DNA of 63,090 nt, the filler included, from Hausera hauseri (taxonomy: Eukaryota): NCBI GenBank assembly GCA_046269625.1. It is 11 parts of 11 records of this genome, joined end to end, with 100 filler letters (N's around TTAATTAATTAA, not from the genome) between each part and the next. Parts side by side here need not be neighbours in the genome. Positions count along the whole stretch, not along the records: positions 44,711 to 53,672 come from JBJURY010496574.1; positions 53,773 to 58,372 come from JBJURY010510794.1; 9 more parts are not named here. One strand, written 5' to 3'. Numbering within the stretch: the stretch's first letter is position 1; the number at the start of each line of letters is the position of its first letter. Position numbers and translations under genes: made by a program. This document shows, one piece after another, positions 1 to 63,090 of this stretch. The notes under the pieces were generated by a model, which saw nothing but the letters and a program-made list of their open reading frames with translations, was not told the DNA's origin and did not search any database.

Positions 1-219
1 TAAAAAGTGTTTAGCATTATGTCAAAGTTATATTGTTGTGAAATAAATGTGTTATGAAATTAGTTGGTCTTAACCTATATAGTAGTTACTTAATTTTACT
101 TGGCCTTATTCTATATCTCACATTACTTGATCAAAAACTTGACAGAATTACTATAACAAACATTTATTGGTATAAAAAATACAACTCATGTCTAACAAGT
201 ACAACAACAATGTTCATGT

Positions 220-3200
220 TTACATTAGTGCTGCATGTCCATGAGACCATGTGCTGATTCCGTCTTTATGAATGTGACTTTTCTCATCGAACCAATCGTG
301 TCTCTTCTTTCGCAGCGCATCTGTGGCAATCTGACGTTTCCGGAACTGGATCTTTTTCATCTCTCTGACTATTTGAGTTTTATCCCGCAACACTCTCTCA
401 AAATCTACAAAGCCTATGTCTTTAGCTAATGCGAATCTTTGAACTCCCTTGGACCGCTTCTTTACCTGACCACTTACATCGATGACGCAAATATTTGACC
501 TTAACGTTAGGAAACGTGTGATGATCTTCCCATTCACCTCGTCTTTAAACTTCCCGAGGACCTTCTTGTTGTCTGTTGAATAATTTAAATGATCCTTTGG
601 ATAGTTTGCGGTATTTATGTACTTTGCTAATTTTGCAAACTTTTCAAAGACATCATCTGTGTGGATCTGGTATATAAAACTGTCCATGTCCATGTACATT
701 AGTTGCAGCTCCTTGAATGTGGTGACCATGATGTTGTAATAAAAGTCATGCATCAAGATCTTGGATAGATCCAATATGGACATGCCCACATATATGGGCT
801 TGTTAAACTCAAGTGATATATTGAGCATACGGATGCTCACCAGGTTCTCCGGGTATATAGTGGTGCTGTGAAAGTTGGGCTTAGCAATGAGTTTCTTTGC
901 CCTCTTCCAGTCACATACCAACTCGATGTTTATCCGGTTCCGGATGTTCTCCATAGTTTTGCCAAAGACAGAGTTGTTACACAGACTGAATTGGTCCTTT
1001 TCAAACTCGTTTTTGGCATTAGCCCTCAAGTGAGTATTGAGGTCTATGTATGGATTTAGTCATTTGGATTGGCTGAACTGCAGGGCCCGATAAATTCTGA
1101 TGACTTGTTGTCCATTTATGATGGCCTGTTAGAGATTTATATAGTGGGCTACATACCTCTCCCTGTTTTCGAGGTGTTACAGCAGCTGCTTATACTTGCC
1201 ATTTGGCGACCTCTTGGTCTCCGACAGAAAAGGCAGCTACTTATGCCTTGTGTGGATGATATGTGGTTATTTCGCGTCCATCTACAGTATGTATCCCGTA
1301 TCTCCAGTGGGATCTAGGTCCAATATAGGGTGTTTTCAAGATTCCCGACCCATTTGAAGTTATCATAGGGCGATAAGTTGCTCATTGCCCATCCATACAG
1401 GTAGTCGGCATCCAGGTATGATATATATATGGATCATAATCTGCCACGTATTTGTTGTTGGCCTCACTGTATCTGTGAATTGCCTGGCATATTCCGTCCC
1501 TGATGCATCTCGCAACCATGCAGACCATATTGTAATCCTTAAACATCTGGAGCCTTATGCCGGTATAGCGCAGCATCGCCGCCCAGTTTATTCCTGGAGC
1601 TGTCAAGAAGTGAGCTGGATCTAACTTGCTACTCTTAAGGGTCACATCCCGGATGCTTTCGAAGATATCTGTAAGTAACAGCACATCTGTGAGGTGATAT
1701 ATCACTGTATTTCACTATTGTCTTGCACTGGAAAGTCTGTCATACTCTTTGGGCGTGCTCATAGTCGCATCGCTGTATGGCAATTGACTATAGAAATCCC
1801 CTTTGGCCCGTAATGATTCTTCATCCAGTGCTTTCCATAATGTTATATAGTCATAGAAGAACACGTCTTTCCGCTTCACCACATTGAATATATCCGGGAA
1901 GAATCTCTTCGTCTCCTTGAGATCATCAGCTAGAAGGTTCTTCACGAGGTTGCCCAGTGACGAGCTAATGAAGCGGAAGCTATCGATGAAGCGGTGCCTA
2001 ATGCGACCCACATGCTTCGAGAAGGTAATGTACTTCTTGTCACTGTTAAGAATCACAGCAATGTTCCCCTCAATGTTAGCAAATTCTCGAACAATGAAGT
2101 GGGAATCGTATCCACTAAGATTGTGGAATATCACGGGAACATATGTACATGTCTTGTAGCGTAAGTTGCAATTGTTGCACTCTGCGCCTTGGAATATGTC
2201 TGTATAATGGCAGTGATCCCTGACTTTGTGATTGGCCCATGTGAATAGCTTTTTGTATAAGTAGCATGTTGCTACTTTGCGCAATTTACATTTTTCTTGC
2301 TGCGATATCACCATGTACCCCTTATGCTGCTACAACATATCTTCAGGTTTGTTGGCATACTATTCCAGACGCTGCATAAAATGTGCTGCTGCGATTAGAC
2401 CCTGTATAGGTAGGGTCCTTTGTCCAGTTCTTTGGTATGCATGCGGTATAATGACAAAGCATGGTAATGGTATGCTGTAGTACTGCTTTGCTGTGGATTG
2501 GGGCTGCAGCTGTGGACTGGGCTGAGGATGGCCTCAAATTCACAATATATGAAAAACGGCACCTTCTGCATCTTCTTGAACTCCTTAAATTCCTGGCAAT
2601 CCTACTTGGAGAATTCTGCTCGGATGCAATAGTTTGTATTTTAGTAGGTTTTTTGCTCCTCCAACTTTTCTGCGGCTGTGTCTCCAGTAAAATGGGTAAA
2701 GCATCTTTTGAATATTTCCGCCCTTAATTTATGCTTGGACATGTGGGATCCTACGAGGCGCTCAAAATTCTTGATCCAGATGAAATGCCTCGTTTCTCCA
2801 TCATCCAGCAGCAGATCCCTATGATCCTCTAATTCATCCTTGAACACATGTACGAGATAAAATTTGTCCTCCTCCAATCCGGAAATGTTTATGGAGATGT
2901 TGTTCACGCTTTCAAATTTCACGACTTTATCTAGGCTCGGGGGGAATGAAATACAGCTGAAGTCGTACGTTCGTAGCACTTTGTCATATATGCAAACTCT
3001 GAAAGCATTATGTTAATTTTAGACTAGTTTTGACAAAATAGCATACATTAAATACGTACTGTCCTCATTATGGACATTGCTGCATGCCTTATCTATCCAT
3101 TCAGGAAGCGGTATTTAGGAGCTGCCTCTCACAGGAGAATACTTGTGCATATGCACAAGTAACCCCTTTATTGTTGCTAAAGTCCAACCACTCTTCTTGT

Positions 3201-3640
3201 CCTGGCTTTCTTCATCTTCGCGATGAGGCTTTCATAGTCCTCACTAATGAAATCCTTGATGTTAGAGTATTTCAGTAACAGCCTGCTCTTTGTCTTGAAG
3301 GCCCTACTAGACAGCTGTCCTTTGACATTGGTAAAGGTGGTTTCCAATTTGAAGTTTACCTTAAGGGCGTTCAGCTCCAACAAGCTGTCCTGGAAAATTC
3401 CTGCTGCCTCCTCCTTTAAATATTACAGGAATTCATGGAGCGATGTGTGCTCCACTGCTGCTGTAAAGTATCGCCGCACTTTGCTCTTCAGTGCAGCTAC
3501 GCCAACTGGCCGCTGTTTTTGGCCTTTTAATGGAGAATCTGCTGCTACTTCTGATGGGCGTTTTAGTCTTGCATCGGGCCTTGCTGCTAAAGCAGGCTGT
3601 ACAACTGGCTGTGCTGATGAAGTAGCATGTGCGGCCAAAG
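220..3640 (-). pseudogene. polB: Fragmented protein-primed family B DNA polymerase (Polinton/Maverick/adintovirus type) with endonuclease-VII-like Zn module
   Basis: Split over ORFs 3177-3383, 2641-2979, 1715-2314, 1382-1705 and 220-1029. Motifs: KVRDHCH..AECNNCNL, VIFHNLSGYDSHF, FIDSFRF, DVLLLTDIFE, NNSVFGKTMENIRNR, YVGMSILDLSK, YMDMDS (DTDS equivalent), LGKFKDE. Confidence 0.9.
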
Positions 3641-3669
3641 CAGTATACTACTCATTAAAGATAACCTTC

Positions 3670-4050
3670 TTTGATTTTGACTTAAAGTCTGTCAAATGGT
3701 CAATATGATCGTCGTAAAACTGATTGTATTCTAAATCACATACAGTCTCACATTCTAGGCAAATATAATAAAGGATCCTATGTGCAATACACGTATGAAC
3801 TGCATCTTTGATTTTTCTTAGGCATAAAAGTCAATATTGACACAGTGGTATAGAATATTTGTTTTTCGACTTGGTGAAGGAAATCAGGTGTTGTTTATGG
3901 GAATTGCAAAAGTCTTCATATTTGGTCTGGCGCACTACTTCACATGTAGGGCATATATAATACTCATCCCTGTTGTAAATATGGCTGAAGTATTTCTGCA
4001 TAACGTTGTGGCAATTTCCAGACTTGTAGATTTGAGCCTAGCACTGTTTG
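3670..4050 (-). pseudogene. Tandem Cys/His (CxxC...YxxFxxxHxxHL) module upstream of polB
   Basis: Hand translation gives IYKSGNCHNVMQKYFSHIYNRDEYYICPTCEVVRQTKYEDFCNSHKQHL and YYICLECETVCDLEYNQFYDDHIDHL; homologous to 39754-40190. Confidence 0.65.
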
Positions 4051-6738
4051 TATAGATGGCACATCTACAACTCTGCCAATTATTTGAGGAGCACAAATAA
4101 AACTCTCACCATTCGTGGAGGTTATTTTTTAAATAGTGAAACACATAGCCATATCAACACATACTGCCTCCTTTATGGATTTTTTCAATTTTTAATTTTC
4201 CAACATTCTATAACACTTTTTAATGCATCAAATAAATTAAATGCACTTGGGCGCCAAACAGGTTTTTATAAAATTGATTAAAGCTATCAGTTTCTTCGAG
4301 TGTTGCTCGTTTTATCGATTTTTCTACTTTGAATCGATAATTATTAGAATTTGAATAATATATTTGAATGTCTGACATTGAATTTGGATTCTACATATTT
4401 TGCTCCATATCCATGTGCGCTTGAAGAATTATCGATTTCTTTGTGTTTCACCTTCAATTTTACCTTTTAACACTACTCAACTAATTAAAACAAATAAGCA
4501 CCCTTGTATTACATAATATTTATTACAAAATTTTACTTGTTTTAATCGACAACGGTGCACTGCACCAAGTCGATTTCAATTCCCATGTAGGTTTTCGCAT
4601 ATGAAAAATCGACCAAAATCATCAGATTCTTCAAATAATGCATGCATGACCGCATATTATCGAATTTTTTAATGTTTTGTTTATTTCGAGACACATGTAA
4701 ATACTTTGCGCATTAAATTTCTGGTCTGCAAAGGTTTGTGGACATGGGGAATCCGATGATTAAAGCACACTTTCACATGTGCTACAAATCTGTAAAGTGC
4801 TGTATAAGTGCAACGAGACATAGGGAATCGAGTGGTGCTCTTAGATTTTTCAAAATATTTGTTCTTGTCAAGATATTCGATACTATTTGGTGAAAATCGA
4901 TATTTATTCGCGTTGTGCACGGAATTTTGGAAATGTGAAATGGAAGACCCGGATTACAATTGTTGAGCATAGGGGTTAAACGCAAACATGTCAAATGCCA
5001 GCATTTAACCTTTAATACATGCCCACATATAAAAAGGTTAGTGAGTTTTAGCCTAAATCTCATCTATGCCAATCACAATCAGGGCACTCTATGTCAACGT
5101 ATACAACTTTATGGCGTGTGCAGTTACTAGAGTACTTTATGGTGTGTGCAGTTACTAGAGTATGTTATGTAACACATATTTTCGATTCTAATCGAGAACG
5201 TTGTATATTTTCGATTTTCATTTGGTACATATCTCTACATACTAATTTGTATCGGGAAATTTTATTCATTTAACCTTTACTTCTTCTTGAAACTATATGG
5301 TGATACCATGTCTATAGTTCAATCAATATATATGTGTACGGTTTTCTAAATTGTCTTCTATCTTCATAATGTCTTCCTTTCCTATATCCATATGTAGTAC
5401 TCCTTTAATTAAAACAGACGATGTAAATTTCAACAAAACTGAACGCCGAAACTTTATAAAATTTTCATTAATTTCTACACAAGAAATTATGAAGTATGTT
5501 TTAAAATTCAGCAATTATTCAGTTGATGTATTCAATACGTAGATCCATATAGATGCAGTATGTACAGGTAATTGCATTTTGCAAATTATTACAGATATAT
5601 GTAGCGACTAATTCGACAAATAGTTTGAGTTGAGTAGCAATAACATTATTTTTAATTCTGTTATTCTGTACATATCGTAAATAACTTTTAACTAAAATTA
5701 TACTTAAGTATTTCAAAATTATAAAACTAAAAATAATTTTCTATAATTTCCAAATGTAACCTTAAAATTATATGGATTAAGATTCATATATACAATTAGA
5801 ATTCACATTGGAAACAGTATCTAATGTAAACTACTTCCAATTTGCTTAAATACAACTAAGTGATTATATTCTACGCTCCGCTCTTGACGAAATAGACACG
5901 ACAAAAATCTGACCTAATTTACGATTTATATTGACGAAGGGAATATAATCGAAAGCAGTAGGACCAACAAAGACTTGAGTATCGTAACCCCATGTACGTA
6001 TATCGGATAAACCCTAAATATCTCGATCCTTTACATTGACCTCCACTTCATTTATAATGATCAAACTAAGCGACGAATTTCTGCGCTCATTATACACTTA
6101 ATTGTTAACTATACAGAAAATCTAAAATTTGAGTAATGAACATAAACATTCAATTGAATTTTTCTTTTACAAAATTTATTATAGAACAAATAATACAAAG
6201 AGATTATATTGTGACGATCGAGGATTGTCGACTGACATTTAATAAATATGTAAAACTATACTTTACCATGGTGTCTTCCAATTTCATTCACTTCCTGGAT
6301 CATGTCATCGCTAGCATCAACCCTCGCAGACATAGTTGAAGTTGAATCGTCCGGTATATCAGCATGTATTGGCGTGTTGGAATTCATTGTGGTTTGATGT
6401 CTTGTATTGTTATTCAATAGATATTATACGTCAGTAATTAGAATTTGGTTGGAATATTAGTCTTTTCAATAGCTGTCGTAATTCTGGATACACATAAAAA
6501 TCTTTTAAATAAAATAAAAATGCTACCAGAAATTGGAATCTGTTTGAAATTAAATTTTTCTTGCAAGTAAATGAGAGTAAGTTTATGTTGTATCTTCAAT
6601 AATTATGACCAGTATATATACCTTTGTCAGGCCTAATTTGCATAATCAATTTTCATAATTCGACTGCTGATTTTATATGAATTTTCATAATTAATAACTA
6701 GCTATTTTATTATTCAAATTATGTTAATCTGACTTACA

Positions 6739-6850
6739 ACCAACTATTTTCACAATTCAATTATGCTAATTCGGTCCGCGACCAACTATGTTCACAATTC
6801 ATTTACGCTAATTCGGTCCGCGACCAACTATTCTCACAGTTCAGTAACTA
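6739..6850 (+). repeat. Tandem repeat, ~42-bp unit, ~2.5 copies
   Basis: accaactat(t/g)ttcacaattca(a/t)tta(t/c)gctaattcggtccgcg repeated. Confidence 0.8.
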
Positions 6851-7313
6851 GCTGTTTTGCAATTTGAATGAATTATGCTAATTTGATTTTCAATACAATT
6901 TCAATTATGTTAATTCTGTTTCCAACTACATACACTGGTTTTCTCAATTTCTTAATATTCTTTTCCAATTTTATTTAACAATTTCCAATTCTTTTCACAT
7001 CAAAGGTTTGAATTAAAACATGTATGCTCTTTATGAATCAGTCGACACCTCCCCAGACGCCACTTCCGTTTGGTTAACAATGTACTCATATTAACAAGGA
7101 ATAATAAGGATGAATACCCATCACTCGGGCTTGACAAGTAATGAAAGGAAGATAAAATAATTACAATATATTTATTATATCATAAATACACCATAATTTT
7201 TCAATATGTCATGATGCCATAATAATGTTGTATCATGAAAATAATGTCACAACACGACATCGTTAGTTAATCGCTGGATCTGGATTAATTGATTGATTGT
7301 TATATTGTTACAT

Positions 7314-7495
7314 CACTAAATCGATGGGTCTGTATTAATTTGGATAAAATTTGGATGAAATTGATTGATCGGGTTTCGATGAATTAATCGATCTTAATCA
7401 ATGAATGGTCAATTTGATCACGAAATCGGTGGGTTTGTATTAATTTGGTTGAAATTTGGACGAAATTGATTGATCGGGTTTCGAAGAATTAATCG
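7314..7495 (+). repeat. Direct repeat of ~77 bp at ~105-bp spacing, running to the contig end
   Basis: aaatcg(a/g)tgggt(c/t)tgtattaatttgg...aaattgattgatcgggtttcga(t/a)gaattaatcg occurs twice. Confidence 0.8.
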
Positions 7496-7595
7496 NNNNN
7501 NNNNNNNNNNNNNNNNNNNNNNNNNNNNNNNNNNNNNNNTTAATTAATTAANNNNNNNNNNNNNNNNNNNNNNNNNNNNNNNNNNNNNNNNNNNN
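7496..7595. other. Artificial contig linker (44N-TTAATTAATTAA-44N); identical linkers at 11762-11861, 16206-16305, 20737-20836, 25997-26096, 30864-30963, 38906-39005, 44611-44710, 53673-53772, 58373-58472
   Basis: Ten identical 100-nt spacers whose core places stop codons in all six frames; the flanking sequences are unrelated. Confidence 0.98.
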
Positions 7596-10500
7596 TGTAC
7601 TTGTAGAACCTGTAGAACTTGTGAAATTCTGACTAGCAGTAAGTATCTTACACGATGTTGTCACAAATGAAGTGTTGCAGTAAATATTGCGATATTTTAA
7701 ATTACTACAGAATGGTCAATAGAAAACCGAAAGATTTTATGAAACCAAAGTGTTCTTAATCAAGCACGTAATGTGTGCATAAAAAGCTTACTGCTCAAGT
7801 GCTCAAAATGGTTACTGTCGTTGCAGCAATTTCGAATACCCGAGAAGCTGTAACCTTGTCAATAACTTCTGCCATTCTAGTAGTAAAACATTTGTAAACT
7901 TATCGGCTTATACTGATATACTGTCGCCGTGTAATGCTTACAAGTGTTGAAGAATAGTTCCCCAGAAGCTATAGCACATGTCATGTGCTACATAATTAAA
8001 GAACAGAAATATCAAACAATAAAAAACAGTCTATCACGCTTTTATCACGTGATAACGTCTATAATACATTNNNNNNNNNNATACATTTTTAATTAAATAA
8101 ATAAAATTATTTGATTTTCTACTGGGCACGGTATAAAAATAATATTATAATTGCATAAAATTTTCATTCCGGAATATTTAAAAATTGTAGCGCAAAATAT
8201 ATTGTTAGAAAATTGAAAGTGAAATAATAATTAAACAAATTTTACTTCAATTTTTGGTTTGCAACCCTTTGGATCTTCAGCAAGAACCCCGTTTACTTCA
8301 TCAGTAACAAATGCCTTGCATCGTGCCTTAATGAATTCTTCGATAACTTCATTGTCCTCGTCGCTGCTGCAATCAAAAATATCTTCATTGTGCACCAAAA
8401 CCTTTTTAAACAATGTTGGATTTATTCTTTCAAACGGCTTGTTTGAATAAATGTTTGTTTTTAGTGTTTCATCTCCAGACGTACGTTTAATGCTTTCTAC
8501 ACAAAAAACGTCAATACAAATAATATAATGTAACTTATTTCTTTCTTCGGCTGCTTATAAACTAAACGGGTATTTCGTCGCTTTTCTTCTTCAACGCTGT
8601 GCAACGTATTCAATTATTGTAGAGCTCTGTCGATACTCAAAAGATTCCTATTATATATTTGATTAACCAGCAGCTTGTTCGAAAGTGGAAAACGATTATA
8701 TAATTCCTGAAGGCGATCGAAATTTTGAAAAGTAATTGTATTTATATCCGTATTTCAGGTATTTTCTGCTGCCTTGGAATTTCCTTCTATGTTAGCAATA
8801 TACTGTGGCACGACGTCATTCTTTTGAAGCTGATCTAAGTCTGTACTAATGGAATTGTCGTAAAATATGTGATTATTTTCATTATTTAATATCGTAACAG
8901 GTAAAAGATAAGAACTAGGATTATTATCCGGCGTATTAAATTGGTTATTGAACGCTAAATACACTGTTTGCAATGGTAAAGCGCAATTTGGTGAAACCTA
9001 GTTAGGCGTAGCAATTTCTTCGTCTGCTGAATTTGTATACTGACTAATTTCATTATTTTCAGCCATAATCAAAACAATTTTACATAATTTGAAAAAAACT
9101 TAAATACAGACTCGGAGATATTGTAAGACATTTTAAAAGTTGAACTGGATAGAAACACCAATGTTACAGTGTTGAAAATGTAAATATCTGAGTGCCGTGA
9201 AGTAACTGAGTAATTTTTCTGATACTATTTATTGATCGCAAACTTCTTGACGAATAAATCCTGCGGAGAAGACTGCAGTCAAAATATTTAATAAAATTTC
9301 GCCAACTCCTTATCGAACATTACTATATTTTTGTACTTCTACGCTTTTAGAACATAATTTGAATAATTCCACGGTTAAGTTTCCTTTTGCATTAATTACA
9401 ATAATAGTTGTTCTTAAATAAAACTTCAAAATGATGTAAACGAACTGAATATGAGCAGTAATTGAAAAAACTTCAAAATGGCCGGAAAAAAATTAAAAAG
9501 CAAAGTCAAAATCGTTTATTATTAAAACAACCGTAAAAATTTTTTTTAGCCAACAACGTCATAAACTATTTACAAAAAAGGTCGGTGAATCCTGCACAAT
9601 TGAATAATTTTGATTTTGAACGTAATTTTTCAATTCCAAGCAGGAAACCATTGATGTCGTAACGCAGCAATGCCACTTGTGCAGTAAGTGCCGGTAATTT
9701 TCGTACGTTAACTGATCGGTTTTACTTCCATCGGTATTTCTCAAATAATCCATAAGTATTTCAAACCCACCGAGATTCCGAATTGTGCCGAAACATAAAA
9801 ACGTCATTGCTTTACTAAGATTGCAAATGGTAATTAGAGAAAAGAATTATTATTGATAAAATTTTTAAATCAAAGTTTCAAAGTGATTAAAAATGACAAA
9901 TCTCATGATCAAAATGAACAGAAGGGTGAAAACAATATTCCAAATGAAAATTCTGTAGTTAATGATTTTAAGAAATTATCAGTCAAGACAAAATACACAT
10001 ACAAAAATAAAGATGGATTTTTGGATAACTAGCCGATATTTAAAGTCAATGTATTAACAAAGATTTGTGGCATTCTTGAAAGGTACTTCCAAACGTTAAA
10101 CTCAAAGTTAATAACTTTATCATAACATTAAACTCATGCCAAACGATTTCACTTCAAAGATGCTTGGGTTCAACGAAAAATCAAAGAACCATCTCAGTTG
10201 AAATCCAAAAAAGTGTTAACACCGGTGAGATTAATTGAATCATTTTCCAGATATATTGCCAAACATTATGTAAGAAGTGTTGATATTTACAATATTTTAT
10301 TTTTATCATCTTATTTTTTCGAAAGAAATGTTCTACGATCATATTACATATGTTATGATTTTAACTGAAGGTAATTGTACCACATATCTTTACATGGACT
10401 CCTATTTAACAGTAATGATTTCATACAGTATTCAACTTATTTTTAATGGTATTTCACATTCTCCTTTGCCTAGTGAAGGAACTATTCAGATGAAATTCAA

Positions 10501-11861
10501 ACGTAACATAAAAAGTTCCTATTTATGGTTCATTAATACTTATACAATCGGAGATGTTTATTCAATTCAATATCAATCACGAGACAGGTTATAAGCTTTC
10601 AACTCATCAGTATATTATTGAGAAAATTTATAACAATTGCTCACTTGGTTTTTGGATTTTCCATAAGTTGAAACAGTTACGCACTTATTCAATATTCCCA
10701 TATTTGCTGAAACCTTTGAAATTTGATATTATTTCCATCCATTCTAGATTATTATTTAACTGCTAGTTATTAGATGGGTTAGACAGGTCATTAGTAACAT
10801 ATTAGCATAGCATATTTGTATAACTTTAGTCAAAAGTGACGAAAATTTTAGTTGAAAATAGACATGATCCAAAAAGAAAATCATTTGTTTATCTGCAATA
10901 TGAATATATTAATCGATAATCGGTAATCAACCTCTTGATATTTGATGTATCTCTGGTGAATACATCATATGGAGGATATAGGAAAATTGATTATATAATG
11001 ATAATAGCACTTTATTCTGATGACTGAAAATTACAAGTTTGATTTATTCTAACATTTTGGTTGGATATATTTTATTTATCAATTTCATTGCTTATTATTT
11101 CAATTTATCAACCCACCGAGAAACAAGAGGCGGTTAATTATTGCAGCCAAATCCCGTAAAAGTTGTTTCCACTTTGCAAGTAAACCAGAGTTATATCAGT
11201 AAAACCAATTACTAAATAAAAATTAAATTATTTTGGTATGCCTCCATACTCTTATTGAGTTTCTTTCTCTAGTTATCACTTGGTTTGTTTCTTCTGTTCT
11301 TTCGTTTTGCATTTGTTGGTTTGTTATGATTTTGTGGAATAATTAGAATAGTTATGTAATTCTTTCGTTTGTGAGTTGTGTTCAGCCAAATTAATAATAG
11401 CGCCATTAAATTTCAGGTGGTTTTTTCAAGTGATGAATAATGCTTGGACTGGATTGTAAGCCGTTGGGCAACTCTACCGTGAAGAATACTCAACATTATT
11501 TGGATTTTTCTTAAAGTATTTGTTTGAGAGTATAAAATGGGCAGGTAACTGTAGAACCTATACATTCGTTTACAAATCCGTGTAGAGGCTGTTTATGATT
11601 TGATCAGTACACTTGACAAAAACTGAAACGATAAAACTATTACGGGGCTCCAGAGATTCTTGGGAAATTACCCACTGCTTCCTCCCCGAACAAGTGTCCA
11701 CATCTGTTCCCAGCATAAATTTATATAATGGGAGCTATAGCCCAGGAGTCTTCAACATGTGNNNNNNNNNNNNNNNNNNNNNNNNNNNNNNNNNNNNNNN
11801 NNNNNTTAATTAATTAANNNNNNNNNNNNNNNNNNNNNNNNNNNNNNNNNNNNNNNNNNNN

Positions 11862-12778
11862 AGATATACCCCGCTCCGGATGTCCACCCAAAGTGGACGA
11901 GGCGCTGTTACAAGCAGTGAAAAACCAGCCAGCCACCAATACACGCAGATTGTCAGCAGAACGGAGCCCTCATTTCACCACTGATCGCCATTTCCAGAAA
12001 CTTGAGTTCCACAACAGACGCTGTCAAGACATTGCATATGAATTCACTCCAGCGCAGGCTCAACATCGTATGGACATCTGTCAACAACTCCTTGCCAATC
12101 CTCAGGATTCCCGATTCTGCAAACGAATTGTGACTGAGGATGAAAAATGGATTTACCTAAACAATCCCAACAAGAATAATCAATGGTTCATGCCCAGCCA
12201 ACCAGCAGTCCCGATTGTTTGAAGACGGCGATTTGAAAAGAAGGTTATACTGTGCGTATGGTGGAATTTTGAGGGAATACTACACTTCGAACTCGTTCCA
12301 GAGGGTCATGCAATAGATTCTGACCTCTATTCTGAACAGCTGCAACTGGTTCATGAAGTTTTGCAAACGCGCTACCTTGCCTTGATCAATCGGAAGCGGG
12401 CACTTCTCCTGCATGACAATGCCTCAGCGCATATCGCAAGGATAACTCAGAGGAAGATCCAGGAGCTTTCCGATATTGAAATCCTCCCTCGTCCCCCATA
12501 TAGTCCGGACCTCGAGCCTCCTGATTATTACTTGTTTCGGTCGATGGCTCACTTTCTACGAGGACGCCAGTTCGAGAATATATAGGTGAAAATGGATGCG
12601 ACAAGTTTTTCGCGTCGAAATCAAAAGAATGGTATCGACATGAAATCGAACAGTTGGCAAGAAGATCGGGTTCAAACGATAGCCTTCACTTTAACAGTTT
12701 ATGTTTATTTGTTTGTCATTTCTTGTGTTTGTAAAATATATATTAGAAATGCCCGGAAACTTTTGCAACACCCTAGTA
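11862..12778 (+). mobile_element. Mariner (Tc1/mariner, DD34D-type) transposon, 5'-truncated, with 3' TIR and TA target site
   Basis: Transposase motifs IVTEDEKW, LCVWW, LLHDNA, PPYSPDLEPPDYYLF with internal stops; terminal aatgcccggaaacttttgcaacaccctagta followed by TA. Confidence 0.92.
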
Positions 12779-13462
12779 TAATAGACTGATTACTCAATAA
12801 TCGAGCAATTACTTAAATCCGCATATCGATAATAGGCAACAAACTTTTTGATAATCAATGCATCTCTTATTTTCTAAATTATAATGAAAATAGTAAAATG
12901 AAAATAATCGATCCAAAAGATAGTGCATATGAAATGGAAATCGACGTTTATTCCTATGAAAGAAAAAAGTTAAGAGGAGATCCACATAACTGTTTATTCT
13001 CCGCAAGACATTTTCATCAATGATGAAATCCGAAAAGGAGAAGCTTTGGGTAATCATCGAACGCAGGTAATTCTAATATAACTCATCTTCGTGCAAATAC
13101 TTTTTACGTGAAATGAGCTGTAATAGACCGCATTTCTGTCATTTGTTAGACAACAAAATTCTCCCAGTTCGTGAACGACGTTGAAAGGTGTGTATCATAT
13201 GTATAATAAATAATTTTAGTCAATTAAACTATTAAAGTAGTTATGAATCAAATTGACAAGTATTTTGTTAATAGTACACGAACATTTGTGTCATTGTGTA
13301 TCTAGATAAATAATTTTCTACTGTGACAAAAATACAACAAGAGCCTCACAACATCATTTCCCAGCTGCTCGACTCACTTGGGCCATAGAACATGTTTCAT
13401 GGACTACTGAATGACACCGGACTATATTTAGCGATGAAAAGAAATTAAATTTAAATTGTTAA

Positions 13463-13640
13463 TGTCAGGACATAATCGAGAACGGAAATTCTAAATTTAA
13501 ATTAGAAACATTTTTAAATTTTAAAAATTCGACCATGAATTTAAATTTAAAATGTAATATTAAAAGCATAATTTAATTTTGGAATTTTCGGAAAATTTGT
13601 TTCTCAATGAATATTTTGAGATACAATAAAATTTTCAACA
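13463..13640 (+). repeat. Probable 5' LTR of the contig-3 Gypsy element
   Basis: TG...CA bounded AT-rich segment with AATAAA near its end, followed by a PBS-like TGGTG and the gag ATG at ~13658; no second LTR is available to confirm. Confidence 0.45.
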
Positions 13641-13657
13641 ACTGGTGTTACTTTGCA

Positions 13658-14840
13658 ATGAGTAATTACAAACGATCAAATTCTGATTTAGCGGACATAC
13701 CAGGGTGCTGCGATTCTCCAACCCTACCCAAGCTGAGAAATGATGTGGACGGCTTGGATGCACCCGACGCCAACATGGCGACTTACGCCAAAATGGACAT
13801 TTTCGCGAACCAATTGTTGCCCAACAAATTCAGAAAAGATGACGACGTGGAGAAGTTCATCAAAGAATGTGAAAAATTCTTTAACTATATGAACACCCCG
13901 GCGGCGAAGCGGGAAATCATAATTGAATGTCTCTTGGAGGAAGAAGTACAAGAAAGATACGAGGCAGTAGATTCGAAAATAACTGGATATCAAAACCGCC
14001 TACGGAAAACTTTCGCCTGATCATCAAGGTTGTGCGAAGATTTGAAAGAGGCGCTTGAGTACAGAATGAATGGACAAGAACCGGAGGCTTACTTCGAGGC
14101 AATCGAGAAACTGCTGCATTAAATCAGGAAACATGATCTTTCACGAGAAATCCTAAAAGAGAAACTATTGTTTCAATGTTGTAACAATAGAGAGATGAGA
14201 AGAGAAATATGCCTCAGCGACAAACGAGACGTGGAAACAATAAAGGAGAAAATACGGAAGATACACGAGGTAAATATTAAGACAGAAAAAGTCAACACGG
14301 TTAAGAACTATCCGGGGATCGGTAGAAGAAGCTACCAGGAAGTGGCAGCACAAAATATCACGAAACTCGTTCCTAGAATCAACGATGCCAACTAGTCAAC
14401 CAAAATGTAAATTAAAGTGTTGGACATGCCAGAAGGAAGGACGTACGAGCAGAAATTGCACCATACAGGGACAAATTAAATGCTTTGGATGTGGAAAAGA
14501 AGGACACATAAACACGCAGTGTCCCGAAAGAAAACCGATAAGATGCTACGGATGTGGACAGCTAGGGCACATCAGGCGAAATTGTGCAAATCTTAGCTAT
14601 GCGAGATGTCACAATAGGGGACATGCAGAAAAGGAGAGCTACACCAGGCTGGAGGGTAAAAGAGGACCAGCATGGGATACATACAAAGTGAAAAGAAGAT
14701 ATGGGGATAATCTGAACAGAAGACGGGAGGAAGTCCCAAACGTAGAGGAAGAAGAAACAAAATCTGAACAGCAGTCAGTTGCCCCAAAAGGCAGAGCCCC
14801 AATAGAAGTGGAGAAAATCGTGGCATTACAATATATTTAG
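13658..14840 (+). pseudogene. gag: Ty3/Gypsy gag with tandem CCHC zinc knuckles (frameshifted)
   Basis: DDVEKFIKECEKFF capsid-like start; knuckles CWTCQKEGRTSRNC, CFGCGKEGHINTQC, CYGCGQLGHIRRNC and a degenerate fourth. Confidence 0.85.
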
Positions 14841-14857
14841 TCTCCCAAAATATAGTT

Positions 14858-16205
14858 ATGTATAGTAGTAGTAGTATATCAAACAGTATAGACGGATCGA
14901 GAAGAAGGGAATACGGAGATATAGCGATGGATAAAAGGATACACGAAAAAGTACGGAAATTTATGACAAAGGAAAATTTCCAGGAAGTATCCTTCAACGG
15001 AATGGAGGAAAGTGGGAACTATACGCAGATCTTCACGCTAGAAGAATTGTATCTCGAACAGATATCATACAGGAATTTTCATGGACGAAGAGGAATCAAA
15101 TTAAAGATTCAAAACAGATTAAAAGATTGCTCTTTGGACGGGGGCAGGGTAAAAGTCATAAGCATGAAGATCGTGGATAAACTTGCAAATACACACAGAA
15201 AAATCAGGTACCACACTATGATGTACGAACATTAGCCCCTTAGATTGCCTAGGCACACTGACAACAGACGTAAAAATCAAGGGTCTGAGGAGACGTGTGA
15301 CAGTCCTGGTAGTGTCGGAATAACACCCAGAAATAATATGTAGTGTGGACCTGCAAAAGGCACTCTGAATAGAACTGGGATGGAAATGCACGGAAACGGA
15401 AACACTACAGCAAGATATATGCAACCTGGAATCCACGTTCGGCTGTAAGGTGACTAACCAAGAACGAGTCAACATGGCGAACGAAGCTCTTCAGGTGAGT
15501 GACAACAAACAGCTACTCAATATTATACAGAAATACCCAGAAGTATTCATGACCGACAAGTGGGACATAGGGTGCACATCTCTATTCAAACAGCGTATAG
15601 AAACGACAGGAGCGCCGATCAATATCAAATTTCACAGGCAACCAGTAAACCTAGAAAAAAGATCGACGAGACGATCCGAAACCTATGAAAAAACGACATT
15701 ATCAAGCCAGGTAACTCAGCATGGAATATATCAATGATATGCGTATGGAAGAAAGACAAAAACGATGTCAGAATATGCCTGGACTTCAGACAGCTAAATT
15801 TTATAACGGAATGGCAGGTTTTCCCCATGCCTAACGTGGTATAAATATTGGACAGGTTATACGGGACCACGTTTTTCACGTCAATCGACTTAGGGAATGC
15901 ATAGTACCAAGTGTAACTAGACGAAGACTCCAAATTGAAGACGGCATTTTCAACCAAATTAGAGTAGTTCTGTTTCAACAGGATGCCATTCGGTATAGCA
16001 GCAGCAACGGGAACCTTCCAAGAACTAAGAAATAAAGTTCTATGGGACATTGAACAAACAGTGGTATACCTAGATGATATATTAATATTCTCTAAGACTC
16101 TAGAAGAGCATTGTAGAATACTAGAAAAGGTATTGCAGTGGATCAAGGAAGCAGATCTCACAAAAAATCCAGAGAAATGTCACATCCTCAAGAAAGAAGT
16201 AAAAT
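14858..16205 (+). pseudogene. pol: Ty3/Gypsy pol (protease remnant + RT), degraded and cut by the linker
   Basis: DKWDIGCT, RICLDFRQLN, MPFGIAAATGTFQ, VVYLDDILIFSKT. Confidence 0.9.
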
Positions 16206-18399
16206 NNNNNNNNNNNNNNNNNNNNNNNNNNNNNNNNNNNNNNNNNNNNTTAATTAATTAANNNNNNNNNNNNNNNNNNNNNNNNNNNNNNNNNNNNNNN
16301 NNNNNAAATGCCCAAAATAGAAATCAAAGAAATGATAGAAATTTTAGTAATAACCGTAATACATTCAGCTCATATAATAAATTAGGTTATAATCCTGATA
16401 GAAACCAAGGTAGTTACTGAACCTATGTTAAATGTACGGATAATCGGAGTAATGATAATAGATATGATGCAGATAATAGACAAATGTTACAGGGCCAGAA
16501 TAAAAATACAAACAGAGCGAAATCGCCTGTAAATGAGTATGGCAGACAAAGGATTCGTCGGAATGGAAATTTAATGTTTTACATGTGGCAAAGAAGGACA
16601 TATCGCTAGGTCATGCACAAATCCTAGAAGTGTCACATTTACTAAACCGAACAAGACAAGTATGATTAAAAATAATTTAAAAGCCATTTATGGTAAACAA
16701 GGCGATATAAGCCTGATCATTGAAATGCAAGATCTACGTAGATCTGTAAGAAATCTAGGCGAAACTACAAATCCTCAAGTAATGAAGGCTAGAAACGAAT
16801 ATGAAAAGAAATTACGACTAATGGAAGTCTATCATGGTTTAAGAGAACCACAAACCGAAGAAGAATGGGTATTGGCTCCAAATAATACTAATATGGCGCG
16901 TAAGAAATCTATTCCGCGAGGAATAGCCCAATCGGAGGAACCATCGACATCCCAAAATGTAGACTTAAACGCGGAAATAGAAGTAGTAACACATAATCTA
17001 GATGAAACAACGGATGAATTCGAAAGTGAAATTATTGGACCCTTAGTCCTTAAAATAACGAAGAATAGATGTAGAAGCCCATCAGCTAAGAGAATATCTA
17101 AGAACCGCTCACGGTCTCCTATAAGAAAAGATTTATATCCTGCTGTGCTAAGAGATGATTCGCCCTTGGATACTTCCAGCATGCAAATAGGGATTCCAGA
17201 AATCTTGGAGACACCAGAGATAATAAATATTAATGACGAAATTAATGAAATCTGTCCGCTTCCCGCTAGTGAGGAAGAAACGGACGATAATAATGATCCT
17301 GATACAAAAAATGGAAAGTTCGACGTTAATGGAAGAATGCCGATGACTTAAAGAAGATGAGAATTAGGTGTCACAGTCCAGAAATACTCCGACACAATTT
17401 AGAGAGGCTTAAACAGATCAGTAAACAAACAGACATATCTGGTAAGGAACAACAATTTGCGGAGAAATTATACAAGAGTTTAAAATTATGCAGTGAAGGG
17501 AAACCCGATGAAGCAAATGAAGTAAGACAACCGGATACGTTGATAAAATGGAACCACGAATTAGAATCGTGGATTAAAAGTGGAGTTAAATTTTCGGAAG
17601 GATGGAATAAAGACGAAGTTAATATCGGAGCAAAAGTCGCTGAAGCGCAAACACTACTATCTACTCTAGAAGCTAATCCCAAGTTGAAGATAATAGCCCG
17701 TAACTTAGAACGTAAAATGGATGAAATGCGTTCTGCAATGATTAATCGGCGTAGAGAAACACCGGTTAGTGATCGACGTAATATCGATTTAGAAATATTG
17801 GGTGTAGACCCGATATACATTCCTCCTTTAATGGAGGTGATAAAAATCGCCTTTGTCGAAAACAGACGATGTGCGGACTTAGAGAACCGCATCAAAATTG
17901 AGGATGAAAAAAGATCACAGATCAGCAGTGCAAGAAATCGAATTATGTTTATAAGCAACGAAGAAACTCAATACGTAATAAAAGCTTGTATCGTAGAACT
18001 GGACGAATATAAGGACGAGTTTAGTTATGATAGTCTAATTATGAATTTCCTAAGAGGGCCGGACGATGAGTTAAAAGATACGTATAAGATGTTAGGTAAG
18101 GCTATAATGGCGAAACCAGTAATCGCAAAACAATTGTCGGAATGACCCGAATTAGTAAACCGACTAAGTAAATTAGTAGAAGACCGCAAAAAAGAATTTC
18201 TCTAAAGCGAGCCAATGGTAAAGAAGCAGCTAGGACAAAGTGCACATGATCTAGCCACAATAAGAATAGAAATAGACATTCGTACTCAATTCGAAGCGCT
18301 AAGACGACTAAAATTTATGAAAAAGAAACAAGAAGCGTCCATATGGGAGGAAATATACAAATTAATCGAAGAGACGAACTTTACGGAACAGCCGAATAC

Positions 18400-18565
18400 G
18401 ATTAATGATGTAAACGCAAAGTTAAGAATTGTCCGACTAGAATGCGTCCAACACTTAACGGATAAACCTATCGACTAGATCTCTGCCCAAGACATTGAAA
18501 TCTTAGACATATGTCCGGGACATCGAAATACGTTAACAGACGCAATAAAATTCTTGCATAAACTA
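18400..18565 (+). pseudogene. SAM-like domain within the accessory polyprotein
   Basis: DVNAKLRIVRL...ID*ISAQDIEILDICPGHRNTLTDAIKFL resembles the SAM pattern DL.ELGI...GHR.KIL.AI..L. Confidence 0.5.
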
Positions 18566-19398
18566 CAAGAATGGATGACCGGATAAGACCAGAATTTCCA
18601 TACCAAGTTGACAAAAATAAGAGATAACCCACATTTTAGCTTTCAGGAACACAAGTTCGTAAAAAAATTGTCGGATGCAATGGACCCCGACTCAAAAGTC
18701 ATAAATGAGATGTACGAGTTTGCCTATCTATTGGTAGAAATGGCAGAGATTAGTGATGAGAAGATGAGGCAATTAATGCCCAAAATACAGAAAGTAGAAG
18801 AAACATGTATTAAAACAAAAGAAATAACAGCGAGACTAGATGAACTAACAAAAGAGTTTGAAGACTACCGAAATAAATACGCTTTTACGGAATCAGAAAT
18901 TAAAAATAAGCTAGAAATTGTACAGAGATGGCAAAGAGATGTAATTATTGAACTAACCGACCATTACCAAAAGGGATTTATCAATGATAACGAGTTAAGC
19001 GAATTATTGAAAATGATTCAATATGCCTGTGAAAACGGAATAGGATTCCGAACTATGCAGATGAAAGAAATACAACCAAAATAGAAAGAAATTTGAGAAA
19101 ATGTACAAAGAACGAACATAGCTCTGGTAGACTATGGACTTCCAGATATGAGAAATTAACCAGAATGGGATGTGTACTTAGAAGAAATAACGGTCGGAAA
19201 TCCGGTAACTCCAATACACCTAGAGGAAATAGAAATGTATCAGCAGAACAGGAAATACAATCTAGAGATGCTCCTGGACTCAGAATTAACCGAGAAGGAC
19301 CTGGTGGAATCAACTAACGTGAATATGACTGAAAATAAGCTCAGGCAACTTATTCCGACCTTGACTAAACTATCTAGCGAAAAACGATTTACAGCACG

Positions 19399-19893
19399 GT
19401 GCCGAAACTTCTGATAAAAAGATATGCAGACATTTTGAAGACTAAACCCGAGGTAATGATGAAAATAATGATATTATCCGAGTTGATGGAAGAAAAAGAA
19501 TGTGAATTTATTACACATTTCTATGTAAAAGACGTAAGAGAATGGTTACTGAACAATGGCGGAACAAATGAATTAAAACACAGATTTTACTTTAGAGGAA
19601 GAATACTTGGCGATTTAGAACAGTTAGTAGATATCGGAATCATTCCCGACGAAACAAATCGAATAATAGTAATAATAGCCAATGAACAGACGAAAGAAGA
19701 AGCCACACGGAAGGCTAAAACGGAACAATGTGTAGGACAAATCTTGGGAGTACGAGACCCTGCAATGTATTTCGAGTATTTACAAACAGATGAAGACAAA
19801 GAGCAATATGACAAGAATCTAGTACCGTTAAGTGGAATGCCAACGAATGCTCCAAAACCGAAACGCCCAGTAGGCAGACCCAGGAAGCCTTGA
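19399..19893 (+). CDS. Polyprotein fragment: ubiquitin-like domain + AT-hook
   Basis: HRFYFRGRILGDLEQLVDIGI resembles ubiquitin [20 protein letters not shown]; C-terminal KRPVGRPRK. Confidence 0.65.
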   Translation: MPKLLIKRYADILKTKPEVMMKIMILSELMEEKECEFITHFYVKDVREWLLNNGGTNELKHRFYFRGRILGDLEQLVDIGIIPDETNRIIVIIANEQTKEEATRKAKTEQCVGQILGVRDPAMYFEYLQTDEDKEQYDKNLVPLSGMPTNAPKPKRPVGRPRKP

Positions 19894-20389
19894 GAAGAAA
19901 TTGACTATAATGGAGAACTGATTAGAGGATTAAGACAAATGTCGATTCCTACTTTCAGTACAGATAATGAAGAATTAAGCGAGTTAATGAAAAATTTAAT
20001 ACGTATCGTAAATTATTCGAGTCTCCGCGGAGATACATTAGACGAGAAAGAAAAGTCAATATTTAACGCAGCTAGAACAATGAGAAGTTCGCGTTTCAAA
20101 CTGTCAAAAGTAGCCTAACTGACGACGTAATAGTCGAGAAGATCACGGTGGAGAATACGATAGAAAAGCTGAGAAAAGTGTTATTGTACTTGGCAATTAA
20201 GACAAATCCTAATCGAGAAAATGAACTAAATCGAGCTACGAGTTTGGCACAAAAAGGTCTAGAAAACTCCCGTGTGAAGTAAATTGGCCAAAATTGTTTG
20301 ACAAGGAAGAAGAAAAAAGAAATAACAACAGACTCGAAGACGTCATACGGAACTTGACGACAACGGATAATAACAACCGAAAGAATGAA

Positions 20390-20736
20390 TCTAATTGGTT
20401 AGTCAGTTTGCTCACCATAATGATGTTAATAAAACAAATTGGTGCTGTTACCGTCCACGATTGTGATTGATTTAAGCTTGGACAGAAATACTCACTGATG
20501 GACTTAGAAGCATGTGAAGATGCCAGACCACATAAATTGGAAACAAAAGAAAAGAACTATTTTCTATACCAACAACAAGAATTGATACCTCTGGATGGCA
20601 TGGAATGTATGCTGAGACGATCTCGTAGTATTTTTCATTGTGGACTAATGCACGGACACTCCTCAATAATTAAACCAACAACTCCCCCAATTCCCATGAA
20701 TTTGGAAAGGCAACATTGTAAACAAGCCCGAGAAAC
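20390..20736 (+). pseudogene. env: Signal peptide and N-terminus of chuvirus-type glycoprotein
   Basis: WLVSLLTIMMLIKQIGAVTVHDCD...YSLMDLEACEDARP...LYQQQE...IFHCG. Confidence 0.75.
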
Positions 20737-20836
20737 NNNNNNNNNNNNNNNNNNNNNNNNNNNNNNNNNNNNNNNNNNNNTTAATTAATTAANNNNNNNN
20801 NNNNNNNNNNNNNNNNNNNNNNNNNNNNNNNNNNNN

Positions 20837-22948
20837 CTTTTTGGGACAGGAACGAATAAGTACGATTTACAGAAAGTCAAAACGAGAGCCGCTACGAAAG
20901 AGAGGATTTTTTCCTTGGAAGGATTGGCGGAAAATAGTATCACTTATGATAAACTACAAGGACACCCAGGTATAAAAATAAAGATAGAAAATAGATGAAA
21001 AGACTACCTATTGGATACAAAGGTACTGGCGAACCTGATGAGTAGGAAGATTTTTGGAAGATTGACAGATGTCTAGATAGAGAAATCAGATATCACGCTC
21101 CGTTGTGCAAATGGTAGCCCGCTAGATTGCATGGATGAACTGTCCGTAAATGGGGAACTCAAGGGAGTACAGAAGCGCGTAACTTTCATATCAGTGACAG
21201 ACATATCACGGAAAATAATAGGAGGAATGGAACTATAAAAGACTTTTGAAATCGAATTATGTTGGAGACAGAAAGATGTGGAAGAACAAAGGTATGATGT
21301 ATGGAACTTAGATGCAAAATTTGATCGAAAAGTGACGAATGAAAAACGATTCAAAAGAGCAAAGGAGATTCTGCGAATAAACAAAAACCCAGTGATATTG
21401 GACATAGTACAAAAGAACCAAGAAGTCTTCATGGACGACAAGTGGGATATCGGCTGCACAACATTGATCGAGCATAGAATAGACAACAAAGGTGCACCAA
21501 TTGACATCAAACCGCATAGACAACCAGTGAATCTGAAAGTAAAATCGATAAAACCATTCAAAACTTATGGGAAAACATCAAGATGATCTGTGTCTGGAAG
21601 AAAGAGAAAAATCATATTAGAATTTGTCTAGACTTTAGACTGTTGAACCTCGTCACAGAAAGAAGAGCGTGCCAAATGCCAAATATGATGAAAATGATGG
21701 ATAAACTATATGGGGCTAGATATTTCACGTCAATCGATCTGTGAAGCGCATACTACCAGGTGGAACTAAAGGAAGAATCCAAGTTGAAAACAGCTTTGTC
21801 GACTAAACAGGGACAATTTTGTTTCAACACAATGCCTTTTGGAATAACAGTATAACCGGGTACATTCCAAGAACTAATGACCAAAGTACTGGGAGATATG
21901 GAACAAACTACAGTGTACCTAGACGATATATTAATATTTTCGAAATCATTAGAAGAACATTATATAATACTAGAGAAAGTACCAGATCAAATCAAAAAGG
22001 CGTGACTGAGAATAAACCCAGAAAAAAGGAGGTAAAATTCTTAGGACACATTGTGAATAACAAAGGAATACAAACGGATCCCTCCAAACTGGGCGCCATC
22101 AGATCGTTCGAGAAACCAAAATGCGTAAAAGTCTGAGAAGCTTTTTAGGGATTTGCAATTATTACAGGAAATTTATTCAAGGGTACGCCACAAAAGCTAA
22201 GGCATTAGAACAGATGTGAGGACTGAACAACAAAAAACTGGTATTGACCGAGTCTTGCAACGAAACATTTGAAGCAATGAAGATGGATTTGGTGTCCCCG
22301 CCAATACTAGGTTCCCAGACTTTAAGAAGGAATTTATTCTGGATACTGATGCTAGCTTTGATACGAATGGAGCAGTATTATCACAGAAATACATCGTCGG
22401 ACACGAAAAAGTGATTGCATACGGGTCACACGGAATGAATAATCATAAAAAGGGCTATTGCATTACACGCAATGAATTGCTGGCTATGTACTACGTCTAT
22501 CAACATTTTAATCATTACTTGTATAAAAAAAATTTACACTGAGAACGGACAACTAGGCCATTACCTTTATGTTGAAAACAAAAAAGCCGATAACAGCGCA
22601 ATTCCAAACCTGTATAAACTATCTGTTAAGTTTAGACATATGACTGGAATCCAGAAAAGGAACTGATAATGCAAACGCCATGTTATCCGGGACTAATTAC
22701 GGCACATGCAGTCAATGCTTGTTAGATCACGAAGAGGCCAAAACCCATAAGATCAAGACTCAGAGGATAAACGCAGTTGAAGCAAAAGTAGCACATTCAT
22801 ATCAAAAAGACAGCAAAGAAGTTTAAGAAATACAAGAAGACACCTCAAAGAAAGAGCATTATAAATTCTTGGTAGAAAATGGCATAGTGAAGACAAGAAC
22901 AGGCAAGATATGGATACCAACGGATAAGAAGGAGGAAATGATAAATAA
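20837..22948 (+). pseudogene. pol: Ty3/Gypsy pol (PR-RT-RH), degraded; same family as the contig-3 element
   Basis: DKWDIGCT, RICLDFRLLN, MPFG, YLDDILIFSKS, VKFLGHIV, FILDTDASF. Confidence 0.9.
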
Positions 22949-23290
22949 TTTGATACGCATATAACTGGCCTCACCTAAACCAATATAAATAACCAAATGG
23001 ACCCAATAGATTTCTATCACAAGGTAGCGGAAATCATCGCGGATAAAGTGTTGATCGGAACCGACGTAATCGAAATGCTTGTAAACCATTTCAAATGTCC
23101 AATCAGGCGGATAGCAGGAGTTCGTAATATCTTATATCACAAATAGGTTATCCGCAAGTACCAGTTGTCAACAAGTACATGTAAGGAACTTGCACGAAAG
23201 TTCTATGATACGAAGGTATTTCCCCTTCGCAACACTGTCTTAGTGCAGTGCTATCAAGCTATCTATAGACAAATAAAATGGACGGACGAA
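22949..23290 (+). pseudogene. Degenerate DEDDh (REX4/ISG20-like) exonuclease C-terminal half
   Basis: FDTHITGLT*...FYHKVAEIIADKVLIG...IAGVRNILYH...TCKELARKFY...YQAIYRQI; homologous to 53984-54500. Confidence 0.55.
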
Positions 23291-23366
23291 TTCGTATCAC
23301 AGAATCTGGCTTCCTATAGTGTGCGAACAGCACCAACCACGTCACAATGTGGTAGAAGAAAAAAGT

Positions 23367-24250
23367 TGCAAGTGGACGAGACAATTGTGGCGGATGACGA
23401 AATCTACAAACCAGAGTCAATTCGAAACAAATCAAAAACAACTGACAAATTCATCTGCACGCCCCTATCTCTTGATCAATAAAATGGAACAATTTCTTCG
23501 ATCTCCCGTCGATTGTTTCTTCTGATTTTACTAATTGATTATGGACAATATTAACTGACAGAACTGCCGACTTAATTGATTATCGACATTAGTAACTGAT
23601 TGAACTATGGTCTATTATCATTATTAACTGACTGAATTGTTATGTGGTATCATTTTTTGATTAGTGAACATTAATATTGTATATAGTATTCATATGGAAA
23701 ATTTTATTATGTATGATGTAACTTTTATGTAAATCTAAGGAATTTTATTGGTAAAATCACGCATTATTATGAACAAAGTCTGTAATCAGACAAGTATATA
23801 AAGACGTGATATTTTAGACTTAGTGAACACGAATATTCTTATGATTTCACGTAAGCGTTTAGTTTTGATATTTGTTATTGTTAATGGCATTGTTTTTTTG
23901 TTCTGAGCGTTAATTATATTTTTCTTTTGTTATTTAGATATTGTTCAGTAACTAGGTAAATTAATAAACATCTATAATTAATTGGCATTATTGGTCGACC
24001 AAGTTAATCCTACCTGACGATCACCCATATAATTTAACTGAATACATAGGTAAATAAAACTTAGTAAGTAAACGATAAGTAAAGACATTGTCCTCTACAT
24101 ATTACTCACCAAGAAGTAGGTAAGCTTCGATACAATCTATCTCGGCAATCCCATCTATCGCGTTTAAGTAAAGATATGTGTTAGTAGTTGAAGGTGGGCC
24201 CTATCCAACACCCAACTATAACAATGATTACAATTCCTAATTTAGGTGAT
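23367..24250 (+). repeat. Probable 3' LTR following a purine tract
   Basis: ggtagaagaaaaaagt then TG; TATA-like gtatataaag ~23794 and AATAAA ~23963; the distal boundary is uncertain. Confidence 0.4.
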
Positions 24251-24932
24251 ATTATTTGAGCAGATAAGTTTTAACGTTCTCGTTAGAATTTTTGCACTAT
24301 TTTAAGATGGTTATACTGCGTGCGGTGATTCTCGACCTAGCTATGAATTTTAAAACAATTTTAAAACTTAGTGCAGTGCAAGTCCCTCGTAAGGAGCGAT
24401 GGAAAACTTTAGGAGATTTTAAGACACAAAAAATTTATTTAATAACAATAAATATACCACACCGATAACAAGAATGTCGGATCAGAAATACAAGTAGTTT
24501 TCAACAACGAATGAATGTCTCGAATCTAATTGTCAAGTACTTCGAAATCTTGGAATAACTAAACAATTCGACTGATAGTAATGTTCGCTAATTAATATTC
24601 GACAGATTAACAATGCTGACTGAACAATCGTTGAATAATAACTGACTAACAATGACAAATACTGTCTCTGTACATCGACTTATATAGTAATTCTGGACTC
24701 GTTTATTTACAATTGAATGTCCTTTATTTTTGTGTAAAATTTTCAAATTAAATCAATTTATTTTGTCGGTTTATTTCATATATTGGACAGTTTATATTCT
24801 GGTTACAATTGTTTACTTTTTATAAATTGACTGTATTGATAATATATGCAATTACTGAACTTTATAATTCAACGGTTTCGGTTTTCGTTTCGATTAGTGG
24901 TCTCGCTTATCATTTGGAATAACCATTTTACA
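24250..24932 (-). repeat. Probable 3' LTR (minus strand) with PPT at 24933-24947
   Basis: Minus strand reads aggaaggaaaaatga|TGTAAA; TATA-like ctatataa ~24685 and AATAAA ~24436; the distal boundary is uncertain. Confidence 0.5.
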
Positions 24933-25021
24933 TCATTTTTCCTTCCTGAACGGCACTCAGATGTGCTTATTGCGTCAGTAGAGGTACCGGGAAATCGGCG
25001 TAATCGGTCCATTAGTCCGCG

Positions 25022-25324
25022 TCAGTTCGCTTCCGAATCTGTTTCGTTTGACGGTGATTGCAAGTTTAAATGATAGGATGTAGTGGCCTTTTCAAGTAGT
25101 ATCTTCACTATTTTCTTGTTTTCTCCATTTGAGTAATATCTTAATCTCGTAGCTTCGGCTCTGCATACTGGAAAGGTCGTTTTCCCATTTTTCAGGGTCC
25201 ACGTTTCTAAGCAGTACCGGTAATACTTGTGATTGCAATCTTTGTTGTCTAGGACTACGAATCCTTGAAAGAGATCCGCGTCACAAACGGGACACTCTTC
25301 TTTTTCAGCTGCATCAATGTCCAC
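25022..25324 (-). CDS. RING-finger (C3HC4-like) domain, two ligands substituted
   Basis: CPVC...CNHKYYRYCLETW...TTFPVCR. Confidence 0.75.
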   Translation of the reverse strand: MDIDAAEKEECPVCDADLFQGFVVLDNKDCNHKYYRYCLETWTLKNGKTTFPVCRAEATRLRYYSNGENKKIVKILLEKATTSYHLNLQSPSNETDSEAN

Positions 25325-25465
25325 AAGGTTTTCGTCAACTTCTATTCTCTCATATACTAGTCCCCTTTTGTCTTGTTACAAGTATCCGTACAATCTCTTT
25401 TGATTGGGGTCTATTGAGCTTTTTCTTGGATCGTCGGATACCGCGACCAGGGTCCATTCTACTAT

Positions 25466-25837
25466 TTATTGTTTGTCCAAATAGGGTATGTCAGTCTTCT
25501 TATATTGTTTTTTTAGCTGAATTCTGACTTGGGTATCCACGGGAATTGTTAGTCTGTTGGTGCCGTTCTTTGATTGGAATATTGGGGCTAAGTATCTGCT
25601 GATAGTGTGATCTTTTCTGGCATACCCGTTTCCACTCACTATTCTTCTTGGGACGGTAAATACATAAAATATAGCCTCTTTGATTTTTCTTTTGCTATAG
25701 TATTCGGCCATGACGAGGATTCGTTTATATTCTTTCACTTGGCCAAATTCTGTGACGATAATTGGGATATCTTCCTCCCAATTCTTTCGAAGAACGTTAA
25801 CTTCCATTTTAAGGGATTTGGATTTAGTAATTTCCAA
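25466..25837 (-). CDS. Unknown accessory ORF fragment upstream of the RING, probably the same original gene
   Basis: Coding-like composition, same strand as the RING and adjacent to it. Confidence 0.4.
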   Translation of the reverse strand: MEITKSKSLKMEVNVLRKNWEEDIPIIVTEFGQVKEYKRILVMAEYYSKRKIKEAIFYVFTVPRRIVSGNGYARKDHTISRYLAPIFQSKNGTNRLTIPVDTQVRIQLKKQYKKTDIPYLDKQ

Positions 25838-26103
25838 CTGGTTTTCGATGTTTTTTTTTCTCGATTTGATAATTCTTTTTGATCGTTCATAGGTTCCTCG
25901 GGGATTAGTCTATCTGTCTCTGACCTTTTTTCGTCTATTGGGCCTTTGCTGGTCTTGCTTTTCTTTTTACTGATGTATTCCAGGAAGGAAGTTTTTNNNN
26001 NNNNNNNNNNNNNNNNNNNNNNNNNNNNNNNNNNNNNNNNTTAATTAATTAANNNNNNNNNNNNNNNNNNNNNNNNNNNNNNNNNNNNNNNNNNNNCCAC
26101 GTC

Positions 26104-28014
26104 ATGCCATCTATGGCAACATTCTTCTTCTTAGCTCTTCTTTCTTTGTCCGGTTGCGTACCGCTGGATTTCCGCCAACGGTCGCCACCTTCGTCTGTTA
26201 CACCCTTGAGTACCAAGGGTGTATACCCCGTCATCTTTGAAGACGCGGGTAAATTAGCTCTGTCCAATGCATTTCTCCACATCCTCATCCCACTTAACTT
26301 GACTAAAATCAGGCTAGACATCGACAATGTTCAAGAAATCCTCAAGAATGCAGTTGCAAATGACCATTCTCTCTTTTCTGTCAATTCGTACTACGACAAC
26401 CTCATTAAAATCAATGAGGACAACACAGACGCCACTAACAACTTCATGTCTCGGCTCTGCGAAATTAGAAAGAAATTTGTCAACATGTGTAACCTTCTTC
26501 CTGACAGTAAGCAAGTCACATTGGACGAGTCTTTATTCATGGCCAACCCTTCTCTAATGCCACTGGCTCCGCTTCGAAAGAAACGTAACCTGGCACTTCT
26601 CTTACCATTCCTCAAAGAGGCGGTTGGCACATTTTGGGGTTTATTTGGTACACCCGCTTTGTCTGCGCTTATGTCATCAGTCGCTTCTGGTCAGCGACCT
26701 AACAACGTGCTTTTGGCTATCTCTACAGATAACATGAAGCGCGTCTCGACAGTGGTACAAAAAATAGCTGGAACAATCAATGGCACTCAATCATTGATTA
26801 ATAAAAATCGAGAATACTTCCAGTCATACCCCATCTATTCCGAAGCCGTCAACACCCTCGAGCGAGAAGTCACCAAAGTGGTTAACGTCATCCAACAGCT
26901 CAATAACCACAGACTATCGGTAGACTGGCTCTCTGAAAAGGAAGTTCGTGCTATCCACAGAAGCATTGAAACATTCGCCAGGGCAAATGACATCTCCCCT
27001 TTGACATCAGCCTGGTCGGACTATTTCCAAATTGAGACCTCGTACGTCAGGGATGGCTTTGACGTCACAGCTATTCTTCATGTTCCTTGTGCCGCAGGGA
27101 AAGAACTCCTTTCCCTTCTTCGCTTTGTTCCTGCTCCTATCCAGCTCCCTTCTCACGAGCGATCTTTCAAAACTATTTCTGCTACCTTCATGTCGCAAAT
27201 CCAGTACCCCATTACTGAAACATTCACTGAGGCTCTTTACATCAAACCTGAGGCCGACCTCATTGCTATTGGATCTTCTACTTCCTACAAGACCCTTTCG
27301 CTTGATGATCTCGATGCTTGCATCAAGAAAAACAGTATCTATATTTGCGACAAACCTAACTTCCTTCGCACAAAATTGTCCAATTCCTGTGTCGGTGCTC
27401 TCTATGAGAAAAATAAGGAAGCTACTCTACGACATTGTCATTACGAAAAACGCCCTTTCACTGAAGCTGTGTTCCAAATTGAACCATCCACCTTCATCGT
27501 CTTTTCTCCAGACAAATTCACAGCTCGTTTTTCCTGTCGTAAAAATTCTTACACTGCTGATATCACCGAAGCTAATAGAATTTTTCTAGCTCCAGATTGC
27601 ACCCTACCACTCCAAGATCACATCCTCATGTCTTCCAACCACTACACCATGGCTGGCGACACAGAAATAACGAACTGGGAATTCGATCCTCTTCAGGCTC
27701 CCGTGGGAAGACTCATCGACAATGGTGAACTCCTCCTGTCAGAGACAACGACAACCGAGCCCCCGCTGATTGACCCGACGATATACGCAACTAACGAAGA
27801 ATTGTACCACGCGATCCTCGCATTGGCCTCAACATCCTTCCTCGCCATCTTGTACCCACTCTTCTTGGTCTGCAAATGTCTGACGCATCATTGCCGCCGC
27901 AACGAACCATCCAACGAATGGCGTAACATTCCTCGGGTCACAGAGGTTCCTATGACACAAGTCTACGCAAACCATCCTCCAATAGTGCCACGACACTCAG
28001 TAAATAAACAATAA
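26104..28014 (+). CDS. env: Intact envelope protein, class I fusogen (errantivirus env / baculovirus F-like architecture)
   Basis: N-terminal signal peptide, furin site RKKR followed by hydrophobic NLALLLPFLKEAVGTFWGLFG, heptad region, Cys-rich ectodomain, C-terminal TM; 636 aa with no lesion. Confidence 0.85.
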   Translation: MPSMATFFFLALLSLSGCVPLDFRQRSPPSSVTPLSTKGVYPVIFEDAGKLALSNAFLHILIPLNLTKIRLDIDNVQEILKNAVANDHSLFSVNSYYDNLIKINEDNTDATNNFMSRLCEIRKKFVNMCNLLPDSKQVTLDESLFMANPSLMPLAPLRKKRNLALLLPFLKEAVGTFWGLFGTPALSALMSSVASGQRPNNVLLAISTDNMKRVSTVVQKIAGTINGTQSLINKNREYFQSYPIYSEAVNTLEREVTKVVNVIQQLNNHRLSVDWLSEKEVRAIHRSIETFARANDISPLTSAWSDYFQIETSYVRDGFDVTAILHVPCAAGKELLSLLRFVPAPIQLPSHERSFKTISATFMSQIQYPITETFTEALYIKPEADLIAIGSSTSYKTLSLDDLDACIKKNSIYICDKPNFLRTKLSNSCVGALYEKNKEATLRHCHYEKRPFTEAVFQIEPSTFIVFSPDKFTARFSCRKNSYTADITEANRIFLAPDCTLPLQDHILMSSNHYTMAGDTEITNWEFDPLQAPVGRLIDNGELLLSETTTTEPPLIDPTIYATNEELYHAILALASTSFLAILYPLFLVCKCLTHHCRRNEPSNEWRNIPRVTEVPMTQVYANHPPIVPRHSVNKQ

Positions 28015-28271
28015 CATTATATTTTGCAGGTCAAATTATGAATGTTGTGTGGTTTTCCCCTGGGTAGAGCAAATTGTATTAACTAGTGGCTAGGCTATGT
28101 TATATAAAATCCCAGTTTTCCCACCATTGAAGTGGCATTCATAATAGAAGAATCTTATTTTGACCATTAAAGATAAGGTCCTTTATTTTATTTACAGTTT
28201 TGTGTGCTTTACTGTATCCTTGTGTTTCACTATCACTTTAAGAGCAAGGCTCTTTTTCAACCGGGGACGAA

Positions 28272-28673
28272 TATCACGTAAATCGTGATAGCCATTTTTC
28301 CAAATGACGACGGATCAACCATTCCTCTGATCCTAGTTGTAGATACCATCTTCAACCATTTTAGCATCTTGCTATTCATCATAAATTCCATCTTTATGAT
28401 TACTGAACAACCCCACTTTTCATTCCTTCAAAGTGACCGCCTGTTCACACACTTTTCTCTGGACCACCTTCCTGGCCCGCAATCTTTCTTCAACCATCTT
28501 TTGGTCCACTCTTGGTCCAAACTTTCCCGCCTCACTTTTCCAGTTGATCCGTGTATCATCTATAAATAGTGATGCTTTGTAATAAACAGTATCTTAGTCT
28601 GATTCGTGTTTTCATTACGGAAAGGTCTAAACAGCTTCGTGCTCCGAACTCAGTCCGAGCACTTCACGTGTTA
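28272..28673 (+). repeat. Single LTR between env and gag
   Basis: Preceded by purine tract ggggacgaa; termini TATCACG...CGTGTTA; TATA box ~28560 and AATAAA ~28581; followed by a PBS. Confidence 0.7.
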
Positions 28674-28674
28674 T

Positions 28675-28685
28675 TGGTGGCAGCG
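28675..28685 (+). promoter_or_regulatory. Primer-binding site, tRNA-Leu type
   Basis: TGGTGGCAGCG is complementary to a tRNA-Leu 3' end (..CGCTGCCACCA). Confidence 0.7.
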
Positions 28686-28846
28686 TCTAGCCTTATCGCC
28701 TGTGGGAGATAAGGGCCGAACCTCCATCAACCCCCGAAGAACGCCTACGTCGTCAAGCCGCTCACGCTTACCAATTGCTTTTTTCAAAGCACGCTTTCGC
28801 TCTTCATTTGCTTTTCTCAAAGCACTGCTTTTTTCAAAGCAACATC

Positions 28847-29794
28847 ATGGCGCAACAGCAAAATCTTGCAGACACTGCCAAGATTCCCTTGTTTTATAGA
28901 GATAAAACAAAAGACACGCTCAACAGCCGAACATGGCTTGATCGGGTTGAGCAGGCTGCCGTGGTACAGAATTGGAACGACCAGCAGAAAATTATGGCCG
29001 CTTCCTGCGCCCTTCGAGGCATTGCGCAAGATTGGTATGAGGTAGAGATAAAAACGCTTCCCCAACCCACTTGGTCGCTTTTTAGAGAACGTTTCCTTGG
29101 CCTTACAATTCACGATACCCTTCAGTATAAAGGCGGTCAGATATGGCCTAACATTTTAAATGCCCACAAAGAAAAAGATATCACAACTTCTTATTTAAAG
29201 CTTGCTAAGAATATAATTCGTTACAATGAGACCCTCCCTGTTTTTGCATTTAATAATTCCATTCTGGCACCCGCTACTGCTCAATCTGCCGGGGTCTCTG
29301 CCCTCACAGCCGTGGAACGTCAGATGTTCACAAACGACATCGTCAACGCGGTCCGCAACGCCGACATGAACACAACGGCGATGAGCATCTTCTTCTGCAC
29401 CCTGCCTGAAGATGTCCGCAAGTTCCTCCTTGCCAGGCCTGAGTACCCAGACCTGATTCAACTCAAAAGTGCAGTCGAGACCTTCATCCACAACACGTCC
29501 GCGGCTGCCTCTTCTGTCAACGCTGTGGACGACGTCGACGCCATCAGACGCCGCCAAGCAACCAAAAATGCCAAGCCAGAGCAGCGCCGCAACCTCACCT
29601 GTTTCTACTGCTCGAAAAAAGGTCATGGTCAGCAAGAATGCCGCAAACGTGCACGGGACGGAGCCGACATGATCAAACCTCCGCCAAGACCGGCTAACAA
29701 CCAGGGACAGCAACGAAACAAGGTGAATGAAACTTCAGAAACTCCATCTGTCAATTCGCTTTTCCAAACTCATGGTACCCATTTAAACTATTAG
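28847..29794 (+). CDS. gag: Ty3/Gypsy Gag (intact)
   Basis: KIPLF...WLDRVEQAA...W...LRGIAQDWY capsid motif; CFYCSKKGHGQQEC knuckle. Confidence 0.92.
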   Translation: MAQQQNLADTAKIPLFYRDKTKDTLNSRTWLDRVEQAAVVQNWNDQQKIMAASCALRGIAQDWYEVEIKTLPQPTWSLFRERFLGLTIHDTLQYKGGQIWPNILNAHKEKDITTSYLKLAKNIIRYNETLPVFAFNNSILAPATAQSAGVSALTAVERQMFTNDIVNAVRNADMNTTAMSIFFCTLPEDVRKFLLARPEYPDLIQLKSAVETFIHNTSAAASSVNAVDDVDAIRRRQATKNAKPEQRRNLTCFYCSKKGHGQQECRKRARDGADMIKPPPRPANNQGQQRNKVNETSETPSVNSLFQTHGTHLNY

Positions 29795-29826
29795 GGAGTG
29801 GTGCCTATCCCGGTAACCACCACTCC
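29782..29826 (+). promoter_or_regulatory. -1 programmed ribosomal frameshift signal (T TTA AAC + 6-nt spacer + 9-bp stem)
   Basis: The heptamer is in the correct gag phase; GGAGTGGTG (29795-29803) pairs with CACCACTCC (29818-29826); pol is open in the -1 frame. Confidence 0.88.
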
Positions 29827-30863
29827 GTTTGCGCTATAACCAATTCTAATGCCCAAATAAATGCAATTAGACCTTATGTTAATCTTTCTGTGGGGAGAAC
29901 TTCGGGCAATTGGTTATATGACACCGGGGCCGCTGTGTCGGTCATGTCACTTAATTACTTTAGAAAATTAGATATTAAGGGAACTCGATGCCCAAACATT
30001 GGGGTTTTGGCATCAGCCAACACATCCTCCATGGATGTTGTTGATCGTAGAATTCTGCCCATCACCTATGATGGCAGAACACATGAGATCTCAGTGTACA
30101 TTGTTAAAACACTGAATGAGAAAGCGATAGCCGGTATTGACCTTATTGAAAGTCTCGGGATCTGCTACGACCCGAGGAGTAAGTCTTTTGTTTCAGCTGT
30201 CGCCCACATGCCCACATCACACGTGGTCCACACTGCCCAAGAGGTCCTGTTGTACCCTCTTGAGGCCCGTCCGTGCAAATTGAAACTGTCCAACTGGGAT
30301 CCGCACGACACCATTGCATCGGTCGACATCTCAGCTGACGGTTTGGAAGGCCTCTTCGCCAGTGAAGGAGTTTCTACAGTGTTCGAGGACAACATGACAG
30401 TGTTCCTCCTCAAGAACTGCAGTGGACAGGAACTTCGCATTCCCCGGGGCTTCCCTGTTGGGTTCGCGGACCATGTCGGTGAAATTAGTGCTGTCAAGAC
30501 TCAAGAATTCCTGGACATCAAGACTTCATTTCCAGAACCCATGACGGATGAGTTACGTAAGCAATTCCTTTCCAAATTACATTTAAATGTACCTGTGGGG
30601 CAGCATATGGCTTATGAAGAATTGCTTTGTAAGAATCATGATATTTTTAGCAGATCTCCTGAAGATCTTGGTAAAGCATCTCATTTTATGCACACCATTG
30701 AGTTAGACAATCATAACCCTGTTTATAGAAAACAGTTCCAAATTCCTGAGCAGCATTCTAATGCGCTTAAAGCTCAGGTCAAAGAATGGCTCAAAATCGG
30801 CATTATTGAGCCCTGTCATAGCAGATATAATTCTGCTATTTTTGCCGTGCCTAAAAAAGGAGG
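29788..30863 (+). CDS. pol: Ty3/Gypsy Pol (protease, start of RT), cut by the linker
   Basis: WLYDTGAAVS, AIAGIDLI, DLGKA...HTIEL, WLKIGIIEPCHSRYNSAIFAVPKK; no lesions. Confidence 0.92.
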
Positions 30864-31119
30864 NNNNNNNNNNNNNNNNNNNNNNNNNNNNNNNNNNNNN
30901 NNNNNNNTTAATTAATTAANNNNNNNNNNNNNNNNNNNNNNNNNNNNNNNNNNNNNNNNNNNNCTTGATGTATCAAAACAAATGTAACTCGTTGATAATA
31001 TAAATGCAATACTATGGCATCATTACGTGATAAGTTCATGCGTTTGATGCATTAAACCAAATGTGCCGTACGTTGACAATACAAGTGCAACATGTTGGCA
31101 ACGCTGCCTAATTTACACT

Positions 31120-32030
31120 ACCATTAAAATATGCAATATGGCTAATATGTGGGGTAATATATATGCGATATGGCCAATACATTGGTTATATGTATGTAAT
31201 GTATAGTAAAATATGCATGTGATATGGCTAAAGTGTAAGTAGCATAGATGAAATTTAGGTAATATCTAGGTTATACTGGTATAATATATAACTAATATGG
31301 GTGAAATGGAGGTAATATCTAGGTGACTTGGGTAAATGTGGGGTAATACAGGTAAATTATGTAGGAAATATAGATTAAATGTAGGTCATATACAAGTTAT
31401 ATGAGTGATATATGTAAAATATAGGTGAATTTCAGCTAATTCATGCAAATTATAGGCAACATATCAGTAAATAACAGGAAATATATTTGTAATACAGGTA
31501 GAATATGTGATTGTGTGGGTAATACAAGTAAATTATAGGTAGAATATAGGCATTATATGGGAAATATGTGGGAAATATGGATGATATGTAGGCGATATAG
31601 GCATATATATGAGGAATATATTGATGATATAAGGAATATATAAGTAGTATGTTGACAATACAGATAAAATTATGGAGAATACATAAGCAATATATGGGTT
31701 ATATGTAAGAAAAATGCATGTGATGTGTGATGGGTGATATTCAGGTAATATATGGCTTACGTAAGTTATATTTGTGCACGGTAGGTAAAAATACATGTAA
31801 AATATAGGCAAAACATAGGTTACATAAGCAGGAATATATCAGGATTATAATGAATAGGGATGGAATATATGAGGATTATAGAGGAATATACCAAGATAAT
31901 AAGGACTAGGGAAGGAATATAGAAAAAACACACCAAAATAATGAGGGCTAGTGAGGCTGTGTATCACTAATATAGGGAATATATAGAGGGAATATACAAA
32001 ATAATGAGGACTAGTGAGGGAATATACCAT
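31120..32030 (+). repeat. C-poor, strand-skewed low-complexity repeat region
   Basis: Recurrent ggtaatat/atatagg motifs and three copies of a(a/g)ataat(g/a)agg(g/a)ctag. Confidence 0.6.
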
Positions 32031-32118
32031 CCAAGGATGGCCTTTATAGCCAGCTGTCGGATTGTGATATCCGACATTCTGACTACCAGCATTCTCAGAA
32101 TGTCTGGCATGCATTCCA

Positions 32119-33174
32119 ATGCCGTACAATAGGAAATACAGTGATATTTACCTCAAGACGCACGTGCTACTGCTGACAGATGTCTTTAAAAGTTTCAGGG
32201 TTGTAACAGTGAAGAATCATGAATTAAATCAGGCTCATTTTTTTACGGCTCCAGGAATGAGTTGGGCAGCAATGTTGAAATATACCGGCATAAGGCTTCA
32301 GATCATAAAGGATTATTATATGCTCCTTATGATCGAGAGAGGCATAAGAGGTGGAATATGTCAGGCCATTCACCGGTATACCGAGGTCAACAACAATTAT
32401 GTGGCCCAGTATGATCCATCCAAGGAATTCTCATATACATCATACCTGGATGCCAACAACTTGTATGGATGGACAATGAGTGTCCCATTGCCATATGATA
32501 ACTTCAAATGGGTGAAGAAACCTGAAAACTTCTGTATTTCGAATCTGGATCGCATTGGAGATACGAGAAAGTATACTGGAGGTAGATGTATCCGGCTTCT
32601 ATCCACGCAAGGCATCAACGGCTGTCTTTCCTCCCTGAGAGCAGGTTTCCACCCCATGGATAGCAAAGAAAGCTGCTCTGCCATCTGGGTAATAAGAAAG
32701 GTATTTAGTTAACTACATCAATCTCCAGCAGGCAGTTAGACATGAACTTCGTATTACTAAGATCCATAGAGCCCTGCAGTTCAGCCAGTTTATGTGGCTG
32801 CAGTCATACATAGATCTCAATACGAAGCTGCGCACTAAGGCCAAGAAAGACTTTGCGAAAGATCAATTCAAACTATATAATAACTGTTTTTTGGCAAGAC
32901 CATGGAGAATATCCGCAACAGGATCAAAATTGAGCTAGTATGTGACTGGAAGCGGGCAAAGAAGCTAATTGCCAAGCCTAACTTCCATAGCAGCACCATA
33001 TATGCTGAGAACTTGGTAGGCATCAATACTCTGAAAACAACATTGGTATTCAAAAAACCCATATGTGTTGGTATGGCAATATTGGATCTGTCAAAGACCC
33101 TAATGTACAGATTACATTACGATGTAATAGTTCCCAAGTTCAAGTCCATACAGCTGTTTAGTTCTATGCATTAA
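32119..33174 (+). pseudogene. polB: Protein-primed polB fragment, paralog of 220-1705
   Basis: YLKTHVLLLTDVF, IRGGICQAIHRY, YLDANNLYGWTMS, FFGKTMENIRNR, VGMAILDLSK. Confidence 0.9.
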
Positions 33175-35542
33175 ACGTTCCAATGGTCATAAGTACATTC
33201 AAGAAATAACAACTATCCAATCCTTTATTCAAAAATTTAAAAAAAACATTTATATTCAATCATTAATATTCATTTATTTATACAAAAAATACACATGTAC
33301 ATCATACTAAAAGTAAGAAACAGTTTGCAAATTTTTTCAGTGAACTCGAAAGTTTTCTATGACAGCATTATAATTCTACACCTTTTAAAAATACGATTTG
33401 TTGAAGGGAATACTGCCAAAGTGTGAAATGACGTAATCATATCTTGAAATGATGGTTAATGGCCGAACACGTTTGATTTAATAGACGAATTATTTGACGA
33501 TTCTGTCACCTGTGTTGAAAAATTGCTGATCTTCTGTGTTATTGATTGAGAGAAATTGCAGACTGACGAAAAATTATCTCGGTGAGGAAACCGAGCTCAC
33601 CCACGGCCAACGGCGCCACATCACCCCCCCGTGGCAAAAAAGGCTATGTAAGGAAGAAAAGGAATAATAAAGATTATGAGGATGAAAAGTGTTTACCGTC
33701 TAATCGGTTTTAGTATGAGTTAAGCGTTGCGTACTATAACAGTATTTTTCTCTGCTGTAGGTACTGAATGTCACCTTGCGTACTTTGTTGGATAGATTTA
33801 TGATAGAATGTTGAGTGATATTTCCCATGGAGTTTATAGAGAAGATGAGTCGAGCGAGAAGGGTGATGCAATTGGACGTAATGAAAAATCATTTAGAAAG
33901 TCGGTAGAAGTGCTAGCTGAGTTTGAATTGGATGTAGAATTGGTATCTGGAATGTCATCAATGAAGAAAGCAGGCTTTAGATTCGAAATGTGGACGTTGT
34001 AAGGCTTGTTTTGGCGTAAAACGGTAGCTGTGTGAGATGAAAGATTTAGCGGTTTGTATGGGCCAACATATTGAGGTCTAAAATCTGAAGGCGATTGATC
34101 CTTCAACCACACAAACTTGGCGGAATATAAATCCTTAGGAATATAGCATTTGTTGTTGTTAAAAAGGCGACAGAATGAATCTGAGCTGATCTCGACGAAA
34201 TGAGATTGTGCCGCTAGAATGTTTTTGTCTGTAGGGTTGTCGTCGCGATCAAAAAGTTCAAATTAGTCGCGAATTGGACTCCAAAAGAGTGCTTCGGCTG
34301 GAACACAACTGGTAGTGGTCGAAGGTGTGTTGCGCCCCCCTAATAGAACAAAAGGTAGAATGGACGTCCAATTGTGATGAGCGTCAGCCAAGATCTTTAA
34401 AGAGACTTTCATTGTACGATGGAACATTTAAAGAAGAACGTTTGCTTGAGGATGACATGATGTAGTATGAAAATAGAATATTCCCAAGCGTTTGACAAGT
34501 GATTTGAAAAGTTCCGAATCAAATTGTGGACCTTGACCTGTTGTAACGTAACATGGGGAACCAAATCGACTGATCCAGATTTTTATAATGCGTCGGCAAC
34601 TGAATCAGTGTTCGTTGAACGAAGAGGAACGGCTTCAAGGCAGCGAGAAGCACGATCCATCATGGTAAGTATATGTTGATATCCGTTGTCTGAAGGTAAA
34701 TGACCAACTAGATCAAGATGAACCGTATGGAAACGTGATGTACAGGGAAAATGGTACAGCGGCAAGTTAAGGTGTTTGTTGATTTTGTATTTTTGACAGG
34801 CTACGCATTCTTTCACCCAGTCCTGTACATCTTTGCGCATTGATGGCCATACTACATTACGTTTAAGCAGGCGAAAGGTTGCTTTCGAACCTGGATGATG
34901 GAATGAATGCGTATGAACAAAAGCTGGCTTTTGTAAAGGTGGTGCTAGAATGACTTTTTTATTACCTGTATTAGACGTATAAAAGCAATTCCATCAATGA
35001 TCTCGAAGGATTTGAAGGAACTGAGGAAATCAGCAGATGGTTGATTGGCCTTTAAGACTTCAGATTAGAAAATCGGCTTAAATATAATGGATCCAACTGA
35101 CCTCGATAAAAAGTCAGATACCAAATTATCTGTACCTGAGATATATTCCAAAGCAAAACGGAACGTAGACAGGTATGATATATGTCTCTCTTGCCTCGGC
35201 GATGGCTCTTTTAACGACATTATTGCAGCAGAGGCTTATGGTCAGTTTGAATGACGAATGCACGAGAGAGAAGTAAGTGTTTGAGGTGTTTTACTGCCAG
35301 AACTATGGCTAGTAACTTACAGTCAAATGTGGAGTAACGGCTCTCAGGTTGTGTTAGTTTCCTAGAATAAAATTCTAGTGGCTCGTCGACACCATTAAGG
35401 ATCTGGTGTAGTACAGAGCCAGTGGCTGTGGTTGAGGCATCGGTTGTAAGAATAAGATCTGTCTTGGCTTTCGGATAAGCCAGTATTTCTACGGTTTAAA
35501 ACCTTCGCGCAAGTGATCAAGCTTGGTTACCAAATCAGGAGT

Positions 35543-36784
35543 TCAGTGGATCAACTGCCTCTTTTTTCCGGATGATAGATGTGCGAAAGGTGCTGTAAGA
35601 TCTGGGCAATGTGGTACGTATTTGTGGATGAAGCGGAGTGTGCCTAAGAAACTTCTCATGTCAGTGGTAGTTGTTGGTAGAGTTATGTTCTTCAATTGTT
35701 GTATTCGATTCGGTTGTGGAGAGTGGCCGTTAGGAGTGATGATGTGACCTAGGAAATTAACACGATTTTGAAAGAAATGACAATTGGCGAAGTTGACTTG
35801 CAAATTGCTATGATGTAACCTGTGAAAGATAATATGTAGGTGTTCTTGATGTTGTTTGAGGGGCGTAGAGGCAACTAATATGTCATCAATATATGGATGA
35901 GCGAAGTCTAGGCCTGAGAGTACGGTATCAATGTGCCGTTTGAAAGTTTGAAAAGCACTGCGTAAACCAAATGGCATAATGATATATTCGTAGAGGCCAA
36001 ATGGAGTAATAATGGCTGTTTTTGGAATATCATTAGGTGCAACAGGAATTTGATGATATGCCTTATGAAAGTCAGTTGTGGAGTACGTGTTAGTGTTGTT
36101 AAGACTGTGCAGGATGTCATTTATGAGAGGTAAAGGGTAAGCATCCAGGATTGTTAAATTATTTAACTGCCGATAATCACCACATGGTCTGTATGTGCCA
36201 TCTTTCTTCGTCACAACATGCAAAAGCGATGCCAATGGTGTTTTGGATTGTAGAATAATGCTCGCCTTTTCGAGTTCATTGAACTCTGATTCAACAGCTC
36301 TTAGTCTGCGAGGTAAAAGTCGTCTTACATTTTGTCTGATAGGTCTTTGGTGTTCGGTGACTATGTGGTGATATGTTGTAGAATGCGTCTTGAAATTGAT
36401 ATCCTTTTTTAAAGTACGGGAACAAGAAGTTTTAACGTAGGATTTAAGATCAGAACCCAACGATAAGAATGACAAAGGCATATTATTGAAAGAGTCTGTG
36501 GCTATAATTGATGTAGAATGATTGAATAATTCATTATTGACATTCGGTTTAGCCGACTGTTTCAAGATTGATTTGTACCCACTTGACGAGATTGAAAGCA
36601 TTGATAAATTGTTAAGTGCGTTGTTATCAGCCGATGAACAGGATGTCAAATTGACATTTGAATGATCAGAGGAAGACAAAGTGTCCGACTGGTCGTTTGG
36701 TGAGCATTTGTTAGAATTGGCAACGACGTTTCTGCGCAGGAGGCATTTATGCTTGCAGTCGACTAACACATCGTATGCAGCCAA
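35543..36784 (-). CDS. pol: Reverse transcriptase region
   Basis: KKDGTYRPCGDYRQLN, AYHQIPV, KTAIITPFGLYEY, YIDD, VNFLGH. Confidence 0.92.
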   Translation of the reverse strand: MAAYDVLVDCKHKCLLRRNVVANSNKCSPNDQSDTLSSSDHSNVNLTSCSSADNNALNNLSMLSISSSGYKSILKQSAKPNVNNELFNHSTSIIATDSFNNMPLSFLSLGSDLKSYVKTSCSRTLKKDINFKTHSTTYHHIVTEHQRPIRQNVRRLLPRRLRAVESEFNELEKASIILQSKTPLASLLHVVTKKDGTYRPCGDYRQLNNLTILDAYPLPLINDILHSLNNTNTYSTTDFHKAYHQIPVAPNDIPKTAIITPFGLYEYIIMPFGLRSAFQTFKRHIDTVLSGLDFAHPYIDDILVASTPLKQHQEHLHIIFHRLHHSNLQVNFANCHFFQNRVNFLGHIITPNGHSPQPNRIQQLKNITLPTTTTDMRSFLGTLRFIHKYVPHCPDLTAPFAHLSSGKKRQLIH

Positions 36785-37309
36785 GAAATCGGACCCTATT
36801 ATAAGCGATCTGATGTTGGCTGTGTGAAACTTCCATTAGAATTTCCCTGGTAGGTTTGAGAATGTGAAAGTCAGTTTTGTGGCACCTACAATGTTTAAAG
36901 GTCGACCACAGGCAGCGAAAAGTGGATGAGGGAAAACTGTGCTAGATGTAAAAGCGATAGACAAAGGAAGAAGTGAAAAGGCAGATCCTAAATCAATGAG
37001 GAAATCTGTGTGATGTGTCTCCAAATAATAGATCAGCTTTCAACAGAAAGACTGCAGAGGCGGTGTTGGAACGGTCAGTAGTTTGAACGATATTGCCTGT
37101 ACCAGAATGTGCCGTGGCATCTGGTGGCATTATTGGTTTTTTGCGACTTCTTGGTAGAAAGAGGAGGAATGGTGGGTGCGAGGAGGTGAAAAAATGGATA
37201 AAAACTAGAATTATTTTTATAATGTTTACATCCTGGCACTCATGACCTAGCCTTGGATTGATATCTTGTGTAATAAATGCAGATAGGGTTGTCTACTGCA
37301 TAACGTTCG

Positions 37310-38233
37310 TCATAAAAATCGACGGCCTAAAACACATTTCCTTGCGTATCTGCGGAATTTACTGTGATAAAAACACGTCATTCTACCATCTCTAGACTTG
37401 GACCGAGAAGAGTGTCTGGAAAAATTGCGATTGCAAGAAATACGGTTTTCGCTTCTTTGAGGTACGGATAAGTCACTGAGTTGGGCTGTGATCGCAGAAA
37501 TTGCCTGTTGTAGTGTGTCGCATTGCTTCTGCATCATATGCAGTTGTTGTGCAAATAAAGTGTTGTCTGTGTGCGAAGGTGTATGAGCAGTTGCTGCAGT
37601 TACTGACTGTGAATTATTGGACTGTAAAATATCAAAGCTTTTGTCTGCCAATAGGGCGAGCTTTTCAAGGGCAGTAGAGTCATCTACTACAGTGAGCAGC
37701 GCCATGATGGAGGTAGGCAAAGATGAAAGAAAATACCGACGAAGGAGATCGGCATTGTTTATAGGAGTCACGTCTAAAGAACTCAATTGAGAGATTGCAG
37801 TTTTCAGGAAGTCCGATGGTTTTTGATTTCCTATGGCATGCTCATTGAAGTATTTTTGAATTATGCTGTCAATGGAAGGGTCGGTGATATGCAAAACTGA
37901 TTCGTAAAGCATGTCATATGGGCTTGAAGAAGAAAGTATGTCAGCAAGATTGTTGATTTGCTGCTTGATGTTAGCTGGAAGTAATAGCAGCAAACTGTTA
38001 GCCCGCAGAAAGGAATCTGTAATGCTATTGGCTTTGAGCCATTGCAAGTGAAACTGTAACCAAGTGCGGCTCGAGTTCGTTTCATCTAGGAAAAAATCTG
38101 TGCAGGGGAGATTCGGAAATGTAGATGGTGTGGGGTCGACAGGATGACGACCAGACCTGGTTTTGGTTAAAATTTCGGCAGAAGGGTCAAGATCTGATCC
38201 ACCACGGATACGAAAATAGACAGTGAGAGTCAT
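37310..38233 (-). CDS. gag: Gag with CxxH-type C-terminal knuckle and N-terminal ubiquitin-tail-like FRIRGG
   Basis: GNQKPSDFL, LEKLALLADK, CFYHSKFRRYARKC. Confidence 0.85.
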   Translation of the reverse strand: MTLTVYFRIRGGSDLDPSAEILTKTRSGRHPVDPTPSTFPNLPCTDFFLDETNSSRTWLQFHLQWLKANSITDSFLRANSLLLLLPANIKQQINNLADILSSSSPYDMLYESVLHITDPSIDSIIQKYFNEHAIGNQKPSDFLKTAISQLSSLDVTPINNADLLRRYFLSSLPTSIMALLTVVDDSTALEKLALLADKSFDILQSNNSQSVTAATAHTPSHTDNTLFAQQLHMMQKQCDTLQQAISAITAQLSDLSVPQRSENRISCNRNFSRHSSRSKSRDGRMTCFYHSKFRRYARKCVLGRRFL

Positions 38234-39753
38234 GGAATTTTTCCCGGATGTAAAAGATGACAGAGTCGTAAGGTAGCAAAGTTAGAGGAGCCGAAAAAAG
38301 AGGACAATTCAAAATAAAGAATATGTGCCGTTTGTTTGTGCGTAACCCTCAATGTGTGGACGTTTATTATTAAAAAAATAAGAAGGGAAAAAAGACGTGG
38401 CGCAGCGGGGCGTGCACGCTCAGCCCCCAACCAAATATTTATAAATGATGGAACACCGATATGAGTTACCTCTTAATGAGAGCCAACAATGCTGCGGACC
38501 ATCGAGATTTTCGTTCCTTGTAGAATCGGGAGGCACCTCGAGCATCTCCGGACTGACGATTTTAAATTTTGGATCAAGAGGCCAGTGATTTAGCCGATGT
38601 TTTATTTTTCTTAATTTTTTCTTGACTAAACTTAGAGCAATATAACGTGTGATACAACTCAAAATAATTTCTCCCACGAGATTTTTGGTTTTCAACGGAT
38701 GTGGTAATTGATTCGAAAATTGTCTTTGTGCAGTCCTTTACGGATATATGTCGACAGGAAAAACCACTGGAGAAATCGGTATTTTAAATGGAAGATTTAA
38801 CGCGGCATTTAAAATAGTATCTTCGGAGAAATATGTTGTTATAGGTATATTTTTAGATATTTTTGATCCATTTAATTTCAGCAAATATACTCGATGGTAC
38901 GTTAANNNNNNNNNNNNNNNNNNNNNNNNNNNNNNNNNNNNNNNNNNNNTTAATTAATTAANNNNNNNNNNNNNNNNNNNNNNNNNNNNNNNNNNNNNNN
39001 NNNNNAAAGATAAATTCTCCATTTTTCTCAAAGGAAATATAATGAAAATTGTTTTTTCAAGTGGAGAAAAAGCATTTTTACAGCCAGAGGGAGCAAAGGG
39101 CTACCTAACATTAAAGTAAAAGGATACAACGAACTGCAGTATGTTAAATCACCAATGTGGAAGCTGGGAAAGTTTACTCTGATTTAAATTTATTTGTGTT
39201 ATTTTGCTTAGGTTCTGATTAATAAATAATTAAGTTTGTGGTGCTAATTTTCATATTGTTTCTTATTATTTTAGTAAGTTTTTGAATATCGAGGAGAGAT
39301 GCAATAGTGTGACGTGTACACCAAGCAGTTTCGTTTATTGTAAGATCATAAAATATCGCATTTATCGAAACTCTTTAGTTTACATTACTCCTCAGGTAGT
39401 CTGAAAAGTCACCTTACTGTGTTATAAACATTTATTCTCTACAACACTACTAAAAATCAGATTGAACAGCAAACTAAAAGTGAGATTTAGAAATTTACCG
39501 ACTAGATAATGAGTGGACACGTGTTTGATGTTCACTATCTATGTGAACTGACAGAGACCGGGATAATGAGCAGGCGAGAATATATTGAATTAATAGTTAG
39601 ATCTCTCTTTATAAAACGTATTGAAGATGAATGGAAACGAAAACGGCAACGGACTAATTTCTTCATTGGACTTGCATGTTCTGTTTCACTTTGTATAATA
39701 ATGAAAAAGTTGATTGATCATATGTAATAATAAATCGATGTTTTATTAAATTC

Positions 39754-40190
39754 ATGTTAATATGTTTATTTTGTTTTTCATTTAGAAATGTACTCAATAC
39801 CACATGTATTGCGTCACAAGTAGACATGAGGGTGATGAATGTCACCAACAAATTACGAAATATTACAAAGGTGGCAAGGACACATTTGTGGCCGATGTGT
39901 AATATTTCAACCCACTGTCCGTACCCCGATTTTTACAAAATGCACAAACATCATCTTGGTCCGTTTACATGGTCTATGAAGATGATGAACGTGCATTACT
40001 CCTTGTACCCACGGTACTGTAATAATACAGTATATAACGGTGGCGAATGTCACATGAATATGAAGCAGTATTATGACACCATAATAGTGCAGGATAAACG
40101 GGCCTATGTTTGTCCCGATTGTTCGATAGTTGCGTAAATCAACTATGAACAATTTTATAAGGATCATAAGGACCATTTGAACCAGTTTTA
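39754..40190 (+). pseudogene. Tandem Cys/His module upstream of polB
   Basis: PMCNISTHCPYPDFYKMHKHHL and GECHMNMKQYY...YVCPDCSIVA*INYEQFYKDHKDHL. Confidence 0.6.
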
Positions 40191-40208
40191 GCGCTCCAAA
40201 GGCAATCA

Positions 40209-42427
40209 GTGATGGACGCAACAGAAATCAACTGCATTCCCTCAACAAGCAGGAAACGTCAAGCATCATCAAGTCTTGACAAATGCGTGCAAAGCAATAA
40301 TATGAAGCATCATCAGCAGCAGCATCAGCAGGAACATGAACCTTCTATTAAAGTCAGGTACGATCCAAACAGATCGTACGTGGACATAAAAGTGGACATG
40401 TCAGCGAGAGCAACAGTGCAATTAAAGCATATGCCGCCCATTGTGCACGACCGGTTGGAATCAGAAGTGAAGAAATTCCAATACCACTGCAAAGTCCAGT
40501 ATTATGTACTTGTAGAATTTGAAATTTTACAAGGTGACACGAAACAATGGTACCTATCACATCGAGCTGTACCGTATTCCGAAGATTTTGTTGTCGATCT
40601 AGGCGAAAGGCTGGATGGAAAAATCGCCAAGTACATCGAAAAGGATAGTGGCTGGCGAATTATAAAAATTGCTACTCTCTACTTTATTGTAACAAAGTCG
40701 AGTGACATAATATATTTGTCTGAGCGATCATTCATACCGACACCTGAAGCTCTACAGCAGTCTCGTACAATAGTGAATGTAAAAAATAATGACTACGAAT
40801 ACTGTTTTCTTTACAGTATTTTGGCTATATTGAAATACAACGAAGTGTCCAGAAATCGTAAAAATCATCCAAATCAGTATCGGCAGTATTTTTCCGAATT
40901 GCATTTCGATGAATGCTGGATGCCGATGAAACTGAAAGCCATTCCATCTTTCGAACGGAGTGATCCGACACTGTCAATAAACGTTTTCCTGTTTAATACA
41001 ATAATAAAAATACCGTACGATGAAGAGATTTACAAGAACACTCATGTGGACATAATTTATCGAAGTCAGAATCCGAATGGCCGCTCAATATATTTGTTGC
41101 TGCTAGAGCAGAAGGAAAATTTTCATTACGTGGTCGTGACAAATTTAGGTAGACTGTTGAACATAGAAAATGACCAGTTCATCCAAAAACAATTACGGTG
41201 TAAATGGTGTCCTGTATGTCTGCATGGTTTTATATCAGAAACAACATGGGAAAAACATGCGGCGCTATGCAAACAAAATTCCTCAGGAACAACAATGTGT
41301 GTAATGCGTGTCAATGAGGATCGCAAATTTTGTGACTGGTCTAAAACGTATATTCTTGCATATGTGATATATGCAGATATCGAAAATATTCTACCACGAC
41401 ACAACGTATATGACTAAAAGTATGATCCAGTCGCCGTCGGTATGTTGGTAGTCCTAGTATATGCCATTAGTCAACCGCAGTATTACGTTTATCATGGTTG
41501 GAACTGTATACGTAATTTCCTGCAACAGTCAAAAACAGTAGTAAAAACATAAATAGCAATGTGGTATAACAATAATTGCACTAAACCTTTGGTCTGGACA
41601 GACGAACATGAACCGTTGACTTTTCCTGACACCGATGAATGTTATATGTGACACAAAAGATTAGCGTTCGATGCACAGGAGCAGGTCTTACCGGATCGTG
41701 ATCATTTTACCGGTCGATACCTAAAAGCTGCATGTAATTCACAATTTTTGCGGCCATTCCTATAGGTGATCTTTCATAACTTCAGGGGTTATGATTGTCA
41801 CCGTATTTTAAAAAGGGTAATAAATGGATTTCCACACTGGGAACTATCTGTAATTACGACTACGATGGAGAAATACCTGTCCTTGTATGCTCGCATAAAC
41901 CGTTTTCAGGTACGCTTACTCGATTCATTGCAATTTCTGAATGAATCATTGGCAAAGCTAGTAAGTGCTTTGCCAGATATGCCGTTAACATCAACACAGT
42001 TCCCTATACACATTGAACGTAGCAAAGGTATACTTCCGCATGGCTTTGCGGAATAGTATGAGAAGAATTACTAAAATTACCATTGCGATGGTCTAGTGTC
42101 ACAGAAAATGAATATCAGAAAGCACAGGAATTTTGGACAGAGCTCGGCTGTAGAAACCTGTTGGAGTAAATGATTTGGTCTCTAAAGCTTGATGTGTACC
42201 TCTTAGCCGATGTGTTTGAAGCATTTCGGACTAAAGCGTTAGAGGAAGATAGGTTGGAGCCACCCAACTTTTATTCAATTGGGAACCAGCACTTATGATA
42301 CTGGATCGTGATATAGAGCTGTTGCAATATCCAGAAATGTACCGATTGTTTGGTATTAGTATTCGTGGCGGCATGATGTTTGTCAACAAGTATCAGGTTA
42401 GTGCTGCTATCAGTGATGATACCATAT
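40209..42427 (+). pseudogene. polB: Protein-primed polB (N-terminal and exonuclease part), interrupted by a DNA transposon
   Basis: DSGWRI, VNVKN...CFLYSILA, HYVVVTNLGRL, CPVCLHGF, VIYADIE, IFHNFRGYD, LLDSLQFL, DVYLLADVFE, IRGG. Confidence 0.88.
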
Positions 42428-44610
42428 TAAGGTGCAATGAATTGTGACATTTTTGGAATATCGTTTTTTACTTTTGAGGCTTTATTTATTCATGTATAAG
42501 AAGTAACTGTATAAAATTTGAGGTCATTTAGTTAAAGTCTTCCCTACCGATTACATCACGCTTTTTTCATACTATGCAAACAGTAAAAATATTCATACTA
42601 TACAACGGAATGCATTGAATACATAACAATAACTACAATGAATAGTTGAAATTGAAATGTCTTTTGGTTTTGAAAGTCGGCATCAGTAGTCGAGAAAACA
42701 ACTGCTGCCTAATGTATCCATCCTTCACCATTTATCCGGTAACTTCAGTGCAAGCTTCAGTCAAAAGGATTATTCCGCGTTCTACAGCTTGTGTGTGATT
42801 AGGCCACTTTTGGATATCAAGAGGATTATGAATTTTGTCCACAAGCCTATTGTCTGTTAATGTTGCAATGTAGGTTGGCCACGAGTTCAGTTCCCTTTTC
42901 CAGTGAATCATTTCATGATAATTTGGGGCTTGAAAATTTAACTTGGGAAAAACAACTCTCTTAATGCCACTACTAGTAGGATTGGGAAGAGAATTTGAAT
43001 TTTCGTCAAGGGTTTCATCGTCTTGTTTACCATCAGTTTGGAAGAACAACTCTTCGTCTACTGCTGCACAAGATTCTGTTTCACTGTCTTCCAAATCTTC
43101 ATCAGAATCTTCTATACTATCCTCAGAAACCTTTGTGTGCTTCCTGATATTGCTAATCATACCAACAGCTTTGCGCCGTACTTTTTCATCTTTGTCACAA
43201 CGCATCGCCAGTAGAAGTTGGTCAGAGTGAGCAAAATATGCATTCCTTCCAACAACCTATTTTACTATCTTTCTCTCTTGACTGTTGAAAATTTTCATAA
43301 CCTATAGAGACCTAAAAGTGTTGTGAAGACCATCAGAAACGTGTTGATATCTGTTTATTTGAAACCACATAGGAACAGAAAATGTACAATCACGTTGATA
43401 ATCTTCTTCATTTCCGGGCTTGGTGTACTGGTTGCAAGATAAACATGTAGTATTCTACCCCACAGTGTCAACCATCTTGAAACACACGGAGGCCCAGGTT
43501 TAGTAGCTGCAAGGTAATCATCAACTTCGCCTTTTATCACAAGCAACCATATATTTCTTGTTGCCATATATTTCTGGTCCCAAGAAAACTCATCTACTTC
43601 TTCTTCGGTTAATACGAGGTGGACGGTGTACGTAATACGTTGAAAGAGAACAACTGGCAAATCTGATACTGGCTCTTTGACCTGCTTACATATTGCTCCT
43701 ATCCAGTGCTCTGGTCCACGTGGTTTTTCATCATAGTGGTAAAAGATGGCTCTGAATGGAAATTATTTACCATAAAGTTGACATATGCAGTAGTGCAGTG
43801 GTCTATTCAGCAATAGTTTCAAATGCCGGATTGCTCCACTGTCAGACCCAGTATTAACTCTGCATCCATCATAGCCAACCATCATGATAGGCTGATCAGT
43901 TAGCTTTTGTTGATGCAAGAAATCATAAATAGTTTTTGCAATAACCTTTCCATGACCAGACAGAAGAGTAACATGGGTAAAGTACTGGCTTTTCGGCTCC
44001 ACCAGTACGATATAATGATCCTCAACCTCTAATTATGAACTCCATTTCCCAGTTTTGTCATTCCTGATCAACAAATGCATGGTAGTTTTCTTTTTTTTCT
44101 TACCATCAAAATACAGGAATAAAATATTATTAACACTGGTAAGCTCGTACTCTAGTTTTGCATTTCTAAATTTCTGGCGTTTGTCTGTCAATTTCTGAGG
44201 ATCAATAACTTCTGACTTGTCATTCTCCATAAAGATTCTGTAATTTTTCAGTACTGCACTTGCAACAGCAACTCCAGCATAATTACTGACACAATAACGG
44301 TCGCAGACGGCAGCCAAAGTGAGAAGTCTCGTCATATTGTTTTTATTCTTGTCGATCAAATTGTCAGGTACATAATCCGTGTTTGTATCAGCTGGAGCAG
44401 AATCAGTTTCTTCAAAATCACTTGTATTCTCCTCTATCATTTCAGTATTTTCCTGCTGCTTAAGCTCACGCCTTTCAATTTCCTTCCTTGCCTTCTTTGC
44501 CGCAACGTCGTCCCTGGCAGCAGCTCTATTCCACATTCTTGTTACATTAATGTCCACACCCGCAATGACCACCCGCCTGGCTTGCCTTTGATCCAAAACC
44601 AAGTTTACCT
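42428..44610 (-). mobile_element. hATm-like DNA transposon with degraded transposase; end begins TAAGGTG
   Basis: YFDGKK, GYDGCRVNTG, CICQLY (CxLH equivalent), PGPPCVSRWLT, PKLNFQA, HTQAVERG. Confidence 0.75.
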
Positions 44611-44710
44611 NNNNNNNNNNNNNNNNNNNNNNNNNNNNNNNNNNNNNNNNNNNNTTAATTAATTAANNNNNNNNNNNNNNNNNNNNNNNNNNNNNNNNNN
44701 NNNNNNNNNN

Positions 44711-47700
44711 TACGTTATCATTCCTAAGTCTGTGGGTAGTACAGCGTTTCTACCATACATCATAATAATGGAGTAAATCCTGTTGCAGGATGTGGTGTTG
44801 TGTTTATGGCAAACTGCGTACCCTCTAAGAATTCATCCCAATCCTTCTGATCCTTCGCAACTACTGTCGATAAGATTTGTATATCTGTCGCGTTCATTCG
44901 TTCGACCATCCCGTTACATTATGGATGGTAAGCCGTTGTGGTTAACCGTTCAATTTCAAATACATTGGTAATGTCAAATAGTTCACTCGTAAAGTTCCTT
45001 CCTCGGTCTGTCAGAATTTGTTCGGGAGGTCCGTATCTGCAGATGATTTTCCTTACTACAGTTTCTGCCAGAGTCTCAGCTTTTTGGTCTACTAATGCTA
45101 TTAGTTCGACAAAATGAGTTAATCTATTTATACATGTCAGAATGTACTTATTATTCTTATGAGTTGTAGATAACGATCCTACAATATCCATGGACATCGC
45201 TTGCATTGATCTGTCCGACACATTTATTGGTTTAAGTTCGGAAATGTAGTTTTTCATTTTTTTCTGTTTGGTTGCGCATACTTCGCAAGCGCTTACCCAA
45301 TTCTTTACATCGGCCATTAGTATTCCCGTGCGTAATCTTTTCGGTATGACTACCAACTTCCGTCCTCTTCGCTCATAATATAGTACATTTTCACGGCTCG
45401 CGTCTCCTGTTATAGAGTATTCGTGACCATATTTTTGCAAATGTTTCCGTAATTGGTGTCCTTTTGGTGTTATATCTTGTTCGACGGACTCAATGATTTG
45501 TTGTATAACCTTGTCCTTCCTTTACTCAACAGAGATTTCAATCGCTTTATCCATTGCTAGAGCTCGTTGTCTGTCCACCAGTTCTTCAAGCTGGGCTTTT
45601 CTCATTACAGTAATTGCGCTTGTTTTAGTCTTAAGCCTTGATAGTGCATCTGCATCGACATGTTTGCTTCAGGGTTTGTATTGAAATTCGATGTTATACC
45701 GTGAGATCTCTTCGATCCACCGATTGAGTCTACATGTTGGGTTATTCGCTCTACCTTTCAAAGTGGTAATCACTTTGTTATCCGTAACAATTATAATTTT
45801 CTGTCCGTAGACGTTTACGTTAAAGTGTCGTAGAGCGTCTTTTACAACTAACGTTTCTAGTTCCGTGACCGAGTAATTCTTTTCGGCCTTCTTTAATGAC
45901 CTTAATGTGATTGGATGTTCTAGTTCTTCATCGTCTCGTTTCTGAGCTAACTCATACCCAATGCCTTCTTTGCTGGCATCTGTTTTAATTATAAACGGTA
46001 GGTTAAAATCTGGATATCTTAAAACAGGTTCGCTAGTTATGATTTTCTTCATTTCGTCGAAAGCTCTTTGTTCGACGTCCGCCCATTTCCATTTGATTCC
46101 CTTTTTAAGTAATCCATAAAGGTGCATTTATTTTTGAATTACCTGGTACATAAGTGGCGCAGTACCCACATAAACCTAACCAATACCTCAGCTCTTTTTG
46201 GTTCTGGGGTTCCATACAATCTGATATCTTAGCAATGATTTATCTGGTTTCAATCCCCTTTCTCCAACTATATGTCCGAGATAAGATACAGCGTTTTCAG
46301 CCCATTTACATTTCTTCGGATTCAATTCCAGTCCTGTTTGCTCCACCCTCATGAGCGTACCCTCAATATCCTTTATATGTCCTTCTGTTTTCGATGCAAC
46401 CAATACGTCATCCAGGTAGGCAAACGGGTGTTCCAGTCCCATTAGCATCTTGTTCATCATTCGCGTAAAGATGGCTGGTCCGCTAGTTTTCCCGAATGGC
46501 ATGACATTGAATTTGTATAGTCCATCATGTGTTTTTAACGCAGTTTTGTAACGATCTTCCTCTTATATTACTACCTACCAATATCTGGATTGTAAATCGA
46601 GCGTGGTAAACCTTTCGGCTCCGAAAAGTCTATCTAGGGCTTCTTTTACCGATGGCAGTGGGAAAGAATCCTTCATCATAAGTGTATTTAATGCTCGATA
46701 GTTAATACAAAATCGATGTTTGGTAGTACCTTTCTTCTTACCCGTGAGTATATGTAAGTACCAAGATCTATAACTTGGTTTAATTATATCGGCCTTTAAC
46801 ATTCATTCAACTTCCTTTGTTATCTCAGGCCTTAATGAGTGCGGGGGAGGATACCATTTTGGCATCTTCTGATCTTCTAAGTCTATTTCGTCATTGGAGC
46901 CTAGCTTTTTCTTAAGTGGAGATGTTAGTCTCAAAGTTTTTGCTCTGCCTATGTCTTCTTCGTCTTTCGCAATGACCGAGCTATAATGACAAAGTAACTC
47001 GTAAAATGGACAGTATTCTTCTGGTGAAAATTTAGTTTCTACGTGCGGTGGAAATTTGGCACACTTGTACGGTTTTTCTTCAACGGTTATTGACGATACT
47101 CTATATATGTGACACAGGGTGGTATTCTCATACAATTTGATCGGTATTGGTGCATTATTGGCTATTCTAATGGATATACGGCCCGTGGATACCCTTGTTA
47201 ATACGTTACTGTGCACGATGTTTGGGTCTAATGATTCATTTGGTTCAGAATACATTGGCTGATCGTCGTCTTGACGAATCTTGGCATATATTATTACCTC
47301 GGTCCTTGGTGGAATGTTCTCGTCTACTGGGATCCATACTTCCCCTAATTGCCTATCTTTGGTGGTTTTGACTCCTTTTATCGGGCCGAGCACTATTAAT
47401 CTCCCGGCATAGAAGTATATCGCCATATTGGTTAATTGTCTCAACAGATCACATCCTAAGACTATATCATCTGTTAACTGCTCCACTACTGAAAATTTGT
47501 GATAAAATGATTGTCCCATTATGTGGATTTCTGGATTCCATCGGAATTTGCTTTTCGATGACTGTCCGAAAGCTCCAATACTCCCTGGATCTGTTGTCGG
47601 AGGTGGGTATAGTTGTTTCCTTAGAAATTGCAGTATCCAATCATGCTTAATCGGTAATATCTCGGATCCCGTGTCTATTAGTGCATAGAATTCTCAATCT

Positions 47701-47720
47701 TCCAACTGAATTTTTGTGAA
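44711..47720 (-). pseudogene. pol: pol: protease, RT, RNase H, integrase (frameshifted)
   Basis: FYALIDTGSE (~47661-47690), IVLGCDLL, RFCINYRALN, AYLDD, IIKTDAS, MSMDIVG, ILTDRG. Confidence 0.93.
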
Positions 47721-48419
47721 GGGTCTACCTTCGATTACCTTACCATAGTGATTTGGTGCTATTTTTGGACGCTGAATCTCTGAAACCTTATAACCATTAA
47801 TTCTAACTTCAGTAGTTGTGTCTGGCTGGTCGATCATCTGTCTTAGCTCTGCGTTCGGGTACAGTTCATTGTTCGTGCGATTAACGTCTCCTGTTTCCTG
47901 ACATCCAATTGGCGGCTGTATTTCCCGGTTTCCTAAATTCCACACCTCGTGGTCTCCAAAATGTTGATCGGAATTCATTGAGCCTGGGTATTCTAGGTGA
48001 ATAAATTATTCCCTGGTCGTCGACCGCTGAACGATGGTATGGAACAGATATTCTCTTTGTTTCGCGCACTTTACACAATATACCGTAGTGTTTCGTTCCC
48101 TCATTTGGATCTTCCAGACTGAGCGGCTTCCTATAGATATCCGTTTGATATGAGCTCATAGACTGTTTCGCACAGTCTTCATATGTAGGTGCATTTGGGG
48201 GTAATATCGGCAAGGGTGATTTTATAACGGAATAGTTTTTGTTTCTATTTGTTCTCGTAACGGCGTTTCATCCTTTAGGCTCGTCATCGTCAGAATTATC
48301 TCTTTGTGCCTTGGCATTTAAGAATTTACGTCTTTAACTAAATATGTGTCTCCTTTTACGTTTTCGATTATGATAGCCGACATGTCGCTCCACATCTGCT
48401 TTCCACCTACTTTCTTCGT

Positions 48420-50225
48420 AAGCATTTAAAAATTTGCCGAAGGGTGGGATAATAGCCGTTAAAATTTTGCATGAGAACCATGTCAAGGTGAATATCTCAT
48501 ATCCATTTATAATTTTTTGAATTATCGCTTTAACCAGTTGAATTAAGAAATAGATTGCTAAGAATCCGGATGCCGCTTGTCCGAATATCAGAAATCTTCC
48601 TCAAATTTTATACAATATTTCCGTAGTTACTTTTTCATAGTAGTTAATACCAAACAATGATTCCCATTTTTCTTGATAACGTGAATCCTCTAGTATCGTG
48701 TGCATCGCTCTGTTTAATTCATACGTACGTTGGCGTGGGAAAGCAAGAAATTGTCTAAATGCCTCTACTTCCTTTGGCCGATAAATACATTTTGCTGCAG
48801 TGTCTTGAAACTTATCATCGGTTATCCCTTTTATTAGATTTGTTCCTGTTAACTTGGTGGGCGGCGTAATTATTCCACCATTCGGTAAACTTACCCAATC
48901 GAATACGCTGCGTTTAAACATTGGTTCTCCCAAACTGGTCTTACAATCTTTCAGAATTGTTGGTTGGGTAGAATTCGCCAGCAATACTCTCGTAATGGGC
49001 GTCACTAATCTTGGCATATCCCGATATATTACTGGAAGTTCTTGAATGTGCCTTTTTTCTTCCACATTAATAGGTACATCCTTCTTTTCGCACTCGTAGA
49101 TCAGCAGAACTTCTCCGGTCACTCGTCCAAAAACACTTTCTTTCATCGGAATTATTGGTAACTCTAACTCGGGGTTGGCATTTAATAAGACTAGTTTGGT
49201 TCTCATTATTTTTAAGTCTCGTTTGCAGTCGTTTGTTATCATCTTGTGGTATAACTCAGTTTTTCCGGCCTGTCCCTTGTAGTAGAAATAGTCATCTCTA
49301 TTTTTCAAATAATCTTCAATTCGAATATCTTGAGTCTCAAGTTTGAACGTCTTGGTATTTATCTCGGTCTCAGCTATAAAGAACGCTTCATAATTAGTGG
49401 CATACATTACTACATCACATCTGGTGAGGACATCTTTCTTCACAAACTTTAACCCATGAGGATCGGAAATTAGTATGGTAGGTGTAGGCTGTTCCGCTAC
49501 ATTTTCTCCTGTTTTCGAGTTAGTATCTATGCTACTTATATAACGTCTCCCTGTCGTTTCATTGAACTTAAGTTCCTTAATACTAATAAAGTTGCAGTTA
49601 CATTTGGCTCGGAGTTCCCAGATTACTACCGAACTTCTAAAAACACAGGTGCCGTCTTGGATGTGGCACTTTTGGTTTTCCGTATAGAGCTTGGTGACAC
49701 TATGAAACATTACCTTTTGTATGCGCATCTCGGTTTCGTAGAAATCCATAACCACTATGTTTGATTCCAATCCTTTTCCAGTATCATATTCTGCACCGTT
49801 GCAGTGACCTGTATGCATATCTAATCTTCATGCTGCTTCTTTGTACTCTCTGATTACCTTCCTTTGCTGCATTTCTAATTCCATGCCGTCCCATTTCAGC
49901 CTGCCTGTTTCTCTAGCCTGCTTACAATGTTGGCGTTCCAAGCTCATTGGAATTAGTGCTGTCGTCGGTTTGATTATTGATGAATGTCCGTGTATTAATC
50001 CACAATGGAAAATACTGCGAGATCGTCACAACATGCATTCTAGTTGCTGATACAGTACATATTTTTTTCTTTTCTTTCTAATTTATGTGGTCTCGCATCT
50101 TCGTACATTTCCAAATCCATCAATGAATATTTCTGGCCAAGTCTGAATTTTTCGCAGTCATATATGATAACTGCTCCCATTTGCCTTATTAACATCATCA
50201 CAGTCAGGAAATTAATTAGCCAGTT
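48420..50225 (-). pseudogene. env: Chuvirus-type (class III-like) glycoprotein with signal peptide and C-terminal TM
   Basis: IIYDCE..YSLMDLE, IFHCG, GEVLLIYEC, ELPV, PITRVL; after a TGA (probably from TGG) FGQAASGFLAIYFLIQLVKAIIQKIINGY TM region. Confidence 0.82.
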
Positions 50226-53200
50226 TGATTCGTTTCTCCCATTATTTCCGGTTAAGTTTTGTAACATATCTTCGAATCCACAATTATTACTAACGAATGG
50301 TCCATTTTGGCGTCCTTCGTCCTTTTCGAATAGTTTGGACCAATCTACTCCTCGGGGCAGTTTTCTACCGGCCTTTCGTGCTAGACAAGTGGCTTCATTA
50401 AATTCATTTTCTCGGGCTGGATTCGTTCTAATGGCCAAATATAATAATACTTTCCGCAGTTTTTCTACGGTTTGCTCTACCGTAATTTTCTCAATCACCA
50501 ATTCATCGTTTAAGGTGCTTCTCAATCATTTGTTGCAGAAATTCTTCATTGTTCTGGCTGCATTCAATATAGATTTCTCTTTTTCGTCTAGTATATCGCC
50601 ACAGAGACTAGAGTGGTTTACTATGCCTATTAGATTCTTTATAAGTTCATTTAACTCTTCATTTTCCGTGTTGAAGGTTGGTATGGACATTTGCCTTAAT
50701 TCTCCAATTAAATATCCATTGTAGTCAATTTCTTTCCGCATTTTCCGCGGCCTACCAAGAGAACGCTTAAGTTTCACTATTACCGATGCGATTTCACTAG
50801 GTGGTACTAAATTCTTATCATACTGTTCCTTATCTTCATCGGTTTGTAAGTATTCGAAATACATTGCTGCGTCTCGAACGCCGATGATCCGTTCCACACA
50901 TTGATCAGTTTTGGATTTTCTGCTGGCTTTTTCTTTTGTTTCTTCCGCACAAGCGTTACTATTATCCGATTTGTTTCACTGGAATAATTCCGACGTTTAT
51001 TAATTGCTCCAGTTTGTCTAATATCCTACCTCTAAAGTAAAGTCTATAATTTAGTTCGCTTGCACAACCATTACTTATTAGCCACTCTATCACGTCTCCT
51101 ACGGAGGAGTGCGTAGTGAATTCACGCTCTTTCTCGTCCATCCAATCCGACGATATCCTTACTTTAATCGGCTCCTCGTTTTTAGCCCTTAAGATTTCCG
51201 CATACTCCTTTATCAAAAGTTTTGGCACGGCACTATAAGTTGTACCTTCACTAGATAATTTAGTCAGGGTAGGAACTAGCTGTCTAAACTGATTTTCGGT
51301 GAGGTTTACATTAATTAACTTAATTAAATCTTTCTCTGATTGTGCCGAGTCAAGAAGCATTTCCATACTGAATCTTCGATCCGACGGACATATCTCCCTT
51401 TCGTACAATCGTACGGGAGTTTTCGGGTTTTCATCAACCATTGCGTCTAAATGTGCATCTCATTCTGGTTCGTTTTCGTTGCCCGGCGGTCGATAATCAG
51501 TGGTCGGTGCCTCTACTGGTTTGGCCACATCTGCAACTGGTATTGACCCTCTTAGTTCGCGTAACTTCTGTTGCATTTTAATCATTTGCGTCGTCCGGAA
51601 GCAATGTCCATTACCAGAAGTTTGCCGTAAAGATGTTAACAGCTGGTATAATTCTTCGGCTGAAATCAGTCCTTTTTCTTGTTAACTTGTTAGTTCAGAG
51701 GCTACGTTTCTATGCTATCTTTGTACAAACTGCGACTTGTCGACTTTCACCGCTTCTGTGAGAGCGTGTTTATTTCTATTGATCTCGAGCTCGTTTAGTA
51801 ATACGTTTAGCTTATGGCTCTCTGCTTGGTTTTAATGAAAGTTTCTTCGACTTGGCGTATCTGGGGCAACAATTTTTTTATCTTCTCACCGTTAATTTCC
51901 GCCATTTCCACCATTAGGTGTGCTAAGTCATACATTTCATTAATAATTTTTGAGTCCGGATCCATCGCATCCGATAATTTCCTTAGAAATCTGACTTCTT
52001 CGACGCTGAGATGGTGGTCATTTCTGATCCTTATAAGTTCGGTATGACATCTCTGGTCCGTTCCAATCATCTATTTTTGTGAGTCGTGTAAAAATTTTAT
52101 CGCCTCTTCTATCGCTGATCGGTGCTCCGGGCAAACGTCCAACGTCTCTAGATCTTGAATCGAGATTTCTTTGATATGTTTTGTTGTAAAGTACTGAATT
52201 CCTTCCAGGCAGACGTTTCTTAGCCTCGGATAGAAGCTACAAGTCATTCCGCTTCTGTGTAAAGTTTGTTTTTTCGATCATTTTGTATATATCTTCCAAT
52301 ATCGTCGTCTCTTGTTTTCTTTTCATAAACTTCAATTGACATAATGCATTAAATTGTTTCCTAATATCCACTTCCGCCCTCATTGTATCCAGATTGCGTA
52401 CATCTTCTAATTGTTTATTTACTGTAGGCTCACTTTTAGGGAACTCTTTTATGCGATCTTCTACTAATTTACTCAGTCTAGTTATTACTCGAGACCATTC
52501 GTCTAGCTGGTTAGAGATATTTGGCTTCGCTAACACTGCTTTGTCCAGCATTTTGCATGCGTCTTCTAACTCGTCGTCTGGGCCTCTGATGAAACTAATA
52601 ATCCGGTATGCATAGTTGAATTCATCCTTATATTCATCAACTTTAAGGATGCAGGCTTAAATTATGTCCTGTGTCTCATCGTTGTCCAATTGCATGATCC
52701 GATTTTTCTCAAACTATATATCTGCGACTTTTTTTCGTTTTCGATTTTGATACGATTTTCCAGACTTGTATATTGTTTTGATTCGGTGGACGCAATTTTT
52801 ATCATGTCCATTAATTGTGGGATATCTGGCGAGCATATACCCAACAATTCCAGGTCAATTGAGTTCCGTTCCCTGACTGCATTTTCTTTGAGCCTCCTAA
52901 CCATTTCGAATCTGATTTCATCTATGACACGCCCCAGGTTACGTGTTACTCTTTTTAGTTTTGGATTGGCTTCCAATGTAATTAATAATGCTTGGGCGTT
53001 TTTTAGTCTTGCTTCGACATTCTCTGTACGTTTATCCCACGCTTCGTGAGGTTTTACTCCACTTTTTGTCCATGCTTCTAATTCGTATTTCCATTTTGCT
53101 AACGTTTCTGGGGGCACTTCCTCAGATTTCCCTAGATCTATAGCTTCGCCCAGTTTTCCTTCACTATATAGTTTCATTTTCTTGTATAATCTTCCTATAA

Positions 53201-53662
53201 ATTTCTGCTCTTTACCCGAGATGTCTACTTGTTTGTTCATCTCTTTAAGTTTCTCTAGATTCTGTTGTAATATGTCTGGGTTGAGGCAATTAATTCTATT
53301 CTCTTTAATTCATCAGCATTTTTCCACGAATGTTTGATTTTCCACTGTTTCTGATCTACCGTCTCACTTTGTTCGGTCTCTTCTTCACTAGAAGGTAGTG
53401 GACATATCTCATTAATTTCATTAACAGATTTTGTTAACTCTTCTATTCCGACAGCGGTATCTAATCCAATTCCCGGGGTATTCAAGGTGAACTCTACATC
53501 GCTTTCTAGAACGGTTTCAGTTTCCTTTACTCTGTCTGATTTTTCCTTATTCATCGGGGATCGTGAACGATCTTTAAGTTTCCGCTTTAATGATGGACTG
53601 CGGCCTCTATTCTTGGTAATGTTGAGTATTAATGGTTCCATAAATTCTTTTTCTTCGTCCAC
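50226..53662 (-). pseudogene. Accessory polyprotein (acidic region, helical/SAM-like, ubiquitin-like, AT-hook, Bcl-2-like)
   Basis: Homolog of 17000-20390; RLYFRGRILDKLEQLINVGI, KRSLGRPRK, DLETLDVCPEHRSAIEEAIKFL. Confidence 0.7.
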
Positions 53663-53983
53663 CTCTATGGTTNNNNNNNNNNNNNNNNNNNNNNNNNNNN
53701 NNNNNNNNNNNNNNNNTTAATTAATTAANNNNNNNNNNNNNNNNNNNNNNNNNNNNNNNNNNNNNNNNNNNNCACCATAACTTGTAACGGATCTTTCATC
53801 GATGCAAACTTTATTTTCTGTCTTCTCCGTTTTCAATCCCTGTATGGTTATTTGGTAGTTCCAGTCTGGTTAAATTTCAACATTTTTGGGTAGAGAATAA
53901 GGGCGGAAATGTTTACGATATCGTGTGCTGAGTCCTTCAATTTTTGAAAAGTCCCGTAAATTTTGTTTAGGGTTTGCGGGAGT

Positions 53984-55161
53984 CTATTCATAATCCCACT
54001 TTAATCCAGCATTTATATCTCTTAGATATTGTGATCTTTGACTTTCGGATATTATTCTGCTTATTTTTACATTTTCTCCGGTCATGGCCTCTACCATTAA
54101 CTTAAAACGGCCTTCCATAGTCAGTGGTATATGGCTCCTTTTTTCTTCCATCTTATTTTCCACTTGTCTCATAATAGTCGGGTGAGTTTCTATTTCCCTT
54201 ACTCCGGCTATATATGTTATCGTTATGGCCAATTTCCTCATTATCCTCTCTATTCGATACCCCACTAAGACGTATACATAGAGGCATTGCGTTACTTTTT
54301 TTGTACTAATTTAAAATCCCTTCCATGATTTAGATACTCTCTTTTAATTCCAGTAATTTCTGCATGCGTTTCAAACACTTTTTGTCTTGGATTGATGATC
54401 TTTGAATAGACTTTAGTCCCGTTCTCTTCTCGGATGGATATCTCGATGGCAAGGTAATTTCCTTCTTCTCCTTCCCCATAATTTATCGCGGCAATTCTAA
54501 GATTTCTCTCGTTAGCTAGCAATCTATAGGACTGTAGGTGTGTGCCCTGTTCTTCTTTTGTATGTCTTTGTCTAAATTCCAAAGGTGGTAGCGGTATACA
54601 TATTTCTTCTTCTGTTGTTTCTATCATTATTTTTACTGGTAAGGCGGCTACGCGAAATTCCAATTCGTGATTTTTGAGGCTCCTACTGTTGAATATAAAG
54701 ATACTAAACCGACTTTGTCTTCCTTGGAAGGAATCCCATTTCTGATCCTTTAGTCGATAGTATATTTCCCCGTCTGCCAAGTGCACATAAATCTCCTGTT
54801 CCTTATCTGGTTGGTACTGAGCGATTGGTCTAAAGGGGTATGCTCTAGCATCTTTGTCCTCCCTCCATGCGTATAAATATACGGCTCTGGCCTCCTCGGT
54901 CGTTCCTTTCAAACCATTTGGGATATCACCAACTCTTCCGTATTGAACAAAATTTTTTCCTTGCAATTCGGCGTTGATTTGCCTGTAGATGGCTTTTGAA
55001 TTCGGAATCCGCACTGTTACGTATTGTTGTAAAAATACGTCAATATTAAGTAGACTTGTGGCGTTTTCGGCGTCGATTCTAATTCGGCTCGAAATGTCTT
55101 CTGCGTCGATCCTAAGTCGGCTTAATTCCATCTGGATTCGGTTACTTACCAATCTGAACAA
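53984..55161 (-). pseudogene. Accessory ORF with C-terminal pseudo-DEDDh exonuclease (REX4/ISG20-like)
   Basis: RIAAINYGEG...LAIEISIREENGTKVYSKIINP...EITGI...DFKLVQKK, then (frameshift in an A-run) VTQCL...LVGYRI. Confidence 0.65.
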
Positions 55162-55251
55162 AAGAACATAAAGGTTAATCTTAAAACAAAGGATGGTTTT
55201 AAACCAAAACCAATTCTTTGTTTGATGACAGAATAACCTGATCTGTAATTG

Positions 55252-56660
55252 TCAAGTTATTTTATTATATGGGTCTACAGGGTTCTCCAATTCCCTTAGT
55301 TCCCATTCTGAATTTTTATGACGCTTAGAACCACAGTTTTTGATGACTAGTCGAAAAATTGCAATTAATATAATGAGAACAAACGCTGACAGTACGGAGA
55401 TGGATATAATTAGTAGTGTAGTTAATCCCATCGGGGCTTGTGTGGCGACCGGAGTTGTGATCTGCTCATCTATATCCTCGTACGTATGTGAGGCTGCACG
55501 AATCTCATCTAAAGTTTGCAATGTAACGGTCTGATTTTGCTTATTCTCTGCACATACTTGTACTATATATCTGGTTTGTGGTTTTAATAAATTGCACTCT
55601 GTTTGATAAATATTTTTAAATAGCGTCACAACTTGATTATTATACGTTGTCCGACAATTTATGTACATGTTGTAGTTTTGTTTTTCTTCCACGAAGAACA
55701 CAATTTTAGACCGATATACCGAATATTTAATAGGAATGTTTCCTAATTCTCTTTTCGGCACACTGGCCTACGTAACGGTTGTCGTAATGGTACTAACTTG
55801 AGTTACCGGTCTTCTGGTGGTTGTCTCTACCGAAATTTTCCAAATTTTATTTTCTGGATAGTAAGTTCGAAGTTGTACACTTGGTTTATTAGGCCGTACT
55901 TCATGTAAGTCAAATATTATCTTGAATTCTTGGTTTACGGGTATTTTACAGCATGGGTTTTGCACATCTGCTCGAATAGAACAATATTCTATTTTCGGGG
56001 TCGGTCCATCTGTGGCTTTAAACGTAATACTATTTTCCTGACTAAAGGTTACTCCTGTTCTAGCGCCTACTTGAATGCATTGTTCGTCCTTATTCACAGA
56101 GATTCTCTGTATATTTTCGTCTAATATTCTTATATCTGGGTCAGTGGATCATAATATTTCATTAAGTTTTACTTCATGATGTCTATTCCATTTGGGAACG
56201 CCTAACTGAAATGGTGGTTTTACTTCAGTATAAAGTTTGGTTGAGTCTAGTAGGTACAAGCCATAGGTGAGGTTATAAGTATGTCCAAAATCTATGTTGC
56301 AACACTGTGTATTTTCTCCAGCTCAAAATCACAATTTTTCGCTTCCTTTTTTGTTACATCATGTAAACCAACCTGAAATTTTCCGAAATTATGGTGTGAC
56401 CTCCAAGCATTAAATCCAACGCATACGGCGTTTGGCGAGTAATAGTGAACTGTCATCGATTGTGACAATTTGGTATCTTCTTGTTTTTGAATTTCTTCGA
56501 CTGTTGGTTTCTTTTCCGATTTAACTGTTTCCGATTTTGATCCACTCTTCCGAATTCCGTATATATCTCCTAACGTAGATTCATCGTGCCACCATAGCGC
56601 TTGTATTCTTGGGATGTAGAAGGCAATCAACGATAATGCTAAGACTATTTGAACATATGA
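55252..56660 (-). pseudogene. Type I membrane protein with FN3-like domain(s)
   Basis: Signal VQIVLALSLIAFYIPRIQA; LKPQTRYIVQVCAEN (FN3 tyrosine-corner motif); Thr-rich linkers; TM LLIISISVLSAFVLIILIAIFRLVI. Confidence 0.7.
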
Positions 56661-56689
56661 TATTGGTCTAGTAACTGTCGATGAAGTTT

Positions 56690-58372
56690 TCGCCTCGCGT
56701 TGGCGTAAATTATAACGTTTGTTGGGTTGTATTTCTGTCTTTACAACTCTTTGTACTGATATGACTTCTTCCTTTCCATTTTTGTTAATATGTGCTGTAG
56801 TTGGCGTAATCTTTGTAACTTCGTACGGTCCTCTACCCGTACGAGTTAATTTTAGTGAGGTGCCTTTTTTGGCTACTGGATAATGTACATAAATCCAATT
56901 TCTTTGTTCTATATCATGGGGTTTCGCTTTCTTATTATATTGCTTCTTAAACTGTTCTTGATATTCTTGGAATAGTTCTTTTGGCGATTTCCCAACACTT
57001 TTGCAACGGTGTTTGTAATACTTCTGCGAAATTCTGTTCTAAATCTTCGGATTTAACTGTGTATGGCGTCATTGCTAAGTCCGTGGGCAACATGACTTCA
57101 CGCCCATAAATCATAAAAAATGGCGTAAATCTTGTTGCTGGATGTGGCGTGGTATTAATTGCAAATTGCCTTTCTTCCAAAAATTCGTCCCAATTTTTTT
57201 AATCTTTCGCTACTACTGTTGATAATATACGTATGACGGTAGCATTCATCCGTTCGACCATTCCATTACACTGAGAGTGATATGCAGTAGTTGCTAATCT
57301 ATCGATTTCAAATATTTTGGTGATTTTCTGAAAGAATTCGCTGGTAAAATTTTTTCCTCCATCTGTGAGTATCTGGTCTGGGGACCCGTATCGACAAATA
57401 ATTCTCCTTACAGAGGCTTCTGCCAGGGTTTCGGCCCTTTGATCAACCAATGCTATCATTTCGACAAAGTGAGTTAATCGATCAATACAAGTTAAGAAAT
57501 ACTTATTGTTCTTGTGCGTCGTAGGTAGAGGTCCCACGATATCCATCGACATGGCTTGAATGGACCTATCGGGCACATTGATTGGTTTTAATTCCGCCAT
57601 GTAATTTTTCGTTTTCTTTTGTTTAGTTGCATATACTTCGCACGCGCTTATCCAATTTCTTACATCGATATAGATCCACGGCCAAAAATATTTATTCATT
57701 ATTCTTTCTAAGGTTTTCTTCCAGGAGATATGTCCGGCTAAGTATGAATCGTGTTCTGACATCAGTATTTCGGTTCGTAAGCTTTTTGGAATAACTATCA
57801 ACTTCGTTCCTGTTCTTTTGTAATATAAAATGTCTCCTTCGTTCACGTCATTTAAGACGCAGTATTTATGTCCATATCTGTTTAAATGTTTCTTTAACTG
57901 TCGTCCTTTTGGCATAACATCCTTTTTAGCAAATTCTATAATATGCTGGATAACTTTATCCTTTTTCTGTTCTGTTGAAATTTTGATCGCCTTATCTATT
58001 GTTAACGCGCGTTGGCGGTCTGTTATTTCCTCAAGTTGGCCTTTCTTCAACACAGTGATTGCGCTTGTCTTAGTCTTTAATCTCGATAGTGCACCAGCGT
58101 CTACATGTTTATTTCCTGCCTTATACTGGAATTCGATATTGTATCTGGAGATTTCTTCGATCCATCTGTTTATTCTGCATGTCGGGTTATTTGATCGGCC
58201 TTTTAAGGTCGTAACGGCTTTATGATCAGTGACGATTATAATTTTCTGCCCGTAAACATAAACATTAAAATGATGCAGTGCTTCTTTCACAGCTACAGTC
58301 TTTAGCTCGGTAACGGAAGAGTTTTTCTCAGCTTTTTTCAAAGAACGTCCTCCATAAGCGATCGGATGTTCC
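56690..58372 (-). pseudogene. pol: RNase H - integrase of giant element, copy C
   Basis: VTDHKA, H...GH...C..., MDIVGPLP, ILTDGG, NGMVER, GPYEV, RYNLR; closely similar to 44711-45900. Confidence 0.93.
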
Positions 58373-58472
58373 NNNNNNNNNNNNNNNNNNNNNNNNNNNN
58401 NNNNNNNNNNNNNNNNTTAATTAATTAANNNNNNNNNNNNNNNNNNNNNNNNNNNNNNNNNNNNNNNNNNNN

Positions 58473-60860
58473 AGGTACACGGAAAAAATTATTCAGGATG
58501 ATAAGGAAATATTTGAATTTTGGGAACATGAAGAAAAGGAGTTTATAAATAAATATGACTATAGTCCACAAGGCGCTAGTTGTAGAAGTAAGTATTGCCA
58601 AGGTGAAAACAAATTAGATGATGACCTAAACGTTGCCGAAATAAATTTGACCGAAGTGTCAAAAATAAAGAGCGTTGAGCGTTTGTTAAAACAAAAAATT
58701 ACTTACATTGTAGACGATTTAAATGAAGACTATTTAAGGACACCAACTCCCGGTTCTAGTAATAGAAGCGATGAAGATGTGTTTGTTGAACCCTATTTAA
58801 AGACGGTAATATTGAATAATGAGTATAATGTTGAAAGTCCTTTGAGAGATATAGAATCTAATGCGGATTCGGATGTAGTAACGAATGAAGAACCGGCTTT
58901 TTGGAATTGTAGTAAATTTAGTAAAACAATGAATTGCAATGAATTAAGAGTAGAATTGAGCGTTGAAGCTCTTGACAATTTAGATATACCTCGAAAGGTT
59001 GAGAAGACTAAGGTTTAAAATATAAAAATGAGTAATGAACTGGAAATTTTGAATCAGAAAAAGATTGGGAATGCATGTTTAGAAACTAATGACATAAATG
59101 AGATAAGTATAAATGGAAAGGCAAGTATGTAATATGTTTTGAAAATAAAGTTTTCTGAAAAGGCAAAAGAAATAAATGTTGATCGTTTAAACATTTTGAG
59201 AGAAAATGATGATAAAGTGGATATAACTGAAAATTTGAATTTAACGATTGGAAGAGAAAACGAAGACGATTTGGTAGAAATAGAAGATGAAATGAAAAAT
59301 GATTTTCGGAACAGACTGGAAAGACTGAGATGCCCGGAAGGATTACGGAGAGAAGATATATACTTTCCGAATTATGGAGATGTGAATAACGAATAATTAA
59401 GTATAAATCAGACGAATTTCGAAGAATTTTACAAGGATTCTCTTAAAAAGGATGCTTTGGCATAAGTAAAATGGTGGTAGAAGAGGATGATGAGATAAAA
59501 AGACAACTGAAAATTAGGCGGATAATTGATACTTTTCAAAGGTATAAATGCAGCCACAGCTTTGATAAAATAGTTAAGGCAATAAATGAATTTAGAAAGG
59601 TACCTATAAATGACGAACTCAGTGTATTAAAAGTTAAGCAAATTCGATACTTAAAAGGGCTTAATAATGTTTGTGAAGTAGAAATTGAATGCGTAAAACG
59701 AATGCTTGGTATTTGTAAATTCAATATAAAATTTGAAATGAATGTATCGATGGCGTTATTTATAAAATTACAAGAATTATTACAGAAATTGGACAGTTCG
59801 GTGTATCAAATATTTTTAGGTAATTGGATTCGATCAGAGAAAGAAGAAGAAAATAATGAATATGAGGAGACTGAAAAACAAATTATGTTAAGGAGATACG
59901 GAATAGATGGGTTAATAATAGAAAAACAATTACAATTAAATATAATCCAAGAAACGTTAACTAATCAAGAATTGCAGGAAGATCTGTACCATATGATAAG
60001 TGGAAGTAATGAAAATGTACCTCCGATATTGGTTGAAAGATATGAAAACAGATATTCTGTTGAAAATTATACCAGAAAAATCCAAAATAAAAAGAATTCA
60101 AAATTACCAAAAAAGTTCTGTAGCAAAAAAGAATGCAATGAAACGAATACAAGGAATGTATACATGGTTTACGGGCCAAGGAAAATCATGGTCCGTGACG
60201 ATAACCAAGAAGATAAAGTTATTGTTAATGAAAACTACAATGATGAAAACCGAAAAGAGGAAATGTCACGAATTATGATGTTTGGCCCGGGTGTGGAAAT
60301 TGAAGAGATACAAACGGAAGAAGATCAGTTTGAATATTATTTGGCTGTTATTGAATAACAAGGATAAGGAAGATGTCCATACGCTTGTATTAAATAAAGT
60401 GTACAAAATAAAGAACTGGATAATAGAAATTAAAGAGAGATTTTTAGGAATGCGTAAATTTTTTGTAACACAAGCTGCCGACTACATATTAGAAGCAAGT
60501 ATTCCCAAAGAAATATTAGAATGTTCTGGCCAAAAACAAATGAGAGGTAGAGACTTTGAAGAATGTGAAATAGTAGAGATAAATATTTATGGAGAATATA
60601 GAAATAAAGTCAATGAATTTCGAATTGCTGTAAAGGTTGATGAACCAATGTTTGCGGCTGTTGAAGCAATAAGACTACAATATGATGATGTGAATATTTG
60701 TACTGTTCTAAATTATAAAAAATCATGGATAGAATTAGGAATTATGCATGGGATGGATCCAACTGAAACTGTTGTAGTATATTTAAAAAATTGGACAGAG
60801 AAAATTTAAAGCAAAAAGAGCTAAAACAGCGCATACAGAATGTGTTGGGATCAAATGAGG
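58473..60860 (+). pseudogene. Acidic/helical accessory polyprotein fragments of a divergent giant element, copy D
   Basis: ORFs 58647-59018, 59139-59396, 59471-60358 and 60282-60809 lie on one strand leading into the env ORF; possible Ubl at ~60570-60790. Confidence 0.55.
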
Positions 60861-60889
60861 CTATTTGACAGTTAGATATTAAAGATAAA

Positions 60890-63090
60890 ATGCAGACACC
60901 AGTTCCACAAGAAGGAATGGAAATTGATCAACCAGTTTCTGAACTAGCAGTTCATGAGGAGGGACCGAATGTACAAGGGAGTCAAATTATTAAAGATATT
61001 TTAGAAGTAATAGGGCAATCAAACCTAGCCAATCCAGCTAATGTACAAGATATATTAAATATGCTTCAACCAAAACAAGAAACAACGCAAACCGACAAAC
61101 GACCACAAGGTCGTCCAAGAAAAAACCTCTGGGAGCAAGTTAAAGTTGATACTCTAACTAAAGCATTAAGAAAAAGTGAAATTCGAATAATGGACTTTGA
61201 AACAAGACAAATTAAACCGATTCTATGGAGGATTTATAGCTCTCTATTTGCAGTAGAAAATGATCAATTAATTGATGAGCCACTTACTCTTGATATTGAA
61301 AATCACCTGAAGCGAACGTTGGTTCGATTAGAAGCAGCAGTGAAAAATGAACAATTATCAGAACGAATAGACCCCATAGAAGATGGTGAAATAATACAAA
61401 AATGGATTAAGACGGGAGGTTTAACAAAAGATCGCGTTATCACTATTTTAGTATACTTAGTAATGAGAATTAAAAATTCAGCCAATACAACTGAAGAAAG
61501 AGAGAGTAGCTTTGATACAGCTATAGAAATTTTGAAAACATATCTATCTCCAGATATAGATCGAATTGGAGGATGGAATGATTTGTTGAGTTTGGATAAG
61601 CCTCAAAAGACTGAAAGTAAAATATCAGAACGGGGAAATAGAGCAGATAGTCTCGGGGAACATGAACTTTCTGAACTATTCATTAGGGCACAGAGGCTAT
61701 TTAGTGCTACATTACCTAGACCAGGAAGTAATGATTTAACATGGCTAATTATACTTCTTGTGATCTTGTGTCGAGGAACCAATGGTTTTCGAGCATATGA
61801 TTGTGACTATCCAGCTGTTGGGGCTTCATACTCCCTTGTAGATCTAGAAAAATGTCCAGATGCGGAACCCGATAAACTTATATTTGAAGGTACTAAAAAT
61901 TATAGAATATATCAAGAAAATAGATTTATACGAGTGAAAGCGCTTGAATGTAAGCTAACTAAGCAAATAAAGAAATGGCATTGTGGGAAAATGCATCGAC
62001 ATTCAACAAACATATTAATGGCCACACCAAACGAACCGTATGAATTAACAATGGATCAATGTCGAGACGCGGTGAAAAATGGAAAATTAAAAATAAACAA
62101 CAAAGTTGAAATAGGGGCTGCCGTAAACGCTATAAATTATCATACGATCAACGAAGAAGGCTCTATTACAGCTAACGGAGATTGTTATGGAAACACAGTA
62201 GATGGTGTTGCAAGAGTTGTGGTACAGGCATTATATACATTAACTATTGTTGAAAAGGATATTTCATTTGATATACAATCAAAACAATTAATGGTTAAAA
62301 CAGACTGTAAGTACGGTACTGAATACTGTAGAACTACTGATTCCATTATTACTTGGACTGCACCGGTGGTTGAATGTAATTTAGCCTTTCTAAAAAAGAT
62401 AAAATTTAATGTAACCAGGGGAATACGACTTAGTATACCATTTGCACGACGAAATATTGGAAGTGAAAGTGAGGAAGATAAGTTAGAGCAAATAGATACA
62501 CCAACAATTATGATTTCTACGAAGATCGAAGACTCTATAAGATTCATACGAAAAGAAAAAGTAACTAAATGTGGAGTCGAAGATATCTATGCTACTAATA
62601 TGGAAAATATTTATGTTTCAGAAATAGAAATAGAAAACGCTCAGAAGACTGTACATCCCACAGAAGTAAGACCAATGAGTTATTATAATGGAAAAATAGA
62701 TTATTTATTCCATTATATGGTAAATAACCAATATCAAATTTATAAGGATATGATTCAAAACGATTGTTTACTAGCTCAGGATTTATTAGCATTAAGAGTG
62801 ACCGTAGCCGCCATCAATCCAGCTATAGACACGCCTGTACTACCAACAAAAGTAAAAGGTATGTTTGGACGAGTATCAGGAGAAGCTATGATAACATTTA
62901 AGTGTACGGAAGTAATGGTAAACCTAGTGGACATGAAAGCATGCACAAATGAAATAGCGGTGCAATATAAGGATGAAATAAGATATGTAGCCCCGATCAC
63001 TAGAGTTATGTTACAAAAATATGAAGAACCTACTAAAGTAAGAAATTGTTATAAGGAAGTTGCCCCCTTATATAAAATCCATAAGGATGA
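60890..63090 (+). CDS. env: Open ORF running off the window (absent from the ORF track): AT-hook, Bcl-2-like domain, signal peptide, chuvirus-type glycoprotein
   Basis: Hand translation shows no stop over ~733 codons: RPQGRPRK, GGLTKDRVITILVYL, IDRIGGWNDLL, TWLIILLVILCRGTNG, FRAYDC, YSLVDLEKC, WHCG, GEAMITFKC, YVAPITRV. Confidence 0.85.
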   Translation, partial: MQTPVPQEGMEIDQPVSELAVHEEGPNVQGSQIIKDILEVIGQSNLANPANVQDILNMLQPKQETTQTDKRPQGRPRKNLWEQVKVDTLTKALRKSEIRIMDFETRQIKPILWRIYSSLFAVENDQLIDEPLTLDIENHLKRTLVRLEAAVKNEQLSERIDPIEDGEIIQKWIKTGGLTKDRVITILVYLVMRIKNSANTTEERESSFDTAIEILKTYLSPDIDRIGGWNDLLSLDKPQKTESKISERGNRADSLGEHELSELFIRAQRLFSATLPRPGSNDLTWLIILLVILCRGTNGFRAYDCDYPAVGASYSLVDLEKCPDAEPDKLIFEGTKNYRIYQENRFIRVKALECKLTKQIKKWHCGKMHRHSTNILMATPNEPYELTMDQCRDAVKNGKLKINNKVEIGAAVNAINYHTINEEGSITANGDCYGNTVDGVARVVVQALYTLTIVEKDISFDIQSKQLMVKTDCKYGTEYCRTTDSIITWTAPVVECNLAFLKKIKFNVTRGIRLSIPFARRNIGSESEEDKLEQIDTPTIMISTKIEDSIRFIRKEKVTKCGVEDIYATNMENIYVSEIEIENAQKTVHPTEVRPMSYYNGKIDYLFHYMVNNQYQIYKDMIQNDCLLAQDLLALRVTVAAINPAIDTPVLPTKVKGMFGRVSGEAMITFKCTEVMVNLVDMKACTNEIAVQYKDEIRYVAPITRVMLQKYEEPTKVRNCYKEVAPLYKIHKD

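Follow-up and report, generated by a model that had tools for sequence, protein, structure and literature searches.

The window analysed here is a stretch of 63,090 nucleotides from Hausera hauseri in which 11 contigs are joined end to end, and contig 9 occupies positions 44711..53672 of it. Read 5' to 3' on the minus strand, contig 9 encodes a coiled-coil region, a ubiquitin-like domain (Ubl), an AT-hook, a Bcl-2-like domain, a signal-like stretch, a fusion glycoprotein (Env) matching PF24664, and then protease (PR), reverse transcriptase (RT), RNase H (RH) and integrase (IN) (Table 1). The sequence-only reading had placed more than 3 kb of accessory polyprotein, a glycoprotein and PR-RT-RH-IN on one strand here, and this arrangement was recovered by Pfam, with the protease motif recognized by eye. 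The contig 9 copy is dead: three-frame translation shows approximately 18 stops and approximately 10 frame changes, which are spread throughout and also fall within RT and IN. In the five regions compared, pN is 0.09-0.23 against a pS of 0.69-0.80, and every compared part is under purifying selection.

Table 1. Features of the contig 9 element and of related copies in the window
Contig	Position	Strand	Feature	Basis
4	16575..20736	+	Related copy: CCHC knuckle, accessory region, Ubl, AT-hook, Bcl-2-like domain, env start	Pfam, contig 9 comparison
9	51460..53671	-	Long helical/coiled-coil accessory region, broken	Position equals that of Burro Smc-like region
9	50965..51459	-	Helical segment and ubiquitin-like domain (Ubl ~50965-51198)	PDB, relative P0011
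9	50730..50915	-	Conserved segment of unknown fold, then AT-hook-like GRPRK	Contig 4, Pfam
9	50271..50729	-	Bcl-2-like helical domain, diverged, one in-frame stop	Homology to contig 11 domain
9	48337..50230	-	Internal signal-like stretch, gB/chuvirus-like fusion glycoprotein, membrane segments; broken	PF24664
9	47694..48336	-	Linker from env tail to protease	Three-frame translation, repeat search, run X1 depth
9	47082..47729	-	Aspartic protease (DTG) and dUTPase-like spacer (~47082-47333)	Alignment with PR of relatives
9	44711..46802	-	RT (YLDD), RNase H, integrase; broken	Pfam
10	56745..58371	-	RH-IN and IN C-terminal domain, sister lineage	Pfam, RH-IN tree
10	55255..56660	-	Putative type I membrane protein behind IN, broken	Recurs in relatives
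10	53987..55134	-	Two further ORFs (280 aa from first Met; 108 aa), candidate members	Same strand as element
11	60869..63088	+	Distant relative, one open frame: AT-hook (~61103), Bcl-2-like domain (~61196-61600), signal-like stretch, env from ~61793	

Within pol, Pfam scores RVT_1 (E 4e-18), RT_RNaseH_2 (E 3e-28) and rve (E 6e-11), and about 30 residues of the integrase zinc-binding region are missing relative to contig 10. The protease, which Pfam did not score, has the motif ALIDTGS near 47690, seen by eye in the translation, and aligns with the PR of relatives P0151, P0170 and P0171. PF24664 (Monjiviricetes_fusion) matches three ORFs at 48337-50025 (E 9e-20, 3e-10 and 5e-4), in agreement with the chuvirus-type envelope claimed earlier; the ectodomain runs from ~50162 and membrane segments lie near 48460-48600. 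The gB identity of this glycoprotein family follows section 14 of PMC13524379; an env profile search of the PDB had no gB structure among the 60 matches listed. Upstream, the coiled-coil region shows 42-62% amino acid identity to contig 4 (pN 0.23 and pS 0.76 over 328 codons), with weak coiled-coil rows only in Pfam and no match among 272 relatives. The segment ending in GRPRK is 71% identical to contig 4 and scores E 0.19 for Pfam AT_hook. By impression alone, this segment may be chromodomain-like.

Contig 4 proved to be a related copy with a gag CCHC in frame with the accessory protein, as had been proposed: zf-CCHC (E 1e-5, one knuckle scored) lies at the start of ORF 16575-17348, the C-terminal part of which shares 44% identity with the first contig 9 ORF, and the two contigs are collinear as far as the env start. 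Contig 11 has the order of AT-hook, helical domain and glycoprotein (PF24664, E 1e-41) ascribed to it, in a single open 740-aa frame, but for its upstream ORFs no homology to either contig 4 or contig 9 could be detected. Contig 10 does share RH-IN with contig 9 (70-74% nucleotide identity) and continue into further reading frames. The last two of these had no Pfam, PDB or relative match, and a PDB sequence search with the 280-aa ORF returned nothing meaningful. The AT skew of both ORFs resembles that of the element. The proposed family of large elements ordered gag-accessory-env-pol-extra holds as regards order, but Gag is represented by the CCHC only: no Gag capsid or LTRs were found within the family's contigs, which are 4-9 kb long and end inside coding sequence. 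The earlier figure of about 15 kb of coding DNA was too high, with summed coordinates giving ~12 kb for the polyprotein, or 13-13.5 kb when both downstream contig 10 ORFs are added. A viral contig scan gave three pattern matches, none of them confirmed.

For the helical domain of contig 11, a fold resembling that of Bcl-2, a regulator of cell death, is predicted. Its best match in a profile search was to the BH1/BH2 region of Bcl-xL (E 0.0045), and the Bcl-2 family accounts for 59 of the 60 matches listed. Every match listed by Foldseek for a model of the domain (pLDDT 66) was also a Bcl-2 family member, none of those listed reaching E 0.001, and structural comparison gave Z 11.6 and rmsd 3.5 over 130 residues, where a Z below about 13 can arise by chance for helical bundles. 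ESM Atlas was uninformative for the helical domain (best 0.78), and a single-sequence fold of the whole 740-aa ORF was unusable (pLDDT 31). The contig 9 domain matches that of contig 11 (E 1e-7); it does not have the GGW motif, which precedes env in only 4 of the 16 relatives checked.

For the putative Ubl before the Bcl-2-like domain, the evidence is weak but concordant. Six of the seven PDB rows for contig 9 are UBL domains (weak, E 0.46-1.4), the ORF matches P0011 394-522 (E 0.002), where Pfam ubiquitin scores E 0.031, and a profile from six relatives detects the contig 4 Ubl (E 0.0024). The spacer between PR and RT is labelled dUTPase-like through a chain of profile matches only: a profile from relatives finds it (E 9e-9) and also matches P0243 470-553 (E 1.4e-4), where Pfam Herpes_ORF11 dUTPase scores E 6e-4, and the contig 9 PR-spacer ORF had no direct Pfam or PDB match to dUTPase. 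The Ubl and dUTPase calls, like the FN3 call below, are under curated cut-offs. Pfam showed no MATH, BIR or ankyrin in the window contigs, themselves partial; ankyrin is present in relative P0151.

The putative membrane protein behind the contig 10 integrase comprises a signal-like stretch (~56600-56657), an ectodomain with an FN3-like motif, a Thr-rich stalk, a transmembrane (TM) segment (~55354-55419) and a tail. Pfam scores the ectodomain at E 0.077 for fn3 and E 0.013 for Pur_ac_phosph_N, and a PDB sequence search with the FN3-like segment returned nothing meaningful. The pattern of signal, ectodomain and TM behind IN is also found in relatives P0006, P0008, P0151, P0170 and P0171, and a profile from the post-integrase proteins of these five placed the contig 10 ORF first of 1067 window ORFs, though at only E 0.12. 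A C-terminal PDZ-binding motif was considered and rejected, as it is not conserved in the six relatives checked. By PDZ-binding motif class, P0151 ends in a class I-like motif, P0006 and P0170 have hydrophobic ends, and the apparent end of contig 10 has no motif. This recurring protein makes it possible to test how invertebrate retroelements bind to cells or signal within them. Section 7 of PMC6431247 and the consulted parts of PMC13524379 do not mention a second membrane protein behind the integrase.

The nearest intact relatives of the contig 9 family have 30-37% identity. Neither the contig 11 ORF (longer proteins) nor the contig 9 env gave a match in word-based protein searches, which reflects limits of sensitivity because a HMMER search then found relatives. 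Fifteen of its best 17 matches were scanned, and PR and/or RT lie behind env in the same protein in 11 of them. P0170 (3865 aa) has two CCHC knuckles, env, PR, RT, RH and IN in one ORF, and P0011 carries CCHC followed by ubiquitin (E 0.031), Bcl-2 (E 0.055) and env, the order known from Burro. Single intact proteins match the contig 9 env and pol, in order, and the relatives repeatedly show a hydrophobic stretch before env and a TM behind it, as well as another signal and TM following IN. Of the 17 rows above P0170 in the pol search, one is a Salpingoeca protein and the other 16 come from Cordylochernes gene models; we set all of them aside, as they are likely to be models with multiple pol and summed scores.

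In the RH-IN tree, contig 9 joins contig 10 with a starred support of 100, and the two share a fork (support 90, not starred) with 8 of the 10 env-in-frame rows, the contig 9 family sitting on a long branch (1.37). The RT-RH tree (64 of 125 rows; careful run incomplete) places contig 9 beside the unrelated contig 5, on long branches. In the env tree, contigs 9 and 11 fall in a clade with a starred support of 97 that also holds all 16 rows labelled as polyproteins but just one of the 24 others. Stand-alone glycoproteins of ~650 aa lie outside it, which argues against a recent Anakin-like capture. The contig 9 env is 23-28% identical to the envs of intact polyproteins, and its motif series, by eye, is common to six Schmidtea envs and not to ten bryozoan ones. 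In run X1, 6271 short contigs map to contig 9, most at 90-95% identity, with 30 of 30 bins covered. The lineage is divergent and apparently high-copy.

We interpret contig 9 as a decayed, Burro-like giant Ty3/gypsy element with env between host-like domains and pol, the intact ancestor of which likely made one polyprotein (probability about 0.82). Its host is probably a flatworm. The published layout of planarian Burro/GYPSM1 elements runs from Gag-CCHC through Ubi/SUMO-like and BCL2-like domains and an in-frame env to PR, a dUTPase-like domain and RT-RH-IN (PMC6431247, parts consulted). The element could instead belong to a separate GAG-ENV-POL lineage outside the Burro clade that functions in the same way as Burro, perhaps in a host other than a flatworm. 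The long branches, the 30-37% identity and the coiled-coil region without a match in the relatives would fit such a lineage, as would the non-monophyly of GAG-ENV-POL elements (PMC13524379, parts consulted). However, the Ubl, Bcl-2-like domain and env follow one another as in Burro, the env motif series sides with Schmidtea, and the env clade has its starred support of 97, and we give a separate lineage only a small chance.

At the env-pol junction of contig 9, three-frame translation shows that the linker continues in the env frame, with one frame change before PR; owing to this change, we infer a single ORF in the lineage from the relatives. Programmed frameshifting or readthrough could alternatively have produced pol behind env, as the stops and frame change between env and PR and the lack of any intact copy seen from this lineage might suggest, but the breaks run all along contig 9, other run X1 copies differ from it at some of them, and the relatives are open across the env-PR junction, which makes this explanation most improbable. 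A nested insertion, already argued against in the sequence-only reading, is unlikely because intact relatives have env and pol, some with gag, in one ORF and because a repeat search found no LTR or repeat at the junction. Least probable and largely refuted is the idea that env and pol are two elements joined by nested insertion or assembly: no single run X1 piece spans the whole of contig 9 and the linker has lower depth than env or pol, but coding sequence is continuous across the junction, intact single proteins match env then pol, and the linker itself reaches a summed depth of 581-1388 in run X1 against ~10 for pieces unique to the contig 9 copy.

In the intact Burro-like element, one polyprotein would thread the ER membrane. 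Gag, the coiled coil, Ubl, AT-hook and Bcl-2-like domain would stay cytosolic, whereas the internal signal would direct the gB-like ectodomain to the lumen, where signal peptidase would free it by cutting just before the YDC motif. Behind the membrane segments, PR-dUTPase-RT-RH-IN would be cytosolic and be released by the element's own protease, and a further type I surface protein would be released through the second signal, behind IN. No splicing would be needed to tie Env one-to-one to Gag and Pol. Capsids would leave the cell by budding, carrying Env, and spread between cells, and the role of the Bcl-2-like domain would be to bind BH3 proteins and prevent the death of the producer cell. 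We consider it doubtful that these are true enveloped viruses that have a working viral Bcl-2 and cut a two-part entry kit from a single membrane-threaded polyprotein, with a gB-like fusogen ahead of pol and, behind IN, an FN3-type protein for attachment or signalling. If true, a retrotransposon backbone would carry a herpes-like toolkit, and the long-branched lineage would show this design to be old and not confined to Schmidtea.

Anakin and other BEL/Pao elements share the PF24664 glycoprotein family with contig 9 (PMC13524379, parts consulted) but carry env behind the integrase, as in P0045 with DUF5641 and then env. Anakin (BEL/Pao) membership was rejected, since the contig 9 env precedes PR and pol matches the gypsy type. 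With its HSV/gB-type env before a Ty3/gypsy pol, contig 9 fits the GAG-ENV-POL errantivirus type, and elements of this order with a gB-type env are catalogued in three phyla in the consulted parts of PMC13524379. The Platyhelminthes C1a gB-type errantiviruses described there share the gene order and an env flanked by two hydrophobic segments, and the env motif series of Smed_errantivirus_1-6 is, by eye, like that of contig 9. Accessory domains appear not to be treated in that paper, as the main text consulted does not mention Burro, BCL or polyprotein.

Likened by published description (PMC6431247, parts consulted, here and below), Burro and the contig 9 family have in common CCHC, coiled coil, a putative Ubl, BCL2-like domain, env, PR, a putative dUTPase-like domain and RT-RH-IN, as well as a probable very long ORF, apparently high copy number and decayed copies. 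The gypsy-type pol order PR-RT-RH-IN is present in contig 9, and the PF24664 env lies upstream of PR (contig 9) and downstream of CCHC (contig 4), as does Burro's env, which is related to mononegavirus fusion proteins and in frame between gag and pol. Accessory-env is open in contig 11 and env-pol is open in relatives, whereas contig 9 is broken at the junction; the BCL2-like domain stands directly before env in contig 11, with the contig 9 domain homologous but diverged. Burro also has LTRs, a total length above 30 kb and an N-terminal Gag capsid with 2-3 CCHC knuckles. It differs in having MATH (which varies between Burro elements), BIR, ankyrin and midasin-like parts, none seen in the contigs, and an ORF of 4,873-5,140 aa against an estimated ~4,000 aa. 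The AT-hook and post-integrase membrane protein of the contig 9 family are unmentioned for Burro in section 7. Because Burro already has Ubi/SUMO-like and BCL2-like domains followed by an in-frame env that separates gag from pol, and gB-type GAG-ENV-POL elements are catalogued (PMC13524379, parts consulted), the novelty implied earlier falls. Thus, the gene order is not new, and the contig 9 family adds a divergent lineage to the published group. Its value is confirmatory: the predicted Bcl-2 fold and the purifying selection on accessory domains support the idea of interference by Burro-like elements with the apoptosis and ubiquitin systems of the host, itself conjecture in PMC6431247.

The window consists of 11 contigs separated by N spacers. 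In contig 9, Pfam placed the glycoprotein domain PF24664 (Monjiviricetes_fusion) on three ORFs in succession, 5' of reverse transcriptase (RT), RNase H (RH) and integrase (IN), and three-frame translation of the 640-base linker gave coding-like sequence from the env membrane segment into protease (PR). The sequence-only reading had placed env ahead of pol on the same strand, and the domain order and translation bear this out. A nested insertion, which would assign env and pol to different elements, is disfavoured because the coding-like sequence runs on through the linker and a search for repeats there, both direct and inverted, found nothing as long as an LTR, the longest being chance-level 17-30-mers. 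Individual relatives also have matches to the env as well as the pol of contig 9, arranged in the same way. The env and pol of contig 9 are thus parts of one real element. The kinships proposed for the other contigs were likewise recovered. Contig 4, a related copy with a CCHC knuckle at its start, is collinear with contig 9 (66-69% nucleotide identity) over the accessory region and on to the beginning of env; contig 10 has RH-IN in common with contig 9 (70-74% nucleotide identity), and contig 11 the helical domain and env (28-38% amino acid identity).

Features of the window, by position and strand
Feature	Position	Strand
Element copy, contig 9	44711-53672	minus
Related piece, contig 4	16575-20736	plus
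Related piece, contig 10	55255-58371	minus
Related piece, contig 11	60869-63088	plus
Contig 6, env-like ORF and gag-PR	26097-30863	
DNA polymerase B fragments	220-3012; 32083-33174; 39718-42056	
PF03175 match	1718-2329	
Mariner-type transposase fragment	11862-12585	
Decayed ordinary Gypsy elements	13577-16205; 20837-23500; 33834-38281	

A HMMER search with the open frame of contig 11 returned 486 proteins at E <= 0.001. Among the 15 of the 17 best matches taken into a domain scan, PR and/or RT followed env within one protein in 11, and a Gag marker preceded env in 4. One 4844-aa cluster member carries env, several proteases, ankyrin, RT, RH and IN, and the 3865-aa relative P0170 has two CCHC knuckles, env, PR, RT, RH and IN within one ORF. 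PF24664 was found in 5 of at least 120 listed matches to contig 9 pol, for which proteins of 1642-5228 aa were searched.

Several other features of the relatives were observed. Intact relatives (P0151, P0009, P0170, P0008 and P0003) have several aspartyl-protease-like domains, some past the integrase, with seven such stretches in P0151 versus one in contig 9. In each of P0172, P0176 and P0185, one ORF spans gag, env and pol, and PF24664 is matched far more weakly; P0176 additionally matches Glycoprotein_B (E 0.004), and two of the three lie outside the main fork of the RH-IN tree. They probably represent another gB subtype in which the gene order is kept. The env-pol polyprotein P0006 (HBK71150.1) comes from a record assigned to a Flavobacteriaceae MAG and is likely an animal element misplaced into a bacterial bin. 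P0245 is a 3581-aa gypsy pol with a Macro domain, in which about 2,100 residues separate RNase H from integrase.

In a quick env tree of 42 rows (two window rows, 24 of 97 other slices, and 16 labelled as polyproteins, the label of two fragments among these having no domain evidence behind it), contigs 9 and 11 fell in a clade of support 97 with all 16 polyprotein rows and one other, apart from the stand-alone glycoproteins. A quick RH-IN tree (40 of 106 slices plus two window rows) paired contigs 9 and 10 at support 100 on a branch of 1.37, within a support-90 fork containing 8 of 10 env-in-frame rows and the relative P0152. A quick RT-RH tree of 64 of 125 rows placed contig 9 beside the unrelated contig 5, on long branches.

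Counted by eye along the homologous path, the reading frame of contig 9 changes about 10 times and is interrupted by about 18 in-frame stops, within RT and IN as well, so that contig 9 is a dead copy. In all five compared regions, accessory ones included, pN was low (0.09-0.23) and pS near saturation (0.69-0.80), so the compared parts were once working protein. From sequencing run X1, 6271 short contigs align to contig 9 and cover 30 of 30 bins (352 at >=99% identity, 979 at 95-99% and 4940 at 90-95%); this run is probably from the same source as the window and hence not independent evidence. Linker depth of 581-1388, versus about 10 for pieces identical to the contig 9 copy, is compatible with a high-copy family, depth not being a copy number.

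The helical domain preceding env shows segments resembling BH1 and BH2 in an alignment of contig 11 with the relatives P0011, P0002, P0003 and P0010. Its profile matched Bcl-xL at E 0.0045, and 59 of the 60 matches listed were Bcl-2 family members. Modelled from an alignment of 6 rows (pLDDT 66), the domain of contig 11 gave only Bcl-2 family proteins among the Foldseek matches listed (best E 0.002) and Z 11.6 across 130 residues, a value that can arise by chance for helical bundles. Sequence and predicted fold agree in suggesting a Bcl-2-like domain, which in contig 9 is diverged and lacks the GGW motif. Weak but concordant matches hint at a ubiquitin-like domain, and a chain of profiles at a possible dUTPase-like spacer; the coiled-coil region had no match in 272 relatives.

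The frame of contig 10 extends beyond IN and, with local breaks, encodes in turn a signal-like stretch, an ectodomain, a stalk rich in Thr, and a TM helix followed by a short tail. The relatives P0006, P0008, P0151, P0170 and P0171 end in the same way, making this membrane-protein pattern solid; P0013 has a signal-like stretch past IN and hydrophobic segments further on. The contig 10 ectodomain segment matched Pfam fn3 at E 0.077 and Pur_ac_phosph_N at E 0.013, and a profile from five relatives ranked it first of 1067 window ORFs, but at E 0.12; common homology and an FN3-like fold are tentatively suggested. The protein is not mentioned in section 7 of PMC6431247 or in the passages of PMC13524379 consulted, the literature searches having been aimed at other matters, and may be described in the supplements of the 2018 planarian genome paper.

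The hydrophobic pattern, read with general knowledge of viral polyproteins, suggests a possible topology. The Gag-accessory block would be cytosolic, an internal signal would direct the gB-like ectodomain into the lumen, and the membrane anchor after it would return Pol to the cytosol. A second signal past Pol would yield a second surface protein, the parts being freed by signal peptidase and the element's own protease. Such an element might bud, spread from cell to cell and block apoptosis.

The window also holds other elements. Contig 6 (45% GC) has a 638-aa env-like ORF with a hydrophobic start, an RKKR furin-like site and a C-terminal TM, for which Pfam gave no match. About 700 bases 3' of it, in the same orientation, are an open gag (CCHC) and PR; either the element is ordered env-gag-pol, or one copy ends here and the next follows. 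Remnants of a DNA polymerase B of the protein-primed type (PF03175, E 3e-7), which we take to be Polinton/adintovirus-like, accompany a mariner-type fragment (Transposase_1, E 4e-14) and three ordinary Gypsy elements. Contigs 1 and 7 have 1 kb in common at 71%, and contigs 3 and 5 resemble each other at 67% in RT.

The gag-accessory-env-pol architecture had already been published. In section 7 of PMC6431247, the Burro/GYPSM1 ORF of 4,873-5,140 aa has Gag with CCHC knuckles and Smc, MATH, Ubi2/SUMO-like and BCL2-like parts, a dUTPase-like part between PR and RT, and, in gag-env-pol order, an in-frame env that matches mononegavirus fusion proteins. The portions of PMC13524379 consulted catalogue gB-type GAG-ENV-POL elements in Nematoda, Bryozoa and Platyhelminthes, six of them from Schmidtea. 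By eye, the envs of these six have a motif series in common with the window env (YQE, C-G, TP, RF, KCG, Y-TN), whereas the bryozoan envs there lack it. We infer that the six are Burro elements, a name absent from that paper. The contig 9 element is a decayed, new and divergent member of this published group; it would likely fall strictly inside the Burro clade, and we put the probability that it operates as Burro does at roughly 0.9.

Follow-up and report, generated by a model that had tools for sequence, protein, structure and literature searches.

An FN3-like surface protein predicted in frame behind the integrase of a Ty3/gypsy retrotransposon family in Hausera hauseri

In a decayed Ty3/gypsy element of Hausera hauseri, the end of the integrase runs in a single stop-free frame into the start of a second protein, a predicted surface protein with an FN3-like domain. 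We propose, at a little under even chances, that the fused product is a surface glycoprotein that crosses the membrane once and likely has an FN3 domain, that it shares its element with a gB-type fusogen, and that it serves as the fusogen's attachment or adhesion partner. The window, that is, the whole stretch of DNA analysed (63,090 nucleotides, filler included; assembly GCA_046269625.1), consists for the most part of decayed transposon fragments from an animal genome rich in AT; a reading of it as one molecule was rejected, since N-TTAATTAATTAA-N spacers separate its 11 contigs.

The fusion lies on the minus strand of a 4.6 kb contig (53773-58372), the strand of all features below unless stated otherwise. 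This contig begins inside RNase H and continues with the integrase zinc finger and core of a Ty3/gypsy-type pol (57202..58371; Pfam RT_RNaseH 2.2e-19, Integrase_H2C2 5.7e-16, rve 1.7e-12). In three-frame translation, a stop (57199-57201) and a shift of frame near 57040-57100 interrupt the remainder of the core (57039..57201), which is colinear with a sister copy elsewhere in the window down to 57069. RH-IN is the pol order on this contig, and the sister copy extends it to PR-RT-RH-IN. The contigs are internal fragments, and none is flanked by a long direct repeat. By its domain families, domain order and resemblance, we assign the element to the Ty3/gypsy LTR retrotransposons (Metaviridae). 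The copy on this contig is a dead fragment, and its surface-protein gene shifts frame near 56300-56325 and is interrupted by stops at 56149-56151 and 55768-55770.

Across the junction itself, one ORF (57038-56292) joins GRGPYEV, a linker with RYNLRQREAK, a hydrophobic stretch and LWWHD with 0 stops. The integrase C-terminal tail (56739..57038) gave no Pfam match; it contains GRGPYEV (56837-56817), which we take to be the GPY/F module, and 9 of its 12 between-copy differences fall at third codon positions. Translation and between-copy comparison place behind it a basic, stop-free linker (56667..56738), followed by a predicted internal signal peptide (56598..56666; Kyte-Doolittle 11-residue maximum of 2.63 at 56648-56616) with cleavage predicted by eye after IQA, and then by about 100 further stop-free residues. 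A run of 148 stop-free codons after the integrase tail has a chance of 1.7e-5 at local composition, and a second frame (56325-55252) holds 2 internal stops in 356 codons where 25 are expected (p = 1.4e-9), values that together exclude chance. The sole methionine of the junction ORF is residue 195, beyond the hydrophobic stretch, and none lies upstream; the surface protein would therefore be translated within the Pol polyprotein, at its C-terminal end. The preliminary description had the integrase reading through in frame into the surface protein. Because this dead copy carries stops and frame changes, that reading is valid for the junction, which lies in one stop-free frame, and not for the whole gene.

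The order of parts given in that description, integrase, signal peptide, ectodomain, FN3-like domain and transmembrane helix, does hold on this contig. The surface protein spans about 450 residues and comprises a signal-peptide-like stretch, a beta-rich ectodomain, an FN3-like domain, a stalk, a transmembrane helix and a short tail. The predicted N-terminal part of the mature ectodomain (56295..56597), which includes the frame break near 56300-56325, is charged and of low complexity, then cysteine-containing, and matched no Pfam family. It is followed in translation by a beta- and cysteine-rich middle part (55771..56325, with the stop at 56149-56151 and a Thr-rich end at 55771-55827) that matched no family or structure in Pfam, NCBIfam, PHROGs or PDB sequences; no family match was obtained for the 290 residues upstream of the FN3-like domain. 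That membrane-proximal domain (55510..55743) follows the stop at 55768-55770 and contains the motif LKPQTRYIVQVCAEN at about 55587-55543. Beyond it lie an acidic, Thr/Pro-rich stalk (55423..55509), the transmembrane helix (55348..55422; hydropathy 19-residue maximum of 3.11 at 55413-55357) and a cytoplasmic tail of about 31 residues with the stop codon (55252..55347). The features of a type I membrane glycoprotein are predicted, with 12 cysteines after the predicted cleavage site, 2 N-glycan sequons and one transmembrane helix.

We then considered the fold of the membrane-proximal domain. Pfam fn3 (PF00041) scored it at E = 0.05 and 14.3 bits against a gathering cut-off of 25, so the HMM search once proposed as a check on the FN3 assignment fell short of the cut-off, and we call the domain FN3-like and not a PF00041 member. 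Pfam Pur_ac_phosph_N, which we take to be an FN3-type fold, scored E = 0.005 (17.7 bits against a cut-off of 30). On the same domain WaaY outscored fn3 (E = 0.002 in Pfam, 0.0012 in NCBIfam); we rejected WaaY/RfaY, a cytosolic kinase of bacteria that is implausible in an ectodomain, as a beta-rich match due to chance, and its E value of 0.002 serves as a gauge of the noise level in the Pfam result. In the ESM Atlas the top clusters were FNDC9, FNDC5 and IL11RA at 0.90-0.91 (171-173 shared features for these first three), and the ten best family matches all fell within one family or clan; at this level of similarity, shuffled proteins score at least 0.9 as first match in 4-10 of 100 cases. AlphaFold2 (AF2) run without an alignment returned pLDDT values of 37 and 48, with the transmembrane helix as the sole part above 80, and modelled the FN3-like domain (pLDDT 47.6, no alignment) with helix at the FN3 strand positions; Foldseek and VIA-align matches to this low-pLDDT model were meaningless. 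The structure predictions, also suggested earlier as a check, thus neither support nor exclude an Ig/FN3 fold. Searches of PDB sequences gave nothing significant (contactin-1 at E = 1.6), and PHROGs and NCBIfam profiles gave noise only. In the protein database, the surface protein with its stops read through had 0 homologs among 1103 candidates of near length (E ≤ 0.01) and 0 among 171 shorter candidates (E ≤ 0.1); RH-IN at longer lengths gave nothing at 1e-80, a threshold too strict to inform. The FN3 motif first noticed by eye thus finds leads in Pfam and the ESM Atlas, below the Pfam cut-off and with no support from a predicted fold, and on these sequence leads we judge that the domain probably has an FN3 fold.

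Whether the fusion extends beyond one dead copy was assessed in contigs of three public runs (X1, X2 and X3) that hold related sequence, matched at 80% likeness, a matching biased toward colinear copies; X1 may derive from the same species or sample as the window. Related contigs numbered 10,695 in X1, 722 in X2 and 108 in X3, most of them less than 95% alike, and those of X1 covered 30/30 bins. Together these contigs make up a large and diverged repeat family, of which the surface gene is part. The junction (56540-56860) was covered by 863 X1, 68 X2 and 8 X3 contigs with no indel at the 20% threshold, and none of the 40 junction differences listed, out of 55, makes a stop, singly or combined within a codon. 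Among these same 40 of 55, differences with a share below 0.9 in X1 fell at third codon positions in 25/34 cases (p = 1.9e-6). Third positions took 16/22 of such listed differences downstream of the integrase tail (p = 1.8e-4), 8/12 of those in the signal peptide and mature start (p = 0.019) and, among 40 listed rows of 1343, 5/6 of those in the ectodomain-transmembrane frame (p = 0.018). A single X2 contig runs from the hydrophobic stretch to past GRGPYEV (56635-56860) with 44 differences and 0 gaps, and overlapping gap-free contigs span the FN3-like domain and transmembrane helix (55403-55665). Related contigs deviate from the window at or beside several of the breaks, as expected if the breaks are decay of this copy. 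Four single X1 contigs omit 76-183 nt of the junction, and 21% of the contigs in X2 and 79% of those in X3 pass into unlike sequence. Because X3 leaves 56694-56759 uncovered, that run does not demonstrate the junction. Neither a stop after the integrase nor loss of the gene, the outcomes that the preliminary description had named as counting against it, was found in the copies of run X1. The lack of any indel at or above 20%, the 0/40 stops and the third-position bias together argue that the fusion is a selected family trait, which we hold to be very probable. No related loci were found in the viral, metagenome and genome contig collections searched, none of which consists of animal genomes.

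A gB-type fusogen is present in the window on other contigs. PF24664 (Monjiviricetes fusion protein) matched at 48604-49827 and 60869-63088; Pfam found no fusogen on contig 53773-58372, which begins inside RNase H and so could not carry one upstream of pol. The sister copy (44711..53672) holds a gag-side accessory region, an internal signal peptide, a gB-type env, a linker, PR, RT, RH and IN (PF24664 9.1e-20, RVT_1 4.1e-18, RVP 0.027), with env at about 50230-48400, between the gag side and pol and upstream of PR. Compared with the copy bearing the fusion, its integrase core is 80-81% identical in amino acids and its DNA 70-74% identical. It too is decayed: the gB frame runs about 230 codons past the transmembrane helix with scattered stops and then changes frame before PR, and the contig stops before the junction, at the position equivalent to 57069, with about 230 nt still to go to GRGPYEV. 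A more distant gB-type env on the plus strand (60869..63088; PF24664 1.1e-41), 28% identical to the sister's gB, is preceded by an internal signal peptide (hydropathy 3.19) that lies at residue 290 within a long ORF. A third contig likewise shows the order gag-accessory-gB, and a CCHC gag end of the same family (zf-CCHC 1e-5), upstream of the accessory region, lies on contig 16306-20736, where the DNA is 66-69% identical to the sister copy.

The preliminary description had placed the receptor-like protein in the slot of env. In the sister copy, however, env occupies the space between gag and pol, which makes the FN3-like protein probably an addition to env and not a replacement for it. The partnership with an upstream fusogen, also part of that description, keeps its fusogen in the sister copy; because the fusogens and the FN3-like gene lie on different contigs, we infer the partnership from that copy. 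Among the window contigs no single molecule carries both genes, and the sister contig stops before the junction, so the two-glycoprotein element is pieced together and not seen on one molecule. We consider it quite probable, from the kinship of these copies, that the FN3-like gene and gB belong to the same element, and the full layout, assembled from different copies, is likely gag-accessory-gB-pol-[signal peptide, ectodomain, FN3-like, TM]-ORF3.

The last of these parts is a separate downstream ORF (53984..55131), recognized by translation, with its first ATG at 55131, a stop at 54292 and an apparent continuation in another frame to 53984. It is covered by related contigs in run X1. Pfam, NCBIfam and the PDB gave no match to it; the ESM Atlas placed RNase_T at rank 4 (0.81, 14% of members), and the acidic motif I residues of DEDD look absent by eye. 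The ORF possibly encodes a catalytically dead DEDDh-exonuclease-like protein.

The BEL/Pao elements Roo, Tas and Cer7 have env fused behind the integrase, as a glycoprotein with an internal signal peptide in frame, and Anakin is reportedly grouped with elements of this kind. In BEL/Pao the fused protein is the fusogen itself, whereas the protein fused here is of FN3-TM type and not fusogen-like, with the fusogen placed before pol. The closest parallels for the layout are errantiviruses of GAG-ENV(gB)-POL order and the Burro elements of planarians. Chary and Hayashi (eLife, PMC13524379) describe GAG-ENV-POL errantiviruses of HSV/gB type in Platyhelminthes, Nematoda and Bryozoa, which in the available text combine a Ty3/gypsy-type pol with a gB env between gag and pol, as in the sister copy. 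By eye, the gB at 60869-63088 resembles their Platyhelminthes C1a rows, the only rows compared, with about 23 of the last 41 aligned residues shared with Smed_errantivirus_2. The part of that text available names only chromodomains as C-terminal additions to pol, and no fibronectin, immunoglobulin, exonuclease or extra ORF; its POL sequences may include the extension unannotated.

Burro/GYPSM1, giant gypsy-like planarian elements of 25-30 kb, carry Gag, a long accessory region, a mononegavirus-like env in frame between gag and PR, and a PR-(dUTPase-like)-RT-RH-IN polyprotein, according to the available text of Arkhipova and Yushenova (PMC6431247). The family, pieced from several contigs, is Burro-like in its gag, accessory region and pol order and, in the sister copy, in its env before PR; the same portion of that paper names no fibronectin or post-integrase membrane protein. 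Candidate BCL2-like (61100-61639) and dUTPase-like (46806-47399) segments, noted by eye, had no Pfam match at E up to 10, and none of the BCL2, BIR, MATH and dUTPase domains of Burro was confirmed in the window. In bdelloid rotifers, Juno and Vesta have extra transmembrane-containing and DEDD-exonuclease ORFs downstream of pol, as here, in the part of PMC5408684 available; unlike here, those ORF3s are separate and not fused to integrase, the exonuclease is DEDDy and catalytically intact, and no FN3 is named there. An FN3 protein behind a retrotransposon integrase was not found in the passages of the literature searched; Grohme et al. 2018, the entries of Repbase or the GitHub sequences of the errantiviruses could carry such an annotation. 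Relative to that literature, the GAG-ENV(gB)-POL order is known and the post-integrase FN3-like surface protein is new. Herpesvirus entry, as outlined in the available part of PMC13524379, likewise pairs a class III fusogen with separate receptor-binding protein (gB plus gD/gH/gL), a functional analogy only.

These features suggest a way in which the fused protein could act. Its hydrophobic stretch would serve as an internal signal peptide, at which cleavage by signal peptidase would release an ectodomain of about 390 residues that the transmembrane helix holds in the membrane; both gB ORFs have their signal peptides internal to long ORFs, so the family already appears to use such peptides. 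Pol would then be a cytosolic segment between two membrane proteins, tethered to the budding membrane. The surface protein would stand beside gB on producing cells and particles, its ectodomain binding target cells and gB carrying out fusion. Given the fusion, the FN3 fold and a shared element, such an attachment or adhesion role comes close to an even call. The complete scheme, which is possible and rather more doubtful, is a herpes-like two-component entry with gB before Pol, a captured cytokine-receptor-like FN3 attachment protein after the integrase, both freed by internal signal peptides, and Pol packaged by membrane tethering.

The class III fusogens of rhabdoviruses, chuviruses and baculoviruses carry out both binding and fusion unaided, so a partner is not a necessity for gB. 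Viral FN3 cytokine-receptor decoys also exist; the likeness to them is a functional analogy, with no sequence or structure homology shown. Partner-free fusion, together with the domain-collecting habit of Burro-like elements, makes the main rival, a serious though less probable one, a captured cytokine-receptor-like decoy or host modulator that would be displayed on the host cell for immune evasion, as a signalling sink or in superinfection block, and not as a gB partner. The look-alikes in the Atlas are receptor-type FN3-TM proteins (FNDC9, FNDC5, IL11RA, OSMR), no known signalling domain would fit in so short a tail, and Burro elements carry host-manipulating BIR, BCL2 and MATH domains in the available text of PMC6431247. 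However, fusion to Pol couples output to the particle enzymes, which would suit a particle-linked role, and the protein database searches turned up no close homolog from a host.

It is less probable that the subfamily has lost gB and uses the FN3-TM protein as its sole surface protein, in cell-to-cell transfer like that of sORF2 in env-less MDG1-group elements. Env-independent spread through a small transmembrane protein is described in the available part of PMC11952523, and copies 26-30% apart in DNA are divergent enough for different gene content. The lack of gB on contig 53773-58372 would fit such a loss, yet a contig that starts inside RNase H could not carry gB; moreover, gB lies between gag and pol in the copy whose pol is the nearest one in the window (integrase core about 80% identical), and the gag-accessory-gB order recurs on the third contig.

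Two further readings keep the gene and change what is selected, and both are improbable. In one, the main function would be to tether Pol or integrase to the membrane through the hydrophobic stretch, cleaved or not, with the ectodomain secondary. That stretch does lie in the deepest junction cover and shows third-position bias, but a 390-residue ectodomain is superfluous for a tether, and the bias reaches the ectodomain-transmembrane frame (5/6 among the differences listed). In the other, marginally less probable still, the surface protein would come mainly from a spliced subgenomic RNA with an upstream start, its continuity with integrase being incidental. LTR elements usually express their ORF3s through spliced messages, according to the available part of PMC5408684; against this, no acceptor-like site with at least 12 pyrimidines in 14 was found on contig 53773-58372, and the family has an integrase without a stop of its own among the listed differences. 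That the gene is a functionless host scrap captured by retroposition and in frame by accident, as the death of this copy might suggest, is very improbable and already largely refuted by the third-position bias at the junction, which extends to the ectodomain-transmembrane frame, and it fits poorly with family-wide presence (30/30 bins in X1) and a complete signal peptide-ectodomain-TM-tail layout.

We therefore return to an attachment or adhesion partner for gB as the tentatively preferred reading. The available part of PMC13524379 describes the way in which gB errantiviruses enter cells as unknown and points out that herpes gB requires partner glycoproteins. A conserved second surface protein behind the integrase would be a concrete candidate for such a partner of gB, one that standard three-ORF annotation would conceal inside 'POL'. 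If the protein is instead a decoy, it would be a retrotransposon-borne receptor mimic.

The window (positions 1-63090) comprises 11 contigs of 4-9 kb each, separated by spacers of N-TTAATTAATTAA-N, and neighbouring positions across these spacers carry no meaning. Nearly all of the contigs are decayed animal transposon fragments. Three fragments (220-3012, -; 32083-32712, +; 40170-41417, +) resemble Polinton/Maverick-type protein-primed DNA polymerase regions and are putative examples of them, and 11818-12585 (+) is, judging by its motifs, presumably a decayed mariner-like transposase. One contig carries an uninterrupted env-like ORF of 638 codons (26053-28014, +) with a signal peptide, an RKKR site and a C-terminal TM, and without a Pfam match; gag and PR lie downstream of it (28691-30915, +), giving this contig the gene order env-gag-pol.

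The surface gene encodes the predicted FN3-like TM protein fused in frame behind integrase. Bin 55159-55312, which covers the last part of this gene and the spacer after it, had the top summed contig depth in both X1 and X2, two public sequencing runs with related sequence; contig depth in these runs does not equal copy number. The bin may contain a short motif common to many elements. The T-rich spacer ends in CAG, ~20 nt 5′ of the ATG of a downstream ORF (55131-53984, -), and from its sequence is a possible splice acceptor, scoring under the threshold of a splice-acceptor scan. For the ORF itself the only lead was an ESM Atlas match to RNase_T at 0.81; its final third is reminiscent of a DEDDh/REX4-type exonuclease, without the acidic catalytic residues.

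Two regions invite comparison with Burro, the giant gypsy-like planarian elements. BCL2 has been described in Burro, and here a stretch upstream of the gB signal peptide (61100-61640, +) resembles, by eye, the BCL2 BH1/BH2 motifs; a Pfam search of this stretch gave no support. Burro also has a dUTPase-like domain between PR and RT, a place occupied here by ~200 residues (46806-47399, -) without a Pfam match. In the sister copy, a related element encoding a gB-type fusogen, the gB frame runs on beyond the TM toward PR for ~230 codons with scattered stops (48600-47700, -), as would be expected if Pol were produced as a cytosolic extension of gB.

Follow-up and report, generated by a model that had tools for sequence, protein, structure and literature searches.

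The stretch of DNA analysed here (the window) comprises 63,090 nt of the Hausera hauseri genome (GCA_046269625.1), in which an artificial spacer (N44, 12 fixed bases, N44) separates one contig piece from the next. Its contigs are almost all pieces of transposable elements, many of them broken, and no host genes were recognised among the window ORFs scanned. The locus described here sits in the last piece, which is 4.6 kb long (58473-63090, JBJURY010501908.1). A frame runs without a stop from 60869 to the window end, just behind an in-frame stop at 60866, with an ATG at 60890. The features of this frame (the focal ORF), of the DNA before it and of two related copies elsewhere in the window are collected in Table 1.

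Table 1. Position and basis of the features discussed in the text
Feature	Position	Strand	Basis or remark
Coding-like DNA in successive frames (ORFs 58473-59018, 59447-60358, 60279-60809)	58473..60868	+	codon-bias scan
Focal ORF (P0001): leader, Bcl-2-fold domain, internal signal sequence, gB-type envelope	60890..63088	+	at least 733 codons, cut by window end
AT-hook-like basic motif RPQGRPRK, residues 71-78	61100..61123	+	motif scan
Bcl-2-fold domain (predicted), residues 101-238	61190..61603	+	model, structure and profile comparison
Predicted helix 1 (BH4 position)	61211..61258	+	model helix 31-46, covered by the alignment to Bcl-2 structures
Predicted helix 2 (BH3 position), without Gly-Asp	61289..61348	+	model; sequence read directly
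BH1 position and central helix 5; TKDR for NWGR	61424..61480	+	Asp181 stands where the family has Gly; Arg182 retained
BH2; GGW retained, Asp in place of the first Trp	61544..61588	+	aligned to BH2 of Bcl-xL and BOK
Internal signal sequence, residues 283-299; predicted cut TNG/FRAYDC	61736..61786	+	hydrophobicity, (-3,-1) pattern
gB-type (class III) fusion glycoprotein ectodomain, incomplete	61787..63088	+	PF24664, E 1.1e-41
Second copy, broken: Ubl-like stretch, GRPRK, helical domain in Bcl-2 slot (50331-50726), signal sequence	50079..51459	-	sequence comparison
Second copy, continued: envelope, protease, RT, RNase H, integrase; broken	44727..50205	-	env-before-pol order
Third copy, broken: zinc knuckle, Ubl-like stretch, GRPRK (19873), helical domain, signal sequence, envelope start	16575..20736	+	

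The original prediction placed a Bcl-2-like domain in frame just upstream of an envelope signal peptide, and named three peptides as its BH motifs: LKRTLVRLEAAV (BH3-like, 61307-61342), GGLTKDRVITILVYL (BH1-like, 61415-61459) and LSPDIDRIGGWNDLL (BH2-like, 61544-61588). All three lie in the one open frame, and the fusion itself is borne out by a Bcl-2-fold model together with the PF00452 matches of related proteins. The proposed limits of the domain, 61290-61600, located it correctly and set its start about 100 nt too late (the domain begins near 61190, ahead of helix 1). The cysteine pattern of the envelope that follows matches, by eye, those of six Schmidtea errantivirus envelopes in supplement 2 of PMC13524379.

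Fold and family of the leader domain

Taken alone, the quoted BH motifs are weak evidence at the level of sequence. The BH2-like pattern recurs once by chance, in an unrelated ORF, in the six frames of the window. The focal sequence had no match to Pfam Bcl-2 at E<=10, the domain had no match in a phmmer search of the PDB, and the ESM Atlas gave it sub-0.9 matches only. Word-indexed homologue searches returned nothing for the leader and nothing for the envelope, metagenome and viral contigs contained no related loci, and a profile built from the three window copies alone matched no Bcl-2 protein.

An AlphaFold2 single-sequence model of residues 78-245 has seven helices, with a mean pLDDT of 59.5 (70-84 in the core) and without a discrete helix 3. 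The model forms a bundle round a central hydrophobic helix, as does the Bcl-2 family (PF00452; e.g. Bcl-xL, A1/Bfl-1, KsBcl-2, A179L, CNP058 and GIV66), and it can be superposed on its matches at an rmsd of 3.5-4.7 Å. The structural check that the original prediction had proposed came out in its favour: with Foldseek against the PDB, 46 of the 47 listed rows were titled as Bcl-2 family and the last one bore a truncated title, at a best E of 0.017 and none at E<=0.001. When the model was aligned with VIA-align to 48,161 solved chains, ranks 1-28 were all Bcl-2-fold proteins; the best match reached Z 10.7 over 133 residues (rmsd 4.0 Å) and the best non-Bcl-2 chain Z 6.6. With helical bundles a Z below about 13 may be unspecific, so the weight rests on the unanimity of the match list. 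In a viral structure library, 8 of the top 14 rows were named as Bcl-2, Bak or BALF1 homologues (E>=0.12).

The link in sequence runs through relatives of the envelope. A phmmer search against 1.84 billion representatives gave 487 matches at E<=0.001. Among the best 150 of these 487, 21 proteins have at least 120 in-frame residues before the envelope start, and the leaders of 4 of the 21 (P0065, P0066, P0073 and P0074) contain a BH2-type motif. All four match PF00452, weakly (best E 2.1e-5), and they make up four of the six rows of our alignment; P0065 scores 20.1 bits, below the curated cut-off of 31.4. A profile of these four relatives only gives the focal domain 43.8 bits, a score reached by 0 of 1000 shuffles, and matches only 61304-61591 across the six frames of the window. 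The six-row profile, searched against the PDB, listed Bcl-2 proteins in 57 of 60 rows, at a best E of 0.075 and over helix 6 to BH2 only. Sequence and structure therefore agree. In the PF00452 comparison suggested by the original prediction, the relatives match weakly and the focal sequence itself stays outside the curated cut-off of the family. Residues 101-238 are therefore best described, on a predicted model, as a Bcl-2-fold helical bundle that is real and much diverged. A chance resemblance of motifs was considered and rejected on the uniform VIA-align ranks and the shuffled profile scores.

The BH motifs themselves are altered. The canonical BH3 consensus contains Gly-Asp; the BH3-like segment of the original prediction does fall in a predicted helix at the BH3 position, and this helix 2 reads LVRLEAAV, without Gly-Asp. 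At BH1, with the motif aligned by helix position, the sequences in the six copies compared are TKDR (focal), TFTK, TDSK, SRNK, DQNR and TVEK. The Gly of NWGR is thus absent in 6/6, and a basic residue (Arg or Lys) stands at the BH1 Arg position in 6/6; of the proposed BH1 segment the Arg survives (Arg182) and the Trp-Gly does not, so that the focal domain lacks the NWGR of canonical pro-survival Bcl-2 proteins. BH2 is better preserved, with GGW kept in 5/5 domain-bearing proteins and W-x(4)-GGW complete in P0066, P0073 and P0074; the focal BH2 keeps GGW and has exchanged the first Trp for Asp. In all, the focal domain resembles the Bcl-2 family in its BH2 GGW, its basic BH1 residue and a hydrophobic segment downstream, and differs from it in an identity of 9-20% and in the missing NWGR and BH3 Gly-Asp.

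Passages of PMC9027176 place NWGR at the start of helix 5, describe its Gly and Arg as both important for interactions within the family, and give the Arg a hallmark contact with BH3 ligands. Passages of PMC11209288 list M11L, F1L, DPV022, ORFV125 and TANV16L as viral Bcl-2 proteins without BH motifs that still block apoptosis, and describe poxviral homologues of this kind as still binding Bak, Bax or Bim. Because such homologues still bind, the loss of BH motifs weakens the case for a canonical member more than the case for a protein that works like one.

Bcl-2 folds can also act on innate-immune or stress signalling, as in the vaccinia A52/B14/A46 group. The focal fold might be a scaffold of this type, with its BH3 groove closed, and the loss of the BH1 Gly in 6/6 copies and of the BH3 Gly-Asp would fit such a role. 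A52, B14, N1 and A46 do appear in the VIA-align list, at ranks 26, 32, 34 and 38, and the FIV Env signal peptide is an immune antagonist, described in PMC10128041 as an autonomous tetherin antagonist. However, these poxviral proteins reach Z 5.3-6.9 against 9-10.7 for apoptosis regulators, and the focal domain retains the BH2 GGW and the basic BH1 residue; we regard the scaffold as an unlikely alternative.

Signal sequence, related copies and upstream DNA

No 12-mer of the focal ORF is more hydrophobic than residues 283-294 (Kyte-Doolittle 3.13). TNG/FRAYDC follows this core, PF24664 takes over there, and cleavage is predicted after G299. The (-3,-1) small-residue pattern is found in 16 of 17 hand-picked close proteins, and 11 of the 17 have a long in-frame leader without a Bcl-2 domain and still carry the signal sequence. 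Since the same signal occurs in these 11 relatives, we read it as the element's ordinary internal envelope signal; a derivation from a Bcl-2 tail anchor was rejected, being unnecessary for the same reason. Bcl-2 proteins have a C-terminal tail anchor, whereas the hydrophobic segment downstream of the focal domain is an envelope signal with a predicted cut, 54 residues behind BH2.

The domain stands in frame before this internal signal, hence it is predicted to lie on the cytosolic side, tethered by the signal sequence once the envelope has been cut off. The expected site is the ER and not the mitochondria. The original prediction had the envelope signal remain as a membrane anchor; its cytosolic tether is retained here as a prediction, and the signal shows nothing peculiar to domain-bearing proteins. 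Lasting anchorage is uncertain, because the core has only about 12 residues and lies 28-60 residues behind BH2 across the domain-bearing proteins.

Long cytosolic leaders with an envelope signal that outlives cleavage, and that may act on the host, are described for FIV (Fsp), HERV-K (SP) and MMTV (p14/Rem SP) (FIV PMC10128041, HERV-K PMC2649029, PMC5371415). These are retroviral class I envelopes, and the FIV and HERV-K abstracts mention no Bcl-2 domain; the likeness to the focal leader drawn here is one of layout.

The HERV-K Env signal peptide is reported to be released and to go to nucleoli (PMC2649029), and the focal leader might in a similar way serve the element itself, either released to the nucleus through its AT-hook-like motif or retained as a matrix-like piece that connects envelope and capsid, with the fold as a spacer or adaptor. 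The pattern G[RK]P[RK]K occurs exactly three times in the six frames of the window, once per related copy and each time before the Bcl-2 slot, and a GRP[RK]-type motif occurs in the relatives P0074, P0068, P0071 and P0072; the motif also persists in relatives without the domain; the short hydrophobic core would also suit release. Against this, Pfam matches AT_hook weakly, in the 50.7 kb copy at E 0.49, there are relatives that do without the domain, and a service of this kind gives no reason for the BH2 GGW in all five domain-bearing proteins. We consider it improbable.

The second copy spans 53.4-44.7 kb (minus strand) and the third 16.6-20.7 kb (plus strand). They share about 66-69% nucleotide identity, and the focal envelope is about 28-42% identical to theirs in protein. 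In both, the slot lies between the GRPRK motif and the signal sequence, as in the focal copy, and the Ubl-like stretch of the second copy matches residues 394-522 of P0074 (E 0.001), where P0074 has a weak ubiquitin match. The original prediction had named homologous segments at 50330-50560 (minus strand) and 20100-20300. These exist and occupy the same slot, which makes them putative Bcl-2 domains by position. Compared with the focal domain without the GRPRK motif, the slot reaches Z 2.6 (38 of 2000 shuffles as high), the 50330 copy goes undetected by the four-relative profile (its score of -0.3 bits is reached by 478 of 1000 shuffles), and the model of the second copy, which matched nothing, is too poor to judge the fold (pLDDT 42.6). 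A search with a neighbouring RNase H-integrase frame found 61 generic gypsy Pol proteins, none with an envelope or Bcl-2 domain.

Between the second and third copies, the slot has a pN/pS of 0.19 (95% 0.14-0.27, 128 codons, with synonymous sites near saturation), against 0.17 for the envelope start and 0.39 for one gag-region frame. The slot was thus under purifying selection between these two copies. The domain could nevertheless be a decaying passenger without a present function, and the focal copy perhaps a dead element whose 3' part has so far escaped a hit. The window is full of broken elements, several stops and frame changes lie upstream, and among the best 150 of the 487 matches most relatives lack the domain. 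The slot pN/pS, the 740 codons without a break, and a fold and BH2 that are retained across copies only 12-31% identical all count against decay, and we think this reading very unlikely. It can hold for the focal copy and yet fail for the family.

The distribution of the domain is patchy. On a FastTree of 35 hand-picked envelope rows it needs 5 changes (shuffled mean 5.4), of which well-supported branches force 1, an outcome that fits a single origin of the domain as well as several. P0065 groups, with moderate support, with four proteins without the domain, and the GRP motif is kept in at least three of the four. These near relatives keep the GRP motif and the signal and not the domain, which argues that the domain is dispensable in some lineages. 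The simplest reading is that it was lost there.

The 2.4 kb before the focal ORF contains stops at 59016, 59130, 59394 and 60866 and three frame changes, and its ORFs have no match in Pfam, the PDB, the ESM Atlas or the relatives. A SUMO-like reading of ORF 60450-60809, made by eye, was given up for want of support in Pfam, profile or Atlas comparisons. This DNA may consist of accessory genes, or it may once have been the front of a polyprotein that has since decayed. If it was one frame, it has 7 breaks in 2.4 kb against 0 in 740 codons (P about 0.01, post hoc), or P = 0.14 if only three of the upstream breaks are true; if it is read as separate accessory genes, the pattern of breaks needs no explanation. 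Because of this contrast in breaks, we mention a speculative and rather improbable scenario for elements outside planarians: the Bcl-2-envelope block may have split off as a gene of its own, kept open while the upstream part decayed, and may now yield a fusogen together with a Bcl-2-fold accessory protein, tethered to the ER or released, that has an AT-hook-like motif and whose BH3 groove has been rebuilt. If true, the Env leader of a retroelement, or of a host-domesticated gene, would act as a regulator of cell death.

Known elements of this layout

The arrangement of a BCL2-like domain before Env is already in print for planarian Burro, and the focal ORF is a new, divergent member. The review by Arkhipova and Yushenova (2019, PMC6431247) describes Burro/GYPSM1, for which it cites Jurka 2007, as giant gypsy-like elements of planarians with Gag, a SUMO-like domain, a BCL2-like motif, env, protease and pol. 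The envelope resembles mononegavirus fusion glycoproteins and lies in frame between BCL2 and protease. The authors credit the BCL2-like motif to Grohme 2018 and state that a link to apoptosis deserves experimental confirmation. In the focal ORF, as in Burro, the domain directly precedes the envelope in frame. Burro further has a Ubl/SUMO-like domain before this pair and PR-RT-RH-IN after it, an order that recurs in the second window copy, P0074 and P0066: one frame of P0074 holds a zinc knuckle, the weak ubiquitin match, GRPK, the domain, the signal sequence and the envelope, and one frame of P0066 the domain, envelope and protease. In other relatives the envelope is joined to RT, RNase H and integrase. 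A viral contaminant was rejected as a source, the relatives joining the same envelope to RT and integrase.

The focal copy also differs from Burro. Burro has a single Gag-Ubl-BCL2-Env frame, as does P0074, whereas the focal ORF has its own ATG behind the stop at 60866. Burro has Gag and Ubl upstream, whereas the DNA upstream of the focal ORF matches neither; pol would lie beyond the window end. A Burro-like envelope lies between gag and pol, an order which the second copy shows as env-PR-RT-RH-IN, and the focal contig ends within env. Burro proper exceeds 25-30 kb, with long LTRs and BIR, MATH and ankyrin cargo, and the focal contig piece is 4.6 kb long. The review's account of Burro (PMC6431247) gives no fold, BH-motif state or signal topology. 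What we add is the fold, a BH1 without Gly and with Arg or Lys, a BH3 without Gly-Asp, and a signal that is not a borrowed Bcl-2 tail.

A second body of work concerns errantiviruses. Chary and Hayashi (2026, PMC13524379) describe GAG-ENV-POL errantiviruses with a gB-type envelope in Nematoda, Bryozoa and Platyhelminthes, which share this envelope type and the env-before-pol order with the window elements; their main text has 0 occurrences of 'Bcl-2' or 'Bcl2'. The intact flatworm elements in its lists (9 rows) all come from three free-living species, and its ENV-POL envelope matches fall mostly in free-living species, among 30 of 55 flatworm genome rows. Our literature search found no test of the BCL2-like domain and no description of its signal topology; Grohme 2018 and Lee 2026 with their supplements, which lay outside that search, may hold either.

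A possible role in cell survival

The open frame, its Bcl-2 fold, the order in which its parts follow each other, the Pfam Bcl-2 link via relatives and the altered BH1 and BH3 come directly from the analysis. From these we would give roughly even chances to the leader being a non-canonical pro-survival accessory domain or decoy. The setting would be the env region of a Ty3/gypsy gag-env-pol (Burro-like) retroelement, and the domain was probably captured from a host. The signal sequence would insert with the N-terminus in the cytosol and be cut after G299. The leader would be freed from what lies upstream by its own ATG in the focal copy, or by the element's protease in polyprotein relatives; it would then stay on the ER, at least briefly, or be released like other long Env signal peptides. 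There a remodelled groove may let it bind pro-death Bcl-2 proteins of the host, in the manner of the poxviral homologues without BH motifs, and it presumably could not itself donate a BH3.

Several observations were counted for this pro-survival reading: the fold, the relatives' PF00452 matches, the layout of P0074 and P0066, the cleavage pattern (16/17), the basic BH1 residue (6/6) and the pN/pS of 0.19, and, from the published accounts cited here, the activity of viral Bcl-2 proteins without BH motifs, the reported protection by the IAP region of Burro1 and the accessory roles of the FIV and HERV-K signal peptides. Counted against it were the Gly of NWGR, gone in 6/6 and an Asp in the focal copy; the patchy domain, in 4 of 21 long-leader proteins among the best 150 of 487; a short core, a signal 54 residues from BH2 and an expected place at the ER and not the mitochondria; and a model from one sequence, with Z below 13 and no helix 3.

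Large DNA viruses are known to carry mimics of Bcl-2; a retrotransposon lineage with such a mimic is rare. For this family our analysis sets the limits of the domain (101-238), predicts where the leader is cleaved, provides five divergent members and makes the specific prediction of a remodelled BH1 and no BH3 donor. According to a second-hand account (PMC13465017), Lee 2026 finds Burro1 to be anti-apoptotic via its RING-BIR region and to protect stem cells. As Burro1 is thus reported to aid planarian stem-cell survival through an IAP region, whether such elements may carry a second survival module, of the Bcl-2 type, becomes a testable question.

Flanks of the Bcl-2-fold domain

The short Leu-Arg helix that precedes the Bcl-2-fold domain in the focal frame is conserved in all three copies in the window (the focal one and two broken ones), and it is unplaced in the structure model of the focal domain. 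For the coding-like DNA further upstream, we found no matches in Pfam, the PDB, the Atlas or the database relatives retrieved.

Features around the focal domain and elsewhere in the window
Position	Strand	Feature	Setting or evidence
58473-60868	+	coding-like DNA in successive frames, 2.4 kb	upstream of focal ORF
61130-61171	+	short helix with Leu-Arg	between AT-hook-like motif and Bcl-2 domain
46803-47393	-	beta-rich stretch	second copy, between protease and RT
54292-57038 (region)	-	second internal hydrophobic segment with signal-like end	related element, behind integrase C-terminus
26053-30915 (region)	+	638-codon frame: signal peptide, RKKR site, C-terminal hydrophobic segment	
25022-25375	-	RING-H2-like finger	PF13639, E 4.6e-5, below cut-off
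11862-12585	+	mariner-type transposase, broken	recognised by eye on translation
220-2329; 32083-33105	-; +	B-type DNA polymerase pieces	PF03175, E 2.7e-7

Related elements and a large relative

The beta-rich stretch of the second copy, a broken related element, occupies the same position as the dUTPase-like domain of Burro, the giant gypsy-like LTR retrotransposons of planarians; a Pfam search with it gave no matches. P0214, a database relative, is comparable in size to Burro, with 4,844 residues in a single frame that holds env, several protease-like domains, a C2H2 finger, ankyrin repeats and pol. It has no Bcl-2 domain ahead of env.

In a related element, the frames that follow the hydrophobic segment behind the integrase are broken; they show a weak match to fibronectin-III and contain a transmembrane segment. 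A second membrane protein thus appears to be fused to this element downstream of its pol.

Other mobile-element pieces

The 638-codon frame looks like an F-type env, and it had no matches in a Pfam search. Downstream of it lie a gag-like and a protease-like frame, an arrangement that represents either an env-gag-pol order or two tandem copies. The contig with the RING-H2-like finger at its end also carries gypsy pol pieces. Finally, the two B-type DNA polymerase copies share ~71% identity and are Polinton-like remnants.
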